Assembly: GCA_963849735.1 (NCBI GenBank) | Contig: CAWKJE010000003.1 | Location: forward strand, 67,595 to 131,594 | DNA length: 64,000 bases | Direction of reading: 5' to 3' | Source: an uncultured delta proteobacterium | Lineage (GTDB): Bacteria > Myxococcota_A > Polyangia > Fen-1088 | Shown here: in pieces, positions 1 through 64,000 of the stretch | Layout: each line of letters opens with the position of its first letter | How positions within the stretch are numbered: the first letter of the stretch is position 1 | The notes under the pieces: model-generated | The model's database searches: none | What the model was told of the DNA's origin: nothing | Seen by the model: only the letters and a program-made list of their open reading frames with translations | Made by a program: the position numbers and the translations under genes

Positions 1-633
1 CGATGGGGTCGTTATGGCGAACCTGACCTTCTGCTCGTGCTCCAAGACGAGCACGATGTTGCTGCGCGCGCGATCCTGATCGAGGCAAAGCTGTATTCCC
101 CCAAGAGTGGGTCGGCAGGGGAGGACGACTCCAGCGTAGCCAACCCTGAAGTACCGGATCCGGACCAACTCGTCCGCTACTGGCAGGGACTTAGCACTCG
201 CTACGCTGGCGTCGAGCGCACCATCATCTACCTGACCTCTCACGGGGTGCCGCCTGCCGCCGAGTTGGTCGAGTCACTACGGCGGGAACCGTCGATGAGG
301 CTCGCGTGGCTCTCATGGCGAGACATCTGGAGGATCGCAGACCAGGCGGCGAAGAACAGCCTGGCCGCTCAAGATCTCGCAACCCTGCTGCGCCACAAGG
401 GTCTCTACTCCTTTTCCGGATTCTCGGATTTGAATGCTTTGATGCCAGTCCGAGCCAGTGCCCGCTACTGGCTCGGTCGTCATTGGTTCGCACAACTAGG
501 ACTGTCGATGTCACTGCCGTCCGGGGTGTTCCGTGGTAATACGTGGTTCAGGAGTTCGGTGCCCGATGTCGGCTCCGGACGTTTTCTAACCGGGGCGGCC
601 ACGGCATCCGACAAGGGGTTGAGGGGAAGATGA
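1..633 (+). CDS. PD-(D/E)xK-type nuclease family protein, C-terminal part (5' end outside window)
   Basis: Frame 1 is open from base 1. Motif 'GEPDLLLVLQDEHD...AILIEAKLY' fits the PD...(D/E)xK nuclease signature. Stop TGA 631-633 overlaps the ATG of the next gene (ATGA). Confidence 0.4.
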   Translation, partial: RWGRYGEPDLLLVLQDEHDVAARAILIEAKLYSPKSGSAGEDDSSVANPEVPDPDQLVRYWQGLSTRYAGVERTIIYLTSHGVPPAAELVESLRREPSMRLAWLSWRDIWRIADQAAKNSLAAQDLATLLRHKGLYSFSGFSDLNALMPVRASARYWLGRHWFAQLGLSMSLPSGVFRGNTWFRSSVPDVGSGRFLTGAATASDKGLRGR

Positions 634-1193
634 CCCAAGAAACTGTAGGCCAGTCCGCCAAACACGTTGTCAGGTTCCTTCGGGAGCTTCACTCGGACGT
701 CGCTGCAATGGTGCGCAGCCTCGATGGTCTGTTCGAAAAGCGTGGGTGGATTCCGCCACCCAGATACCAAAACAAGATCGCAGAGGAGCTTTCGAATGGT
801 CTCTCGGGAAGCGATGGCTGGGTACTTTCCTCGCTCTACCGCATGTATGTGCCCGCAACCGAGGTCGAGACCATTCGGCAGGCAGTGCTCCTCCAGGTGG
901 ACTTTGCGCCTGCGGCGTTCGACCACGCGGTTGTATTCGTAGGCGTGGCAAGGTTCGATGCGCCCGTAACCGCCGACATCATTTGGAATGGGTGGCGATC
1001 CTCAGAAGCCGTCGAAGCCTATTTGGCGGGTGTCCAAGATGCCACCGGATCGCTGCCACGCGAGACATGGCGCGAAGACGTCGCTCCACGAGCCGCCGAG
1101 ATGATCGGCTTCGTGTTGCCGTTGGATGGGCTCACGGACGAGAGACTGCTGGGTTCCTCGGTGGTGGATCCGGCGCTTCGCGCGCTCGAGTAG
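630..1193 (+). CDS. hypothetical protein (187 aa), translationally coupled to upstream nuclease gene
   Basis: ATG at 630 preceded by GGGGAAG RBS. ATGA overlap with the upstream stop. No recognisable motif. Confidence 0.5.
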   Translation: MTQETVGQSAKHVVRFLRELHSDVAAMVRSLDGLFEKRGWIPPPRYQNKIAEELSNGLSGSDGWVLSSLYRMYVPATEVETIRQAVLLQVDFAPAAFDHAVVFVGVARFDAPVTADIIWNGWRSSEAVEAYLAGVQDATGSLPRETWREDVAPRAAEMIGFVLPLDGLTDERLLGSSVVDPALRALE

Positions 1194-2183
1194 AAGTCCG
1201 CTGGAGCCATTCGGTCCCCATGCCGATTCCGGTTCTCCTGTTTGATTGCCTCGGCAAGTCACTGTACTGGAGATAGATGTACGGGCATCCTTGATGCGGA
1301 TCTCTTCGCGACGCATGACGACCTCGGAATCGAGGCGATGGCGCTCCGCCAAGGAGATGACGTAGAGCGCGCCCGTATTGGCATGCTTGGGCCAGGACGG
1401 AGGCAAGGGGACGGAGAAGTGGGATGCGGGCATGGTGGTATTGGCAGATTGGATCTGCTCGAAGGGCAGCCGGGTAGCCGGGGGGGGTGTCGCTTAGCCG
1501 GTCGGCCACAACGGTGCTCGAAAGTCCCGCCGGAAGGGAGCGGGGAAGCGGAGATGCAACTGATGCAAAGCCGTGATTTGATGGCAAAATCTCGGTGCCA
1601 TGCTGGCTGGGTCAGAGCGGGGGATGACATGGAGAAATTCGGTGCCCGGCTCACCAGATTTGTCTTGGTCGAGGAGGACGGCTTCAGTGCCGGTGGCCCG
1701 GAAATTTTTTGTCGGTGGCTGAAAATCACGGCCGCCCTGCTAATCAAGTGACAAAGCTCGCTTTGCTCGGCGCTTTTGGCGCCCCTGGATTCCCAGTGCT
1801 TGCCCGTGATGAAGGCTCCCTATGGGCTGCAAGGCACCCCTGCCCGGCATTTTTTGGCCACGACCGACACGGGGATTTTTGGGCCACCCGTCAACGTGGA
1901 CGGTGAGGTACGAACCCCATCGCAGGGTAGCGCGGCAGCGTTCGCGTCCGACCATCGAGCCAGAGGGCCGCTTCGGCGGATCGGGATTCTCGTGCAGGTG
2001 GGCGAGCACTGGTCGAAGAGCAGGTCGCCGGCAGACGGATGATCCGCTCTGGGCCGTTCGGTCCCGAGGCGTCCTCGCAGGTCCCGGCGTCGAGGGTCAG
2101 CTCGTCGTTGACGCGTACTTGAAGGCGGCTGGCAGTGCAGGATGGAGAAGGTGTCTGCATCTCGAGGCCACCAGCATTTGCCG

Positions 2184-4316
2184 TCACGCCCAGCGTGAAG
2201 GCCGAAGATCAAGTGCAAGTCTTCTGGCTTCCTCTTGGTCCAGAATCCGGGCGTCGACGCGTCCTCGCTGGTCGCGGGCGAGGCGAGCGCCCGGTCTCCC
2301 AAGCAAGATCGAGTGCCATCGCTGGCGCGCCACGAGCTGGTGCAGCATCCTCTCGTCGTAAGTTCCTCGCACAAGGGTGAAGTACACGTTGACTGGCTCT
2401 TTCAAGATACGCCCGAGCCTGTCGGAGCGGCCCTCGCGCTGCTCCATCCGAGCCGGATTCCACTCGATGTCAAAGTGTACCAGGTGAGCGCTGAAGCTGT
2501 GGAGGTCGATGCCCTCTGAACCGACGTTGCTGGCCACGAGCGCCCACGGTGCAAGTGGACTACGGAACGCCTCGCCAGCAGCATCTCGGTCGCGGCGATC
2601 GTCGTGACCGGTGTAGGTTCGCACGACCCCGAAGTTGCCTATCGCCGCAATGGTTGCCTGGACGCCACGCCTCTCCTCTCGCCGGAGACGCGCCCACCAG
2701 CCCCCATCTCGGTCGGCGCTGAGCACTGCCGCGAGCCCTGCCAGGCGACGCTCCAGGTCAACCAGCACGAGGGCTTGAAACTTCCGATGACCGAACAAGT
2801 CACGCGCGAGGCCGGCGTCGGGCCTGTCAGCCATGCTCTGTAGAGCCTCGACAATGGCGCCGGCGTCGGAGCTGGCTGCAAGGTGTTCATCGTTTTCGAT
2901 CAACCGCTCCACGGCTCGACGGACGCGAATGACACCGCTCGGTGCAGCCCTGGCCATAACGCGCCAGGCGCGTCGACCACGGACCACCTGCCATGCCTCG
3001 TCGATTGCCGCCGACAGCGACTCCTGAAGCTCGCGCGCGGCCCTTCCCACGAAGCTGGTGAAGATGAGCATCTTGCGGGGAAACCCGTCTTCAGCGGCTC
3101 GGACGAGATCTATCTCGGCTTGGGCTCGCGCCCATCTCTCAAGCGCAGCGAGGCGGGCAGACTGGGGCGGGCCGCTGTTTCGAGTCCCAGCGCTCCCGGC
3201 TTGCGCTGGCGTTGACAGGGCCTGCCTGAGCTTGTTCGGCACGAAGGTGCGTGGCCCATCCGCGAGAGCAAGCCGCCGTCGGAGGTACCAGGTCTCAAAT
3301 TTCTCGGTCGGCCCGATCAGGGAAGGGAGTAGCTCCTTCAGCTCTTGCTCCCGCATTTGATCGGGGGCTTTGATGCACGACGCAACTCCGTCCTCGGCGA
3401 TGAGGTGATAGCGCCTTCCGGCAGTCCGGACATTGCTGCGGACGAGGGCTTGACCAAGCGTTCGCTCCGCTCCGCGCTTGAGGGCTCGATAAGGTTCATC
3501 TCCTCCGCGGAAGAACTCAGCCAACGCCGCCACGAAATCTCGCACTGGTGGGCGGGAAAGCACGCGATGCGCCCCATGGCTCCCGTCGATAATCGCTCCG
3601 AAGATCTGGTGGAGCTCGCGAGGTTCGAGCTGGAACGGTGTCGCGGTCAGCAGCAACGCTGCTCGCACCCGTCTCGACCAGTTGGCGATGGTCTCCATCG
3701 CCTCGCGCGCCTCGCGATGGTGTGCTTCGTCCACGATGAGCACATCCCATGGCTGGGACCTCAACGCGGCAAGCCGGCTGCGGCCTGAACCCACCTTCTT
3801 CCGGAGCACGTTCCAGTTGCAGATGTACGTGCCAGCGGGCACCTCGACTCGAGCCCGCCGAATGGTTCCGGACGGAAGGTCGTCGAGATCGCCGCGCCGC
3901 CGGATCTCGTAGGGCTCCGTTAGGGTGTCGGCGACGAAGGCGCGCCGAGCGCGGCGAGCAGCCCAACGTTGCAGGTGTGCGGAGAACCCTTCTGGATCCC
4001 GGACCTCGCGAGACCATTTGGAGACGAGGCCCGGTGGGCAAAGAACGAGGACGCGTGCGGCCTGCTTCCGGATGTTCTGGCGGCGCCCGCCCTCCGATCG
4101 CTCCTTGCTCCGCTCCACGAGGATGAGGGCGCTCGCCGCTAACGCCTCCCACGTCTTGCCGAGCCCGACGCCGTCTGCCAACACCGCCCCGTACTGTTCG
4201 ACCCAGGTCCGACCGGTGTCAAACCGTCGCCCACGCGCATCGGCGAGCCTGCGTCTCACCCAGATCGCAACCTCTTCCTGATGGGCGAGCCCTGTTGAGA
4301 TCGTGTTGCGGCTCAT
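2184..4316 (-). CDS. SNF2-family (SF2) helicase, compact 710 aa
   Basis: Motif I 'DGVGLGKT', motif II 'LIVDEAHH', motif III 'LLLTATP'. C-terminal helicase motifs 'GSEGIDLH' and 'HFDIEWNPARMEQREGRSDRLGR' (SNF2 motif VI). ATG at 4316 overlaps upstream stop (ATGA). Confidence 0.85.
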   Translation of the reverse strand: MSRNTISTGLAHQEEVAIWVRRRLADARGRRFDTGRTWVEQYGAVLADGVGLGKTWEALAASALILVERSKERSEGGRRQNIRKQAARVLVLCPPGLVSKWSREVRDPEGFSAHLQRWAARRARRAFVADTLTEPYEIRRRGDLDDLPSGTIRRARVEVPAGTYICNWNVLRKKVGSGRSRLAALRSQPWDVLIVDEAHHREAREAMETIANWSRRVRAALLLTATPFQLEPRELHQIFGAIIDGSHGAHRVLSRPPVRDFVAALAEFFRGGDEPYRALKRGAERTLGQALVRSNVRTAGRRYHLIAEDGVASCIKAPDQMREQELKELLPSLIGPTEKFETWYLRRRLALADGPRTFVPNKLRQALSTPAQAGSAGTRNSGPPQSARLAALERWARAQAEIDLVRAAEDGFPRKMLIFTSFVGRAARELQESLSAAIDEAWQVVRGRRAWRVMARAAPSGVIRVRRAVERLIENDEHLAASSDAGAIVEALQSMADRPDAGLARDLFGHRKFQALVLVDLERRLAGLAAVLSADRDGGWWARLRREERRGVQATIAAIGNFGVVRTYTGHDDRRDRDAAGEAFRSPLAPWALVASNVGSEGIDLHSFSAHLVHFDIEWNPARMEQREGRSDRLGRILKEPVNVYFTLVRGTYDERMLHQLVARQRWHSILLGRPGARLARDQRGRVDARILDQEEARRLALDLRPSRWA

Positions 4317-5383
4317 TTCGCCCTCGAAGCGCGGTTGGGTGAGTTGAGATACTCGACGAGCGCGCGCCGTACGTGTGTCGGGATGCCCAGTTTCGCAACC
4401 TGCGCGCAGAGGAGGTCGAGTCGCGCCTTCGCGTAGGCCGAGCCAGCGGCGGCCGCAGCGATTCTCTTGCGAAGAACCGCCACCGCGACCGCCAGCCGAT
4501 CCAGCTGGCCTTCGTGCTTGGCCTCGGTCAGCGCCTGCACGTCGCCATCGTCCTCATCGAATGTGTCGTCGCTCTGCTCATCGCCAGGCTTGACTTTCTC
4601 GCCGGCTCTCCGAGCGGGCCAGAGTCCCAGCTCCTCCCAGACAAGATCGAGGAGCGCGCCATCCGGGGTTCCGTGATCGCGGGCGGCCAGAGGGACAACT
4701 ACCGGGAATGGGGAGAACGCCTTGCCAACGCGCTCCCACAAGATTCCGCCCCAGGAGTCGCTGCTTCTCGACGACGCGGACTTTCCGAACAGCGAATGCA
4801 TCTGCCTTCGGTCTTCGATCCATCCGACCCTTCGAGTGACGCGGACTTGCACGAGTTTGCTCTTCGGTGCCGCTGCAATCTCCACGGTTCCCTGACGAAG
4901 CATGGGGACTTCTATTCGCAAGCTCGGTCCCGCGCTGCCTTCGGAAATCTCACCCGCCAGGACCACGCCGGCCGGCTGAACGGGGGCGTGCGCAGCGGTG
5001 ACCGCAAAGGTCTTGTCCGCGGGCTCGAAAAGGTCGGCTAGGTCACTGCGCAGAGCTGCAACCTCGGCCGTCCCGAGCTTCGACGCCACCAGTAGCTCGA
5101 CGTTGCCACCGCCAGCGACGGCCCGTGTCAGCGCCGGGTGCGTGCAGTTCGCGCTCCCGAAGAACAACCTACTGCCCGCAGCTGAGTCTTCGATCAGGTA
5201 TGCCTTCGCGTGGACGCGAGTCGGTCGTCTCTCGAGATTCTGCCTCTCCCTCGTCTGCCGACTGCTCGCTCTTGCCTCGGGGGGAGGGCTTCTCCACGCG
5301 GATGTGAACCCGGTTGCCATCGCCCAAGTTTGGGCCGCGTCCGTTCCGTCCTTCCGTGAAGACGGCGATGCGTGAGGCGCCAA
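4313..5383 (-). CDS. PLD-family nuclease, C-terminal HKD half; N-terminus is in another frame, probably one frameshifted gene with 5169-6128
   Basis: HKD motif 'HAKAYLIEDSAAGSRLFFGSANCT' at codons 58-81, about nt 5212-5141, inside the region overlapped by the upstream ORF tail. Stop overlaps helicase start. No credible in-frame start downstream of the overlap. Confidence 0.55.
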   Translation of the reverse strand: MAPHASPSSRKDGTDAAQTWAMATGFTSAWRSPPPEARASSRQTRERQNLERRPTRVHAKAYLIEDSAAGSRLFFGSANCTHPALTRAVAGGGNVELLVASKLGTAEVAALRSDLADLFEPADKTFAVTAAHAPVQPAGVVLAGEISEGSAGPSLRIEVPMLRQGTVEIAAAPKSKLVQVRVTRRVGWIEDRRQMHSLFGKSASSRSSDSWGGILWERVGKAFSPFPVVVPLAARDHGTPDGALLDLVWEELGLWPARRAGEKVKPGDEQSDDTFDEDDGDVQALTEAKHEGQLDRLAVAVAVLRKRIAAAAAGSAYAKARLDLLCAQVAKLGIPTHVRRALVEYLNSPNRASRAK

Positions 5384-6128
5384 GCGCGCGCTTCAGCTTG
5401 CGCAGCACACTTGGATCGACGCCCTCTGGTGATGCGGCTGCGGAGTGCCAAGGCGAGAGGACTGTAAGCTCTGGTGCATTCGCAACACGGCCTTGGCCGC
5501 TCCGCGTCGCCGCCATTTGGTCGACGAGAGCGACGTTGAGCGAATCGAGAAGCCCGCTTGGGTCTTGGCGAATTCCCGCCAGTGCCACGGCGACAAACTC
5601 GCGTGCGGACTCCGGCAGCAGAAGATGCTTGTGCCTCACCAGCCGGTCCAGGAAGTGCGCCGCGCCGCCGAGCAGCCGCCGCCCAGTCTCCGTGTCGTTG
5701 TCGGCAAACAGCATCATCTCAAGGTTGCCCCCGAGTCCACCGGACGTCAGGTTCGCGGAGCCAACGCCCACGAGATAGCGGCTGCCTGCGGTCAGCAGCA
5801 CGAGCTTCGGGTGAAAGACGCCGCCTCGAGGGCATCTGACGGGCGAGACCTGATAGCGGCCAAACCGTCGTGGGCCGATCTGCCGGAGATGAGCCTGCAG
5901 CGCGCCTGCGTCGGCGGCGACGAGCGTGCGGAACTGGCGTCCGCGGCGCGTAAGCTCTGGGAAGAGGACGGCCTCGAACCGCTCGACATCGAAGTCGTAC
6001 GTACAAAGGATCGCTCGCCTAGGAGCGGCAGATCCGTATCGGGAAATAAACGCTCGGAGAACGTCGGCTGTCCGCTGCCATCTGAGGCTGCTTGCCGTGC
6101 GCGCCACCTCAGAGCCCTCGCAGGTCAT
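5169..6128 (-). CDS. PLD-family nuclease, N-terminal HKD half (likely 5' part of a frameshifted two-HKD gene)
   Basis: ATG at 6128 ('MTCEGSEV...'); the ORF's first ~112 codons upstream look like noncoding low complexity. HKD-like motif 'HPKLVLLTAGSRYLVGVGSANLTSGG' around nt 5813. The C-terminal ~45 codons (5304-5169) are low-complexity and overlap the second HKD frame. Confidence 0.55.
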   Translation of the reverse strand: MTCEGSEVARTASSLRWQRTADVLRAFISRYGSAAPRRAILCTYDFDVERFEAVLFPELTRRGRQFRTLVAADAGALQAHLRQIGPRRFGRYQVSPVRCPRGGVFHPKLVLLTAGSRYLVGVGSANLTSGGLGGNLEMMLFADNDTETGRRLLGGAAHFLDRLVRHKHLLLPESAREFVAVALAGIRQDPSGLLDSLNVALVDQMAATRSGQGRVANAPELTVLSPWHSAAASPEGVDPSVLRKLKRALGASRIAVFTEGRNGRGPNLGDGNRVHIRVEKPSPRGKSEQSADEGEAESRETTDSRPREGIPDRRLSCGQ

Positions 6129-7395
6129 TCGCGACCCTGCTGAACGCAGCCATCCGGTACGCATGCGGGCGAACGAGCGTCGGGATCGACCACCCTTCGC
6201 CCGCATCGCGGGCGATCTCGAACTGCCCCGAGCCGACTTCTCGCACCCACGCGTCATCGCCCTTGGCAGACCGATGCCGTGCCAGCAGCATCGCCAGCCC
6301 ATCGGCGACCCGTGAGCTCGGGCCTTTGCTCTTACTGATGAAGATCCGAGCGAGCTCGAATGCACTGGGATCTGGTAGCTGTGTCCCGCTGTCGCGCAAT
6401 CGATCGTTGAGCCGAAGCGCAAGGCGGAGCGATGCGATTCCCAGGGCGAGTGAGGCTGTCTCATCCGTCAACGCAATTGCGCCAAGAGGAGGGACCGGGT
6501 GTTCTCGGGACAAGAGGTGTGCGAGGTCGCGTTCAACATGACGCTGGCGTCCGGCATCGATGGAGCGCACCCAAACAGTGAATAGTGTGTTCAGGCCCAC
6601 GGACAGCCGCTCCCACACCGCAGCCGCTCTCAGCGTCTGGAGGGGTTCGGGCAGCGTTGGCGGCCGGCGACCCTCGTAGCGCGGCAAGACCGTCTCGGGG
6701 CTGAGTCCTTCACGCGAGAAGACGGGACGAATCTCGCGGGCAAATGCCGCTCTCCGCGTTCGTACATCTGAGGATTCGAGGTCGAGGCGGCCACGGATTG
6801 AGAGCCCGAGGACGTCCCGAATCTGGCGGCGCTCGTTCGATGAGATCGCCGAGAGGCAAGCTCGACCAGGAAGTTGGCTGCTAGGGCCCTTGCGATGACG
6901 GACGTCCTTGCGGAATAACTTCGCTGCGTCGACGCCTGCGTCCGTGAGCGAAAAACGCGGGGCCCCCTCGATAAGTCCCAGAGCGACCATCGAAGCCCGG
7001 TAGGCACGCCAGGCAGGCACCTTGTACACGTGACGAGGATCTGCCGGTATCCGGTCACGAGGAAGCGTGCGGATGTTGCGGGAGCCAACGAACTGGCAGG
7101 ACTCGGCGTGGCTCGCGTCTTCGTCGGACAGGAGCGCCTCGGCGAACACGAGCGCGACCTCGTAGCGATGGATTCGGTGTTCATCGTAATCATGGCCGCT
7201 CTCGTCACGGGCCCACGCTAGGAACGTGAAGTAGCGCGCGCGTGTGGTCAGGACCGAAAGCCCAGGGAGCAAACGGTCGGCGAGCCTGTCTGCGACCGCC
7301 TGAAGCGCGAGGGCGTCGGTCGCCCTGGAGCGAAGTGGATCGGGCTCAACCCATGCTGGCAAGACGCCGGAGAGCACCCCCCCATCATAAACCAC
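6109..7395 (-). CDS. hypothetical protein (428 aa), first gene of helicase/PLD operon
   Basis: Long ORF with GTG start at 7395. Stop at 6109 overlaps the start of the PLD gene (6128). No recognisable motif. Confidence 0.55.
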   Translation of the reverse strand: MVYDGGVLSGVLPAWVEPDPLRSRATDALALQAVADRLADRLLPGLSVLTTRARYFTFLAWARDESGHDYDEHRIHRYEVALVFAEALLSDEDASHAESCQFVGSRNIRTLPRDRIPADPRHVYKVPAWRAYRASMVALGLIEGAPRFSLTDAGVDAAKLFRKDVRHRKGPSSQLPGRACLSAISSNERRQIRDVLGLSIRGRLDLESSDVRTRRAAFAREIRPVFSREGLSPETVLPRYEGRRPPTLPEPLQTLRAAAVWERLSVGLNTLFTVWVRSIDAGRQRHVERDLAHLLSREHPVPPLGAIALTDETASLALGIASLRLALRLNDRLRDSGTQLPDPSAFELARIFISKSKGPSSRVADGLAMLLARHRSAKGDDAWVREVGSGQFEIARDAGEGWSIPTLVRPHAYRMAAFSRVANDLRGL

Positions 7396-7416
7396 AAGAG
7401 ACGACCGCCAACCGAG

Positions 7417-8263
7417 ATGTTTCGCACTCGGTTTGGCTTGTGCGTTGGGCGTGCGCCCTGGAGGCTGGCAGCGTTGCGCGGTCTTCGGGGAGCCGCACTA
7501 CCTGGCCACACCCTGGTGGTCTACGATCCGGACACTCTCCTGGTGGTTGACTTGGTGCCGTGCGAAGACGGCCACGCCCAGGAACGGACCCTCGTTCCCG
7601 CGGTCATGGGTACCGTGAAGAAAGGTCAGCTCTGGATAGCGGACAGGAATTTCTCGACCAGGGCCATCATGGCCGACATCGACCGGGCTGGCGGCGCCTT
7701 TGTCATTCGGGAACATGCCGCTTCACCGAACCCGACCGAGCTCGGCTCGGCGCATAGGAAAGGGCAGACTGACTCCGGGGACTTCTACGAGCAGGCAGTT
7801 GAGATTGGTCTCGAGGACGGCACGACCATGGCTTTGCGCCGCATCGAGGTGCGACTGAAAACCCCGACGGAAGACGGCGAGACGGTCATCTGGATCCTGA
7901 CCAACCTGCCCAAGAGGCTCGGGGCTGAAGTCGTAGCGGAGGCGTATCGGCATCGATGGAAAATCGAGAACAGGTTCCAGTGGCTGGAATCGGTCCTGGA
8001 GAGCGAGATACGCACCCTGGGATATCCCCGGGGCTGCGCTGTTCGCGTTCTCGGTGGCGGTACTTGCCTACAATGTCTTGAGCATCATCCAAAGCGCGAT
8101 CGAAACTGCTCACGACATCCAACCCGGGAAAAGTGAACAGATCTCGCTCTATTACGTCGTCAACGAGATCAAGACCACATACGAAGGAATGGTCATTGCC
8201 GTGCCGGAGGAAGAATGGGATGGGTGCCGGTCAATCTCCCCCAAGCAGGTCGCCCAAGGGTGA
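7417..8263 (+). mobile_element. IS4-family DDE transposase remnant (5'-truncated and frameshifted pseudogene)
   Basis: 'WIADRNF' (second D region) and 'YRHRWKIENRFQWLE' (YxxRxxxE signature). The N-terminal ~150 aa including the first D are missing. Reading frame shifts near 8030-8054 (CCCCGGGG run); the expected continuation 'AALFAFSVAVLAYNVLSII...' lies in the 8054-8263 frame. Confidence 0.65.
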
Positions 8264-8369
8264 TGCCCACAGCGCTGTTGAACTTTAAGGGGTAGCGGCG
8301 GCTCCCTGACCGGCCCGAAGATAGGGCTTGTTCAGGACCAACAGTCCCCGAGGGGACAAGGAGCCGCCG

Positions 8370-9669
8370 ATGAAAAGGAAAGCAGAGAACACGACGAACG
8401 GGAAGGCCGAAGGCATGAATTTGAGGGGCCTGGCCACGATGGTGCGGCAAGTAATGCTGCCGATGGTCGCAGGTATCGTAACCACGAAGAAGGCATTGCA
8501 CGAGTGGGTGGCCGAGATGGGGATGGCCGCACTGGTTGGCGTGATGGAGGCCGACGCTGAGCGGGTGGTCGGATGTCGCAAGGGCGGGCACCAGCAGGGA
8601 CGCCGGCTGAGCCACTGGGGCTACACGGACACGCCCTTCCCGTACGACGGACGGCAGGTGGTGCCGCCGCGCCTGCGCGTTCGCACTGTCGACAAGAATC
8701 AGGAGGTGGCGCTGCCTACGGTGGCGAACTTCCAGTCGCTGGACCCGATGAGCATGCGCGTGGTGGACCAGATTCTACTTGGTGTATCAACGCGGGGCTA
8801 CGAGGCAAGCCTGGGCGCAGGACCTGCGGGACTGCGGACCAAGGGAGGGAAGAAGAGTCGCGTGAGCGAGGTGTTCGTCCAGGAGACCAGGCGGCGGATG
8901 AAGGACCGTCTGGCGGAAAGGCTGTATGGCCTGGACTTGGTGGCGATGCTGCTCGACGGTGTGCATGTTGCCGAACACGCAATCGTCGTTGGCCTGGGCA
9001 TAGCTCGAGACGGGGGCAAACACATTCTTGGGCTACGTCAGGGCTCAACGGAGAACGCCATGCTGTGCACGGAGCTGCTCCAGGACTTCGTGGCGCGTGG
9101 GCTGAAGAATATCGAGGGCTTGCTCTACGTGGTGGACGGCGGTAAGGGCCTGCGCACCGCCATACGCGACGTGGCCGGCAACAGCGCAGTGGTACAACGC
9201 TGCCAACAGCACAAGCGCCGGGACGTGGTCGGTCACCTGCCCCAGTCGCGCCAGAAGACCGTCGACCGGATGCTGGTCGATGCGTACAAGAGCGAGAGCC
9301 TGAAGACAGCGCGCAAGCGGCTCGGCCAGATCGTCTCGTGGCTGGAGCGGAACGGTGAAGAAGACGCAGCGGCGAGCCTACGCGAGGGACTGGAAGAAAC
9401 TCTGACCGTCTGGAAGCTCGATCTGCCCGAGCCGCTCCGGCGGTTCTTCGGGACGACCAACGCCATCGAGAACGTCCTCGGAGTCGTGCGCCGGGTGAGC
9501 CGCAACGTGAAGAACTGGCGTCACGGCGCGATGGCGAAGCGGTGGACCGGCATCGGCCTCATAGCTGCTGAGAAGAACTTCCACCGAATCAAGGGTCATC
9601 GCCACATGCCCGCACTTGTCGAGGCCCTCAGGCGACTCCGTCGCCGACAACGTCCGCCGCAAGGAATCC
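8370..9669 (+). CDS. IS256-family (Mutator-type) transposase lacking its own stop codon; ORF runs into the CRISPR array
   Basis: 'QRCQQHKRRDVVGHL' (IS256 QRCxVHKxRN signature). 'LYVVDGGKGLRTAI' and 'TTNAIENVLGVVRRVSRNVKNWR'. ATG at 8370 with AAGGAGCC RBS. No stop until 9866, which is inside translated repeats. Confidence 0.75.
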
Positions 9670-12600
9670 GTTTCAATCCACGCCCGGCCCCGAGGGGCCA
9701 GGCGACACTCGTACCGCTTTCACTGCATCTTCGTGGTCGAGTTTCAATCCACGCCCGGCCCCGAGGGGCCAGGCGACCCGTTGGGCCCGCGCAGCACGTC
9801 CGCCCGGCACAGGTTTCAATCCACGCCCGGCCCCGAGGGGCCAGGCGACGTCCTTCGGCCCCGTGATCATGAGAGCGCAGCTCGGTTTCAATCCACGCCC
9901 GGCCCCGAGGGGCCAGGCGACATCATTCGCGAGCTGCGGGTGGAGGGGTGGCTCGGTTTCAATCCACGCCCGGCCCCGAGGGGCCAGGCGACTCCGAGCA
10001 CGCCGAGCTGCTGCGGGCCGAGCCGGTTTCAATCCACGCCCGGCCCCGAGGGGCCAGGCGACATGTGCCAGTCGCCATGTGGCCGGAGGGCACGGTTTCA
10101 ATCCACGCCCGGCCCCGAGGGGCCAGGCGACACAGCTCCGAGGTGCCAGCCACGCCCACGGAGGTGTTTCAATCCACGCCCGGCCCCGAGGGGCCAGGCG
10201 ACGGTCACGGAAAGTACGCTGTAGCGTCTTGTCCTGTTTCAATCCACGCCCGGCCCCGAGGGGCCAGGCGACCCTGGGCTTGATACTCGCTACTGGGTTT
10301 CACGTGGTTTCAATCCACGCCCGGCCCCGAGGGGCCAGGCGACGCGAAGCTGCCCGACATCTTCTACGTGCGTGCGGTGTTTCAATCCACGCCCGGCCCC
10401 GAGGGGCCAGGCGACACTGCATCGCGCTCTGCTACCCGCCTGCGATTCTGTTTCAATCCACGCCCGGCCCCGAGGGGCCAGGCGACTCACGCAGAATGCC
10501 CAGCAGGTCCAAACCCAGAAGTTTCAATCCACGCCCGGCCCCGAGGGGCCAGGCGACCTGAGCGACCTGGAGCTAGGCAAGCGCGCGTCGGTGTTTCAAT
10601 CCACGCCCGGCCCCGAGGGGCCAGGCGACATGCAAGGCCAATGGCCAGATCTACGGGCTCGACGTGTTTCAATCCACGCCCGGCCCCGAGGGGCCAGGCG
10701 ACATGTTCCCGCCATCGTCCAGCGGGGCAAGGAGGCGTTTCAATCCACGCCCGGCCCCGAGGGGCCAGGCGACCCCGGTGGAACGCCTTGAGCGCCACGA
10801 AGATCCGAGTTTCAATCCACGCCCGGCCCCGAGGGGCCAGGCGACCATCTTCGCCACCGCACCCGTTGCCGGCGAGCCGTTTCAATCCACGCCCGGCCCC
10901 GAGGGGCCAGGCGACGCTGGCTGTGACCGTGAGTCGGCAACCGGACCTTGTTTCAATCCACGCCCGGCCCCGAGGGGCCAGGCGACGATGACGAGCGCCC
11001 AGACGGTGGTAATCCCCTCGTTTCAATCCACGCCCGGCCCCGAGGGGCCAGGCGACCCAGGTTGGATTGGGGCTTGTTGCCCGACAGGGTGTTTCAATCC
11101 ACGCCCGGCCCCGAGGGGCCAGGCGACTTGTCCGTCTTGCTACAAAGCCAAGATGTCGCAGGTTTCAATCCACGCCCGGCCCCGAGGGGCCAGGCGACAC
11201 CCCAGCGCCGTCGTGACGCCAGCCCCGGTTATGTTTCAATCCACGCCCGGCCCCGAGGGGCCAGGCGACAAGGCGCCTCCAATAACCCGGGGCTGGTAGC
11301 CAAGTTTCAATCCACGCCCGGCCCCGAGGGGCCAGGCGACAAGCAGGTGGCTTGGGCGGCCAAGCTGCGCATTGTTTCAATCCACGCCCGGCCCCGAGGG
11401 GCCAGGCGACGAGAGCGCCGTCAGGTCGTACGTCCCGATTAGCCGGTTTCAATCCACGCCCGGCCCCGAGGGGCCAGGCGACTATCGAACGCAGGGACGA
11501 TGGCGCGCAGGATGTGTTTCAATCCACGCCCGGCCCCGAGGGGCCAGGCGACATGGCCGTCGTGGTGCCGGTGCCCGTGCCCGACTGGTTTCAATCCACG
11601 CCCGGCCCCGAGGGGCCAGGCGACTCACCGCGAGCCCGCCAGGCGCAACCGAAGCCGTGGGTTTCAATCCACGCCCGGCCCCGAGGGGCCAGGCGACGTG
11701 CTGAAATGATCGACACCGACGCCGTGTGGATAGTTTCAATCCACGCCCGGCCCCGAGGGGCCAGGCGACACGTCCCGCCGTAAGTCGTCCCCTGCATGAT
11801 CTCGTTTCAATCCACGCCCGGCCCCGAGGGGCCAGGCGACAGCGTCAGTCGGTCTACCAGCTCTACAAGGCTCGGTTTCAATCCACGCCCGGCCCCGAGG
11901 GGCCAGGCGACCCTGCTGCGCGGGTAGGTCCACGGCCCAGGACACGACGTTTCAATCCACGCCCGGCCCCGAGGGGCCAGGCGACACCATGCGGATCTGC
12001 TGCATCACGTCCAGGGAGGGGTTTCAATCCACGCCCGGCCCCGAGGGGCCAGGCGACGCCATGACAGGCCCAACCACCCGCCCAATGTGCTTTGGTTTCA
12101 ATCCACGCCCGGCCCCGAGGGGCCAGGCGACCGGGCAGCCACAGCGGGAGTCCGACGGCAAGTAGGGTTTCAATCCACGCCCGGCCCCGAGGGGCCAGGC
12201 GACAGTGACACCAACGAGATCACGGCCGATGATCTGAAGTTTCAATCCACGCCCGGCCCCGAGGGGCCAGGCGACTCATCGTGCCGTTCGAGATCAGCGA
12301 CACCTTCCGGGTTTCAATCCACGCCCGGCCCCGAGGGGCCAGGCGACGTCCCCGAACACAGCGTCCGTGTCCGTGGCGAACTGTTTCAATCCACGCCCGG
12401 CCCCGAGGGGCCAGGCGACCACTGGAGGTCTGCGCCGACACGCTCAGGGTGATGTTTCAATCCACGCCCGGCCCCGAGGGGCCAGGCGACGTGCTGCGCA
12501 GCGGGCATCCGTCGGGCTCTATGAAGTTTCAATCCACGCCCGGCCCCGAGGGGCCAGGCGACTCTCCGTCGAGCAGCACTTGTAAGTCAGGCTTCGGGTT

Positions 12601-15600
12601 TCAATCCACGCCCGGCCCCGAGGGGCCAGGCGACGGCGCCGGCGCAGACCGAGGCGCCTGCTCCCAAGTTTCAATCCACGCCCGGCCCCGAGGGGCCAGG
12701 CGACGTCGTGGAACCCGAGCCACTTGTCGACCAGGTGATCGTTTCAATCCACGCCCGGCCCCGAGGGGCCAGGCGACCTCACCGATCCGTCTCTTGGCCA
12801 TCACAATATGTTTCAATCCACGCCCGGCCCCGAGGGGCCAGGCGACAGGCGCGCGAGGGACAGGCGCTGGCGGTTATCGAGTTTCAATCCACGCCCGGCC
12901 CCGAGGGGCCAGGCGACACGGGCCACATGACATATCGCTCTGGCAACAATACGTTTCAATCCACGCCCGGCCCCGAGGGGCCAGGCGACACCGAAGGCTT
13001 TGCGCTGCACCGCCAGATGCCGGGTTTCAATCCACGCCCGGCCCCGAGGGGCCAGGCGACCTGCGCCTGGGTCCATTCGTCCGGTTCGGCACGTAGTTTC
13101 AATCCACGCCCGGCCCCGAGGGGCCAGGCGACCTGCGCCTGGGTCCATTCGTCCGGTTCGGCACGTAGTTTCAATCCACGCCCGGCCCCGAGGGGCCAGG
13201 CGACAGAGACGAGCATCGCAGGCATTGCAGCTCTTAGTTTCAATCCACGCCCGGCCCCGAGGGGCCAGGCGACACGCCGCGTGGGCTGAAGTTCTTGCGG
13301 GAGCTGGTTTCAATCCACGCCCGGCCCCGAGGGGCCAGGCGACGGGCGAAGGCCACACCATTACGTACGCGAAAGGAGTTTCAATCCACGCCCGGCCCCG
13401 AGGGGCCAGGCGACGTATCTGCCAGGAGAGTGCACCGAGGATTGCTTCTAGTTTCAATCCACGCCCGGCCCCGAGGGGCCAGGCGACTGGCTCCGATGCC
13501 AATACGGGAGTCAACTATTTGTTTCAATCCACGCCCGGCCCCGAGGGGCCAGGCGACTCAAGTCGCGCAACCCGGCGCGCGCCGAGCTTGAGTTTCAATC
13601 CACGCCCGGCCCCGAGGGGCCAGGCGACGCGGACAATCGGCCATGACCCGCCGCAAGCGCCAGTTTCAATCCACGCCCGGCCCCGAGGGGCCAGGCGACG
13701 GTAATGGGCCGCCACGTCGTTCCCGTCTGCTGGGTTTCAATCCACGCCCGGCCCCGAGGGGCCAGGCGACCCGGTCACCAGTTGACTGCCAATGCCCCAG
13801 CGGCGGTTTCAATCCACGCCCGGCCCCGAGGGGCCAGGCGACCCGCGGCCCAGCCTCCTCTCCGCAGCGGAGCCAGGTGTTTCAATCCACGCCCGGCCCC
13901 GAGGGGCCAGGCGACCTTTCAATGGCGGCGGATTCGGTAGCGCCGAGAGGTTTCAATCCACGCCCGGCCCCGAGGGGCCAGGCGACACCATTAGGTCGTC
14001 GCCCTTGAAGCCGCAGAAGCGTTTCAATCCACGCCCGGCCCCGAGGGGCCAGGCGACCTTGTGCCGCCCGTCTCCCCTACGTCGGGCAAGTCGTTTCAAT
14101 CCACGCCCGGCCCCGAGGGGCCAGGCGACTTTGCGCGCCCGGTTCACGATCATCATCCATTGCTGTTTCAATCCACGCCCGGCCCCGAGGGGCCAGGCGA
14201 CCGGGCGCATCTTGGTGGGGCGCCCAGTACACGTAGTTTCAATCCACGCCCGGCCCCGAGGGGCCAGGCGACTGTACTTGTACGTCACGGCGGGCGCGTG
14301 CCGAGTGTTTCAATCCACGCCCGGCCCCGAGGGGCCAGGCGACGTGCGCCCGTCGGCAAACTTGGGCTGGCTCACGCCGTTTCAATCCACGCCCGGCCCC
14401 GAGGGGCCAGGCGACCCTGGCCGGCGATCTGCTCCGCCGTGCTGCCATCGGAGTTTCAATCCACGCCCGGCCCCGAGGGGCCAGGCGACGTGGGCAAGCT
14501 GGGCGGTGTGTCAGTACACGGACGGGTTTCAATCCACGCCCGGCCCCGAGGGGCCAGGCGACCGCCGGGGACGGTGCCCTACTGGCCGCCGCAAGCGTTT
14601 CAATCCACGCCCGGCCCCGAGGGGCCAGGCGACTTGAGCGGCACGAGGCCCCCCGACCAGAGCGCCGCGTTTCAATCCACGCCCGGCCCCGAGGGGCCAG
14701 GCGACCGGCGAAGAATGCGTCGCGGCGGTTGAGGCACAAGTTTCAATCCACGCCCGGCCCCGAGGGGCCAGGCGACCGTGAGCGAGCTTGGGCCGGCGCA
14801 GCCCATCGAGTTTCAATCCACGCCCGGCCCCGAGGGGCCAGGCGACGCGCGAACGCCCTCGTCATGGCAGACGATGGCGTGTTTCAATCCACGCCCGGCC
14901 CCGAGGGGCCAGGCGACCGTAGCCTGTCGCCGGGTTGCGCAGCTTCGCGCGGTTTCAATCCACGCCCGGCCCCGAGGGGCCAGGCGACGGCGAAGGGAGT
15001 TCTAGGCATCTGGATTTCTTTGTTTCAATCCACGCCCGGCCCCGAGGGGCCAGGCGACGTCTCCCGAGGCATTGAGGCCGCTAGGCTGATTGTCGTTTCA
15101 ATCCACGCCCGGCCCCGAGGGGCCAGGCGACTGCGGCGGGCGTCATGTGGGTATTCACTGCGATGTTTCAATCCACGCCCGGCCCCGAGGGGCCAGGCGA
15201 CAAGAAAGGGCTTGTCAATAGGTCATTTTGCCCCAGTTTCAATCCACGCCCGGCCCCGAGGGGCCAGGCGACACCCTGACCGTGGGGACCGCGCCGCAGA
15301 CCATCTCGTTTCAATCCACGCCCGGCCCCGAGGGGCCAGGCGACATCGACCAGTAGCGAGGCGGCAGCAGGCGCTTACGTTTCAATCCACGCCCGGCCCC
15401 GAGGGGCCAGGCGACGAGCACGGCGAAGCCTTGCGGCTATGGCACAACAAGTTTCAATCCACGCCCGGCCCCGAGGGGCCAGGCGACTCTCAAGCGTTTC
15501 ACGGACTGGACTGGCAACGAGTTTCAATCCACGCCCGGCCCCGAGGGGCCAGGCGACAGACGGCCGAGCATGCTGATTGGCCAGTCAACGAGTTTCAATC

Positions 15601-18600
15601 CACGCCCGGCCCCGAGGGGCCAGGCGACACCGCGCGCTGGGGGCGAAGCTGTGACCCGCCGTGTTTCAATCCACGCCCGGCCCCGAGGGGCCAGGCGACA
15701 AGACTGTGCCCTGCTTCCCCTTGGCGATCTTATTGTTTCAATCCACGCCCGGCCCCGAGGGGCCAGGCGACTGGGTCCTTGCCGAACACGATAGGGCCGA
15801 GGGTGTTTCAATCCACGCCCGGCCCCGAGGGGCCAGGCGACTCGGCGACAGGTTGAACCAAGCGGTCAACGACCTGTTTCAATCCACGCCCGGCCCCGAG
15901 GGGCCAGGCGACCAGCGCAGCCCATGTTCATCCTCGAACGGCAGATGTTTCAATCCACGCCCGGCCCCGAGGGGCCAGGCGACGAATGGACCGCGACGGG
16001 GCTCGCCTTGGTGACGGGTTTCAATCCACGCCCGGCCCCGAGGGGCCAGGCGACAAGATCGCGGCGGCCGTCTTGCCGTCGATCACCAGGTTTCAATCCA
16101 CGCCCGGCCCCGAGGGGCCAGGCGACACCCGCGGGTGCCTGCTGCCCGGACACACCCGAGGCGTTTCAATCCACGCCCGGCCCCGAGGGGCCAGGCGACT
16201 CAGCTGCGTCGACTTGGAGCCCGTGAAGCTGGCGTTTCAATCCACGCCCGGCCCCGAGGGGCCAGGCGACCAAGCAGGTGGCTTGGGCAGCCAAGCTGCG
16301 CATTGGTTTCAATCCACGCCCGGCCCCGAGGGGCCAGGCGACAGAGACGGCCTGGACTGGTACGTAGAGGTAGGCGGGTTTCAATCCACGCCCGGCCCCG
16401 AGGGGCCAGGCGACCTACAGGGGAGGTTAGGCGTGCTCTGTCGCAGCTGTTTCAATCCACGCCCGGCCCCGAGGGGCCAGGCGACCAGACGACCAGATCA
16501 TTTTTCTTGACAAAGAACGTTTCAATCCACGCCCGGCCCCGAGGGGCCAGGCGACGATCACTTGACTGGCCTACCGGACTTGGTGGAGGAGTTTCAATCC
16601 ACGCCCGGCCCCGAGGGGCCAGGCGACCGGCAGCATGCGCACGTTTGAGTACAAGATGCTGTTTCAATCCACGCCCGGCCCCGAGGGGCCAGGCGACATG
16701 GAATCCGCTTGAGCAGGAAACCAAGCTTGAGTTTCAATCCACGCCCGGCCCCGAGGGGCCAGGCGACAAAAACAGCTTGAGGTTGATCGCGCACTGGTCG
16801 GTTTCAATCCACGCCCGGCCCCGAGGGGCCAGGCGACCCCGCACATCGCCAAGCTAGCCCGCGTGCCCGAGATGTTTCAATCCACGCCCGGCCCCGAGGG
16901 GCCAGGCGACCCAAGTGCCGAGGTTTGAGGCTGCATGATGACCATGTTTCAATCCACGCCCGGCCCCGAGGGGCCAGGCGACCAGGTATGCGGCACAGCT
17001 ACGCTCTATGTAGACAGGTTTCAATCCACGCCCGGCCCCGAGGGGCCAGGCGACCTACCGCTGGATGTGTGCTACTCGTGGCAGTGACGTTTCAATCCAC
17101 GCCCGGCCCCGAGGGGCCAGGCGACAGCTCTGCACGCGATTGTCCGCCGCGTACCAGGAGTTTCAATCCACGCCCGGCCCCGAGGGGCCAGGCGACCTCA
17201 CGCGCGCTAGCGCTACCCTGTAGGCATGTGGTTTCAATCCACGCCCGGCCCCGAGGGGCCAGGCGACCTTTGTGCCGGAGGAGGTGTAACATGAGTACCG
17301 CTGTTTCAATCCACGCCCGGCCCCGAGGGGCCAGGCGACCTGCAGGTTCGTGTCAGGCGCCGCCAGGTGCTTGGCGTTTCAATCCACGCCCGGCCCCGAG
17401 GGGCCAGGCGACAAGTGCGACGAGCAGGTTCAGCGCATCGCCGAGATGTTTCAATCCACGCCCGGCCCCGAGGGGCCAGGCGACCGGCTGACGGACGAGC
17501 AGCTGACCGCCATAGCGGAGTTTCAATCCACGCCCGGCCCCGAGGGGCCAGGCGACCGCAACGATCGCGCTCTCCTGGCCGCGCAGCATGCTGTTTCAAT
17601 CCACGCCCGGCCCCGAGGGGCCAGGCGACCCGCTACCCGGTCGAGGTCTTGTGCGGGGCATGGTTTCAATCCACGCCCGGCCCCGAGGGGCCAGGCGACC
17701 CGCGGGGCAGGGAGGCAAGCCTTGATCAAGCACCTGTTTCAATCCACGCCCGGCCCCGAGGGGCCAGGCGACCATGGTTGAGCGATTCCAGGGCCACGCT
17801 GTCCTGTTTCAATCCACGCCCGGCCCCGAGGGGCCAGGCGACTCAGCTCGCGTCGCCAGTCGCCACGATGACTCTTGTTTCAATCCACGCCCGGCCCCGA
17901 GGGGCCAGGCGACCTCCAGCCGTTCCAGGCGCGTGCGCACGGCCGAGTTTCAATCCACGCCCGGCCCCGAGGGGCCAGGCGACACGAAGAAGGGTCGAGG
18001 GCATGGAAAAGACGATGTTTCAATCCACGCCCGGCCCCGAGGGGCCAGGCGACGCGTCGGCCAGGGGTACGAGTTGCCGCCAAAGTAGTTTCAATCCACG
18101 CCCGGCCCCGAGGGGCCAGGCGACCGCGTCCGGGTGGACGGCGGTCACCAAGGTGATGTTTCAATCCACGCCCGGCCCCGAGGGGCCAGGCGACCGGGCT
18201 GAGCACATGGGACTGCAGGTCGGCCAGGTTTCAATCCACGCCCGGCCCCGAGGGGCCAGGCGACGTTTCTCACCACGAGCGACGGTCAACGCATCGAGTT
18301 TCAATCCACGCCCGGCCCCGAGGGGCCAGGCGACTGGCGCGCAGAACAGCGCCAGATGAGCCAGAACGTTTCAATCCACGCCCGGCCCCGAGGGGCCAGG
18401 CGACAAGGCCCCCTCCGAAGAGCGGCACAACTCATCAAGTTTCAATCCACGCCCGGCCCCGAGGGGCCAGGCGACGGCCTGGTGGATTCAATGCTCGCCC
18501 GCCGACATGTTTCAATCCACGCCCGGCCCCGAGGGGCCAGGCGACAAGAGTCGGCCGAGCACGAGGGCAAGGACGCCGAGTTTCAATCCACGCCCGGCCC

Positions 18601-18901
18601 CGAGGGGCCAGGCGACCTGCAAGGGCGGCAGGATGTCCTCGGCGACGTCCTGTTTCAATCCACGCCCGGCCCCGAGGGGCCAGGCGACCAAGACGCGCAT
18701 CTCGGTAACGTTGGCCACGGTGTTTCAATCCACGCCCGGCCCCGAGGGGCCAGGCGACCTGAGGATCTCCTCCCAAAGCAGCGATGAGCTGAGTTTCAAT
18801 CCACGCCCGGCCCCGAGGGGCCAGGCGACAAGCCGCGCCCGAGCATTGCAACGGCGCCGAGAAGGTTTCAATCCACGCCCGGCCCCGAGGGGCCAGGCGA
18901 C
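9670..18901 (-). CRISPR. Type I-C CRISPR array, 130 repeats and 129 spacers; repeat (plus strand) GTTTCAATCCACGCCCGGCCCCGAGGGGCCAGGCGAC
   Basis: 130 copies of a 37-bp repeat with 71-72 bp period and spacers of 32-37 bp. Minus-strand repeat GTCGCCTGGCCCCTCGGGGCCGGGCGTGGATTGAAAC ends in the type I-C 'ATTGAAAC' signature. Same strand as the adjacent cas genes. Confidence 0.98.
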
Positions 18902-19084
18902 GCACCCGCTAAGAATATGGCAGATTTCGCCCACCTACTGGGGCTTCGGCGCGAAGGGTGCAAGTCTCGCGCAGTTGCGCCGCTGTGGCTGGCGGCGCCA
19001 TGGTCGTACTCTTCGAATTTCAGAGAGCAAGTAGCAAGGCGCGAACGGTCACGGACTTTCATGTCCAATCCACCTTCGCGCTGC
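18902..19084 (-). promoter_or_regulatory. CRISPR leader (between cas2 stop and first repeat)
   Basis: 183-bp non-coding, lower-GC segment lying between cas2 and the repeat at 18865-18901, on the transcribed (minus) strand upstream of the array. Confidence 0.6.
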
Positions 19085-19375
19085 CTAGATGATAAGGGGG
19101 GTATCGAAATCGACGCTCGGCTTGGTTCCGTGATGCTCGGCGCGGCCCAGGTCGTCGGACCCCAGAAAATAGAAACGAAGGCTGTCTTCATCCGGGTCGA
19201 AAAGGCGAAGCAGCTTGCCGCGGAGCTCCACCCAAAGGGCATCCGGCAGGCTGCATTCGAAAACCGAGAATTGCACCCGCTGTCCGCAGCTTTCGCATGC
19301 CTTGGCAATACGCCGCAAGCGACGTCGACCCTCTTTGCTTTCCGTCGAGACGTCATAGGTGACCAGGACGACCAT
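19085..19375 (-). CDS. cas2: CRISPR-associated endoribonuclease Cas2
   Basis: 96 aa beginning 'MVVLVTYDVSTE...', the canonical Cas2 N-terminus. Located immediately next to the array. Confidence 0.9.
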   Translation of the reverse strand: MVVLVTYDVSTESKEGRRRLRRIAKACESCGQRVQFSVFECSLPDALWVELRGKLLRLFDPDEDSLRFYFLGSDDLGRAEHHGTKPSVDFDTPLII

Positions 19376-19384
19376 GAAGATACC

Positions 19385-20410
19385 TCAGCCGGCCGGATGA
19401 AAGGGTGGAAAACTCTCAAGATCACGGCGAAGGGTTCGCGCAAGCAGCCTCGCTTCGACATGCGGGACCAGGCCCCAGGTGATTTCGTCCCCAAGCAACG
19501 GGTGCACGATGGTTGTGGCCTTCCTCTCCTGATGGGCCTTGATGACCAGCTTCCGGGCGTCGTCGGTCAGCTCGACGGCGCCGCTCTCGGTCTTTCGGAA
19601 GTCACCGGGGCGAAGCTGCTGGTTGTTTATCAAGGTGAGCACCAGGCGATCGGCCACCAAGGGCCGCAGGTGTTCCATCAGATCGAGAGCCAACGCTGGT
19701 CGTCCAGCCCGGAACGCGTGCAGAAAGCCAAAAGCCGGATCGAGTCCGTTTCCCTGCAGTGCCGACAGGCAGTCGTTCATCAGCAGCGCGTAGGCAAAAG
19801 ACAGCAGACAGTTTATCGGGTCGCGCGGCGGCCGGCGCTGGCGCGATGTCCATCGGAAGTCATCCCCCTGCTGTCGGACCATATCGCCAAATACCTCGAA
19901 GTACCGAGCCGCGGCTTCGCCTTCGCAGCCTCGCACCTGATCGTGCGTTTCCATTCGAATAAGGTCGCCCATGCGCAGCGAACGGGCGGCGTCGCTCAGG
20001 CGAACGGCCGTATCCCCTTCCGACTCCCTAGCAGCCCGCTGCAGGATGTGGCGTTGGTTTGCAATCTTGCCCTGGACGATGCACTTCGCGATGGCCAGGC
20101 TGCGGCCGGCATCGAGGTGGCATTGCATCTGGTTCAGCCGCAAGAGGGCGCCGTTCTCGCTTGTTCCCTCAACTCGCCCGCGGAACCGTCCCTGCTCCGA
20201 AAGGAAGGCGATGCCGACACCGCGCTCCAGGCACAGGGACATCAGCTCGGGGCTCACGTAGGTGTGCCCCATGCATACGATGGACTCCAGGTGGTGCAGG
20301 GGAACTCGTAGCTTCTGTTCGCGATTGACCCGTACGGAAACTGTCTCACCCTCCTTGAAAAGCGCGGCCTCGGCCGCAGTCACGTATAACGTATTCTGGA
20401 GAACCGCCAT
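19385..20410 (-). CDS. cas1: CRISPR-associated integrase Cas1
   Basis: 342 aa from ATG at 20410 ('MAVLQNTLYV...'). The longer ORF to 20677 has an implausible Arg/Gly-rich N-terminus. Lies between cas4 and cas2. Confidence 0.85.
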   Translation of the reverse strand: MAVLQNTLYVTAAEAALFKEGETVSVRVNREQKLRVPLHHLESIVCMGHTYVSPELMSLCLERGVGIAFLSEQGRFRGRVEGTSENGALLRLNQMQCHLDAGRSLAIAKCIVQGKIANQRHILQRAARESEGDTAVRLSDAARSLRMGDLIRMETHDQVRGCEGEAAARYFEVFGDMVRQQGDDFRWTSRQRRPPRDPINCLLSFAYALLMNDCLSALQGNGLDPAFGFLHAFRAGRPALALDLMEHLRPLVADRLVLTLINNQQLRPGDFRKTESGAVELTDDARKLVIKAHQERKATTIVHPLLGDEITWGLVPHVEARLLARTLRRDLESFPPFHPAG

Positions 20411-20412
20411 GA

Positions 20413-21036
20413 TCAGAGCTCCCGCATGTAGGCCGCCAAGTGCCCGCGCGACGGCAGCGAAGGCATACACTGGCCTCGCAAGCTGCACCGCCCACACTTT
20501 GGGCCAGGCTCGGGCTCGGGTGTTCGGCCAGATTGCAGCATGGAAGCGATCGCCGCCACTACTGCCTCTGTGTCCTTGCGAAGTGGCTCGTCGAACGTGA
20601 CTTCCCGCCTGCGGCGGGAAGCCCCGAAATACAGCGCCCCGATCGGAACGGGAACCGCTAGCATCTCCTCCAGACACAGACCTTGGGCGCAGAGCTGCAG
20701 CTCTGCATGCCTGAAGGTGTTGCGCACGCTCCGTTTGTATTCGACGGGGAATGGTTTGCCAGGCGGCGGGTACGCCGGATCGGAATAGAAGACAACCATG
20801 TCCGCCCGCCCGGACAGAGCCAGGTGATCACTCTTCAGCGCAAGCGCCCGCGCCTTCTTCATGCCTGGTCGCTGTTCCAGCCCGGGGAGGTCCACCTGCT
20901 CGTGCATCACCTTGCCCTGAGCGGTGAGCACGTTCTCCGCCCAGAGCCCCTCAAGATGGATCAGCCCACACTGGCGCCTACAAAAGCTCCAGTGCTCGAT
21001 CGCCGAGATCGCGACGAGGCGTTCGTCGTCGTCCAC
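20413..21036 (-). CDS. cas4: CRISPR-associated exonuclease Cas4 (RecB-like, Fe-S cysteines)
   Basis: 207 aa with N-terminal Cys plus C-terminal 'CGRCSLRGQC' cluster. Stop overlaps cas1 start. Confidence 0.8.
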   Translation of the reverse strand: MDDDERLVAISAIEHWSFCRRQCGLIHLEGLWAENVLTAQGKVMHEQVDLPGLEQRPGMKKARALALKSDHLALSGRADMVVFYSDPAYPPPGKPFPVEYKRSVRNTFRHAELQLCAQGLCLEEMLAVPVPIGALYFGASRRRREVTFDEPLRKDTEAVVAAIASMLQSGRTPEPEPGPKCGRCSLRGQCMPSLPSRGHLAAYMREL

Positions 21037-21074
21037 GAAAGGGGTTCTTCTTGAAACCTAGGCGAGGGTCCAGC

Positions 21075-21944
21075 TTAGAAGCCGTTGATCTCTTCCGGTT
21101 TGAGCCTGTCCAGTGGCGTTAGATCATAGCTGCCATCAGCCTTCACTGTCAGCGAGCGGTGGACCTTTGCCGACGAGTACTGCCCTGACTTGCAGTTGTG
21201 TTCCCACCAGAAGACCTTTGCCACTTCCATGCTGCCTTCTGGCCGAGCAGAGGAAGCGTCATTCTCGAATAGCTTGGGGAGGATAGATTTGATAGTGGCC
21301 GCATCGGCGTCAGAGAAGCCGGTGCGTTCAGCGAGTTGCGGGTTCATCGAGCCAAACGTGACATACACGCCGTTGTCCACCCGATGCTTCATCCCCATGG
21401 TGTCGGAGGATCGCTTGCCGCCATCACCCTCTCCACTCACGCTCTTCGTAATCTGCGTGCTGGTCACACTAACTGGCTCGATGCTGAAGGCCGATTGGAT
21501 CGACACAGGTCCGCGAATGCCGATCGAGACGCTGCCGTCGCCCTCGTCGCTCCCCTTTCCCTTCTTTTCACCCGCATATGGGAAGAGCTGGCCAAAGGCG
21601 CGGACGTCAAACCATGTGCTGCATGCAATCTCGACGATCCTGGCTTTCGCCTTTTCCTGACCCATCGTGGCCTCGTACCGCTTTCTCAAGCTTGGGGCAT
21701 CGTCTAGCTTGCGATCATCCGACTGGACGAAGACCGCCTGCCCATTTTGCGGGTCGCCAGATAGGGATGCATAGCGTTCCACGAGCCTGTCGCGGATCTT
21801 GCGTTTCAGGCAAACGTCGGTGATTTCTCCTAGGCCGGAATAGTCGGTCCGCGGACGATTCCCGTTCAGTGGGTCGCCGTTGGGGTTGGCGTTGCGGACG
21901 CGCAGGATCAGGGCAAAATCGACTTTCTTGGTAAGGCTCGGCAT
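21075..21944 (-). CDS. cas7: Cas7c/Csd2 (type I-C Cascade backbone)
   Basis: 'ALILRVRNANPNGDP' Csd2 signature. ATG at 21944 with AGGAGA RBS. Confidence 0.88.
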   Translation of the reverse strand: MPSLTKKVDFALILRVRNANPNGDPLNGNRPRTDYSGLGEITDVCLKRKIRDRLVERYASLSGDPQNGQAVFVQSDDRKLDDAPSLRKRYEATMGQEKAKARIVEIACSTWFDVRAFGQLFPYAGEKKGKGSDEGDGSVSIGIRGPVSIQSAFSIEPVSVTSTQITKSVSGEGDGGKRSSDTMGMKHRVDNGVYVTFGSMNPQLAERTGFSDADAATIKSILPKLFENDASSARPEGSMEVAKVFWWEHNCKSGQYSSAKVHRSLTVKADGSYDLTPLDRLKPEEINGF

Positions 21945-21961
21945 GGTGGATCTCCTTGATA

Positions 21962-23941
21962 TCAATCAGCAGTGGCAGTGGCGCTCGAATCTGCGTCGTC
22001 TGTTTCGACGTGCCGTAGGGCTTGGCGCTGACAGTGATACGCCAGCAGAAACTCGCCCGAGAGTGGATGGTCGTTGCTAAAGGCGTCCTTCTCGTTGGCT
22101 GACGAGAAGTGGCCGAGTACCTCGTCCAGCAGCTCTTCCATGGTCCACAGGAAGGGACTCCGTGACACCCGGAGGCGGCTTTTGTACGGTCCCAGCGAGA
22201 GTTCGATAGTTCGCCAGGTGGTGTACGGGTGATCGGCAAATCGTTGAAATAGGCGCGCCGCGGTTGTGTCCCGGCTTTCCCGGGCAACATAGAGTGCGCG
22301 GCTTTCCAGGTGTTCGGCGATCGCCAGAAGGCGGCCATAAAGGTAATCACGGGTCTTTCGGTCTTCTTCGAGAGCCATCGAGTATCCCCTTTCCTTGTGA
22401 AATCCTTTGAACAGCGCGCAGGCGATGCCTAAGCACTTCTCCCATTCCCATTCTTCACCCTTGGGTCTTGAACGGGCGAAGGTTCGATGTGTGCAACTTG
22501 TCACCAAGTCATAGGGAATGGCGCACTCATCGATGAGGCAAGGAAGAAGCCTCTCAAGCGTGGCCTTACGAAGCTTCTCGTTCTCTTCAGCTCGCGGACC
22601 GTAGGCGGCGTGCACGATGTCGCGAAGTGAAGGCGCACCGACAAATCTGCGATCCCGTCCCATGTCTTGGTGCCACGCCAAGTCGACGTGCCAGGCCTGT
22701 ATGCGTGCCAGAAAATCCGAGGCGCGCAGTTCCCGGTAGTAGACGATGGCGATACCGCCCTTCTTGGGTAACGCCGAGTCAAGGCCGAGCACCATAACGC
22801 CATCACCGTCATCCAAGTTCGCCTGATAGCCAGCAAGCGTGCGCCGCAGACGTTGGGCGAACTCGTACCCCACGTCTCCTGCCTGGCTTGTCGAATCTAT
22901 GCTGTCCAGCTGGTGAGCGGACAAGTCGCTTTCGCCGGTGAGCAATTTCAAGGTGTCTGCCCATGGATCGGGAATCTTGTGCCCGGCGGGCGACCAAGCG
23001 ACGAATACTTGATCTCCTTCCCGAACGAATGCCTGCCTGCGCTCGATCAACCAGCGGAGAGCATAGTGCGCCTTCTGGGAGACATCGTAGGCTACGCCAA
23101 ACGCTTGTGCCGCGTCCTGGAATCTGCCTCGATAGGTAAATCCAGCCTTGTCATTGGCTGAGATGAGCTTGGCGTTGTCGCCCGCGTGACGGATTTTCTT
23201 GGGATGTTGCTTGGCCAGGGGAGCTGTACGCCCGGTGACTTGGCAAACGTCGCCGGTGGCCTGTCGGCTTGCATAGAACTTCTGCCAGGCGAGGATGAGC
23301 GCCGGATCTTCCCAAGTACCGGTACACAATTCCCTTCGGGACTCAATGCGCCAACGGATGAATGCATCGGTCGGCGATTGGCCGTTGCCGAGGGCCTGGA
23401 AGATCGCGGGGGCGGTTCCGCGATCACGCGGCCACTCCTTGACGACCTCCGGGACACCGCTAGGAGCCCCGTCGGTTACGGGCAGAACTCCAGACGTAAC
23501 TAGGTCCGCTACGACCTTGCCGCGTTGGACATATGCCAGCACTGCATCGAGCTTGACCAGACCCGTTGAGAACCTGGCCCATTTCTGCAGGAGGCCCAAA
23601 TAGTCGTCATGAGGCGCGCCAGGGGTATTGGCGAATCCGGACGTAACTTCACCGCCGTAGTCCCGGAAGTCCTTGGCAACATACTGGAGATTGTCGCAGA
23701 GAGGATGACTCGACGGCATCGTGCCCGAGCGCCCGCCAGATTCCTCAGTGCATGGGACCAGTGTTTGTTGTTGGTCTTTCGGTATGAGCAACGCTCGGCG
23801 GAATTCCCCCTTCTCATCGATGACTATTTCGATATGCGCCTGTTGGGTCGTATGCGCGATGGGCAGCAGGGCCTTTGCATCGGGAAGGTCGGAACCGGCA
23901 CAGCGCTCGTAGGTATCATAGAGCTTTTGCATCCAGGACAT
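21962..23941 (-). CDS. cas8c: Cas8c/Csd1 (type I-C large subunit)
   Basis: ~659 aa between cas5 and cas7. ATG at 23941 ('MSWMQKLYDTYERCAG...'). Confidence 0.8.
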   Translation of the reverse strand: MSWMQKLYDTYERCAGSDLPDAKALLPIAHTTQQAHIEIVIDEKGEFRRALLIPKDQQQTLVPCTEESGGRSGTMPSSHPLCDNLQYVAKDFRDYGGEVTSGFANTPGAPHDDYLGLLQKWARFSTGLVKLDAVLAYVQRGKVVADLVTSGVLPVTDGAPSGVPEVVKEWPRDRGTAPAIFQALGNGQSPTDAFIRWRIESRRELCTGTWEDPALILAWQKFYASRQATGDVCQVTGRTAPLAKQHPKKIRHAGDNAKLISANDKAGFTYRGRFQDAAQAFGVAYDVSQKAHYALRWLIERRQAFVREGDQVFVAWSPAGHKIPDPWADTLKLLTGESDLSAHQLDSIDSTSQAGDVGYEFAQRLRRTLAGYQANLDDGDGVMVLGLDSALPKKGGIAIVYYRELRASDFLARIQAWHVDLAWHQDMGRDRRFVGAPSLRDIVHAAYGPRAEENEKLRKATLERLLPCLIDECAIPYDLVTSCTHRTFARSRPKGEEWEWEKCLGIACALFKGFHKERGYSMALEEDRKTRDYLYGRLLAIAEHLESRALYVARESRDTTAARLFQRFADHPYTTWRTIELSLGPYKSRLRVSRSPFLWTMEELLDEVLGHFSSANEKDAFSNDHPLSGEFLLAYHCQRQALRHVETDDADSSATATAD

Positions 23942-23942
23942 G

Positions 23943-24665
23943 TTAGGCCCCCCATTCGTTGGCTTCGGTCTCCACGGGCCTGACGTTCTTGCCGAGGCCA
24001 AAGCGCTTGGCCGTCATATCGCGGACGACTTTTCGGATGGCGCACTCCTCGGGGCGAGGGAATCGCAGGACGCCGTCGACCAGCTTCGGCATCCAGAAGC
24101 GGGCTTGTAGTCTGTTGTCACCAGTCTCGTCTGGATAGTCGAAACCATGGAACATCAACCCGAAGCCAAGCTCGCCAGCATCGTCAAGCTCCCCTGTGCC
24201 TGAGCCGAATTCGCTGGGTTCGACGTATCCCTGGCAATCGCGCGTGCCTAGGAAGATGTCCTGTCTGCCGCCGCGTTCGAGCATGCGTTGGGCGATCGCG
24301 AAATGCTTCCCGTCGACTCGGTCCTTGGCCAGATCCGGCTGGGCTTTGTTCCAGACGAAATGAGCCTGGACCTGATACTCGACGTTGGCGAGGAACGTGT
24401 AGATCGCCAGGGCGTTGCCGCCACCATATTTGAGAGGCTTTGTTCCCTTCGTCTGCGTACGAACCCGCTTCATCACCCGCACTTGGTCGATCACCCAGAT
24501 GAGCGTAGGCTTCCAGTAGATCGACTTGGCGATGCCCTTCAACGCCTCGTAGGTTGGAATGTGGTACGAGCACTTCTCGCCACCGATCTTGGTCAATGGA
24601 TCGGTGAAGAGCGCGTAGCGTCCCCAGGTCTTGAATTCAAGCGTGTTTTTGGATTTGCTCGACAT
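23943..24665 (-). CDS. cas5: Cas5c/Cas5d (type I-C, pre-crRNA processing subunit)
   Basis: 240 aa beginning 'MSSKSKNTLEFKTWGRYALFTDP'. Position in the operon is cas3-cas5-cas8c-cas7. Confidence 0.85.
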   Translation of the reverse strand: MSSKSKNTLEFKTWGRYALFTDPLTKIGGEKCSYHIPTYEALKGIAKSIYWKPTLIWVIDQVRVMKRVRTQTKGTKPLKYGGGNALAIYTFLANVEYQVQAHFVWNKAQPDLAKDRVDGKHFAIAQRMLERGGRQDIFLGTRDCQGYVEPSEFGSGTGELDDAGELGFGLMFHGFDYPDETGDNRLQARFWMPKLVDGVLRFPRPEECAIRKVVRDMTAKRFGLGKNVRPVETEANEWGA

Positions 24666-27129
24666 AGAGAAATTCCCCCGGTGACACGGGCTCGGTGGAG
24701 AGCCCGAAGTCCCTGCTGTAGTAGCTTTCGTTTAGGTGGAAGATTTCTGTCCCTGGCTGGACCTCGAAAATCGCCTGTGCGTCTCTGAGCCTGTCAAACT
24801 CGTGGCTAAAGATGTTTACCGTGAATTGCTGTGCTGCACGCAGCAACCGGAATTCCTTGTCGACATCCGTCGCGGCGCACAGCTCCCCGATGAGCCGCCT
24901 ACCCTCCCCATAAGGTACGACAACGCCTTTCGTTGGCGCATCAATGGCTTGGAAGGTGTCGTTCGCGGTCTTGAAGGATTGCCGAAAGTAGTTGACCTTG
25001 CCTTGCCTGAATCCGGTTATGAGCGAGTTTGTAGACAACATGTCCAACAGGTCGTCGCCGCGACCTGCCTTGCCGGGGTTGATCGGATATCCCATCTCGT
25101 CCTTGCGGGCGAAGAAGTAGTTCTCGTAGAACCACGCCATGGCCTTGGGAGAAAGCAGGTCGTTGTCAAAGCGCTCCGGATCGTCCCGGAAGTCGTCGAG
25201 CACTCGCGCTGCCTTCTCGCGAGCGATGTCGATGTCCCGGATTGACGACAGCGATTCCTCGGTCGGGTTGACCACGTGCACGATTCCCGTTGGATTCCTT
25301 CCACTTCGGTTGCAGCGGCCCGCGGCTTGAGCGATCGAGTCCAACCCCGCGGCAAACCGAATCACGCACCCGAAATCGAGGTCAACGCCGGCCTCGATAA
25401 GCTGGGTGCTGATGCAGAGAATGGGTTCGTGATCGAGGAGCTGTTGCCGAATTTGCGTGAGGGACGACTTGCGATGGGCGGGACACATGCATGTGCTGAG
25501 GTGATGGACCGGTAGGCCATGCCCCGAGGCTGTCTTGAACAAGGCCTTTGCCGCCTTCCTAGTGTTCACGACGACCAGACAGCTTCCGCTGCGAGCGACT
25601 TCGGCCCTGGCCAAGTCCGCGATGTCGCCGTCATGCCAGCCGCCGGGCCGGCGAGCATCCTTCACCTCAACCCGCCGAAGTCTCGAGAAGGTGTTCTGGA
25701 CATCTGGGACGATTTCGCTTCCGGAGGCAATTTTCGCTGCCCCCTTCTTGGCGTCTACCTGGCCCAGCAGCGGTTGGGTCGCGGTGCAAAGGACGACAGT
25801 GCTCCCACCTTGCGCCGCAAGAAGGTTGATGGCGTTGTTGAAAAGGTGAATGCACTTGACTGGGAGGCCCTGGATTTCGTCGAAGACGATCAGCGCCCGA
25901 GCAAGTTGATGCATTCGTCGGACTCCTCGGGTCCCCCCGCCAAGAATGGCTTCGAGAAACTGCACGCTGGTTGTGTAGACCACGGGCGCATCCCAGTTCT
26001 CCGACAGGAGCTTGTTCTTCCAGCCTTGCTGCGGCGGTCCCAGGTTCGAGTGATGTTCTAGCACGACCTTGCCGTGGTCTTCGGGACAAGAAGCAGGTTC
26101 AAGAATGCGACGGGCAACATCGGCGTTTTGGTCGATGATGGTGGTGAATGGCACCACGTAGATCACGCGATGCAAGCCATGGGCACGGGCGTGGTGAAGG
26201 GCGAAACGAAGGCTGGCGAGGGTCTTTCCGCCGCCAGTGGGGACGGTAAGGGTGAAGATGCCGCGTGGTCGGGACGCGGCTTGTCGGCAGTGCTCGGAAA
26301 TGTCCCGACGAACTGCGTCGATGGGATGCTGGGGCTCGAGTTTGGTAAGATGGTCTTCGAGTCGGTTTGCGAGGACATCCCAGGACGTGAACTCTCCATG
26401 CTGACGTTCTTGCGCAGCATGGCGACGCTCAAAGTCGGCGGTGTCTTCTCGATCGGCGTCGATCAAGCAGCTGAATAGCATACGAACCAGCAATCCAAGT
26501 TGGAACTGAGCAACCTGGTTCCTGTCTGACCTGTCCGGGGATCCCAGGGCGATGTCATGGAGGTGTTTCGTGAAAGACGTGACGAGCGATTCGTCCTGCA
26601 ACAGTGCTGCTGCCCTTGCCCGAATTTTCGGGTCGAGTTTGCCGAGGGCTTCATCAAGGTGAGTTCGTGCTTCGCCCTTGAGCATCCTCCGGCTGAAGTC
26701 ATCGCGTGGTCCCTCGACCGGATCCGCCACCAAGCAGTCAATGAGCCCCGAATGATGGGATGCGATGCAAAGGGCCAATGCTTGGCCAACGATGGGCCCC
26801 AAAGGACCGGCCTTGCTTAGCGCGTTCCATACGAACTTGGCACCTGCTGTCGAATGGTCGACCTTACCTCTCTGCGCGGCTGGCAGATCGTCATCAGCGT
26901 CAGGATCCTCCTTGCCTGTCCTGCTTCGCAGGTAGTTCTGAAATGCATCGCTGTGTTTTCCGAGGTCATGGAAGAGCCCGATCAGCTCGCCGGCTGGGCC
27001 AAGGCCTATCTTTCCGGCAGACTGAGCGCATCGCCTGGCCGTTCCCTCAAGGTGATCAGACAGGAGCTGTTCCGCGTCGTCAGAATCGCGAACGTGGGCG
27101 ATTGGAAGGCCCATGGCCGTTTTGCTCAT
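24637..27129 (-). CDS. cas3: Cas3 HD-nuclease/helicase
   Basis: HD motif 'LFHDLGKHSDAFQ'. SF2 helicase motifs ('TVPTGGGKT', 'VFDEIQ'). ATG at 27129. Confidence 0.88.
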   Translation of the reverse strand: MSKTAMGLPIAHVRDSDDAEQLLSDHLEGTARRCAQSAGKIGLGPAGELIGLFHDLGKHSDAFQNYLRSRTGKEDPDADDDLPAAQRGKVDHSTAGAKFVWNALSKAGPLGPIVGQALALCIASHHSGLIDCLVADPVEGPRDDFSRRMLKGEARTHLDEALGKLDPKIRARAAALLQDESLVTSFTKHLHDIALGSPDRSDRNQVAQFQLGLLVRMLFSCLIDADREDTADFERRHAAQERQHGEFTSWDVLANRLEDHLTKLEPQHPIDAVRRDISEHCRQAASRPRGIFTLTVPTGGGKTLASLRFALHHARAHGLHRVIYVVPFTTIIDQNADVARRILEPASCPEDHGKVVLEHHSNLGPPQQGWKNKLLSENWDAPVVYTTSVQFLEAILGGGTRGVRRMHQLARALIVFDEIQGLPVKCIHLFNNAINLLAAQGGSTVVLCTATQPLLGQVDAKKGAAKIASGSEIVPDVQNTFSRLRRVEVKDARRPGGWHDGDIADLARAEVARSGSCLVVVNTRKAAKALFKTASGHGLPVHHLSTCMCPAHRKSSLTQIRQQLLDHEPILCISTQLIEAGVDLDFGCVIRFAAGLDSIAQAAGRCNRSGRNPTGIVHVVNPTEESLSSIRDIDIAREKAARVLDDFRDDPERFDNDLLSPKAMAWFYENYFFARKDEMGYPINPGKAGRGDDLLDMLSTNSLITGFRQGKVNYFRQSFKTANDTFQAIDAPTKGVVVPYGEGRRLIGELCAATDVDKEFRLLRAAQQFTVNIFSHEFDRLRDAQAIFEVQPGTEIFHLNESYYSRDFGLSTEPVSPGEFLYVEQIQKHA

Positions 27130-27139
27130 CGCGCTCACC

Positions 27140-28153
27140 CTACGCCAGCCCTTTGTCACTACTGGTCCAAGATTCCTCGCTGCGGTCTCGGTAGCGCTCG
27201 GCGGCATCGCGCAACTTGCGTGCCACGCTCTGGACTAGCGCATTGGGCGCCAGCACTTTCGCGGCCGGACCATAGCCGAGTATCCACCGCTCCACTTCGG
27301 CCAATCCTGCTACCTCGCCGCTCACCACCACGCCGCCGCTGCTCTTTTCGAGCTGCTGGCCCGCAAGCCATGTGCGCTCGCCAATCTCCTCGGCCACCTC
27401 AGGCGAGAACCAGATGCGGATCTTCTCCAGGTGCTCGCTTCGCCACACGCGAAAGGCGTTGCGCAGGGCAGAGCGCGAGCGGGTTTCGGGGCGTGGCGCG
27501 CAGTGTTCGTCGGTCACGACCGCGGCTACGAATCGGTGGGCGGCGAAGACGCGTACGTCTGCGCGCAGGCGGCACCAACCAATGAGGTAAAGGGTTTCGA
27601 GGCCCGGATCCCAGTACAGCTCGCCGGGTTCGATGATCCGGCTTGACACCTGGCCGCTGGAGATGGCGCGGTAGCGGGCGTTGACGGCCAGCCTGGCGCG
27701 GGTGGCGCGCTCCAGGGTGGTGATTATGGAACGGCGCGCGGCGTGGTCGATTCCAGTCAGATCACGGGTGGTGATCCAGGGCGCCGATTCGATCGGGACC
27801 AGGGCGGTTTGACCATCGCCGGTGGAGCTTACCCGGTGCCAAAGTCGGTCGAGGGCTTTGCCCAGCGAGGTTTCCTTCCAACCACGTGAATTCTGCCTGG
27901 CAAGGAACAATGCTAGGCGCTCGTCGGCATCGGGCAGGCCGGCGCTCGTGCGGGGATTACCCAATATGCGATAGCGTTGGTTGGCGTGTTCAACGATATA
28001 GCCGGCATCCGTTAGGGCCTTGATGTCCCTATATAGCCCGCGCAAGTTCCAGTCGTGCCGCTCAGCCAAGGTCTTGAGAGCAACGCCTGCGCGCGAAGCG
28101 CAAAGAGCCTGCTTAAGAGCCTCCACCCGAACTATCCTATCGTTGCGTGGCAT
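27140..28153 (-). CDS. WYL-domain transcriptional regulator (HTH-WYL-WCX), first gene of the cas operon
   Basis: N-terminal HTH ('IVRVEALKQALCASRAGVALKTLAERHDWNLRGLYRDIKAL'). Central 'LYLIGWC' WYL-type region. ATG at 28153. Stop lies 10 nt from the cas3 start. Confidence 0.7.
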   Translation of the reverse strand: MPRNDRIVRVEALKQALCASRAGVALKTLAERHDWNLRGLYRDIKALTDAGYIVEHANQRYRILGNPRTSAGLPDADERLALFLARQNSRGWKETSLGKALDRLWHRVSSTGDGQTALVPIESAPWITTRDLTGIDHAARRSIITTLERATRARLAVNARYRAISSGQVSSRIIEPGELYWDPGLETLYLIGWCRLRADVRVFAAHRFVAAVVTDEHCAPRPETRSRSALRNAFRVWRSEHLEKIRIWFSPEVAEEIGERTWLAGQQLEKSSGGVVVSGEVAGLAEVERWILGYGPAAKVLAPNALVQSVARKLRDAAERYRDRSEESWTSSDKGLA

Positions 28154-28671
28154 CTCCAGATTCGTCGGCCTGCCGCCAGCAAGGCACGAGGATACACCCG
28201 CGGGCGGTGTTCTGCGTTGCGATCTGTGGCAGTTGCCCCAGAAGAGCATCTTGCGCGTCGCTTGGGCCGACTGGAGCCGCTACTCAAGTTGCAATGACCA
28301 CCGCCGGGACCGCGCTTTAGGAAGAGGGCAGATGGTCGTTGCGAGTGAGATATTTTACCACCTCCCACGCGCGCTGAGCGCAGGGATAAGGTAAATGGTG
28401 ACATCGCACCCGTTGTGGCGGCGCAGCGGCTGGTGCAGGCGACTTGGCTCTTTGGTGATGGCGTGTGCGGGGTATGCGCACCGAGAGCGAAGGCCGCGCT
28501 GCGCCCGCGGGATCCTCCGGCTCCACTGTTCCGAGGCCCAAGGCATGCGATGTAAGTCTGCGATCTTGCTAACTCGATCTGGTACCGACCGAGTGGTTCC
28601 CATGGCCAGGGGGTGGCATCTCCCATGGAGACTCCAACGGATTCGGCGCGGCATTACTCACGGCCCACGCA

Positions 28672-29187
28672 GTGCGCAGATGCCCGCCCGGGCGGCAACG
28701 CCTCCGCGCACGTCGCCCGAGGGGGCCTTCGCGCTTGCGGCCAGCCCATCGCGGATATATTGCCCTGGCGGGTGACCGGGAGAGGGCGGACGAGCCGCTC
28801 GATCGGGCGGGGGACACCAGGAAGAATACGGCTGCGCAGGTCACAACGTTTTCGCAGACTGCGGGCGAGCAGTTGAACCTGCAGCCAACGCACCGGTTCA
28901 ATCGCTCCCACGCTATCGCTGTAGCGGTCGGAGTGATTCTGATTGGGGGTGGCGTGCTCGTTCTCAGGCCTCATGGTGTACAGCAGCCGGTGACGTCCCG
29001 GGCGGCAACGGCAGCTAGTGTAACGGCAATCGCGCCGTTATCGCCTTCGCCTATGGGGGTGGCTCAGCCGGCGCCGCCCCGGAGCGTCAAATCGGCGGCG
29101 AAGCCAACTGAGCCGGCCGCGGAGGCTGCCGCCAAGCGAAAGGCACCCAAGAAGCACCCTAAACGCTTTCTAATCCAGGAGCTGTGA
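28672..29187 (+). CDS. small membrane protein; start uncertain (possibly TTG at 28873)
   Basis: Transmembrane segment 'AIAVAVGVILIGGGVLVL' followed by an Ala/Pro-rich tail. Stop overlaps the GTG of the next gene (GTGA). Confidence 0.3.
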   Translation: MRRCPPGRQRLRARRPRGPSRLRPAHRGYIALAGDRERADEPLDRAGDTRKNTAAQVTTFSQTAGEQLNLQPTHRFNRSHAIAVAVGVILIGGGVLVLRPHGVQQPVTSRAATAASVTAIAPLSPSPMGVAQPAPPRSVKSAAKPTEPAAEAAAKRKAPKKHPKRFLIQEL

Positions 29188-30158
29188 GCATGACAAATCT
29201 AGCGTCAATCGCTGTCGCGGTATTGCTGGCTCAGGCTGCCCCGACGCCGGCAAGCCCGGAGGCAAAGGCCAGGGCACAGGCTCTACTCAGGGAAGGGGCT
29301 GCTTTCTACGAAAAGGGTAACGCGGCCGAGGCGCTCGACAAGTTCAACGAGGCCTATGCGGTTTACCCAAGCCCTAAGCTGTGGTTCAACATCGGCCAGG
29401 CCGACCGCGATATCGGTAGGCCCGCGGAGGCGATGAACGCCTTCCAGCGGTTTCTCGCCGAGGCCAGGGATGCCTCCGCCATCAGCATCAACGAGGCTGA
29501 CAGGTCGGTGGCCGAGCTTCGCACAAAGCTCGGCAGGTTGGCCATCGACTGCTCGACGGAGGGAACCGAGGTCGAGGTCGACGGCAAACCCGTGGGCAAC
29601 GCGCCGATCCCAGGGTCGTTCTGGGTAGTCCCAGGGAGGCACCAGGTCGTCGCAAGGCAGACCAACGCCGCTCCTACAATCGAGTATGTTGAGGTTGCCG
29701 CGGGAACGATACGGACCGTCGTCTTGCGCCCGGGTTCGCCTCCTGAGGCACCGCGGGTATCTCTCGCCCAGCCATCGACGGCTGAGCTTCAGGGGACATC
29801 TCTCCCAGCGCCAGCAGGCGAAGATCAAGGCTGGTGGCTCGGGCGGAAGTGGACCTGGGTGGCCGCGGGATCGACCGTAGTCTTCGTGGGGATGGCGGCC
29901 ATCTTCGGCGCATCGATGGAGTCCAAGTTCGACAGCCTGAACAGCTCCTGCGGAAGCGCGAGCAAGAGCACCGTGGCGTGCAGCGAGAGCCAGATCGGCG
30001 AGGTAACGACGCTCAAGAACAGCGCCAACGCCTTCTGGGGCCTGGCCGCCGCGGCCGCCGTTGCCACGGGCATCCTGTTCTTCATCGAGGGCCGTCCAGT
30101 GACCGTGACCCCCATGGCCGGCGATACCACCGGGTTCCTCGCGAGCGTGAGGTATTGA
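29184..30158 (+). CDS. TPR-like/PEGA-domain protein with signal peptide and C-terminal TM
   Basis: Signal peptide 'MTNLASIAVAVLLAQA'. PEGA-like 'EGTEVEVDGKPVGNAPIPGSFWVVPGRHQVVAR'. Confidence 0.75.
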   Translation: MSMTNLASIAVAVLLAQAAPTPASPEAKARAQALLREGAAFYEKGNAAEALDKFNEAYAVYPSPKLWFNIGQADRDIGRPAEAMNAFQRFLAEARDASAISINEADRSVAELRTKLGRLAIDCSTEGTEVEVDGKPVGNAPIPGSFWVVPGRHQVVARQTNAAPTIEYVEVAAGTIRTVVLRPGSPPEAPRVSLAQPSTAELQGTSLPAPAGEDQGWWLGRKWTWVAAGSTVVFVGMAAIFGASMESKFDSLNSSCGSASKSTVACSESQIGEVTTLKNSANAFWGLAAAAAVATGILFFIEGRPVTVTPMAGDTTGFLASVRY

Positions 30159-30160
30159 CC

Positions 30161-31114
30161 GTGAGAACGTCGCTCATCGGATTGGCGCTATGTCTTATGG
30201 CAGGGGTGGGCGCCTGTACCTTCGATGCCCAAGAGCTCAGGACGCCAGGCCTACAGTCGGATGGGGCCATCGACTCCGCCGGTGGTGGTGGCCAACTACA
30301 GGGCCATGATGGCGGCGGTACCGACTCCTCCATCCTGAAAACCGAGGTCCCGGTCTTCAGACCAGACGCTCCACCATCCGGGGAGGTTAGCGTCGCGGGC
30401 GATTCCGCTGTGCTTGACCTTCCCTACGCTGGAAACGATGGGGCGCATCCGGGGCTAGACACCCTATCTTGCGGTAGCACAGACGCTCCGGCCGGCGCGA
30501 CCTCGAGCACAGTAACCTTCCTGAATAGTGTCGCCACGGGACCTCTCCATGGCCATACTTTTGTCACGTGGGGCGAGGACGAGGTTGTGACCGATCCCGT
30601 CTGTCTGCCAGGAACCTATGTTCCCTCGACCCACGGTCGTGACTGCTCGGGCGGTGTCACCTGGCAAGAGGGATCGCAGCTTTGCCTCTCTGGCAGCGAC
30701 CCAGTCGATACGGGCGACCTGTCTTATAGCTGGGGCATCGCCATGGGCGTCAACGTCGACAGCTGTGGGGATGCCCTGGGGAGGTCGTACACCTCCGTCA
30801 GTGTTGCCTCATCCGGTGTGCCAGCGTCGGCCATTGATAACGGCTTGTGGTGGCTCGGGGTTGCGGTGCTCGACCCTGGCACCGGGGCTACCACCATTTA
30901 CTACGGGTCCGAGGGCAAGGCCGTGAGCGACCTGGGAAGAGAGGTGCCGTTCACCGAGTTCAACACCGACTTCTGGGATCCGTCCAGCGGCACTTATATG
31001 ACGCTCGACCAAGTGCCCAATATCGTGAGCTTCGAGGTCCTTATTGTCACGTCCCCGACGTATTCCACCGGACCATTCACTGACCTTTGCGTTTCGTCGA
31101 TCACATTGCTATAG
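30161..31114 (+). CDS. secreted lipoprotein, hypothetical
   Basis: GTG at 30161 with GAGG RBS. Lipobox-like 'LALCLMAGVGAC'. Gly/Ser/Thr-rich mature part. Confidence 0.6.
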   Translation: MRTSLIGLALCLMAGVGACTFDAQELRTPGLQSDGAIDSAGGGGQLQGHDGGGTDSSILKTEVPVFRPDAPPSGEVSVAGDSAVLDLPYAGNDGAHPGLDTLSCGSTDAPAGATSSTVTFLNSVATGPLHGHTFVTWGEDEVVTDPVCLPGTYVPSTHGRDCSGGVTWQEGSQLCLSGSDPVDTGDLSYSWGIAMGVNVDSCGDALGRSYTSVSVASSGVPASAIDNGLWWLGVAVLDPGTGATTIYYGSEGKAVSDLGREVPFTEFNTDFWDPSSGTYMTLDQVPNIVSFEVLIVTSPTYSTGPFTDLCVSSITLL

Positions 31115-31478
31115 GGCCAACTTCCCGACGGTGGCGCTCTGGGCAGTACGAAGCTGGATCTGGGCCGTGACGTTCATGATGTTCAGACCGCTCTGCCGCT
31201 TGGAACTCCCTGCACCTCGTCCAGCCAGTGCGGTAGCAACAGCTGGGGGCCCGAAGCGGCTGCCACGTTCTTGCACGGCGCCAAGCGGCCCGCCTTGGCA
31301 GCAATGCCATTGCCCTGGCCATGGTGGCGGCCGTGAGGTCTCGCTGGGTGCCGTTGTCGAACACCTGCAGGTCTTCGCCGGCCCGAAGCAGCTCAGCCAC
31401 TTTTGTCAGGGTGAGATAGTGCGAGTCCTGCGTGTCGTAGAGCTTCCGGTTCGCCTAGCGCTTGACGATTCGGGCCAT
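31101..31478 (-). pseudogene. phaR-like (PHA synthesis repressor family) gene remnant with premature TAG
   Basis: Minus-strand translation 'MARIVKR*ANRKLYDTQDSHYLTLTKVAELLRAGEDLQVFDNGTQRDLT' matches the PhaR N-terminus ('ERLIKKYPNRRLYDTQTSTYITLADVKALVMEGEEFKVVDAKSGDELT'). TAG at 31455-31457 sits where Tyr is expected. Similarity is lost after ~45 codons. Confidence 0.4.
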
Positions 31479-31555
31479 GCTGCCGAGATCATGGGACATG
31501 GCCGCATGGAGTCAATAGGCGTTTGATTGCGCACGCGCGCGCTGGTTTCGAATGG

Positions 31556-31726
31556 CTAGCGCTTGGGCACGATGCGCGCGAGCCCGTCGGCGAGGAGCTC
31601 CGTAGCGAGCTCGGAGATGCCTTTATCCTGCATGGCCGCCGCAATGCGCAATTCGTGCGTCACCTCCTTGGGCAGGAGGAGCCCGATCTTCTCCAGATTT
31701 TCGGGTTTGCCGGCTTTCTTGGCCAT
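31556..31726 (-). CDS. small DNA-binding-like protein (56 aa, possibly ribbon-helix-helix); below the ORF-track length cutoff
   Basis: ATG at 31726 to TAG at 31556-31558: 'MAKKAGKPENLEKIGLLLPKEVTHELRIAAAMQDKGISELATELLADGLARIVPKR'. Divergent from the promoter at 31796-31824. Confidence 0.4.
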   Translation of the reverse strand: MAKKAGKPENLEKIGLLLPKEVTHELRIAAAMQDKGISELATELLADGLARIVPKR

Positions 31727-31795
31727 GAGTAAAGGGTACCACTACGCCAATTTTCGAGCAAAGCCTAGCAGTGACTCTCTCTAGTTTATATACCT

Positions 31796-31824
31796 TAGAC
31801 AAGAAGTTAGAAAAATGCCATAAT
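31796..31824 (+). promoter_or_regulatory. sigma70-like promoter (TAGACA-17bp-CATAAT) for a probably leaderless transcript
   Basis: AT-rich island in high-GC DNA: TAGACA at 31796-31801, 17-bp spacer, CATAAT at 31819-31824. The ATG at 31831 lies about 7 nt downstream of the -10 box. Confidence 0.4.
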
Positions 31825-31830
31825 ACGACC

Positions 31831-31989
31831 ATGACAAACAAAGCGCCTCTGGGATCGATCATGCTGTTCCCGCTCACGTTCTCGACCTGGTCGAGCGCTG
31901 AGCTCGCGATCCTCCCGGCCATCGCTCACGAACCATCGCCGAGCACGCGCTCCCACTACGCGGTCCTGCAAGCCGAGGCGAAGTCATGA
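31831..31989 (+). CDS. small ORF (52 aa), hypothetical phage-like early gene
   Basis: ATG at 31831 directly after the -10 box. Stop overlaps the next ATG (ATGA at 31986). Confidence 0.35.
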   Translation: MTNKAPLGSIMLFPLTFSTWSSAELAILPAIAHEPSPSTRSHYAVLQAEAKS

Positions 31990-32192
31990 TTGCCGTTGTT
32001 CTGGCCAGCGAGGCCAATCTGGTGAGGACGCTCATCACTTTCGCTCGCTGGCGACACTGCTCGTCCTGTGGCGAGCTCGTGCTCTACATCGACGAGCAGC
32101 TCGCAACCGAGGGCGACTTCGCCTGCGGCTCCTGCCACCACCGAGCCGCCTCTGCCCAGGCTGCGAACGATAACGGGGACGGTGACCTGTGA
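31986..32192 (+). CDS. small zinc-ribbon protein (68 aa)
   Basis: 'CSSCGELV...CGSCHH' (two CxxC pairs). ATGA coupling to the previous ORF. Confidence 0.4.
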   Translation: MIAVVLASEANLVRTLITFARWRHCSSCGELVLYIDEQLATEGDFACGSCHHRAASAQAANDNGDGDL

Positions 32193-32336
32193 CTACGACC
32201 TTCGACGCCACTTACGACGCTTCCGACGACAAGCTCCGCCTCCGTGCGAGCTCTCGCCTGAAGGGAAGATCTCCCGGATGGCACCTTCGCTGGTGAAGGC
32301 ACCAACGTTCGAACAGGCATTGATGACGGTGAAACT

Positions 32337-32693
32337 ATGATCATAATCTTCGACAACGGTAAACCCTACTCGGACCACGCGCTCTACTTTGTCGATGCAC
32401 CAGCCGACTTCGAGCAGTGGTGGAACGGCGTCTATCGACCTTGGGTCGACGGGGCGGAAATGTACGCGCTCATGATCGTGGGCGTTGCCGACACGATCGA
32501 ATTGCGCGAGCCTCCGCCTCACACCCTTAGTCCGCTTTCCAAGTCGAATTGGGGAGACCTGCGTGCGCACGAAGATCCGCCGCTGCACGGGATCTCGACG
32601 ATGCCCGCGGTCGACTTCCTCCAGATCGAGGACGTCGAGCAGAAACGCGATGGCAAGCCCCGCCCTCGCTACCGACTTGAGAAACAGCCATGA
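32337..32693 (+). CDS. hypothetical protein (118 aa)
   Basis: ORF in a lower-GC segment, 'MIIIFDNGKPYSDHALYFVDAPADFEQWWNG...'. ATGA overlap with the following ORF. Confidence 0.4.
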   Translation: MIIIFDNGKPYSDHALYFVDAPADFEQWWNGVYRPWVDGAEMYALMIVGVADTIELREPPPHTLSPLSKSNWGDLRAHEDPPLHGISTMPAVDFLQIEDVEQKRDGKPRPRYRLEKQP

Positions 32694-32841
32694 CGACCAA
32701 GAAGACAGCTCGCGCGGCATCTCGTAGGCATCGCATCGACACCGAAACGACGAAGGAGGTCGAGGCCCTGGCCAGGATTGTCGGGGCAGACGAGTCTTCT
32801 ATTCACGGCCGACGATTTCGACCGACAAAAGGACTCCGAAG

Positions 32842-33459
32842 TCATTTCTGCTTCGGCGAGATTGTCGATGGGTCGGCTCTGCCTGGCTGTACCTCTTGGG
32901 CTGGGGCAGGGATGTCGTCGGGCCTAAGCGCCCTCTTTTGGCCGGTCTTCGGGTCGACGATCTCACCGCAGTCCGTTGCGTCGGCGAGTCCATCATCGTA
33001 GCCTCTTTGGTACTCCCGCTGAGCCAGCTCGGAGAGGGCAGTGGCTATCTCAACCAGGTGGGCCGCGTCCCGCGGCCGATTGCGCAACACCTTGGCTAGC
33101 GTCTCCAGCGATGATCCGTCGATGGTCAGACACGCCACCATGGCGTCGTACTCGGCACGTAGGCCGCGAACGACCGCCGGAGCTTGCTTGAGGCTTATCA
33201 CCGTGTCTGCGAGCGACTTCCCGTCGTGGAAGCTTTCAAAGGCCGCCGCGGCGACCGCACCGTTCGGCTCTACGCCGGGCTCGCCGCCGGACACTCCGCG
33301 TAGGACGGCGGCGACCTCCTCCGGCTGGTAGCGCCACGAGCCGTCGGGTGCCTTCGTTGGGTGGAAGGTGACGTTGTCGCGCGCCCTCACCTCGGTCTCG
33401 GTCACGCCGAGAAGTGCGGCGACTTGCCGTCGGGTTAGCAGGGTTGCATTGGTTCCCAT
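32842..33459 (-). CDS. excisionase/MerR-type HTH DNA-binding protein
   Basis: N-terminus 'LLTRRQVAALLGVTETEVRARDNVTFHP' is an excisionase-family HTH. Divergent from the 33691 gene. Confidence 0.6.
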   Translation of the reverse strand: MGTNATLLTRRQVAALLGVTETEVRARDNVTFHPTKAPDGSWRYQPEEVAAVLRGVSGGEPGVEPNGAVAAAAFESFHDGKSLADTVISLKQAPAVVRGLRAEYDAMVACLTIDGSSLETLAKVLRNRPRDAAHLVEIATALSELAQREYQRGYDDGLADATDCGEIVDPKTGQKRALRPDDIPAPAQEVQPGRADPSTISPKQK

Positions 33460-33690
33460 GGGTTTCTCCGGTGTGTTGTTCCAGGGGTTGATGCGTGTGC
33501 CTCAACACTGCGATTTCTCACGAACCAGCCCGTGCCAGACATGGGTTCCATTGGCCACGGGATGGATTTTCCACGGGAGCTTCCCAGGGATTCGGAAACA
33601 ACCCAGGACCTACTGTCGCGCTCAAATGTCCTGGGTACACCCGAATCCAGGGCCACCCTTCTTGTCGTAACCCTGAACCAGGAGGACAAG

Positions 33691-35046
33691 ATGATTGGAC
33701 AAGGTATTAACACGCAACGTATTCAACGATGGGCTACTGCCGTGGTGCGTGGTCCAAACGCACCAGCCGGTAGTCTCAGGCTCACGCTTCATCATGCATC
33801 GATTGATGATGCGGTGCGACTGCTGCGAACGTGGGAGCTGGATGGCATTCCACCGAGAGAAGATCTCGATGATGTCATCGGGGAAATCGACCGGGAAGCA
33901 GCCGAGGACGCGTCGCAGCTGGGATGGGGCGTTCAGCGCTATGTTCTGCGCGCTGCAACCGGCGAAGGCCGCGAGCTTGGCAGCCTGACGCTCAGGTACT
34001 CTGCGAGTGCCGTGGCGCCGGGAGACGCTGGGATGTTCGCCGACTCGGAACCAGCGAATGCCCGCGGGCAGGTCGCGCTAGCGATGCGCCACACGGACGG
34101 CGCCTACAGACTATTGGCCACTGGCTTCGGCAACATTCTCGATTCCATGAACCGGCGTTTGGGGCAGCAGGATGCACTCATAGAGAAGCTCATGAGCACG
34201 TATGTGCGCCAGTGCGAGTTGACCGGCGAAATGATGGACAAGCGGATCGAGCGCGAGGTCTGGGCCGAGACCAAGAAGAAGGAAGCGGAGATCGATCTTC
34301 ATCGACAGATCGCCGAACTGGACCGCCACGAAATGTGGACCAAGATGGGCTTTGAGCGGCTGGCGCCCCTGATCCCGGTCTTGCTGACCAAGCTCGGTGG
34401 TAAGGGCGCCGCCCCGACGCAGGCGACTGCTCGGGATGAGGTTCTCGCCGGCATCATCGAAACTCTGACTCCCGAGCAGGTCGCCGGCCTGCAAGGTATG
34501 TTGACCGAGTCGCAGATGGCGGCGCTGATGTCGCTGGTTGCCGATCTCCAGGAGGTCCGTTCGCCCGGGATGACACCCCCGCCTGCCCAGGGGATGTCGT
34601 CACCCAACTGCAAGCCGTCAGACCAAACGGGCGTTCTCGCCATTGTGCGCATCAAGAAGGACCTGTTGCCGTGGGCCATCGAACGGTTGCGGTCGGCTCA
34701 GCCGCTCGACCCACCGACGGATATGGTGAAGATCATCAAGATCTTCACTCTCCTGGTCAAAGCGCTTTCTCGCGACCAATACGACCGACTTATCACGACA
34801 GACGATCCTCTCACGCCCGCCGAGCGGACAGCCTTCGGCAGGCTCGCAGAGCACCTCAACCTGGCACCCAAAGGAGCTGTTGCGGCGCCGCCGATGGTGG
34901 ATAGCAAGTCGCCCGCGAAAACGGCGTCTATCCTGGGAACGGCCACCCTGGCTGACGCTGTCGCGAAGGGCATACCGATAATTCCCAAAGGGTTCGCGTT
35001 TGGGCCGCACGTTCCTGGCGCTCCGGAGCCAAAGAAAGACAAGTAG
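33691..35046 (+). CDS. hypothetical protein (451 aa), coiled-coil rich, phage-like
   Basis: ATG at 33691 with AGGAGG RBS. No known motif. Confidence 0.55.
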   Translation: MIGQGINTQRIQRWATAVVRGPNAPAGSLRLTLHHASIDDAVRLLRTWELDGIPPREDLDDVIGEIDREAAEDASQLGWGVQRYVLRAATGEGRELGSLTLRYSASAVAPGDAGMFADSEPANARGQVALAMRHTDGAYRLLATGFGNILDSMNRRLGQQDALIEKLMSTYVRQCELTGEMMDKRIEREVWAETKKKEAEIDLHRQIAELDRHEMWTKMGFERLAPLIPVLLTKLGGKGAAPTQATARDEVLAGIIETLTPEQVAGLQGMLTESQMAALMSLVADLQEVRSPGMTPPPAQGMSSPNCKPSDQTGVLAIVRIKKDLLPWAIERLRSAQPLDPPTDMVKIIKIFTLLVKALSRDQYDRLITTDDPLTPAERTAFGRLAEHLNLAPKGAVAAPPMVDSKSPAKTASILGTATLADAVAKGIPIIPKGFAFGPHVPGAPEPKKDK

Positions 35047-35147
35047 GACCGGGTGCTCGCGCACGGGGTCTCTGGCCCTTTGACCGATCGGGGCTGGGTG
35101 TCCGCGCCAAGAGCGCGTTCGCCCCGTGCACGAGCTATAATGTACTG

Positions 35148-36074
35148 ATGAACAGGGCTAAGAAGGGTGGAAAGCGGGGTCCCGCGCGAAAAGAGCCGAC
35201 ACCGGAACAAATCGCTCGACTGCCAGAATTGTTGAAACGGGCGCGCCGTATTCATCAGTTCAACCAGGGATTCGATCTTCTGAGGGAGGCTGCGGCCCTG
35301 GCACGCAGCAGCGACGAGAAGATTGTCGCCGCTGAGAAAATGTGGCTGCAGATGCTCCTGGACCGCGAACCAAGGGCCCAACGGGTATCAAACGAAACCG
35401 AAGCATCGCCACCGCCTGCTTGTCTGTCTCCATCAACGAAGGTGACCAACCTGGCAGCGGAAGGTCGTGTGTCGCCTGGCCTCCCAACCGACGGGACCGA
35501 TGGGGTGCGGGCCGAGGCGCCATTGGATCAAGAACTAGGTGCGTTGCGCCAAGGCTCACCGCCTGCCGGCCAGCTACCATCCGAGAAGGCCACCGTAACC
35601 GACGTGGGAATCGGCGGAACGCCCGGCGTTCTTATGGCTGTCGCTCGAAGTCTATTGCGTCGCGTAGACGGCATCCTCAGGGAGGCGCTCCACGAAGCTG
35701 TTGACGGTGAGGATGTTGCCGAACCCGGTGAGGGGGTGGATCACGTCTATTATCGGCTGATCGAGAGCGAATTGGGGCTGGGTAGGACGGCAGCCGCGAG
35801 GCTATTGGTCAGGAAGAAGTTAGATAGCATGACGGATTACGAGCAGGACCGCCGGAGACAGCTGGTGAATCGGCGGCGGGGCGCGTCGAAGAAAGTGCTC
35901 GATCAGGCAAAGGCGCATTTTCTACCAGGGTTCAAAGCGTCGCTTGAGAAGCGAGGGATCCAGTTTGATCCAAAGGACGAACCATTGCTCGATCAATACG
36001 TCCGCCAAGCGCTCCTCGAAGCCACAGCCGATCCGACTCTTGACGCGCAGGTTCCTCTCGTCAAGCTCGGGTAA
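35148..36074 (+). CDS. hypothetical protein (308 aa)
   Basis: Long ORF beginning 'MNRAKKGGKRGPARKEPTPEQIARL...'. No known motif. Confidence 0.5.
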   Translation: MNRAKKGGKRGPARKEPTPEQIARLPELLKRARRIHQFNQGFDLLREAAALARSSDEKIVAAEKMWLQMLLDREPRAQRVSNETEASPPPACLSPSTKVTNLAAEGRVSPGLPTDGTDGVRAEAPLDQELGALRQGSPPAGQLPSEKATVTDVGIGGTPGVLMAVARSLLRRVDGILREALHEAVDGEDVAEPGEGVDHVYYRLIESELGLGRTAAARLLVRKKLDSMTDYEQDRRRQLVNRRRGASKKVLDQAKAHFLPGFKASLEKRGIQFDPKDEPLLDQYVRQALLEATADPTLDAQVPLVKLG

Positions 36075-36316
36075 TTCTGGACGCCAGCTTCGCTCATAAC
36101 GTCCAGCACTGAGCACCCGGAGGGTGGGAGGCTCTAGCTCGCGACCATGCCGAGTGTGCCTCGCACCAGGAACGCCCACCTGCTCATCGACGGTGAACCG
36201 ATCGGCCTCGACCGATTCGCCGACGTGGTGGCGATCAAGGTCATCGAGCAGCTCGGGCGGCGTGGTATCATTGCCCCCTCTGGCATTCGGTCGCACCGCC
36301 GAAAGGAGGACACCCA

Positions 36317-37495
36317 ATGGTGCGACAAGACGAACCCCGGGGACGGGTCCATGGACCGTACCCCTATCGGCGACAGTGGCGAGTCGTCGTGGTCCATGAG
36401 GATGGCCAACGAGATCATCGCTACTTCGCGACGCAAGAGGACGCAAAACAGGTAGCTCGATCATTGCGGCGGATGTTGGGAAAAGCTGCCGCCAAACTAC
36501 TCACGAAGGCGTTGGAGGAATACGAAGTGTTCGCGCGCGATGACCTCGGCAACAAGCCGACGTCGACGAAAACGACGGCGGCTCGGTTGACCCAGTTCTT
36601 CCTGGGCTACGACGGTAGCCTGGAAGATCTGGACGAGGCCGAGTGTGCCCGAAGGTACGAGACGCTCCGCAACCACACCACGGTTCATGGCAAACGCATC
36701 GCGGACACCACGCAACTGAACACCTTGGCCCAGGTAAAGACGTTCCTTGACTGGTGCGTGAAGAAGGGCTGGGCGAAATCCAACCCGGCGGCGAGCGTGG
36801 AAGGCAAGGGGAGGTATCGACACGGTAAGCCACAGCTTCGTGTCAATGAGGCTAGGCGGTGGCTGGCGACAGCGGCGAAGATCGCTCGAGAGGCGGAAAC
36901 GACAGGGAAGAAGGAGGGTGCTCTAAAGGCGATCCTCACGTTGTTGTTGGGCCTGCGGGAGTCAGAGGTCTTGAACCGACAGGTTCGGGACGTTGACGAT
37001 GGCGGGCGTTTGCTGTGGATCCCCGACACGAAGACGGAGGCTGGGAGGCGGACGCTGGAGGTGCCCGAGGAGATCGTTCCTCTTCTGCTTCGGCAAGCCG
37101 GGAACCGGCCCGGGATGGAACCGCTCTTTGCTCATCGAACGCGTGGCATCGCTCGCAAGTGGGTCCAGCGAATCTGCCGGCGTGCGGGCGTCATGGTGGT
37201 GGGGGCGCAATCGATGCGGGGCCTGCACGCCACGCTTGCCGTGAAGGCTGGCATCACCAGCCACGCGGTGGCGTCGGCGCTGGGCCACACGTCGTTCTCC
37301 ACGACAGCGAGGAGCTACGCCAAGCCGGAGGCGGTGGAGGGGGCCAAGCAGCAACGGGCGATGGCGGTGCTCAGCTCGCCAGCGCCCGCGAACGAGAACG
37401 CCGCCGAGCACCCAGACGACGAGAAGTTGCACAACTTTCTGCACAACTTTTCGCCATTTTCAGCGAACGCGTCAAAGGGTCGATCGGACAACTAG
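36317..37495 (+). CDS. int: tyrosine-type site-specific recombinase/phage integrase
   Basis: AP2-like arm-binding N-terminus ('GPYPYRRQWRVVVVHEDGQRDHRYFATQEDAKQ'). Catalytic region 'GLRESEV', 'HATLAVKAGITSHAVASALGHTSFSTTARSYAKPE' (R..HxxR..Y). AAGGAGG RBS. Ends 21 nt from the tRNA 3' end. Confidence 0.85.
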   Translation: MVRQDEPRGRVHGPYPYRRQWRVVVVHEDGQRDHRYFATQEDAKQVARSLRRMLGKAAAKLLTKALEEYEVFARDDLGNKPTSTKTTAARLTQFFLGYDGSLEDLDEAECARRYETLRNHTTVHGKRIADTTQLNTLAQVKTFLDWCVKKGWAKSNPAASVEGKGRYRHGKPQLRVNEARRWLATAAKIAREAETTGKKEGALKAILTLLLGLRESEVLNRQVRDVDDGGRLLWIPDTKTEAGRRTLEVPEEIVPLLLRQAGNRPGMEPLFAHRTRGIARKWVQRICRRAGVMVVGAQSMRGLHATLAVKAGITSHAVASALGHTSFSTTARSYAKPEAVEGAKQQRAMAVLSSPAPANENAAEHPDDEKLHNFLHNFSPFSANASKGRSDN

Positions 37496-37516
37496 CGAGA
37501 ATTATTAGCTTATTTG

Positions 37517-37590
<74 letters not shown>

Positions 37591-37674
37591 TGACCCGGCG
37601 AGCCGGATGGGAGGCATATTACTTGGCGTGATCGGGTTTGCAACCATGAAGTCGAGTCGGTCTATTCTTGGGCC

Positions 37675-38535
37675 GTGGGACACATGGGCGAGAAAGCTCT
37701 TGGAAGGTCAGATGGCGCCAGCCCGGGTTCGGGGACAGGACGGTCAGCTAACGACGGCCAGTCGCACGAGCTCGGGGCGGAGCGTAGGCCTAAAGTCCGC
37801 TCGGGCAGGCTGCGCGCAGATGTGGCGGTGGTGGAGCAGGGGTTGGCTCCGTCAAGGGAACGGGCCCGCGCGTTGATTTTGGCTGGGCAGATCCTTTGTG
37901 CCGACCGTCCGGTGGAAAAGGCGGGTGAGCTGTTGCCGGAAGGCGCGCTGCTGCGTATGCGCGGGGAGCCGTTGCCATACGTGTCACGTGGGGGGCTGAA
38001 GCTGGCGCATGCGCTGCGGACCTTCGAGGTGGAGGTGGCCGATGCGGTGGCGGTAGATGTCGGGGCATCGACTGGCGGCTTTACCGATTGCTTGCTGCAG
38101 AGCGGCGCCGCGCGTGTTTATTGTATCGATGTGGGGCATGGTCAGCTCGACTGGAAGCTAGCGTCGGACCCGCGCGTGGTCGTTATCGACCGCACCAACA
38201 TTCGGCATATGCCGGCCGACCGGATCCCCGAGCGCTGTACCTTGGCCGTGGTCGACGTCTCCTTTATTTCGCTGCGCTTGGTGCTGCCGATGCTGCCCGC
38301 TCTCCTCGTGCCGGCTGCCCCAGTGCTGGCCCTGGTCAAGCCGCAGTTCGAGGTCGGCCGCGCCAAGGTCGGCAAGGGCGGCATCGTGCGTGACGATGCC
38401 CATCGCAGGCAGGCGCTGGCCGACGTGGCGGCGGCGGCGCGTGCGCTCGGCTTTGCCGTGCTCGGGGAAACCACGTCGCCGATTACCGGCGGCAAGGGAA
38501 ATGTGGAGTTTCTCCTGCATCTGCGTTTACCATAG
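37675..38535 (+). CDS. tlyA: TlyA-family rRNA 2'-O-methyltransferase (hemolysin A-like); start uncertain
   Basis: S4-like 'RLRADVAVVEQGLAPSRERARALILAGQI'. FtsJ-like 'VDVGASTGGFTDCLLQSGAARVYCIDVGHGQL'. Confidence 0.75.
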   Translation: MGHMGEKALGRSDGASPGSGTGRSANDGQSHELGAERRPKVRSGRLRADVAVVEQGLAPSRERARALILAGQILCADRPVEKAGELLPEGALLRMRGEPLPYVSRGGLKLAHALRTFEVEVADAVAVDVGASTGGFTDCLLQSGAARVYCIDVGHGQLDWKLASDPRVVVIDRTNIRHMPADRIPERCTLAVVDVSFISLRLVLPMLPALLVPAAPVLALVKPQFEVGRAKVGKGGIVRDDAHRRQALADVAAAARALGFAVLGETTSPITGGKGNVEFLLHLRLP

Positions 38536-38539
38536 TGCG

Positions 38540-39511
38540 ATGCACGTTCTGCTCACCGGAGCGGCAGGGTTCATTGGCTCCCACCTAGCCGAGCGACTAT
38601 GCGCGCGCGGAGATCGGGTGACGGCCTTCGACAATTTCGACCCCTTCTATGCGCGCGAGGTGAAGGAGCGTAACTTGGCCGGCCTGCGCCGACATGGCGC
38701 GTTTGAGCTGGTCGAGGGTGATTTGACCGATCCACGCGACGTGAAGCATGTCTTCGATGTGGCGGTGGGCGTTGACCTGGTGGTGCATCTGGCCGCTCTC
38801 GCGGGTGTGCGTCCTTCGATCGCCGACCCGGCTGCGTTCTGGAAGGTCAATGTCAGTGGATCGCTCAACCTCTTCCAGGCCTGCTACGCGCGTGGGATAA
38901 AACGCATGGTCTTTGCCTCCTCCTCTTCCGTCTACGGGGAGGGCAGCCAGCGCCCGTTTTCCGAGCAGGAGGCCTGTGATCACCCGCTTTCTCCTTACGC
39001 GGCCAGCAAGCGCGCCGGAGAGCTGATGGCCTTCAATCACCACCACCTTCATGGCGCATGGGTTACCTGTTTGCGCTTCTTTACCGTGTATGGCCCCCGC
39101 CAGCGCCCCGATCTGGCCATCCACAAGTTCACCCGGCTCATCGACGCCGAGAGGCCCGTTCCGATCTATGGCGATGGTACGTCATCGCGCGACTACACCT
39201 GGATCGACGACATTATCGACGGGGTTTGTGCCGCCATCGACCAGCAGACTCGGGCCGACCAGCCCGGTTTTCGCGTCTACAATTTGGGCGGCTCGCAACC
39301 CACCCGGCTGCGGGAGTTGGTGGACAGAATTGCGGACGCGCTCGGCAAGCCCGCCATCATCGACTGGCGACCCGAGCAGCCGGGTGATATGGCGCACACG
39401 CTGGCTGACATACGTCGCGCTGGCGCCGAGCTTGGCTATGCACCCCAGGTGTCCGTCGAGATCGGCATTCCCCGCTTCGTGAAGTGGTGGCGCCTCGTTC
39501 AGCAGGGGTAG
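38540..39511 (+). CDS. NAD-dependent epimerase/dehydratase (UDP-sugar 4-epimerase family)
   Basis: 'MHVLLTGAAGFIGSHL' Rossmann motif. 'YAASK' catalytic YxxxK. Confidence 0.85.
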   Translation: MHVLLTGAAGFIGSHLAERLCARGDRVTAFDNFDPFYAREVKERNLAGLRRHGAFELVEGDLTDPRDVKHVFDVAVGVDLVVHLAALAGVRPSIADPAAFWKVNVSGSLNLFQACYARGIKRMVFASSSSVYGEGSQRPFSEQEACDHPLSPYAASKRAGELMAFNHHHLHGAWVTCLRFFTVYGPRQRPDLAIHKFTRLIDAERPVPIYGDGTSSRDYTWIDDIIDGVCAAIDQQTRADQPGFRVYNLGGSQPTRLRELVDRIADALGKPAIIDWRPEQPGDMAHTLADIRRAGAELGYAPQVSVEIGIPRFVKWWRLVQQG

Positions 39512-39623
39512 GCTGTCTCGGCCAGCCGCCAAGGTGTCGTGGGGATCTGTAGCCTGCTGTGTGACTAGCGCGCGGCGCTACGGAGGAGGCTTGGACGACG
39601 GACGTCTGGGGTATCGCGGGCAA

Positions 39624-40901
39624 TCAATCGCCGACCGCGTGGTCGAGGTTCACTAGCGCCAGGGCGTACTCGTAGCGGGCGCGGGCAAAATTGAGGCGGG
39701 CCTGGGTGAGGGCGGCCTGGGCATCGAGCAGGTCGGTGGTATTTGCGCTACCCGCTGCCAGCAGCACGGCAGTAACGCGGTACGCTTCCTCGGCACTCCC
39801 GATAGTCGCTCGTCCGGTTTCGAGCGCGCTCGCGGAAGCTTGCACATCCGCCAGCTTGGCCGCGACTTCCGTCTCCACCTGGCGGCGGGAATCTTCGATC
39901 TGCAAGCGGGCGGCGCGGGCCCGCGCCTTCGCCGCTCTGTGCTGATACCAATCAGCGCCCCAATCCCAGACCTGCCAGCTAGCCTTCACGCCTATGAAGG
40001 CGGAGTTGGTCTTGACGAAGGTCTGGCCGGTCATGCGCAGATATCCGGCCTCGAAGTCCAGGTCCGGCAGCAGGCGATAGCCATGCGAGCTCGAGTCCGC
40101 GTCGGCAGCTTTGGCCAAGAGGCTGGCGCTGTATAGCTCAGCTCGCTGCGCGACTGCCTTGCCCACCAGCGTCCCCAAGGCGTCGTTCTTTCCTGCCTGG
40201 TCGGGCGTAGCTGGCTCGACAAAGACGACCGCGGGGTCTTGCGGCTCGCGGCCAATTGCGACGAGGAGGCTGGCGCGGGCGGTTTGCTCTGCCGCCGTCG
40301 CTTGAATCTCCTGCTGGCGAGCGTTGGCTGCCGCCACTTCGAGACGCAGGATGTCCGCCGGGGTCAGCACGCCGGCCGCCAGGCGTTCCTTGGCCACCGT
40401 CAGTTGCTCACGCAGCTGCTCTTGCGAGGCGCGTGCGATTCCCGCCAGCGCTCGCGCCTCGAACATGCGCAGGAACTGCGCGCGCACGGCAGTGCGCAGG
40501 TTGGCCTCCAGGGCACGTGTATCCACCTCGGCTGCCTGGGCCGAGGTGGTGAGCGCCTTTTCCTCGGAGGTCAGGTGCAGAAGGCCGAGCAGAGGCTGGT
40601 CCAGTGCGGCCGCGAAGGTGTTGGTGCTGGCATCGCGGACCTGCAAGGTTCCCAGGACCGGGAAGCCGACGTCGAACGGCGAATTCCAGCGCTGCCACTC
40701 GTCCGCGAGGCTAATCGACGGTAGCAACCGACCGCGGGCGCTCATGGCCTGGTCCGCGCTCCCGCGCGCGCGAGCGTGGGCTGCCTCGAGCGCGCTCGAC
40801 GACTGGATGGCGAGCGTGACGGTCTCTTCCATGGTCAGGCTTTGCGAGGCACCGGTATCGGCGGATGCCAGCAGAGCAACAAGCGTGAGCACCAACATCA
40901 T
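39624..40901 (-). CDS. TolC-family outer membrane efflux protein
   Basis: Signal peptide and duplicated coiled-coil repeats typical of an outer membrane factor. Last gene of the efflux operon. Confidence 0.75.
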   Translation of the reverse strand: MMLVLTLVALLASADTGASQSLTMEETVTLAIQSSSALEAAHARARGSADQAMSARGRLLPSISLADEWQRWNSPFDVGFPVLGTLQVRDASTNTFAAALDQPLLGLLHLTSEEKALTTSAQAAEVDTRALEANLRTAVRAQFLRMFEARALAGIARASQEQLREQLTVAKERLAAGVLTPADILRLEVAAANARQQEIQATAAEQTARASLLVAIGREPQDPAVVFVEPATPDQAGKNDALGTLVGKAVAQRAELYSASLLAKAADADSSSHGYRLLPDLDFEAGYLRMTGQTFVKTNSAFIGVKASWQVWDWGADWYQHRAAKARARAARLQIEDSRRQVETEVAAKLADVQASASALETGRATIGSAEEAYRVTAVLLAAGSANTTDLLDAQAALTQARLNFARARYEYALALVNLDHAVGD

Positions 40902-40988
40902 CTTGACCCTTTCATAACTCCGTTGGCAACTAGCCGCGTATGGTCGGCCGTCGTCGCCTCCGTGCCTCGACCATACTGCGCGAGCTCC

Positions 40989-42197
40989 CTAGTGCAGGTA
41001 CACCGTGACCTCGGTCGAGAGTCCGGCTTGTAGCGGGACCCCTGGGTCACCCGCCCACGCGATTCGGACTGGCACCCGCTGTACGACCTTCACGAAGTTA
41101 CCCGAGGCATTGTCGGGAGGTAAGAGAGAAAAGCGCGCGCCGGTTCCCCCACTCAAGCTTTCTACCTTGGCTTCGAATTCCCGACCGGGAAACGCATCGA
41201 TGCGGACCACGGCTCTTTGTCCGGGCCTCATGCGGCCAACCTGGGTTTCCTTGAAATTGGCTACCACATAGGTCCGGTCCGGCACCAACTCCGCCACCGG
41301 CTGGCCTACCTGGATCATCTGACCCGGCTGTGCCGAGACCCTGGTCACCAGCCCGTCCTCGGCCGCAGTCACCTTGGTGTAGCTGAGCTGCAGCTTGGCC
41401 AGCTCGAGCGCGGCTTCGGAGACCTTGATACGGGCGTGGGCCAGATCGGCATTTGCCCTGGCCGCGCCGATCTGCGCGGCGATGGGCGAGGTTTGGTCGA
41501 GCCGACCTCTTGCCTCTTGCACGCGCGTGCCGGCCACGCCTTGCATCTCTTGGGCAGCTGCCACTTGCGCTCGCGCCTGCGCCAGGGCGGCCTGCGACGC
41601 GTCGTACGCTACCTGGTCGTTGTCCAGGCGCTCGCGCGGCAAGGCATTGGCCGCCACCAGTCGCTTGGTGCGCTCCAGATCGATTTCCCCCTTGCGTGCT
41701 TCCGCTTTGGCCCGCTCTAGGCCCGCGCGGGCCACGGCCAGTTGCGCTGTCGCGTTGGCTACCCCTAGCGAGGAGCCGGAGTAGCTGGCGCGCGCGCTTT
41801 GAAAGCCGCCCTTGGCGCTGGCCTCCACCACCTGTACCTGGGCATCGGCGGCGGCGGCCTGAGCGCGGGCGGTCTCGAGCTCGGCCGCGGCCTCCTCCGC
41901 GCGCGCTGCGAAGTCGGCGTCGTCGATCAGGATGATGATGTCACCCTTCTTCACTCGATGGTTCTCGTCGACCAGGCGCTGGCGCACCTGCCCGCTCACC
42001 CGTGCCGCAACGGGGACCACGTCGGCTTCCACCTCGCCGTCGTCGGTGTTCTCCTGGTTGGCCGTGGCCAGGAGGTAGATGCCGACCGCGGCTCCGAATG
42101 CCAGAACGACGACACCCAAGATGAGGAATGGCTTCTTGTCGCGCCGGGGCGCGGCGGTAGGGTGGGGCTCGGGCTGGGGGGCTTGGTTGGGTGTCAT
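40989..42197 (-). CDS. HlyD/EmrA-family membrane fusion protein (efflux adaptor)
   Basis: N-terminal TM, 'SGQVRQRLVDENHRVKKGDIIILID' biotinyl/lipoyl-like hairpin, long coiled coil. Confidence 0.8.
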   Translation of the reverse strand: MTPNQAPQPEPHPTAAPRRDKKPFLILGVVVLAFGAAVGIYLLATANQENTDDGEVEADVVPVAARVSGQVRQRLVDENHRVKKGDIIILIDDADFAARAEEAAAELETARAQAAAADAQVQVVEASAKGGFQSARASYSGSSLGVANATAQLAVARAGLERAKAEARKGEIDLERTKRLVAANALPRERLDNDQVAYDASQAALAQARAQVAAAQEMQGVAGTRVQEARGRLDQTSPIAAQIGAARANADLAHARIKVSEAALELAKLQLSYTKVTAAEDGLVTRVSAQPGQMIQVGQPVAELVPDRTYVVANFKETQVGRMRPGQRAVVRIDAFPGREFEAKVESLSGGTGARFSLLPPDNASGNFVKVVQRVPVRIAWAGDPGVPLQAGLSTEVTVYLH

Positions 42198-42200
42198 CGG

Positions 42201-43901
42201 CTACTCCAGGTGAACGAGCGCGGAAGGCTCCGCGTGGGCAGCCGGCGCTTCCGCCGGCGAGCCGCCGTGGCGAGCTTGCTCAGAGCTCCCACCGCGACGG
42301 GTTATGCGCAGGAAATACAGGAGCGGGAGAACGACGAGGAAAACGACGCCGGCCAAGAAGAAGGTTCGCTCGAACGCTATGGTCATGCTTTGCCCGAACA
42401 CCAGGCCAGCAAGTGCCTTGTAGGCGCCTGACTGAGCAGAAGCGTGATCCAGCCCTCGCGCACCGAGGCCGGCCGTTATCTGCGCCAGACGCCAGGCGAC
42501 GACGCCGCGCACGTCGGTGACGTGGGCGATGAGGCCGTTGCGTGCGATGGTGCCAGCCCGTGTGAGCAAGGTGGCGAAAACGGCCAGGCCGATGGACCCG
42601 CCCAACTGACGAAACAGGGAATTCAGACCAGCCGCGTCGGCCAGGCGGTGCTTCGGTATGTAGGTCAAGGCAGCGGCGGCGAGCGGAATGAACAGGCAGG
42701 AAAAGCCGATGCCCTGTATCAGGGTGGCCACGACGATTTGCCCAAGCGAGGTCTGCAGGGTGAAAGCGCTCATGATGAAGGAACCGAGCGATACCAAGAC
42801 CACCCCGGTTCCCACCGGCCACCGGACGGAGATTTTTCCGTAGAGCTTGCCGACGATGGGGTTGACCACGAACATGATCGCGGCGCGGGGCAAGAGCGCC
42901 AGGCCGGTATCCATCGCGGTGTAGCCGAGCATCTCTTGCATGAAGATGGGCAAGAGAAAGATGTTAGCCATGAGAATCGCGAACTGCACCCCGCCGATCA
43001 GGGTGGCCGAAAGGAATGTGCGCTCCTTGAACAGGCGCAAGTCCACCGCCGGGGTGGCCGCGGTCAGCTCGCGGATTACGAAGGCTACGAGGGCGATGCT
43101 GCCCAGCGCGAAGCAGCTCGAGATGACCCGCGATTCGAACCAGTCGTTGCGCTGTCCTTCTTCCAGCGCGTATTGGATCAAGGCCAGCCCGAGCGCGAGC
43201 AGAGCAATGCCGAGCCAGTCCACATTTTTCTTTTCGCGCTCGGCTTGGGCGTGGTTGGCTCTTCTGATCTCTTCGTCTTCGTGGACGAAAGTGGTCACCA
43301 TCAGGAAACCGAGCGCCCCGACGGGCAAGTTGATGAAGAAGATCCATGGCCAGCTGTAATGGTCGACGATGAAGCCGCCCAGGGTAGGACCCGCGGCGGG
43401 GCCGAGGACTACGGCCATGCCGAACACCGCCATGGCCATGCCCTGCTCATGGGGGGGGAAGGTTCGACGCAAGATGGCCTGCTCGGTGGGCTGTAGGGCG
43501 CCGGCGCCCAGACCCTGCAGGACGCGGAAAGCCGTCAGGGTAGTCAGGGAATGCGCGGTGCCGCACAGAACTGAACCGATCAGGAAGACGACCAATGAGG
43601 TCAGGTAGACGCGCTTCTGACCGAACATGCGCGAGAGGAATCCGGTGAGCGGCATGACGATGACATTGGCCACCACGAACCCGGTCGTGATCCAGGTGAT
43701 CTCCTCGAGAGTGGCCCCCACCGCTCCGCGGATGTGGGGCAGGGCCACGTTGACGATGGACGCGTCTATGGTGCCCATCAGGGTGCCGAAGGTTACCGAT
43801 AGTGTGACCAGCCACTTGTTGACCGGCGGTCTGGGGCTGCTCACGCGGGGATCCTCTTGTTGCGCTTCCGCGTCCTGCGCTCGGGCGCGATGCCTCGCCA
43901 C
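42201..43901 (-). CDS. MFS transporter, DHA2/EmrB family (14-TMS drug:H+ antiporter)
   Basis: 'GTIDASIVNVALPHIRGAVGATLEEITWITTGFVVANVIVMPLTGFLSRMFGQKRVY' is the typical EmrB N-terminus. Start may be slightly downstream of 43901; it overlaps the tetR stop by 60 nt. Confidence 0.8.
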   Translation of the reverse strand: MARHRARAQDAEAQQEDPRVSSPRPPVNKWLVTLSVTFGTLMGTIDASIVNVALPHIRGAVGATLEEITWITTGFVVANVIVMPLTGFLSRMFGQKRVYLTSLVVFLIGSVLCGTAHSLTTLTAFRVLQGLGAGALQPTEQAILRRTFPPHEQGMAMAVFGMAVVLGPAAGPTLGGFIVDHYSWPWIFFINLPVGALGFLMVTTFVHEDEEIRRANHAQAEREKKNVDWLGIALLALGLALIQYALEEGQRNDWFESRVISSCFALGSIALVAFVIRELTAATPAVDLRLFKERTFLSATLIGGVQFAILMANIFLLPIFMQEMLGYTAMDTGLALLPRAAIMFVVNPIVGKLYGKISVRWPVGTGVVLVSLGSFIMSAFTLQTSLGQIVVATLIQGIGFSCLFIPLAAAALTYIPKHRLADAAGLNSLFRQLGGSIGLAVFATLLTRAGTIARNGLIAHVTDVRGVVAWRLAQITAGLGARGLDHASAQSGAYKALAGLVFGQSMTIAFERTFFLAGVVFLVVLPLLYFLRITRRGGSSEQARHGGSPAEAPAAHAEPSALVHLE

Positions 43902-44446
43902 AGCTCGTCCACCAGGCCACGCGCGAAGGTGCGGGCTGACATCGAGCGATCACCCGCAACGGTTTGGAGGAAGCTATAGTTCCACACCGCGCCCATGAAG
44001 ATGCGGGCGGCGATGCGTGGGTCGCCGCTCACTCGACCGAGGGCCGCCTCCTGGGTGAAGAAGTTGGTGAACCCGCGCAGGATCTCGGTAGGGCGCCCAC
44101 AACAGACCGAGCGGTCCGCTCGCTCTCTTTCCGACCAACGCAGCATGAGGCTGGGCAGCAGCTCGGTGAGAAATGCGATGCTCTGGACCGTGATGCGGAC
44201 CAGGTTGAGCTTTAGGTTGCCCTTGCCCGTGTATTGGAGAAGCGTGAGAGCAGGTGGCACCGTCTCATCCATCGCGGCCTCGAACAGGCCCTCCTTGGTG
44301 GCGAAACGGTGGAAAATACTGCCCTCCGATATTCCAGCGCGTCGCGCAATCTCGACCGTGCTGGCGTTGGCAAAGCCATGGGCGAGGAAAACCGAGCGGG
44401 CGGCATCGAGTATCCTGCCGTTGGTAATGCTAGTCGGGCGAGCCAT
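43841..44446 (-). CDS. TetR/AcrR-family transcriptional regulator
   Basis: 'ILDAARSVFLAHGFANASTVEIARRAGISEGSIFHRFATKEGLFEA' TetR HTH. ATG at 44446. Confidence 0.85.
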   Translation of the reverse strand: MARPTSITNGRILDAARSVFLAHGFANASTVEIARRAGISEGSIFHRFATKEGLFEAAMDETVPPALTLLQYTGKGNLKLNLVRITVQSIAFLTELLPSLMLRWSERERADRSVCCGRPTEILRGFTNFFTQEAALGRVSGDPRIAARIFMGAVWNYSFLQTVAGDRSMSARTFARGLVDELWRGIAPERRTRKRNKRIPA

Positions 44447-44528
44447 TCTTGAGTGCTGACTCAACCATGGCCCAGGCCCATGCGGGGAGCAAGAGGAATC
44501 GCGCGGGTGCGGTCAGCTCCCGAGTAGC

Positions 44529-45056
44529 TCAGTCCGGATCTGGATATGCGATGGCGGTAATCGTGAGCTCGCGCTGCCCCTTTTCCCACCGGACCAGGAT
44601 CGTGTCGCCCACCAGTCGGCCGAGCAGGGCACGGCCGACGGGGGACCGCCAAGAAATGGCGCCAGTTGTGCTGTCGATCTCGTCAGAGCCGACGATGTGG
44701 AAGGTGCGTGGCTCGCCCTCCTCGTCTGCCACCGTGACGGTGGCACCGAAGAACACGCGGTCCCGGCGTCTTTGCTCGCGGGGATCGGTGACCACCGCGA
44801 TGTCGAGGCGTTTGCCGAGGAAGCGTATCCGCCCGTCGATCTGCCTTAGCTGGCGCTTGCGATAGATGTACTCGGCGTTCTCCGAGCGGTCGCCCTCGGC
44901 AGCGGCGTCGGAAAGCGCGCTTACCACCTCGGGCCGCTTCTTGCTGTGCAAGAAGTCTAGCTCTTGGGCGAGCTTGCGATGGCCGGCCGGGGTGATGTAG
45001 TTCTTTTCGCCCTTGGTCGACGTTTCCGCGGGTGGGTCAAGAGTCTTGCGCGGCAT
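44529..45056 (-). CDS. greA: GreA/GreB-family transcription elongation factor
   Basis: 'NYITPAGHRKLAQELDFL...' and C-terminal 'GSDEIDSTTGAISWRSPVGRALLGRLVGD'. ATG at 45056. Confidence 0.8.
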   Translation of the reverse strand: MPRKTLDPPAETSTKGEKNYITPAGHRKLAQELDFLHSKKRPEVVSALSDAAAEGDRSENAEYIYRKRQLRQIDGRIRFLGKRLDIAVVTDPREQRRRDRVFFGATVTVADEEGEPRTFHIVGSDEIDSTTGAISWRSPVGRALLGRLVGDTILVRWEKGQRELTITAIAYPDPD

Positions 45057-45134
45057 GACGGGAGTTGGCCTCTTCTGTGGCCTTCTTCTAGAATGCCGGT
45101 CGCTTTTGCGCAAAACTGATGTAGACGAAGGGTC

Positions 45135-45518
45135 ATGCTAGGCAACGCGGATACCTTGATAGGGGCCGTGAAATTCGACGCAAATGGCCTGGTCCCGGTG
45201 ATCGCCCAGGACCGAGCTACCGGCGTGGTGCGCATGCTGGCCTGGGCCAACGCGCAGGCGCTGCGCGCGACGGTCGAGAACGAACGAGCCACCTTCTGGA
45301 GCCGATCACGGAACGAATTGTGGGAAAAGGGAGCGACGAGCGGGAACTCCATGAAGGTGCACGAGGTGCGTCTCGACTGCGACGGCGACGCTATCCTCTA
45401 CGTGGTGGATGCTAGAGGCCCTTCCTGCCACACGGGGGCGACTTCGTGCTTCTTCCGCAGCCTCGGCAGAGACGGCCTGGTTGCCGGAGATGGTCCGTCG
45501 CGCTCGGGACCGCCTTAA
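45135..45518 (+). CDS. hisI: phosphoribosyl-AMP cyclohydrolase
   Basis: 'LVPVIAQD...GVVRMLAWAN...FWSRSRNELWEKGATSGN...DCDGDAILYVVDARGPSCHTGATSCF'. Confidence 0.85.
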   Translation: MLGNADTLIGAVKFDANGLVPVIAQDRATGVVRMLAWANAQALRATVENERATFWSRSRNELWEKGATSGNSMKVHEVRLDCDGDAILYVVDARGPSCHTGATSCFFRSLGRDGLVAGDGPSRSGPP

Positions 45519-45521
45519 GCC

Positions 45522-47531
45522 TTGCTGCTCGAGGATTCCGTCGCCGACTTGCTGCGGGAAGGTGGCCTGCTCGCCGGCGCTTTGCCTGGCTTCGAAGCGC
45601 GCCCAGGCCAGCTAGCCATGGCTCGGCGAGTGGCTCGCGCCATTGACGGTGACGAGCGACTGCTGGTCGAGGCGGGGACGGGCACGGGCAAGACCATGGC
45701 CTACCTGCTGCCGGCTATTCTATCGGGCCGTCGGGTGGTGGTGTCGACCGGGACGCGGACCCTGCAAGACCAGATCGCGGCGGTGGATCTTCCGCGCTTG
45801 GCCCGGATTTTGCCGCAACCGTTCTCCTTTGCGCTCATGAAGGGGCTGGGCAACTATGTGTGCCGGCGCCGGCTGGCCGAACATGAGCGGCAGCTCACGT
45901 TTGCGGCCACGGTGGCGCCGGAGACGGAGCGGGTGCTGGCCTGGGTCAGGCGCAGCGCGCACGGCGAGCGGTCTGAGCTCGACGGCGTGGCAGAAGAGGC
46001 GCCCATCTGGCGGGAGATCTCCGCGAGCCCGGAGACCCGGCTGGGCAAGCGCTGCCCCTTCGTGGAGGAATGTTTCGTGACTAGCATGCGCCGGCGCGCC
46101 CAGGAGGTGCAGATGGTGATAGTCAACCATCACCTTTACTTTGCCGACCTGGCGCTGCGCGCGCGTTTTCCGGAGGCACAGATCCTGCCAGCACACGAGG
46201 TGGTGATTTTCGACGAGGCTCACCAACTCGAAGACGTGGCCACCGAGATATTCGGATTACAGGTTTCTTCTCTCCGCCTGTTCGCGCTTGCCCGTGATGC
46301 CGAGCGGGCGCCAGCGGCGCGGGGTGGGGCCGCGCTCGCCTCGTCGGTGGCGCGACGTCTGGAGGCGGTGACCAATCTCTTGTTGCGCGCATTGCGCGCG
46401 CGGCTTCCGCGCAGAGCGGGTGATGCCGAAGACGCGCGCGTGCCGATGCCCGATGACCTATGGCAGGGCGAAACTCTGGCGCACTACTACGAGCTGGACA
46501 CGGTTCTGGAGGAGGCCGTGGCGCTGTTCGGTCGCTTGGCTGAAGACGAGGGCGAAGCCGAACGCAAGACCCCGCCGTCCCCGGAAAAGGCGGCGGTGCT
46601 GTCAGGGCTCGCCGGCCGGGCGGCGGCGGCGCGCCACGACTTGGGTGAAATCGTGGGCGGCGGCAGTAGCCGGGAGGCTGTGCGCTGGATCGTGACTTCC
46701 GCGCGGCAGGTGACCTTGCGCGCTTCTCCCATCCAGGTGGCGCCGCTCTTGCGCGCGAGCTTCGACGGCCATGAGGGAGCCCTGGTCTTCACCTCGGCCA
46801 CATTGACCACGGCAGGCTCGTTTGCCTACATGCGCACGCGGCTTGGTCTCGAAGACACGGCTGCGGAAGCTGCCTTCTCCTCCCCGTTCTGTTACCAGCG
46901 GCAGGCCCTGCTGTACCTGGCGGACGATCTTCCCGATCCGGTGCAGGAAGGGTTTGCTCCCTTGGCAGCGCAGCGCATGCTGGCGCTGTGTCGCATGTCG
47001 GCTGGGCGGGCGCTGCTGCTGTTCACCAGCTTTCGCAATCTGCGCGTCGCCGAAGAGTGCTTCCGCGCCGATGGCACTTTCCCGCTCCTGGTACAGGGGG
47101 AGCGGCCCCGGCTAGCCCTGCTCGAGGCGCTCCGTGCCCACGTGGGCTCGGTCCTCTTGGCCACTCAGAGCTTCTGGGAAGGGGTCGACGTGCCGGGCGA
47201 AGCGCTGTCTTTGGTGGCCATCGACCGCTTGCCTTTTGCGGTGCCCGACGATCCACTGACCGCGGCCCGGGTCGAAGGAATTCGCGAGGATGGCGGGGAC
47301 CCGTTTGCGAGCTACCAGGTGCCGCGCGCTGCCCTTGCTCTCAAGCAAGGCTTTGGCCGCCTGATACGCAGCCGTCGCGATCGTGGGGTAGTGGCAATCC
47401 TTGATGGGCGCATCGTGCGCAAGCACTACGGAGCCACCCTGCTCGCCAGTTTGCCTCCGGCGTGTCCGCGCTCCTATTCTCTCGATGATGTGCGGCTCTT
47501 CTTCGAGCTCGAAGAGAGACCGCGCGGATGA
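45522..47531 (+). CDS. dinG: DinG/Rad3(XPD)-family ATP-dependent DNA helicase
   Basis: 'EAGTGTGKTMAYLLPA' Walker A. 'VIFDEAHQLED' DEAH. Fe-S Cys cluster 'CRRR...CPFVEEC'. TTG start at 45522. Confidence 0.8.
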   Translation: MLLEDSVADLLREGGLLAGALPGFEARPGQLAMARRVARAIDGDERLLVEAGTGTGKTMAYLLPAILSGRRVVVSTGTRTLQDQIAAVDLPRLARILPQPFSFALMKGLGNYVCRRRLAEHERQLTFAATVAPETERVLAWVRRSAHGERSELDGVAEEAPIWREISASPETRLGKRCPFVEECFVTSMRRRAQEVQMVIVNHHLYFADLALRARFPEAQILPAHEVVIFDEAHQLEDVATEIFGLQVSSLRLFALARDAERAPAARGGAALASSVARRLEAVTNLLLRALRARLPRRAGDAEDARVPMPDDLWQGETLAHYYELDTVLEEAVALFGRLAEDEGEAERKTPPSPEKAAVLSGLAGRAAAARHDLGEIVGGGSSREAVRWIVTSARQVTLRASPIQVAPLLRASFDGHEGALVFTSATLTTAGSFAYMRTRLGLEDTAAEAAFSSPFCYQRQALLYLADDLPDPVQEGFAPLAAQRMLALCRMSAGRALLLFTSFRNLRVAEECFRADGTFPLLVQGERPRLALLEALRAHVGSVLLATQSFWEGVDVPGEALSLVAIDRLPFAVPDDPLTAARVEGIREDGGDPFASYQVPRAALALKQGFGRLIRSRRDRGVVAILDGRIVRKHYGATLLASLPPACPRSYSLDDVRLFFELEERPRG

Positions 47532-47604
47532 GCTTGGCGCGTGGGTGCTCCATGCCCCCCACTCCCCATAACACTCCGCGGCTCGAGGCCAAGGCCTCGC
47601 AGTG

Positions 47605-48105
47605 CTAGGTAGCTCGTCCGCTGCGCACGCGCAGGCGAGCGAGCGTTGCCAGCTCGGAAGCCGCCTCTTCCGCACGACGTGTGATGGTGCGCACGCGCGC
47701 TAGGCGGGCCGTACTCTCGACGGCGTTCAGGGCTGCGCGATCACGAGCCGCTTTTGCTAGCTCGGCCATTGCCCGCTGTTGCGCGGCGTGGGCGACCGCG
47801 AGAACGCTGCCGCGGTGCTCATCGGCGGAAGCCTTCAGGAAACATGCCTCGTCACGCAGACGACCAAGGTAGAGCTCACGTGCCGAACCCTGCGAGGCCG
47901 ACGAGGGAGCGGGTGACGAGGCCAGGCGTCGCGCCTCGGCGGCGAAAAGTGTGCGCGCTCTCTCCCAGGCGCGCACCAGCCGCGCCTGTTCCTCTTGTGC
48001 CCGTTCCAGCACGGCGGATGCCTCCGCGAGCTCGCGCTGGGCGATGCCTTCGGCGTCGCGGCGCAGATCGCGCAACTCCTGCCATTGCGAAATAGTCTGG
48101 GTCAT
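47605..48105 (-). CDS. coiled-coil hypothetical protein (FliJ/YscO-like heptad pattern)
   Basis: ATG at 48105. Ala/Arg/Glu-rich coiled coil. Divergent from the kinase gene. Confidence 0.45.
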   Translation of the reverse strand: MTQTISQWQELRDLRRDAEGIAQRELAEASAVLERAQEEQARLVRAWERARTLFAAEARRLASSPAPSSASQGSARELYLGRLRDEACFLKASADEHRGSVLAVAHAAQQRAMAELAKAARDRAALNAVESTARLARVRTITRRAEEAASELATLARLRVRSGRAT

Positions 48106-48155
48106 AGAGGTACAGGGCGTTGCCTCTTCGCCCGGCCAAGCATACTCTTCTGCCA

Positions 48156-49736
48156 ATGCCACCTCAAGCGCCATCGCGAAAATACCGCATCGAGCGGTAT
48201 CTCGCCGAGGGCGGCATGGGAGCGATCTACGTTGGCAAGAAGCTCGGTCCGGGGGGCTTCGAGAAGGAGGTGGTGCTCAAGCAGCTCTTGCCCGAATTCA
48301 CGAGTCGGCCGGAATTTCGCGACCTCTTTTTCCGAGAAGCCAAGATATCCGCCACTCTCGATCACCAGAACGTGGTGCGTACCTTCGACCTCGTGAGCTC
48401 GAACGATCGTCTATTCATCGTCATGGAGTACGTGCGGGGCGCGGATCTGCGCACCATTGCCTGGCGCGCTCGCCGGCGCAGACCGCTATCGCCCAATGCC
48501 ATCGTGTATGTCGGACTCGAGATTCTGGCCGGTCTGGCGTACGCGCACGGCCGTCGCTCGCCGGCGGGCGAGCTACTCGGTATCGTCCACCGCGACCTCT
48601 CGCCGTCGAACATTCTCTGTTCCGGGGAAGGGGAGGTGAAGCTGTCCGACTTCGGCATCGCCAAGGCCGTGACCTATTCGTCTGTCTTTTACCGGGTGCG
48701 CGGCAAGGTCGGCTACATGTCGCCCGAGATGGCGCACAATCAGCCTATCGACGCGCGCAGCGATCTCTTCTCGCTCGGGGTCAGCCTCTACGAGACTCTC
48801 ATCGGCGAGCGCATCTACAGCGGCGATCTGAACACGCCGCCCGATCAGATTTACGCCCAGCCGGTGCCACCGCTCGCGAGTAAGTGTCCGGGCCTGCCCC
48901 GCGACCTGCAGGTCGTGCTCGATCGGGCGCTGGCCATTCACCCCGACGACCGCTTTCGCGACGCGGACTCGTTCGCCGTCGCGCTGCGCCAGATGGCGGC
49001 GGCCCATGGACTGCTCTATTCAGCGCCCGAGCTCGCGGCCGAGCTGCGCGAGATCATGGGGCCAAATTCGGAAAGCTGGGTTGCAGAGCCGCGCGATCAT
49101 CCCCGTAACACCCGGCTCGAGCAAGCTCAGGGATTGCTGGCAGACAAGTCGGACTCGTTGGTCGAGCCCAGCTCGTCCGTTGCGAGCACGGGCGCTAACA
49201 CGGGCGATACCGCTGAGCCTGCCCGCAACCCGACCCCGCCGGGGGCATGGCCTCCTGGATCTTCTGGCTGGGGTGGCGCTCCTCCGGCGTCGCCGGTAGC
49301 GAGCCGGCCCGCCAGCGTCGCCCCGACGGCGCGCAACCGAACTTTCGAGGTGAATGTACCCGCTGCCATGGTCTCCGGCACTGATGGCGCCGTGGATTCC
49401 GGTGTACACCCTGGCAATGGTCTGGACCGGGTCTTTGGCGCGGACTACCAGCATCCACATCGGGCTGCCGGCGAAGCGATGTCATCCGCGTCGGAGCGCC
49501 CCGCGGTAGCAGGCCCGGCGGCCACCGCAACCCGACGCTCGCGACGCGGGCTCTGGCTCATCGTCTTGATCGCGCTTGCGGCGTTGCTCGGGTTCGGCTT
49601 TGTGCGTCTGTGCCTGTCTTCGGCGGCAAGTAGCGGCGATAGCCGCTTCCGGTCGAGGCTGTCAGCTCTTGTGTGCTTCGAAGGGGATGCGAATGGCAAC
49701 GGTAGTGCCCTGGCCGGGGTGCCCCTCTATCTCTAG
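48156..49736 (+). CDS. Ser/Thr protein kinase with C-terminal TM segment
   Basis: 'GGMGAIYVGKK', 'IVHRDLSPSNIL', 'LSDFGIAK'. ATG at 48156 (the ORF opens with TTG at 48120). Confidence 0.85.
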   Translation: MPPQAPSRKYRIERYLAEGGMGAIYVGKKLGPGGFEKEVVLKQLLPEFTSRPEFRDLFFREAKISATLDHQNVVRTFDLVSSNDRLFIVMEYVRGADLRTIAWRARRRRPLSPNAIVYVGLEILAGLAYAHGRRSPAGELLGIVHRDLSPSNILCSGEGEVKLSDFGIAKAVTYSSVFYRVRGKVGYMSPEMAHNQPIDARSDLFSLGVSLYETLIGERIYSGDLNTPPDQIYAQPVPPLASKCPGLPRDLQVVLDRALAIHPDDRFRDADSFAVALRQMAAAHGLLYSAPELAAELREIMGPNSESWVAEPRDHPRNTRLEQAQGLLADKSDSLVEPSSSVASTGANTGDTAEPARNPTPPGAWPPGSSGWGGAPPASPVASRPASVAPTARNRTFEVNVPAAMVSGTDGAVDSGVHPGNGLDRVFGADYQHPHRAAGEAMSSASERPAVAGPAATATRRSRRGLWLIVLIALAALLGFGFVRLCLSSAASSGDSRFRSRLSALVCFEGDANGNGSALAGVPLYL

Positions 49737-51116
49737 GGTGCCACCCAACATGCCGACCCGCTCCTTCATCCCGAGCAGCCCGAGCGAGCCGCTGCGTCTG
49801 ATCTCCTCGCCAGTGATACCCCGTCCGTTGTCCCTCACTACCAGGGAAATGCGCGTGGGCGAGCGGTCGAGTGTGACGGTCATACGCGTCGCCTGAGCGT
49901 GACGGGTGACGTTGGTCAGGGCTTCCTGACACACCCGAAAGAGCGGGGTGGCTAGCTCGGGAGAGAGCTCGAGGCCCTCGGGCACCTCGACCGTGCACTC
50001 GATGCCGGTACGCGCCTGCAGATCGTGCGCCAGCCACTCCACGGCTGCGCCCAGGCCCAGGTCGTCGAGGATGCTTGGGCGTAGCTCGGAGGAGATGCGG
50101 CGCACACATTGGATGGTATCCTTCACCAATTCCACCAAGGCCGAGACTCGGGCGAGGGCTTCTTTATTATGCGGGTCGATATGCTTGTCGAGAAATGCCA
50201 GGTCCATGCCCATGCAGGTCAGCGACTGGCCGAGCTCGTCATGGATTTCCCGTGCGATGCGCACGCGCTCCTCTTCCCGTACCGACTCGACGTGCGCGGC
50301 CAGGGCGCGCAGCTGTGCCCGTGAGCAGCGCTGTTCCTCTTGCCACAAGCGCTGCTGTGTAACGTCGCGCGCCAGGCCGGTGGTGCCTATTACACGGCCT
50401 GATGCGTCGAACACGGGCGACTTCCACGTCTCGAACCAATGGCTCTTGCCATTGACACGAATCTCTTCTTGGACCAGTTTCTTCTCCCGCTTCCCCATGA
50501 CCTCCTGGTCGTCGCGGACATAGCTTTGGGCCAGCTCGTGGGGCCAGGTGGCGAAGTCGTCGAGACCTATCAGCTCAGCGGGGCTGGCTCGGCCGGCCGC
50601 TTCCGCGAACGTCCGATTCACGATCTGGAATTTCCCCTCCGTGTCCTTGAACCAAACCAGGTAGGGGAAATTGTCGAGCATCCCCGACAGGTAGGCCTCG
50701 CGCAGAGCAAGCGTGTCCAGTGCCGCTCGCCGTTCGCTGACGTCGCGGACGATACCGACCACCGCGACCACTTCACCGCTGGGGTCGCGCAAGGGAACCA
50801 GCCTGGTGTCGACCCAGACCGGGCGCCGATGCAGGTCTTGCTGATCTTCGGTCACCACCGTCTCACCGGTGCGGAATACCCTCTGGATGGCAGAGCTATG
50901 GCGCGCAGCTGACGGCGAGGCGAAGAGATCGCCTTGTCTCTGGCCCACCAACTCCTCGCTCTTGTGGCCGAGCGCGGCCGCGGCGATTTGGTTGACGAAC
51001 AGGATACGCTCCTCCCGGTCGACCACGAACACCATGTCGGGCAGTATTTCGAATACCGACGTCAGGAGCGGCCCGCTCCGGGTGAGAAGCTGCTCGAGCT
51101 GGGCGATATCCGTCAT
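49662..51116 (-). CDS. PAS-domain sensor histidine kinase (HisKA_3/NarX-type)
   Basis: 'REIHDELGQSLT' H-box. HATPase 'VVRDNGRGI...GLLGMKERVGMLGG'. Two PAS-like segments. Convergent 75-nt overlap with the kinase gene. Confidence 0.8.
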   Translation of the reverse strand: MTDIAQLEQLLTRSGPLLTSVFEILPDMVFVVDREERILFVNQIAAAALGHKSEELVGQRQGDLFASPSAARHSSAIQRVFRTGETVVTEDQQDLHRRPVWVDTRLVPLRDPSGEVVAVVGIVRDVSERRAALDTLALREAYLSGMLDNFPYLVWFKDTEGKFQIVNRTFAEAAGRASPAELIGLDDFATWPHELAQSYVRDDQEVMGKREKKLVQEEIRVNGKSHWFETWKSPVFDASGRVIGTTGLARDVTQQRLWQEEQRCSRAQLRALAAHVESVREEERVRIAREIHDELGQSLTCMGMDLAFLDKHIDPHNKEALARVSALVELVKDTIQCVRRISSELRPSILDDLGLGAAVEWLAHDLQARTGIECTVEVPEGLELSPELATPLFRVCQEALTNVTRHAQATRMTVTLDRSPTRISLVVRDNGRGITGEEIRRSGSLGLLGMKERVGMLGGTLEIEGHPGQGTTVAIRIPFEAHKS

Positions 51117-51205
51117 GGCCGCGTAAGGGGCTATCTTACTCGTTTGCCGCCTCGCCAGCAGGTTCTCTTACCAGCCGCGCTTACACGTGCTAGCTTTTCC
51201 CCAAG

Positions 51206-52519
51206 ATGAAAATAGCCGTCATAGGCTCGGGCTACGTCGGGTTGGTGGCGAGCGCGGGCTTCGCCGACATGGGGAACGATGTGGTATCGGCCGATATCGA
51301 TCCGGCAAAAATCGCCATGCTGGCCCGGGGCGAGGTTCCTATCTACGAGCCCGGCCTGGACAAGATGATCGCGCACAACGTGAAAGAGGGTCGGCTTTCC
51401 TTCACCACCGATGTGGCCTCCGCTGCGGCTGGTGCCGAGGTGATCTTTCTTGCCGTGGGCACCCCGCCCTTGCCCGATGGCTCGGCCGATTTGAGCTACA
51501 CCTTCAAGGCGGTGGAGACGGTGGCCCGCGCTCTCACGGGCTTCACCGTAATCGTGACCAAGTCTACCGTGCCGGTGGGGACTGGCGACAAGATTGAAGA
51601 GATTCTCCGCCGCCACACCCGACATGGTTATGCGGTGGCCTCCAATCCCGAGTTCCTCAAAGAGGGCGACGCGGTGAATGATTTCATGAAGCCTGATCGG
51701 ATCATCGTGGGAGCCACCGACCCGCGCGCCATCGCAGCTTTGCAGGCTCTCTATGCGCCGTTTACCCGTTCGAGTGATCGCATGCTGATCATGGACCGCC
51801 GTTCAGCCGAGCTGACCAAGTATGCCGCCAACGCCATGCTCGCCACCCGCATCTCGTTCATGAACGACCTCGCCAACCTGTGCGACGCCATCGGTGCGGA
51901 CATCGAGCTCGTGCGCAAAGGCATCGGCTCCGACGGCCGCATCGGTACCAAGTTCCTGTTTGCTGGCGTCGGCTTTGGCGGTAGCTGCTTCCCCAAGGAC
52001 TTGCGCGCGGCCATCGGCACGGGCAAAGAAGCCGGCGTCACGCTCGAGGTTCTGGAGGCGGTGATCGCGGTGAACGAGCGGCAGAAGCACCGCCTGAGCG
52101 CCGACATTACTCGCTTCTTTCACGGTGACCTGCGCGGTAAGCGTATTGCCGTGTGGGGCCTGGCATTCAAGCCCGGTACCGACGACATTCGCGAAGCCCC
52201 GGCGCTCGTCCTGGCCGAGGATCTGTTGGCTGCGGGAGCCGAGGTGGTCGCCACCGATCCGGTGGCCATTGCCGCCACCCAGAAGCTCCTCGCTGGCAGG
52301 GTGCGTTTCATAGCATCCAACTACGCCTGCGCCGAAGGGGCTGACGCCCTGGTCTTGGTCACGGAATGGCACGACTATCGCCGCCCCAATTTCGTCCGAC
52401 TCGCGGCCGCGATGCGGGGCAAGGCGATCTTCGATGGTCGTAACGTCTGGGAGCCCAGCGAAGTCGAGTCCGCTGGCCTGGTGTATCACGGTGTCGGGCG
52501 CGGTCGCCGGGTTGCTTGA
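51206..52519 (+). CDS. ugd: UDP-glucose 6-dehydrogenase
   Basis: 'MKIAVIGSGYVGLV' and 'GFGGSCFPKD' catalytic Cys motif. Confidence 0.9.
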   Translation: MKIAVIGSGYVGLVASAGFADMGNDVVSADIDPAKIAMLARGEVPIYEPGLDKMIAHNVKEGRLSFTTDVASAAAGAEVIFLAVGTPPLPDGSADLSYTFKAVETVARALTGFTVIVTKSTVPVGTGDKIEEILRRHTRHGYAVASNPEFLKEGDAVNDFMKPDRIIVGATDPRAIAALQALYAPFTRSSDRMLIMDRRSAELTKYAANAMLATRISFMNDLANLCDAIGADIELVRKGIGSDGRIGTKFLFAGVGFGGSCFPKDLRAAIGTGKEAGVTLEVLEAVIAVNERQKHRLSADITRFFHGDLRGKRIAVWGLAFKPGTDDIREAPALVLAEDLLAAGAEVVATDPVAIAATQKLLAGRVRFIASNYACAEGADALVLVTEWHDYRRPNFVRLAAAMRGKAIFDGRNVWEPSEVESAGLVYHGVGRGRRVA

Positions 52520-52522
52520 CCG

Positions 52523-53464
52523 TCAGGTTGGAGGGCGTGAACCTTCGGGGTGAGGGATGCGCCTGACGACGGTGCTCTCCGTGCAGCGCAGACCATCTGC
52601 GCGGAGGGTTGCTCCCTCGATCTGGACGAGGTCTCCACGCGCGAGGTTCGCCATCTCCTGATTGGCGGGGCTGCGCTGACGGTCGAGACGTGTCACCAGC
52701 AGTCTGCCTGCGGGACCGCAGGCGAAAAGGCCCAGCCGTCCTTTGCTCCTCAGCGGATCACTGACGATGCGAAAGCAGCCCTGCTCGCGGCAGGCCGTTC
52801 CCCGGCGGCGCAACACCAGGTAGCTGAAGTCGACGCGCGATCTGCCCGTCGCAATGGCTCCGGCGCTGGCATGGCAAAAATCGCGCTCGCGTAGCAAGGC
52901 TGGGCAGGGGCCCTGCCACAGACACGGCGCAACCACGAAGTACTGGGCGGCAACCAGTCGGTCGCGCAGGGCCAAAAGCTGGCGCGAGGTGGCGCGGAGC
53001 GCGGGCTCGATCAAGATGCAATGCCCGTCCTTCTCCATTAACTCGTCGCACCATCCAAGCACCAGGCGCGCACAACGGTCGGTGTCGAGCGCAAGCTCGC
53101 CGAGGAGATGAGCGGCGATGATCAGGTCGAAGCGGCCCTCGACCCCGGGGGGACGGCCGCTTCGCGTCAGGTCGGCTGCTATCGTGCCCGCACCCGCGAT
53201 CCGGTCTACCGACGAGATGATGCTGGCAGGCCAGCGTGCCTGAGCCGCCCGGCCCGCAGCACCAGTGCCAGCTCCCAGGTCCAGTACCCTGCGGGGCGAA
53301 GGCAAGGGCGTGTGCGCGAAGAGGTGGGTGAGCGCGGCGGTGCTGCGGGGTGCAATCTCGGTCTCGTACTGACGGCGTAGCTCGGGATCGGACAGATATG
53401 GCTTGCCCACCAGCAGGCGCGCCCCGGTGAGCCCGCGATGGATGGCACTAGGCGGCTTGCGCAA
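52523..53464 (-). CDS. class I SAM-dependent methyltransferase
   Basis: 'VLDLGAGTGAAG' motif I. Confidence 0.65.
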   Translation of the reverse strand: MRKPPSAIHRGLTGARLLVGKPYLSDPELRRQYETEIAPRSTAALTHLFAHTPLPSPRRVLDLGAGTGAAGRAAQARWPASIISSVDRIAGAGTIAADLTRSGRPPGVEGRFDLIIAAHLLGELALDTDRCARLVLGWCDELMEKDGHCILIEPALRATSRQLLALRDRLVAAQYFVVAPCLWQGPCPALLRERDFCHASAGAIATGRSRVDFSYLVLRRRGTACREQGCFRIVSDPLRSKGRLGLFACGPAGRLLVTRLDRQRSPANQEMANLARGDLVQIEGATLRADGLRCTESTVVRRIPHPEGSRPPT

Positions 53465-53493
53465 TCCTACCTGCTCGTCTCACGCGCCCCTCT

Positions 53494-54567
53494 TCAGCCG
53501 ATCTTGGTGAAGAAGATGCCTTTGATATCGTTGAAGGTCACCACCACGAGCACGAGCAAGAGGACCATGATCCCGACCATGTGGATCTTGGTCTCGACGG
53601 CCGGGCTCACTTCGCGGCGGCGTACGCTGCTGATCCCGACGAATAGGATCCGGCCACCGTCCAGGCCGGGTAGCGGCAGAAGGTTGAACACGCCGAGCGC
53701 GACCGAGATCAAGATCATGATTTCGAGGAATTTGAGCGTGCCTTGCTTGGCCGCGCCAGCCATCTCCCGCGCGATACCGAGCGGCCCGGTCAGGCCGCCT
53801 TCGATCCGGCGTGTGATCAGATCCCAGATATTCTTGAGCAGCACCGCGGAAAGCCCGATGGGCATGACGAAGGCTTCCTCGACCGCTGCGAGGAGAGGAC
53901 CGCGCGCGCGCACCTGGCCGAAGCGGACGCCTATCATGTAGATGCCGCTGCTGGTGTCCCTGCGCGGAGCGATGGCCAGCGTGACCGGGGCCCCTGCGCG
54001 CAACACTCTGATCTCGATGGCTTGTCCGCCCGAGGAGCGCACGGCTTGGGTCACATCGGCCGGCTTGGTCACCGGCCGACCCTTGACGGCGGCCACAATG
54101 TCGCCCGCGCGCAACCCGACCGCTTGGGCGGCACTGCCCGGTACGACTTCGTCCACGGTGGTAGTACCGGTGTACTGGCCGTAGGCGACCAGGACCACGA
54201 AGCCGATCAGAATGGCCGTGAGGTAGTTGGCGGCCGGGCCACCCAAGAGCACCAGAAAACGCATCCAGCGCGGGCGATTAGGGTAGACGTAGGGATCGGA
54301 ATGATCGAACTCCTCCTGCGGGTTCATGCCGGTCACTTGCACGAAACCGCCCAGCGGGATCGGTGCAATCTGGTATACGGTATGGCCGCGCTTGAACGAA
54401 AGCAGGGCGTTGCCAAAGCCGATGGAAAAACGCTCGACTCGCATCCCACATAGTCGAGCGGTCACGAAATGCCCGGCCTCATGCAGGACGATGAGGAGGG
54501 CGAGACCCACGATCGCGACCAGAATGGACATTGAGTCAACCTTAGCAGGATTTTGGCCGTCCCACAC
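53494..54567 (-). CDS. rseP: RseP-type site-2 zinc metalloprotease (RIP protease) with PDZ domain
   Basis: 'HEAGHFVTA' HExxH. PDZ region. 'LNLLPLPGLDGG' LDG motif. Confidence 0.85.
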   Translation of the reverse strand: MWDGQNPAKVDSMSILVAIVGLALLIVLHEAGHFVTARLCGMRVERFSIGFGNALLSFKRGHTVYQIAPIPLGGFVQVTGMNPQEEFDHSDPYVYPNRPRWMRFLVLLGGPAANYLTAILIGFVVLVAYGQYTGTTTVDEVVPGSAAQAVGLRAGDIVAAVKGRPVTKPADVTQAVRSSGGQAIEIRVLRAGAPVTLAIAPRRDTSSGIYMIGVRFGQVRARGPLLAAVEEAFVMPIGLSAVLLKNIWDLITRRIEGGLTGPLGIAREMAGAAKQGTLKFLEIMILISVALGVFNLLPLPGLDGGRILFVGISSVRRREVSPAVETKIHMVGIMVLLLVLVVVTFNDIKGIFFTKIG

Positions 54568-54754
54568 CGCCAGTGTGCGCGACTCATGGCGCGGGTTACG
54601 TCCGTGATCCCGGACGGCTGCAGGGTCCAGGTTGACGGCTTCGGGCTGCCGACCACGGGCGCCGGGCGGCTCACCGCGGGTATTTGGGCGATGGCTTCGG
54701 GCGACGGGCGGTAGAGCTGTGCGGCGGCGCGGCCGAGGCCCGCGGATTCCCGCG

Positions 54755-55864
54755 TCAGGCTAGCTTCCTCCGGACCAGCTCCGCTCCGATGGCAGCGCTC
54801 AATCCGGCTGCGTCGCCGTGCTCGAGGAGCAAGAGACCGGTCGAGCCCGCGAGCTCGCGCAGCCCACCGTTCGCGCATGCGATCACCGCGCTGCCGCAGG
54901 CGAGGGCTTCGCGGACTACCAGCGGCATGCCTTCGCTGCGGCCGTCGTCGAGCACGCGGCCGGGGTGTACGAAAAGGTCTGCGGCGATCATCGCTTCCGC
55001 CAGGGCTGACTGGCTGAGTGTGCCGGCGAAGCGTACTGCAACGCCGGTGCGCTGTGCCTGACGGACGAGCGACGGCAGCTCCGGCCCGTCGCCCGCGATC
55101 ATGAGGTCGGGGCGGGTGGGGGGAGCGAGGCAGGCCAGGGCGGTGATGAGCGTGTCGAAACCCTTGATGGGGACCAAGCGACCCGCGGCCAGCACGGTCG
55201 GGCGTGCGAAGCCCAACCGTGCGCGCAGGAGCGGGCGATCGAGCGGGCGGCGATGGAAAATCGTCGTGTCAAACGGGGCTGCTCGCACCCGGCAGCGCGC
55301 ACCCAGTGCTTCGGGCCGGCCGCCGATGAGGTCAGTGAAGCTTTCTTGCAGGTGCACGCTGGCAAAGACCAATTCCGGGCTCGAGCGGCACAGGCTGCGC
55401 GCCAAACTGGCACCTAATGGCAATCGGCGCAGCAGGAATAGGTCGCCGCCGTGGACATGGCTGCGGTGGGGGAGCTTGGGCAAGACGGCCGCGGTCAGGA
55501 GGCCGCAGGGCACCAGCCAATGACTCTCCACCGCTTGCCAGCTCCGCCCGCGACGGCAAAGTTGGCTGAGCATGGCCAGGGAAAAGCCCGCTCCTGCCGC
55601 CCAGGCCCACAGCCGGCGCAGGCGGCTCTTGCTCTCGAGGGCGTCGGGCGCTCCGCCGGTGTAGAAGAGGCCCCAGGCTTCAATCCGGGTGACGCGTTCC
55701 TCCCCGGTGGCGCAATCGGCGGCGGTGGTGCCCGCGGGATCGCGGGCTGCCAAGATCTCGATCTGCTCTCCTTGTTGCCTGAGCTCGCGGACGCGCTGGC
55801 GGACAAAGCCGCCCGCGCCGTCGCCCGTTGCGCGGGGGTAAGACGTTGTGACGACGCCGATCAC
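54755..55864 (-). CDS. glycosyltransferase family 4 (GT-B); start uncertain (GTG at 55864)
   Basis: 'SEGMPLVVREALACGSAVIA' E-x7-E-like motif. The N-terminal ~134 codons of the long ORF look spurious. GTGA overlap with the upstream GT2 stop. Confidence 0.6.
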   Translation of the reverse strand: MIGVVTTSYPRATGDGAGGFVRQRVRELRQQGEQIEILAARDPAGTTAADCATGEERVTRIEAWGLFYTGGAPDALESKSRLRRLWAWAAGAGFSLAMLSQLCRRGRSWQAVESHWLVPCGLLTAAVLPKLPHRSHVHGGDLFLLRRLPLGASLARSLCRSSPELVFASVHLQESFTDLIGGRPEALGARCRVRAAPFDTTIFHRRPLDRPLLRARLGFARPTVLAAGRLVPIKGFDTLITALACLAPPTRPDLMIAGDGPELPSLVRQAQRTGVAVRFAGTLSQSALAEAMIAADLFVHPGRVLDDGRSEGMPLVVREALACGSAVIACANGGLRELAGSTGLLLLEHGDAAGLSAAIGAELVRRKLA

Positions 55865-56631
55865 GGGGGCGGCTCGGGGACTGGTAGGCGCGAGCCGAGG
55901 ATTTTGCGCTGGAGCGAGGATAACCCACGGGACCACATCGCCCGTGTCAGAAGACCCATGAGGGGCAACACCACCCTCGAGATGCGAATGCCCGAGCGCC
56001 ACTCCGGGCCGTACACCGGTCTGACCGGGACGTCGACGACCCGAGCGCCCAGCCGCCCGAGCCGAGCTAGAATGTCGTTGGGATAGCCGTAGCGCGGGAA
56101 GACTTCGCCCGACAATATCATGGTCAAGGCGCGCCGGTTGGCCGCGGTATATCCACACTGCGAGTCGAAGATTTGCCCATAGCCCGAGGCTAGCCGGGTC
56201 AGCAAGGAAAGCGCAGCATTGCCTATGAGGCGCGAGGGCGGCATCGAGCGATACACGCCTGGCCACGCGAAACGGTTGCCCTTGGCATAGTCGGCGGAGC
56301 CGGCGACCACCGGGGAAATGAGCGACGCCAGATCGGCGGGGTCCATTTGCGAGTCACCCGCCATGACCGCGGTGATGTCCGCTCCAGCGCCGAGAGCCGC
56401 TGCATAGCCGGTTGCGATGGCGGCGCCCACTCCCTGGTTGTGCTCATGCTGGAGGACCTGGAGGCCCCGGCGTTGGCTACGGCGGGCGATGCGAGCGCTG
56501 CCATCGGTGCTGGCATCGTCCACGACGAGGACGTGGTCGACGAAGCCGGGCACCGAACGCAGGGTGCGCCCGATTTTCTCGGCCTCGTTGAAAGCCGGCA
56601 CGACCACGGCTATGCGATGTGCCTTGAACAT
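55861..56631 (-). CDS. glycosyltransferase family 2 (DPM1-like)
   Basis: 'IAVVVPAFNEAEKIGRTL...VLVVDDASTDGS' DXD region. Confidence 0.8.
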   Translation of the reverse strand: MFKAHRIAVVVPAFNEAEKIGRTLRSVPGFVDHVLVVDDASTDGSARIARRSQRRGLQVLQHEHNQGVGAAIATGYAAALGAGADITAVMAGDSQMDPADLASLISPVVAGSADYAKGNRFAWPGVYRSMPPSRLIGNAALSLLTRLASGYGQIFDSQCGYTAANRRALTMILSGEVFPRYGYPNDILARLGRLGARVVDVPVRPVYGPEWRSGIRISRVVLPLMGLLTRAMWSRGLSSLQRKILGSRLPVPEPPP

Positions 56632-56649
56632 GCGCTGGCGGTGGCGGAG

Positions 56650-58416
56650 CTACTCGAACGGCGAGGGCTTGTGCTCGTTGAGGGACGAGTCCTTCGGTTT
56701 CAGGGAATAGGCATCGGGCGCCGTCCCCTTGTGGGGGCGGGCACGGACTTTCTTCGGCTTGCTCTTCTCCGAAGTATCGCGCGGGGACGCAGCCACCGGC
56801 TCGGGCGCGCTCGGGGCGGGCGATGGCTCGGAGGGCGGCGGGGCTTGGGTGGGGGGCGGCGCAGGCGGTCGCTGCGGCTGGGGCTGGGACTGCGCCTGGG
56901 ACTGGGGTTGCGGCTGCGGCTGCAGGCTGACTTCGCCGGACCAGTCAGGGCGGATTTCTTTGGTGGTCTCCTGATAGCCGGGCAAGCGGAACACCACGAA
57001 GCTCGTGCGGTCGTCGCGATACTCGACCTTGCGCCGGAACGGCGTGTGTCCGAGGTATTCGTTGCTGCCGACCACGAAGACCTCGGCCCCAATGGGAGTC
57101 GATTGAAAGGCGAGGTCGAGGAAGATAATCTTGGGGATGGGGCTTTGGCTGGGGGAAAGCACGTGCGCTCCGCGCAAGGTCCAGATAGCCCCGGCGACGA
57201 AGGCAAAGCCGAGCAGGAGAAGACCGGAAATGAAGACCCATCCGGGTACGGCGCGCAGCACGGGAGGGCGGGGCGGGGAGGCGTCGGTCTGCGCCGGGGA
57301 CTGGGCTTGGGATTGGCTCGGCGCCACGCGGTGGGAGCCGGTCGGGGCTCCCTGAACCACGGCGGGGATAGTGGGAGATCGTGGTCGCCTGGATATACCC
57401 GAGCCGCTCGAGGCGTTGGAACGAGAGGGGCTGACCGATGACGTCTGCATGCGAGGGCGGGATTGGGAGTCGGCCCCTACGTCGACCGGGAAAAGGCTGC
57501 GCATGGCCGCGGCCAAATGGCCGGCTTGGAAGCGGGCCGCGTAAACCACGTCGTCGAGGGCATCGGCCATTTCCGACGCGGATTGGTAGCGCTGGTCGCG
57601 GTCTTTGGCCAGGGCCTGCAGTACCATCTGGTCGAGCTCGGGTGGACAGAGCGGGTTGTGGAGCGATGGCGGCAGGACCTCGCAGCGGCGTACTCGCTCG
57701 ATGGTCTGCATGTCATTTTCGCCCTTGAAGAGCCGCCGGCCGGTGAGCATCTCGTGGAGAACGATGCCGGTGGCAAAGATATCGATGCGACGATCGATCT
57801 CGTTCGAAGTCGTCTGCTCCGGCGCCATGTAAGCGAACTTGCCCTTGAGCGTGCCACTCTTGGTGCCCTCGTCGGCGTCCCCGCCCAGCGCTTTGGCGAT
57901 GCCGAAGTCGAGGAGCTTGACCGCGCCGTCGAACGACAACATGACGTTGGAGGGCGACACGTCACGATGGATCATGCCGAGCATCTGTCCCTCATCGGAC
58001 GTGAATTCGTGCGCGTATGCAAGGGCGCGGCACATCTCGCGCCCGATGTATGCGACCATTTCGGGATGGGGGGGGCCAACGCGTGCCCACAGCGTGCGCA
58101 TGGTCTCCGCCAGGTCATGCCCACGCACGTACTCCATCGACATGAAGTACTCGCCGTCCACGCTGCCCAGCTCGAAAACCTGAACGATGTTGGGATGGGT
58201 GAGCTTGGCCGCGATCTTGGCCTCGTCGATGAACATGTGCGTAAACGACTCGTCGTCCGAGAGGTGCGGCAATATGCGCTTGACCACGAAGGTGCGCTCG
58301 AAGCCGGCCGGTCCCTGGATGCGCGCCTTGAAGACGTCGGCCATGCCGCCACGCCCGATGCGTTCGAACAACGTGTACTTGCCGAATGGTATCGGCTGAG
58401 GGAGCACTACACCCAC
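56650..58416 (-). CDS. Ser/Thr protein kinase with Pro-rich linker and PEGA-like C-terminal domain
   Basis: 'GMIHRDVSPSNVML' and 'LLDFGIAK'. C-terminal 'FVVGSNEYLGHTPFRRKVEY'. Confidence 0.85.
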   Translation of the reverse strand: MGVVLPQPIPFGKYTLFERIGRGGMADVFKARIQGPAGFERTFVVKRILPHLSDDESFTHMFIDEAKIAAKLTHPNIVQVFELGSVDGEYFMSMEYVRGHDLAETMRTLWARVGPPHPEMVAYIGREMCRALAYAHEFTSDEGQMLGMIHRDVSPSNVMLSFDGAVKLLDFGIAKALGGDADEGTKSGTLKGKFAYMAPEQTTSNEIDRRIDIFATGIVLHEMLTGRRLFKGENDMQTIERVRRCEVLPPSLHNPLCPPELDQMVLQALAKDRDQRYQSASEMADALDDVVYAARFQAGHLAAAMRSLFPVDVGADSQSRPRMQTSSVSPSRSNASSGSGISRRPRSPTIPAVVQGAPTGSHRVAPSQSQAQSPAQTDASPPRPPVLRAVPGWVFISGLLLLGFAFVAGAIWTLRGAHVLSPSQSPIPKIIFLDLAFQSTPIGAEVFVVGSNEYLGHTPFRRKVEYRDDRTSFVVFRLPGYQETTKEIRPDWSGEVSLQPQPQPQSQAQSQPQPQRPPAPPPTQAPPPSEPSPAPSAPEPVAASPRDTSEKSKPKKVRARPHKGTAPDAYSLKPKDSSLNEHKPSPFE

Positions 58417-58571
58417 GGCTTTCCGGTAGATTGTATCCCGAAATGCTACCCGTCCGCCTGTTCCGCCTGGCGATTGTGTCGCGAGAGCACCTCAGGATAT
58501 TCCAAAGCTACCTGTGAGGGGTGTGGGCACGCAAGTTCCCTTCGGCGGATAACGCCTACATGTAAGGAGCC

Positions 58572-59339
58572 ATGATGCGCAACTCGGCCGAGCCACAAGT
58601 CGTCCTCGTGGGGGGGCTCGATCCGGGGACTGGCGCGGGGGTACTGCGTGACCTGCTCACCGCGGTAGAGCTCGGGGCACAGCCAAGAGTGGTGGTGACG
58701 GCCATCACCGAGCAGAACGCGACCAGGGTGGCCGGCATCGAGCCGCGCGATGGCGAACAGGTTGGGGGGGCGCTGCGGGCTGCGCTGGCGCAGACGCGCA
58801 GTCCAGGCGTCAAGGTCGGCATGGTCGCCACCGGAGGCGTGGCCCGTGCCCTGGCTATGACGCTCGATGCTTTTGCGGGGCCAGTGGTCTTCGATCCTGT
58901 GCTATGTGCGTCAAGCGGCGGTTCCCTCTACCGCGGCGGGCGCGCCGAGCTGTTCGAGCTGGCCGCAAGATCTACCCTGCTTACCCCGAACCTGAGCGAA
59001 GCGGCATGGCTGCTCGATCGCACGGTGGAGAGCCTGGCCGATGCCAAGCAGGCGGCCAGAGACCTCGTCGCCATGGGGCTGCCCGCGGTGCTGGTAAAGG
59101 GAGGGCATCTGCGCGGCGCGGCCTGTGACGTGTTGCTCGACCACGATCGGGAGCACATCTTTACCAGTGACCGGGTGGCCGGGGTGAGCCCGCGCGGAAC
59201 CGGCTGCGCCCTGGCGACGGCGATCGCGGTGGAGCTGGTGCGTGGCCATGACCTGGCGTCTGCCGTCGCCTCGGCCAAGCTCTGGCTTACCGCCAAGATT
59301 GCCGGAGCGCGCCAGGTGGGCGACGAGTGGCACTTGTAG
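58572..59339 (+). CDS. thiD: hydroxymethylpyrimidine/phosphomethylpyrimidine kinase
   Basis: 'VLVGGLDPGTGAGVLRDL', 'LTPNLSEAAWLL', 'VLVKGGHL'. Confidence 0.8.
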   Translation: MMRNSAEPQVVLVGGLDPGTGAGVLRDLLTAVELGAQPRVVVTAITEQNATRVAGIEPRDGEQVGGALRAALAQTRSPGVKVGMVATGGVARALAMTLDAFAGPVVFDPVLCASSGGSLYRGGRAELFELAARSTLLTPNLSEAAWLLDRTVESLADAKQAARDLVAMGLPAVLVKGGHLRGAACDVLLDHDREHIFTSDRVAGVSPRGTGCALATAIAVELVRGHDLASAVASAKLWLTAKIAGARQVGDEWHL

Positions 59340-59408
59340 AGCTCATTGCCACCCGATTGGACTAAAGTGATTTCCACTTTCGTGGACCTCAAACGTCTTG
59401 GAGGAGCA

Positions 59409-61415
59409 ATGGCAATCCACCCCGCTCGACGCTCGCCCTTCCCCATTCCTCTGCTCGTCCTCTTGATCACGGCCTGCGTGCGGTCGTCAAGTGGCGGCGC
59501 TGCGGATGCCAGCCCGCGTAGAGCGGAAGGGGGCTTTAGCGAGCCCGATGTGGGAGTGACGTGGTCCGCGCCAGGGGTCGACGGGGGCGGCGGCGTCACG
59601 GGGGCCGACGGCGGCGGCGCAGCCCCGGCGCTGGACGCTGGTCCCTGGTCGCCCTCTCCTGCCTGCCTGACCCAGGCGAGCACCCTGGCGGCCGCCCTCA
59701 CGCCGGCGCAGCGCTATGGTCAGATGACGCAAGTGGACAGCGACGGGCTTACGGTTAGCCAGGCCTCCTCGGGCTACCTGGGGGCCGTGCTCAGCGGCGG
59801 CAATTCCTTCCCACCGTCGGGCAACTCGGCCAGCGATTGGGTCAATTTCGTCTCGCCATACCTTGGGGTTGCCCAGTCGTTTAATCCCCACATCGGTATG
59901 CTCTACGGCTCCGACGCGGTCCACGGCAACAACCACACCCAGGGCGCCACCATTTTCCCGCACAACATCGGGCTGGGGGCGACACGCGACGCAGGGCTGG
60001 TCGAGCAGGTGGAGCGGACCACCGCGCTCGAGATCCTGGCCGTGGGCATCAACTGGGCCTTTGCCCCGACTCTGGCGGCGGCGCAGGATATCCGCTGGGG
60101 GCGCACCTACGAATCATTCAGTGAATCGCCGGATCTGGCCGGCGAGCTGGGGGCAGCGGCGGTGCTCGGCCTGCAAAATGGCCGGCTGGGCAGTAGCCAG
60201 AGCGTGCTCGCCTGTGCCAAGCACTATGCGGGTGACGGCGCGACCGATGGGGGCGTTAACGCCGGCAACGTCACCCTCGACGAAGCCACCTTCCGCCAGC
60301 TGGCTATTGCGCCCTACGTGCCCGCCATCGCGGCCGGGGTGGGCTCGATCATGGTCAGCTATAGTAGCTACCAGGGGCAGCAGATGGCGGGTTCACAAGA
60401 GTGGCTGACCGGGGTTCTCAAGGGCGAGCTCGGGTTCAACGGTTTCCTGGTCTCGGACTGGAATGCCGTCAATCTTCTTCCCGGTTCTTATAGCGACCAG
60501 GTCAAGACCGCCATCAACGCCGGGCTGGACATGGTCATGATCTCGCAAACCAATGGCGCCCCCTCCGCCGCCGATTTCGCCAGCACCCTCGGGACTTTGG
60601 TCAGCTCCGGCGCGGTCAGCAACGATCGTATCATGGACGCCGTGGGCCGCATCCTGAGCGTGAAGTGCGAGATGGGCCTTCTGGCCAGCGATACCACCAT
60701 CGATCCGGCTCTGACTGCCGCGCTCGGCTCCTCTGACCACCGGGCGATTGCTCGCCAGGCGGTACGCGAGTCGCTGGTGCTGCTCAAGAATGACGGGCTC
60801 TTGCCCCTGGCCAGCAAGCCGTCGCGCGTCCACGTGACGGGCAGCGGAGCCGATTCCTTGGCCAAGCAGTGCGGGGGCTGGACCGTGGCCTGGCAGGGAC
60901 TGGGCACTGACGGTTCGTCCACCGACACCACCACCGGGACCACGGTGCTAGGCGCCATCAAGAGTCGCTTTGCCGGCACCAGCACCTCCGTCACCTCGTC
61001 GAGCGATGGTAGTGGCGCGGCGGGAGCAGATTATGCCGTGGTCGTGGTGGGGGAGCCGCCGTACGCGGAGACCCAGGGCGACAGCACGAACCCGACCCTG
61101 AGCGATGACGATTTCGCGGCCATAGCCAAGGTCAAGGCGGCAGGCGTCCCCTTCGCCGTCGTGTTGTTCTCGGGGCGGCCGCTCATCTTGACCACGAGCG
61201 GCGGAGTGTCCGCGCTGGATGAGGCCAACGCCTTCGTGGCCGCCTGGCTGCCGGGAACGGAAGGGGAGGGTATCGTCGACGTGCTGTTCGGTGATGACAA
61301 GCCCACCGGCCAGCTCAGCTTCACCTGGCCAGCCACCCTGTCGCAGCTCCCAATCCATTACGGTGACGGCCAGACCCCGCTCTTCCCCTTCGGCTTCGGG
61401 CTCAGTTATCCCTAG
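59409..61415 (+). CDS. glycoside hydrolase family 3 (beta-glucosidase/beta-hexosaminidase-like), secreted
   Basis: ATG at 59409 with GGAGGAG RBS. Signal peptide. 'GFLVSDWNAV' GH3 catalytic Asp region. Confidence 0.8.
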   Translation: MAIHPARRSPFPIPLLVLLITACVRSSSGGAADASPRRAEGGFSEPDVGVTWSAPGVDGGGGVTGADGGGAAPALDAGPWSPSPACLTQASTLAAALTPAQRYGQMTQVDSDGLTVSQASSGYLGAVLSGGNSFPPSGNSASDWVNFVSPYLGVAQSFNPHIGMLYGSDAVHGNNHTQGATIFPHNIGLGATRDAGLVEQVERTTALEILAVGINWAFAPTLAAAQDIRWGRTYESFSESPDLAGELGAAAVLGLQNGRLGSSQSVLACAKHYAGDGATDGGVNAGNVTLDEATFRQLAIAPYVPAIAAGVGSIMVSYSSYQGQQMAGSQEWLTGVLKGELGFNGFLVSDWNAVNLLPGSYSDQVKTAINAGLDMVMISQTNGAPSAADFASTLGTLVSSGAVSNDRIMDAVGRILSVKCEMGLLASDTTIDPALTAALGSSDHRAIARQAVRESLVLLKNDGLLPLASKPSRVHVTGSGADSLAKQCGGWTVAWQGLGTDGSSTDTTTGTTVLGAIKSRFAGTSTSVTSSSDGSGAAGADYAVVVVGEPPYAETQGDSTNPTLSDDDFAAIAKVKAAGVPFAVVLFSGRPLILTTSGGVSALDEANAFVAAWLPGTEGEGIVDVLFGDDKPTGQLSFTWPATLSQLPIHYGDGQTPLFPFGFGLSYP

Positions 61416-62656
61416 GGCAGCTCGCTGGCCTTGGCTACCGCCGCGCCGCGACCGGGCTGGTCGGGTGCGGGTCTGCGGGCAGGGCGTAGCCCCAGCGGGC
61501 TGCGGGTCATCTCCTCGACCGCGGCACACAGGCAGGCCAGGCGCTCGCCGCCGCGTCCAGCACCCCAGGCCGGCAGCGGCGTCAGGCCGAGGCGTTGCAC
61601 GCATTCTTCGATGGTCCCGGTGCGGCGGCCGAGCAGCCCGCCGGCGATAGGCCGCAGGTCTTGGCAATCGTTGGCGAGGGTCAAGCCGTCGGCGGCCAGG
61701 GTGGCGAGGGGAAAGTGGCCCCAGCCGAGAAGCAGGTCGGTGGGGCGCAGGAAAGCGCTAAAGCGGGTGACGAAGCTGGCCCAGGCCTCCCCGTTCGTGA
61801 GCGCCTCTTGGGCGAGCCTGATGTGGCGGCAGGTCGAGGGGGCGAGGCGGCCGCGCGGGGCCAGCACGGCCTCGAAGGTCTCGCCGGTGGCGAGGCGCTG
61901 GGCCAGCCAGTGGACGGTCTCGGGTGGGGTGCGTTCGGGATGCAGGTGTGGCCATGCGTTGGCTTCGCCGTGCACGCAGACCAGGTCAGCGACGCGCAAT
62001 CGCAGCTCCGCCGGTATCGGGTCGCGCGGCGGCCGGGGAGCGCTGGGCCGGTGATGGCGGCCGGCCCTCACCACCCTGGCGAAGTGCAGCTGGCGCTCGA
62101 CCAGGCTGGCCAGGGGACGCACGAGCCCGCGCCACCGATCGTGGTCATTTTCCAGATAGCCGAGCACGTGGGCGATGGCCTCGATGGTGGCCACGCAGTG
62201 ATGGGCGGGTTCGCGGCGAATCTCCCCGTAGGGGCTGGGGCGGGGCGGGGTCAGGCGCAGGCGGGGCAGGGCGGCCAGCTCAGGATTGAGCTTGAGCAGC
62301 TTGCTCGCCTGCCACCAGGTGCCATCGAGGACGACCAGGGTGATGGGCGAGGCGAAGCTCGCGTTTTCGACATCGAGGGCATGCTCTCCGGGAAAGAGCA
62401 GCCATGCGTTGCCCGCGGCCAGACAAGCCCGTACCACGGGATCCCGGCTGAAATCGAGGTCGGTGCGCAAGATCGCATTTTGCAGGCCCAGGCGGGCCAA
62501 GCGCGCGGTTCCGAGGGGAACGTCCCGTTCGCGGGGGTGCTGGAGGATCAGCACCTTGGTCGAGCTTGGCAGCGGGGTCAGCCCGGCGCACAGGCACTGC
62601 GAGCTCGGACGGCGGCAGCTGGGGCAGACCGGCCGGGGCGCGCGCGGCGCGGCCAT
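61412..62656 (-). CDS. DTW-domain protein (tRNA-uridine aminocarboxypropyltransferase-like) with long C-terminal extension
   Basis: N-terminal 'CPSCRRPSSQCLC' Cys cluster. 'LVVLDGTWWQASKLL' DTW motif. ATG at 62656. Confidence 0.65.
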   Translation of the reverse strand: MAAPRAPRPVCPSCRRPSSQCLCAGLTPLPSSTKVLILQHPRERDVPLGTARLARLGLQNAILRTDLDFSRDPVVRACLAAGNAWLLFPGEHALDVENASFASPITLVVLDGTWWQASKLLKLNPELAALPRLRLTPPRPSPYGEIRREPAHHCVATIEAIAHVLGYLENDHDRWRGLVRPLASLVERQLHFARVVRAGRHHRPSAPRPPRDPIPAELRLRVADLVCVHGEANAWPHLHPERTPPETVHWLAQRLATGETFEAVLAPRGRLAPSTCRHIRLAQEALTNGEAWASFVTRFSAFLRPTDLLLGWGHFPLATLAADGLTLANDCQDLRPIAGGLLGRRTGTIEECVQRLGLTPLPAWGAGRGGERLACLCAAVEEMTRSPLGLRPARRPAPDQPGRGAAVAKASELP

Positions 62657-62682
62657 CACCCCAGCGTCGGCTTGCCCCCGGT

Positions 62683-63501
62683 TCAATCGCCCTGTTGCTC
62701 GTTGATGAGGTACTTGGCGACCACGGATTCGACGGACTGCGCTGTTTGGCCGCGCAGTATTTGGCCGAGCGCGCTCAGGTCCGACTGCCAGGCCACATCC
62801 CCCGGAGCGAGCACGCATAGGCGGCCACTGTCGTAGGTGTCGTGGAGCTTGCCCTCTTTGAAGTAGTAGTGCGACTCGCTGGTCGCGGTGGGGTAAGGGT
62901 GCATGGCGGGGGGGATGTCGCTAGGACGGAACCAGAGCTTGATCTCGCGCTCGGCGTCGGTCGGGTTGGCCGAGGCGTGGATGAGGTTGTCCATGCGCTC
63001 ACCCAGGACCTTGCCCTCCTTGTCCTTCACGATCTCCACCGTGCCCAGGGAACGGATGCAGCCCGGGCGCTCGTCGCGCGCCTTGTGCGGATTGGTCGGC
63101 CCGCACAGCTCGCGCACGCGGGCGACCGCGCCCGGCCCTTGATACACCAGGGCGATAACTCGGCGCTTTCCTGGCTCTTGCGGGTAGTGCAGGCGGCCTT
63201 GGATGTAGTCGAGCAGCGAGGGGAAGAAGAACTTGCCTCGGTGCTCGGCGTAGTGCTCGCCGGCCAGCATGGTGCTGACGTTGACGATCTTCGCCCCTGC
63301 AAAGCGCAACCCGGTGTGGAACTCGGAGAGCTGGGAGAGGACGTATCCGGTCAGGGAGTTCTTGAGGGCGTCTGGCTTGATCAAGACCAGGGTTTGCTCG
63401 ATGTCTTTCTGTTCCACGTAATCAGATCCCTTCTTGGCGACGGTGCTGGCTGGGCGAATGAGCGATCGGCCGTGGCTATCCCGCTTGGGCCGCCTGGTCA
63501 A
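62683..63501 (-). CDS. ndk: nucleoside-diphosphate kinase-like protein, unusually long (272 aa); start uncertain
   Basis: 'TLVLIKPDA', 'GTVEIVKDKEG', 'NLIHASANPTDAEREIKLWF' match NDK core motifs, with insertions and a ~100-aa C-terminal extension. Confidence 0.55.
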   Translation of the reverse strand: MTRRPKRDSHGRSLIRPASTVAKKGSDYVEQKDIEQTLVLIKPDALKNSLTGYVLSQLSEFHTGLRFAGAKIVNVSTMLAGEHYAEHRGKFFFPSLLDYIQGRLHYPQEPGKRRVIALVYQGPGAVARVRELCGPTNPHKARDERPGCIRSLGTVEIVKDKEGKVLGERMDNLIHASANPTDAEREIKLWFRPSDIPPAMHPYPTATSESHYYFKEGKLHDTYDSGRLCVLAPGDVAWQSDLSALGQILRGQTAQSVESVVAKYLINEQQGD

Positions 63502-64000
63502 CGATGGCCTTGGTCTTCTTTGCGATCATGAGCTCTTCGTTGGTGGGCACCACCCAGGCCGAGATGCGCGAACCATCGCGGGTGATGACCTTCTCCTTGG
63601 CCTCCGAGCCGTTGCGGTCAGGGTCGAGCTCGGCCCCCACGAAGGCCAGCGGCTCGAGGATGCGGGCCCGAATGGCCGTGGCGTTTTCCCCGATGCCGCC
63701 CGTGAACACGATGGCATCGGCGCCGCCCATGGCGGCGATATAAGAGCCGATGTACTTGACCACGCGGTAGACGAAGATGTCGAGCGCGAGCAGGGCGCGC
63801 GGGTTGCCCTCCGCGGCCTTCTCGGCTACCTGGCGCATGTCATTGCTGATGCCCGAGACACCCTTGACGCCGCTCTTGTTGTTGAGCAGCGTGTTCATTT
63901 CCGCCAGCGACAGCTTCTGCTTGTCCATTATGTAGAGGACAACCGCGGGATCCATGTCGCCGGCCCGCGTCCCCATGAGCACGCCTTCGAGGGGTGTGAG
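63476..64000 (-). CDS. ackA: acetate kinase, C-terminal part (5' end beyond window)
   Basis: 'IVFTGGIGENATAIRARILE' and 'VVPTNEELMIA' are characteristic AckA C-terminal motifs. Confidence 0.8.
   Translation of the reverse strand, partial: LTPLEGVLMGTRAGDMDPAVVLYIMDKQKLSLAEMNTLLNNKSGVKGVSGISNDMRQVAEKAAEGNPRALLALDIFVYRVVKYIGSYIAAMGGADAIVFTGGIGENATAIRARILEPLAFVGAELDPDRNGSEAKEKVITRDGSRISAWVVPTNEELMIAKKTKAIVDQAAQAG

Follow-up and report, generated by a model that had tools for sequence, protein, structure and literature searches.

The gene at positions 27140 to 28153 (minus strand) of the window, i.e., the whole 64,000-nucleotide stretch of DNA analyzed, is the first gene of a type I-C cas operon and encodes a 337-residue regulator which, to judge from its predicted structure, is a genuine protein of the wHTH-WYL-WCX transcription factor type. 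The locus brings together this domain architecture and fold, residues equivalent to ssDNA contacts of a known WYL activator, the operon-head position, and a conserved promoter-proximal element. From these features, it appears probable that the regulator induces its cas operon upon encountering ssDNA, being autoregulated and having a promoter of its own.

The regulator gene at the head of the cas operon

The longest open reading frame would start at 28249. We place the start codon instead at ATG 28153 because the N terminus, M[AP]RND[RQ]IVR, is kept in 34 homologues. The gene ends with a TAG codon at 27142-27140, leaving exactly 10 nt before the ATG of cas3 at 27129; a GTG in the same frame, at 27138, could also serve as the cas3 start, and the cas3 frame remains open as far as 27207, inside the 3′ end of the WYL gene. 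The preliminary description had the regulator co-directional with cas3, 10 nt upstream of it, and first in a type I-C operon. These positions agree with the former statement, while the latter is confirmed by NCBIfam and Pfam matches and by the spacing of the genes, all co-directional with gaps of at most ~38 nt. That the split between WYL gene and cas3 is a frameshift artifact of a single fused gene was considered and rejected, since the C-terminal WTSSDKGLA sequence and the stop codon are kept in relatives with other cas subtypes.

Downstream of the regulator on the minus strand lies cas3 (24637 to 27129), encoding an 830-residue HD nuclease and helicase with Pfam matches to Cas3_HD, DEAD, and Cas3-like_C_2; among NCBIfam models, cas3_HD (1e-28) scored above its cut-off and cas3_core below (86.9 versus 102.45). 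It is followed by cas5c (23943 to 24665; TIGR01876, 237 bits, cut-off 85), the type I-C signature gene cas8c (csd1; 21962 to 23941; TIGR01863, 384 bits, cut-off 219), and cas7c (csd2; 21075 to 21944; TIGR02589, 301 bits, cut-off 182), the starts of the last two being taken from the public gene call. The series is completed by cas4 (20413 to 21036; TIGR00372, 115 bits, cut-off 65), cas1c (19385 to 20410; TIGR03640, 438 bits, cut-off 385, over residues 93-426 of the long ORF), and cas2 (19085 to 19375; Pfam CRISPR_Cas2, 1.4e-22), all on the minus strand. A leader (about 18902-19084) then precedes a CRISPR array on the same strand (9670 to 18901), whose 130 repeats of 37 nt are all identical (GTCGCCTGGCCCCTCGGGGCCGGGCGTGGATTGAAAC in the transcribed orientation). 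The repeat terminates in ATTGAAAC, a form typical of type I-C. With the signature genes present and the operon complete, gene content assigns the system to type I-C. The packed order of the cas genes leaves no room for a cas6, and no enrichment of terminator-like sites was seen in the operon.

The position at the 5′ end of a type I-C, I-E, or I-G operon recurs in at least 27 of the 33 loci with non-redundant relatives of the regulator (≥44% identity and downstream sequence available). The next ORF is Cas3-like in 16/33 and GSU0053 (type I-G) in 4/33, with cas3 lying within 0.5 to 2.9 kb in seven further loci. Since the family heads type I cas operons so regularly, a regulatory link between regulator and cas genes appears well founded. 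Verrucomicrobial and other matches with 23 to 30% identity (L009-L030, L092-L113) were left out of the family; they have no cas3 downstream and belong to other WYL families. The regulator also matches the CAS-associated WYL models of PADLOC (PDLC01457, 4.3e-26; PDLC01652, 5.1e-26), and by this profile match and its cas-adjacent location it would rank among the CRISPR-associated WYL accessory genes.

In one pair of relatives, L003 and L004, the regulator genes are 96.6% identical at the DNA level and occupy the same chromosomal site with different cas subtypes behind them, and the DNA that the two loci share is confined to the span between the −10 element and the vicinity of the regulator stop codon. 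This pattern, represented by one clear pair in a tree of 33 leaves, suggests that cassettes may have been exchanged behind the regulator.

The proximity to cas3 raises an alternative that we regard as unlikely, namely, that the protein acts mainly as a Cas3 accessory, WYL-bound ssDNA helping to load, stimulate, or restrain Cas3, with transcriptional control secondary or absent. Comparable modes are known from the WYL domain of PIF1 helicase and from WYL1 acting with Cas13d. The regulator gene abuts cas3 in most loci, and the cas3 frame runs open into its 3′ end. Moreover, regulator residues 8-321 match positions 8-316 of the 1009-position PADLOC Cas3c model, i.e., its N-terminal third, an indication of natural WYL-Cas3 fusions such as have been described for some type I systems (Makarova 2014, PMC4012209). 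However, the protein retains a complete, confidently modeled wHTH whose N-terminal residues are invariant across the family, its C-terminal end and stop codon are kept whichever cas subtype follows, and the proteins close to it in structure are without exception transcription factors. Moreover, several type I-G loci have GSU0053 and not cas3 as the neighbor, so that the constant feature is the operon head rather than cas3.

Predicted fold and putative ssDNA-binding site

Pfam identified the WYL domain (PF13280, 43.1 bits, cut-off 21.8, 4e-11) and the WCX domain (PF25583, 62.2 bits, cut-off 23.9, 6e-17, residues 243-318), with sub-threshold matches to HTH_11 (18.6 bits) and HTH_20 (19.7 bits). 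The AF2 model (mean pLDDT, 76) comprises a wHTH at residues 1-63, a helical linker, a WYL barrel at 155-217, and a WCX domain at 242-322, thus predicting all three elements of a wHTH-WYL-WCX transcription factor. The wHTH (pLDDT 84-88) consists of helices 3-19, 26-33, and 37-49 and a two-strand wing at 54-63, and five strands at 155-217 form the WYL β-barrel. The WYL fold on which the preliminary description had made its reading depend is therefore present in the predicted structure, as also indicated by Foldseek, in which the model matched the PDB structures of DriD (1e-15), PafBC (2e-14), BrxR (1.5e-7), and CapW (1.6e-6) with a probability of 1.00. In a search of PDB sequences with the family profile, DriD (4e-16), PafBC (1.4e-14), and CapW (1.7e-3) were recovered and BrxR was absent, the latter being found by fold only. 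The full-length alignment to DriD begins at regulator residue 3.

In DriD, ssDNA is contacted by Y168, R176, R178, Y192, and R204 and also by Y240 and R288 (Gozzi 2022, PMC9186387). Five of these seven positions (Y168/R178/Y192/R204/Y240) align with Y161/R172/Y189/R201/W237 of the regulator, as read by hand from HMMER profile alignments, and the alignment to PafC is in the same register at the ligand residues. Y161, R172, Y189, R201, and W237 are invariant across 34 family members; the equivalents of DriD R176 and R288 are not conserved in the family. The regulator would therefore possess the basic and aromatic ligand residues of a WYL groove, consistent with a putative ssDNA-binding site of the DriD type.

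Promoter-proximal element and upstream DNA

The only upstream element common to the window and distant relatives is CGGGTGTATCCTCG (28187 to 28200, minus strand), a promoter-like sequence with a −10-like hexamer, TATCCT, at 28189-28194, 35 nt from the regulator start codon. The window, L004, L033/L034, L037, and L039/L040/L079 each have a single copy of this element in the form GGGTGTAYYMT, placed at a constant distance of about 35 to 45 nt upstream of the start, with flanks that are otherwise unrelated; L003 has the variant AGGTGTATCAT, and the homology between L003 and L004 starts exactly at this motif. In other clades, a TACAAT-like box lies 16 nt from the start and is itself preceded, 21 to 23 nt upstream, by TTCC (8 of 43 loci, 0.29 expected by chance). 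No −35 is recognizable at the CGGGTGTATCCTCG promoter, which is why a generic sigma-70 scan missed it. The lack of a −35 would be equally compatible with control by an activator and with a promoter of the weak or extended −10 type. MAFFT aligned the window promoter with a 21-nt "insertion" compared with L003, whose flanks are similar at 10/21 positions; this is too weak to interpret.

No operator for the regulator was identified, and no palindrome is conserved at the promoter, including one of the DriD-like 7-N7-7 form. Because L003 and L004 share no DNA upstream of the −10, an operator common to both would lie at or downstream of it. The preliminary description had proposed a search for inverted repeats. 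At the promoter, visual inspection of the sequence around the −10 revealed a single one, ACACC-N7-GGTGT, which is specific to the window, and a TTTACC/GGTAAA repeat farther upstream (28354-28395) has its arms split by 92 nt in L114, so that both were discarded as conserved elements. The idea that the CRISPR leader or the rest of the window contains the same operator was likewise rejected: matches with ≤3 mismatches are at chance level, and the CGGGTGTATCCTCG 14-mer is unique, with no copy at the leader or elsewhere in the 64-kb window.

These observations bear on a further possibility, that the protein is a general ssDNA-activated DNA damage regulator of the DriD/PafBC type with its main targets elsewhere, the cas operon being at most one of them. 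DriD and PafBC are indeed its best sequence and structure matches, and DriD-dependent promoters also have no −35. We nevertheless consider this improbable, given the operon-head position across three subtypes with many unrelated flanks in at least 27/33 loci, the retention of the regulator in L003 and L004 while the cassette differs, and the single occurrence of the conserved promoter element in the window.

Upstream of the gene, the preliminary description had recognized a lower-GC control region of ~700 bp (28154-28870) without a convincing ORF, whose AT-rich patch at 28345-28420 would hold the promoter and the WYL operator. The absence of genes is upheld for 28154-28734, where none of the ORFs is coding-like: nine of ≥60 amino acids score −0.15 to −0.005 bits per codon for codon usage, the cas and WYL genes scoring +0.21 to +0.27. 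Public gene callers place a 164-residue ORF at 28132-28626, which we do not consider a real gene. Its codon score is −0.147 per codon, substitutions in the region are even across codon positions, and its frame is broken in the 93 to 97% identical L114 by indels of 1, 1, 92, and 4 nt; its sole homologue among 1.84 billion representatives is an 88-residue call from a near-identical strain. The limit of 28870 is too far, in contrast, because the DNA from ~28768 onward represents a remnant of the 3′ part of a protein kinase gene, and the non-coding stretch, itself the remainder of a longer intergenic region, ends at ~28767 (28154 to 28767).

This remnant belongs to a divergent Ser/Thr protein kinase gene (28672 to 29187, plus strand) of which a transmembrane segment and an Ala/Pro-rich tail are left, the kinase domain having been deleted. 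The ORF has no Pfam match and a coding score near zero, and corresponds to the C-terminal tail of an L114 ORF (126-1625) with a Pkinase domain (4e-47). By blastn, L114 2-545 aligns with window 29311-28768 and L114 2116-2519 with window 28778-28380, so that L114 546-2115 is missing from the window, placing the junction of a 1.57-kb deletion relative to L114 at 28768 to 28778. The DNA lost from the window comprises the kinase domain and an XRE gene. The stretch from 28154 to 28767 is homologous to L114 2116-2841, minus 92 nt that in L114 sit in the middle of the patch.

Nor is the region lower in GC, with values of 0.651 (28154-28734; 53rd percentile) and 0.654 (28154-28870) against a window mean of 0.645 and 0.595 in the cas operon. 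The patch itself does have the lowest local GC (0.566; 7th percentile of 76-nt windows) and contains a TAAAAT hexamer and a 13-nt imperfect inverted repeat (I22), in an interval that is, as stated, without a convincing gene. A promoter scan finds nothing there, however, and other relatives of the regulator have only about 100 to 140 bp of upstream DNA. Besides L114, no similarity to other family loci extends beyond ~50 nt from the start, within which the conserved element lies, and relative to L114 the region lacks not only the distal 1.57 kb but also the 92 nt that there separate the repeat arms. A dedicated control region with promoter and operator in the patch is hence very unlikely; what was so described is, by its sequence, ordinary-GC DNA beside a deletion.

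Other elements were sought in the upstream DNA. There was no Rfam match in 28154-28767 and no significant RNA structure upstream of the regulator (z = −1.7 and −1.1). A CRISPR-repeat-like element, either CreR-type or a mini-array, was rejected, the best match of 21/37 being equaled in shuffled sequence. Co-linear tblastx matches to L041, L052, and L049 (46% ungapped identity versus a 28% background) hinted at the decayed remains of a second WYL gene on the plus strand (28571-28752). This reading was also rejected: in those loci, the stronger match does not share the reading frame of the WYL gene, the excess identity loses significance once multiple testing is taken into account, and the WYL family HMM gave no match in the six-frame translation of the upstream region.

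Proposed circuit and comparison with known WYL systems

In the circuit that we favor, the protein would act as a wHTH-WYL-WCX transcription factor of the homodimer type. Its gene would be served by a promoter ~40 nt upstream of the start codon and be co-transcribed with cas3-cas5-cas8c-cas7-cas4-cas1-cas2. The WYL domain would bind ssDNA arising from phage or plasmid replication, from DNA damage, or from unwinding and degradation by Cas3. Binding would alter the engagement of the promoter by the wHTH and thereby raise transcription of the regulator and of the whole cas operon. We infer that the circuit is autoregulated, the sign of regulation depending on whether induction would occur by repressor release (the mode of CapW, BrxR, and Sll7009) or through direct activation (that of DriD and PafBC). 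Derepression is slightly favored because the putative L003/L004 operator would lie at or downstream of the −10 and because the characterized defense-linked WYL regulators are repressors, which leave the DNA on binding ssDNA (PMC11662680).

A more far-reaching version, about which we are doubtful, would close a feedback loop. In it, the ligand would be the ssDNA made by Cas3 during interference or primed adaptation, and a first hit on the invader would stimulate the genes for Cascade, for Cas3, and for the adaptation module (Cas1-Cas2-Cas4). Type I-C, I-E, and I-G cassettes would moreover replace one another by recombination, with the regulator and its promoter as a portable cap at the 5′ end.

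With regard to known systems, the WYL-Cas3 fusions of some type I systems have the same wHTH-WYL-WCX module immediately N-terminal to Cas3, whereas in the window module and Cas3 are encoded by individual genes that differ in reading frame and are spaced by 10 nt, and the stop codon of the regulator gene is kept in relatives. DriD of Caulobacter crescentus and PafBC of mycobacteria are ssDNA-activated WYL activators with the same domain order as the regulator but only ~20% identity to it, and PafBC is a fused heterodimer whereas the regulator is a single-copy protein. Both control dispersed DNA damage regulons and, unlike the regulator, do not have their genes in first place in a defense operon. 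DriD promoters resemble that of the regulator in having a −10 without a −35, but a binding site over the missing −35, a feature of the DriD/PafBC branch, has no conserved counterpart upstream of the −10 at the regulator loci.

The repressors CapW and BrxR, released by ssDNA, share the architecture and adjoin, or come first in, the immune operon that they control. BrxR homologues lie beside CRISPR-Cas in 21 of 210 associated systems (PMC9122601), and an RWHVR motif has been described for CapW (PMC11662680). Sequence similarity of the regulator to them is much weaker (CapW, 1.7e-3; BrxR, by fold only), and no BrxR or CapW model matched it in PADLOC; it would therefore represent a different branch of the superfamily, not closely related in sequence to these repressors. 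Sll7009 of the Synechocystis type I-D locus CRISPR1 differs from the regulator in both subtype and phylum; cited in PMC4012209 as a negative regulator of CRISPR1, it is the sole WYL protein known to have been examined by experiment as a regulator of a type I CRISPR-Cas locus.

The closest counterparts are the CRISPR-associated WYL proteins covered by the CRISPRCasTyper and PADLOC models (Makarova et al. 2014), which have the same wHTH-WYL(-WCX) architecture beside cas genes and from which the regulator shows no essential difference. Myxobacterial WYL proteins have been found to cluster together despite being associated with various CRISPR-Cas subtypes (mSystems 2024 survey, PMC11237760), a pattern reproduced here by the regulator relatives for types I-C, I-E, and I-G. 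A regulator at the head of a cas operon is thus an arrangement already known in myxobacteria, and with the association present in annotation profiles and in a published survey, it is ordinary as an observation on this window. Three details are new: the precise placement at the operon head, the conservation of a promoter-proximal element, and that of the DriD-type ligand residues. How type I CRISPR-Cas systems sense need is poorly understood, and members of the regulator family are plentiful among Myxococcota of soils and wetlands. By combining DriD-type ssDNA contact residues with a place at the head of Cas3-containing operons, these regulators offer a convenient model for ssDNA, which Cas3 action and phage replication both yield, as a possible CRISPR-inducing signal.

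The WYL gene, the type I-C cas operon and their surroundings

The WYL gene and the cas genes that accompany it all lie on the minus strand. In its longest version, the ORF of the regulator (stop at 27140) begins at 28249. However, since the N-terminus M[AP]RND[RQ]IVR is kept in the homologues (alignment of 34 sequences), we place the start at ATG 28153, giving a protein of 337 aa, compared to the 328 aa of the public gene call, which is nine residues short. The TAG stop (27142-27140) and the cas3 ATG (27129) are separated by the 10 nt ggtgagcgcg, in agreement with the spacing reported in the preliminary description; GTG 27138, in frame with cas3, is a possible alternative start. In a less likely rival reading, suggested by WYL-Cas3 fusions, the window protein would be a protein-level Cas3 accessory. 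The conservation of the WYL stop in relatives argues that the separation of the two genes is native.

Directly 3' of the regulator, cas3 (24637-27129) is followed by cas5c, cas8c, cas7c, cas4, cas1c, and cas2, with gaps of at most ~38 nt and no enrichment of terminator-like sites in the cas operon. Cas5c, Cas8c, Cas7c, and Cas1c all exceed the curated cut-offs of type I-C-specific NCBIfam models. GC content steps from 0.639 in the WYL gene (0.66-0.68 in its 3' half) to 0.595 in the cas operon (window mean, 0.645) at the regulator-cas3 boundary (within 19085-28153), which would be compatible with a cas cassette of other origin than the regulator. The cas3 frame is open for 78 nt 5' of its ATG (27129-27207), overlapping the WYL 3' end in another frame; one frameshift there would yield a WYL-Cas3 fusion of a type represented in a PADLOC Cas3c model.

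After the operon come a leader of ~185 nt and a very long CRISPR array (9670-18901), with 129 spacers and 130 repeats, all identical 37-mers spaced 69-74 nt apart and none of them a degenerate terminal repeat. A Mutator-family (IS256-type) transposase ORF on the plus strand (8328-9665; Pfam, 7.6e-27) stops just a few bases short of the leader-distal repeat; an insertion sequence may have cut the array short. Beyond the array, four ORFs on the minus strand (2184-7395) include those for a SNF2-type helicase, a PLD-like protein, and a DUF6361 protein. Their PADLOC matches, to ZacA, ZacB, ZacC, and DrmD, are weak to moderate, so the CRISPR locus seems to lie in a defense island. A plus-strand phage-integrase-family ORF (36317-37495; Pfam, 1.6e-11) is found ~8 kb from the WYL gene and may point to a mobile element or the border of an island nearby.

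The upstream interval and a putative promoter-proximal element

The DNA 5' of the WYL gene had been described as a gene-free, lower-GC control region, with the operon promoter and operator probably held in AT-rich patches, for example 28345-28420. That it is gene-free was borne out: on a codon log-odds score trained on eight confident genes, for which real genes give +0.21 to +0.27 bits per codon, all ORFs of at least 60 aa in 28154-28734 were negative. Its GC content, in contrast, is not low (0.651 versus the window mean of 0.645 and 0.595 in the cas operon), the patch itself having 0.566 (7th percentile). A publicly called 164-aa ORF was rejected as a gene on its codon score (-0.147) and on four frame-breaking indels relative to L114, a related contig 93-97% identical to the window. 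A search of 1.84 billion representative proteins returned a single match to this ORF, an 88-aa call on L114. The interval contained no Rfam family, CRISPR-repeat-like sequence, or significant RNA structure, and its sequence is not repeated elsewhere.

Comparison with L114 discloses the history of the interval. The window lacks 1.57 kb (L114 546-2115) encoding the kinase domain (Pkinase, 4e-47) of a divergent Ser/Thr kinase plus a 94-aa XRE-type HTH gene (HTH_31, 5.5e-8) co-directional with the WYL gene. The deletion junction lies at about 28768-28778, and the plus-strand ORF 28672-29187 is thus the C-terminal remnant of the kinase (comparison with L114 126-2115). Also missing are 92 nt of L114, between two CCTGC repeats, inside the AT-rich patch. 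The ~880 nt from the XRE gene to the WYL gene in L114 (1962-2841, corresponding to window 28154-28767 plus deleted DNA) contained no convincing gene or Pfam match. In other relatives, the gene preceding the regulator is only ~100-140 bp away. Because of these deletions and the short spacing in other relatives, the long interval is, on comparative grounds, what is left of a once larger intergenic stretch in decay and not a conserved control module. Together with the average GC content, this speaks against the extended, dedicated control region of the preliminary description, which is an unlikely rival reading.

What is conserved lies nearer the gene. When the 300 nt 5' of the conserved start codon were aligned across 43 loci, the window, L004, L033/L034, L037, and L039/L040/L079 proved to share CGGGTGTAYCATSGC at a fixed distance (35-45 nt 5' of the start), within flanks otherwise unrelated between loci; locus L003 has a variant, AGGTGTATCAT, in its place. 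The element, present once in the 64-kb window, probably marks the promoter; it includes a -10-like hexamer, TATCAT in the relatives and TATCCT in the window (28189-28194). There is no canonical -35 at the element, a generic promoter scan made no call there, and no conserved palindrome fit for an operator was found in the aligned upstream regions. In other clades, a TACAAT-like or TACACT-like box precedes the start by 16 nt and is itself preceded, at 21-23 nt, by TTCC; 8 of the 43 loci show this combination versus 0.29 expected from shuffles.

Conservation of the link to cas genes

The source of the window resembles metagenome-assembled genomes (MAGs) of Polyangia/Myxococcota. Related loci were gathered from genomes and metagenomes (n = 113), and 33 non-redundant relatives with at least 44% identity and sufficient DNA 3' of the gene were used for a census. 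The next ORF encodes Cas3 helicase or HD domains in 16 of the 33 and GSU0053 (type I-G) in 4, while in 7 more a short ORF intervenes and cas3 follows within 0.5-2.9 kb. The cas subtypes, i.e., I-C (window, L031, L035, and L036), I-E (L003, L058, and L059), and I-G (L004, L037, L008, L032, and many others), are intermixed on the regulator tree. The recurrent position beside cas genes speaks against another unlikely rival reading, in which the window protein would be a general DNA-damage regulator that just happens to adjoin the cas operon. Matches at 23-30% identity, mostly from Verrucomicrobia, for which no cas genes were found downstream, were set aside as other WYL families.

L003 and L004 belong to related MAGs from one sample, with flanks 93% identical and regulator genes 96.6% identical (5957-6967 in both). 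Their homology runs from exactly the -10-like motif to ~40 nt short of the stop; 3' of the regulator, L003 has a DEDDh exonuclease gene and a type I-E operon whereas L004 has a type I-G operon. The DEDDh (RNase_T family) gene, which matches the PADLOC CAS-associated DEDDh model (1.8e-26), separates the WYL gene from cas3 in L003 (7016-7588) and L072 (593-1159), the latter probably type I-E like L003. In L032, gene calling fragments the type I-G genes 3' of the WYL homologue (9054-15388) into numerous short pieces (GSU0053, and GSU0054 twice), which suggests frameshifts by sequencing error or a decaying locus. Just 5' of the regulator, on the opposite strand, L032 (7605-7898) and L033 (7054-7864) carry a nucleotidyltransferase gene, that of L033 being part of a HepT-MNT toxin-antitoxin pair.

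Fold, ligand site and comparison with known systems

Against Pfam, the window protein scored above threshold for WYL and WCX and below it for two HTH families. An AlphaFold2 model built from the family alignment (mean pLDDT, 76) predicts a winged HTH of three helices at residues 1-63, then a helical linker, a barrel of five strands at 155-217, and WCX at 242-322. The WYL fold, on which the preliminary description had staked its reading, is present in the predicted structure, the top Foldseek matches in the PDB being WYL regulators only: DriD (1e-15), PafBC (2e-14), BrxR (1.5e-7), the Cas13d accessory WYL1 (1.7e-7), and CapW (1.6e-6). By sequence, the family profile gave the same order (DriD, 4e-16; PafBC, 1.4e-14; CapW, 1.7e-3). 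DriD contacts ssDNA through Y168, R176, R178, Y192, and R204, plus Y240 and R288 (Gozzi et al., PMC9186387); five of these seven positions correspond, in HMMER alignments read by eye rather than structural superposition, to Y161, R172, Y189, R201, and W237 of the window protein, all invariant across the family.

WYL-bound ssDNA allosterically changes wHTH-promoter engagement in DriD (PMC9186387, PMC10853764, PMC13004042) and PafBC (PMC11804915), with activation as the outcome, and likewise in CapW (PMC11662680) and BrxR (PMC9122601), where repression is released. Given the conserved ligand site, the operon-head position, and the conserved promoter-proximal element, we propose, as a moderately probable reading, that ssDNA on the WYL domain would trigger autoregulated induction of the type I-C operon. 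As to the sign, a DriD-like activator is favored by sequence similarity and by the lack of a -35. A repressor that works at the -10 or 3' of it is favored by the defense context and by L003 and L004, whose shared DNA begins only at the -10.

The finding itself is of a known type: WYL proteins were described as predicted CRISPR-Cas regulators in 2014 (PMC4012209), PADLOC CAS-associated WYL profiles match the window protein (4e-26), BrxR homologues have been reported beside CRISPR-Cas, and a 2024 survey of myxobacterial CRISPR-Cas found WYL proteins with different subtypes, yet grouping together (PMC11237760). The WYL-cas association being already known, the additions made here are modest: ligand residues of the DriD/PafBC type, the promoter-proximal element, the different cassettes that follow nearly the same regulator in L003 and L004, and the account of what the upstream interval has lost by deletion.
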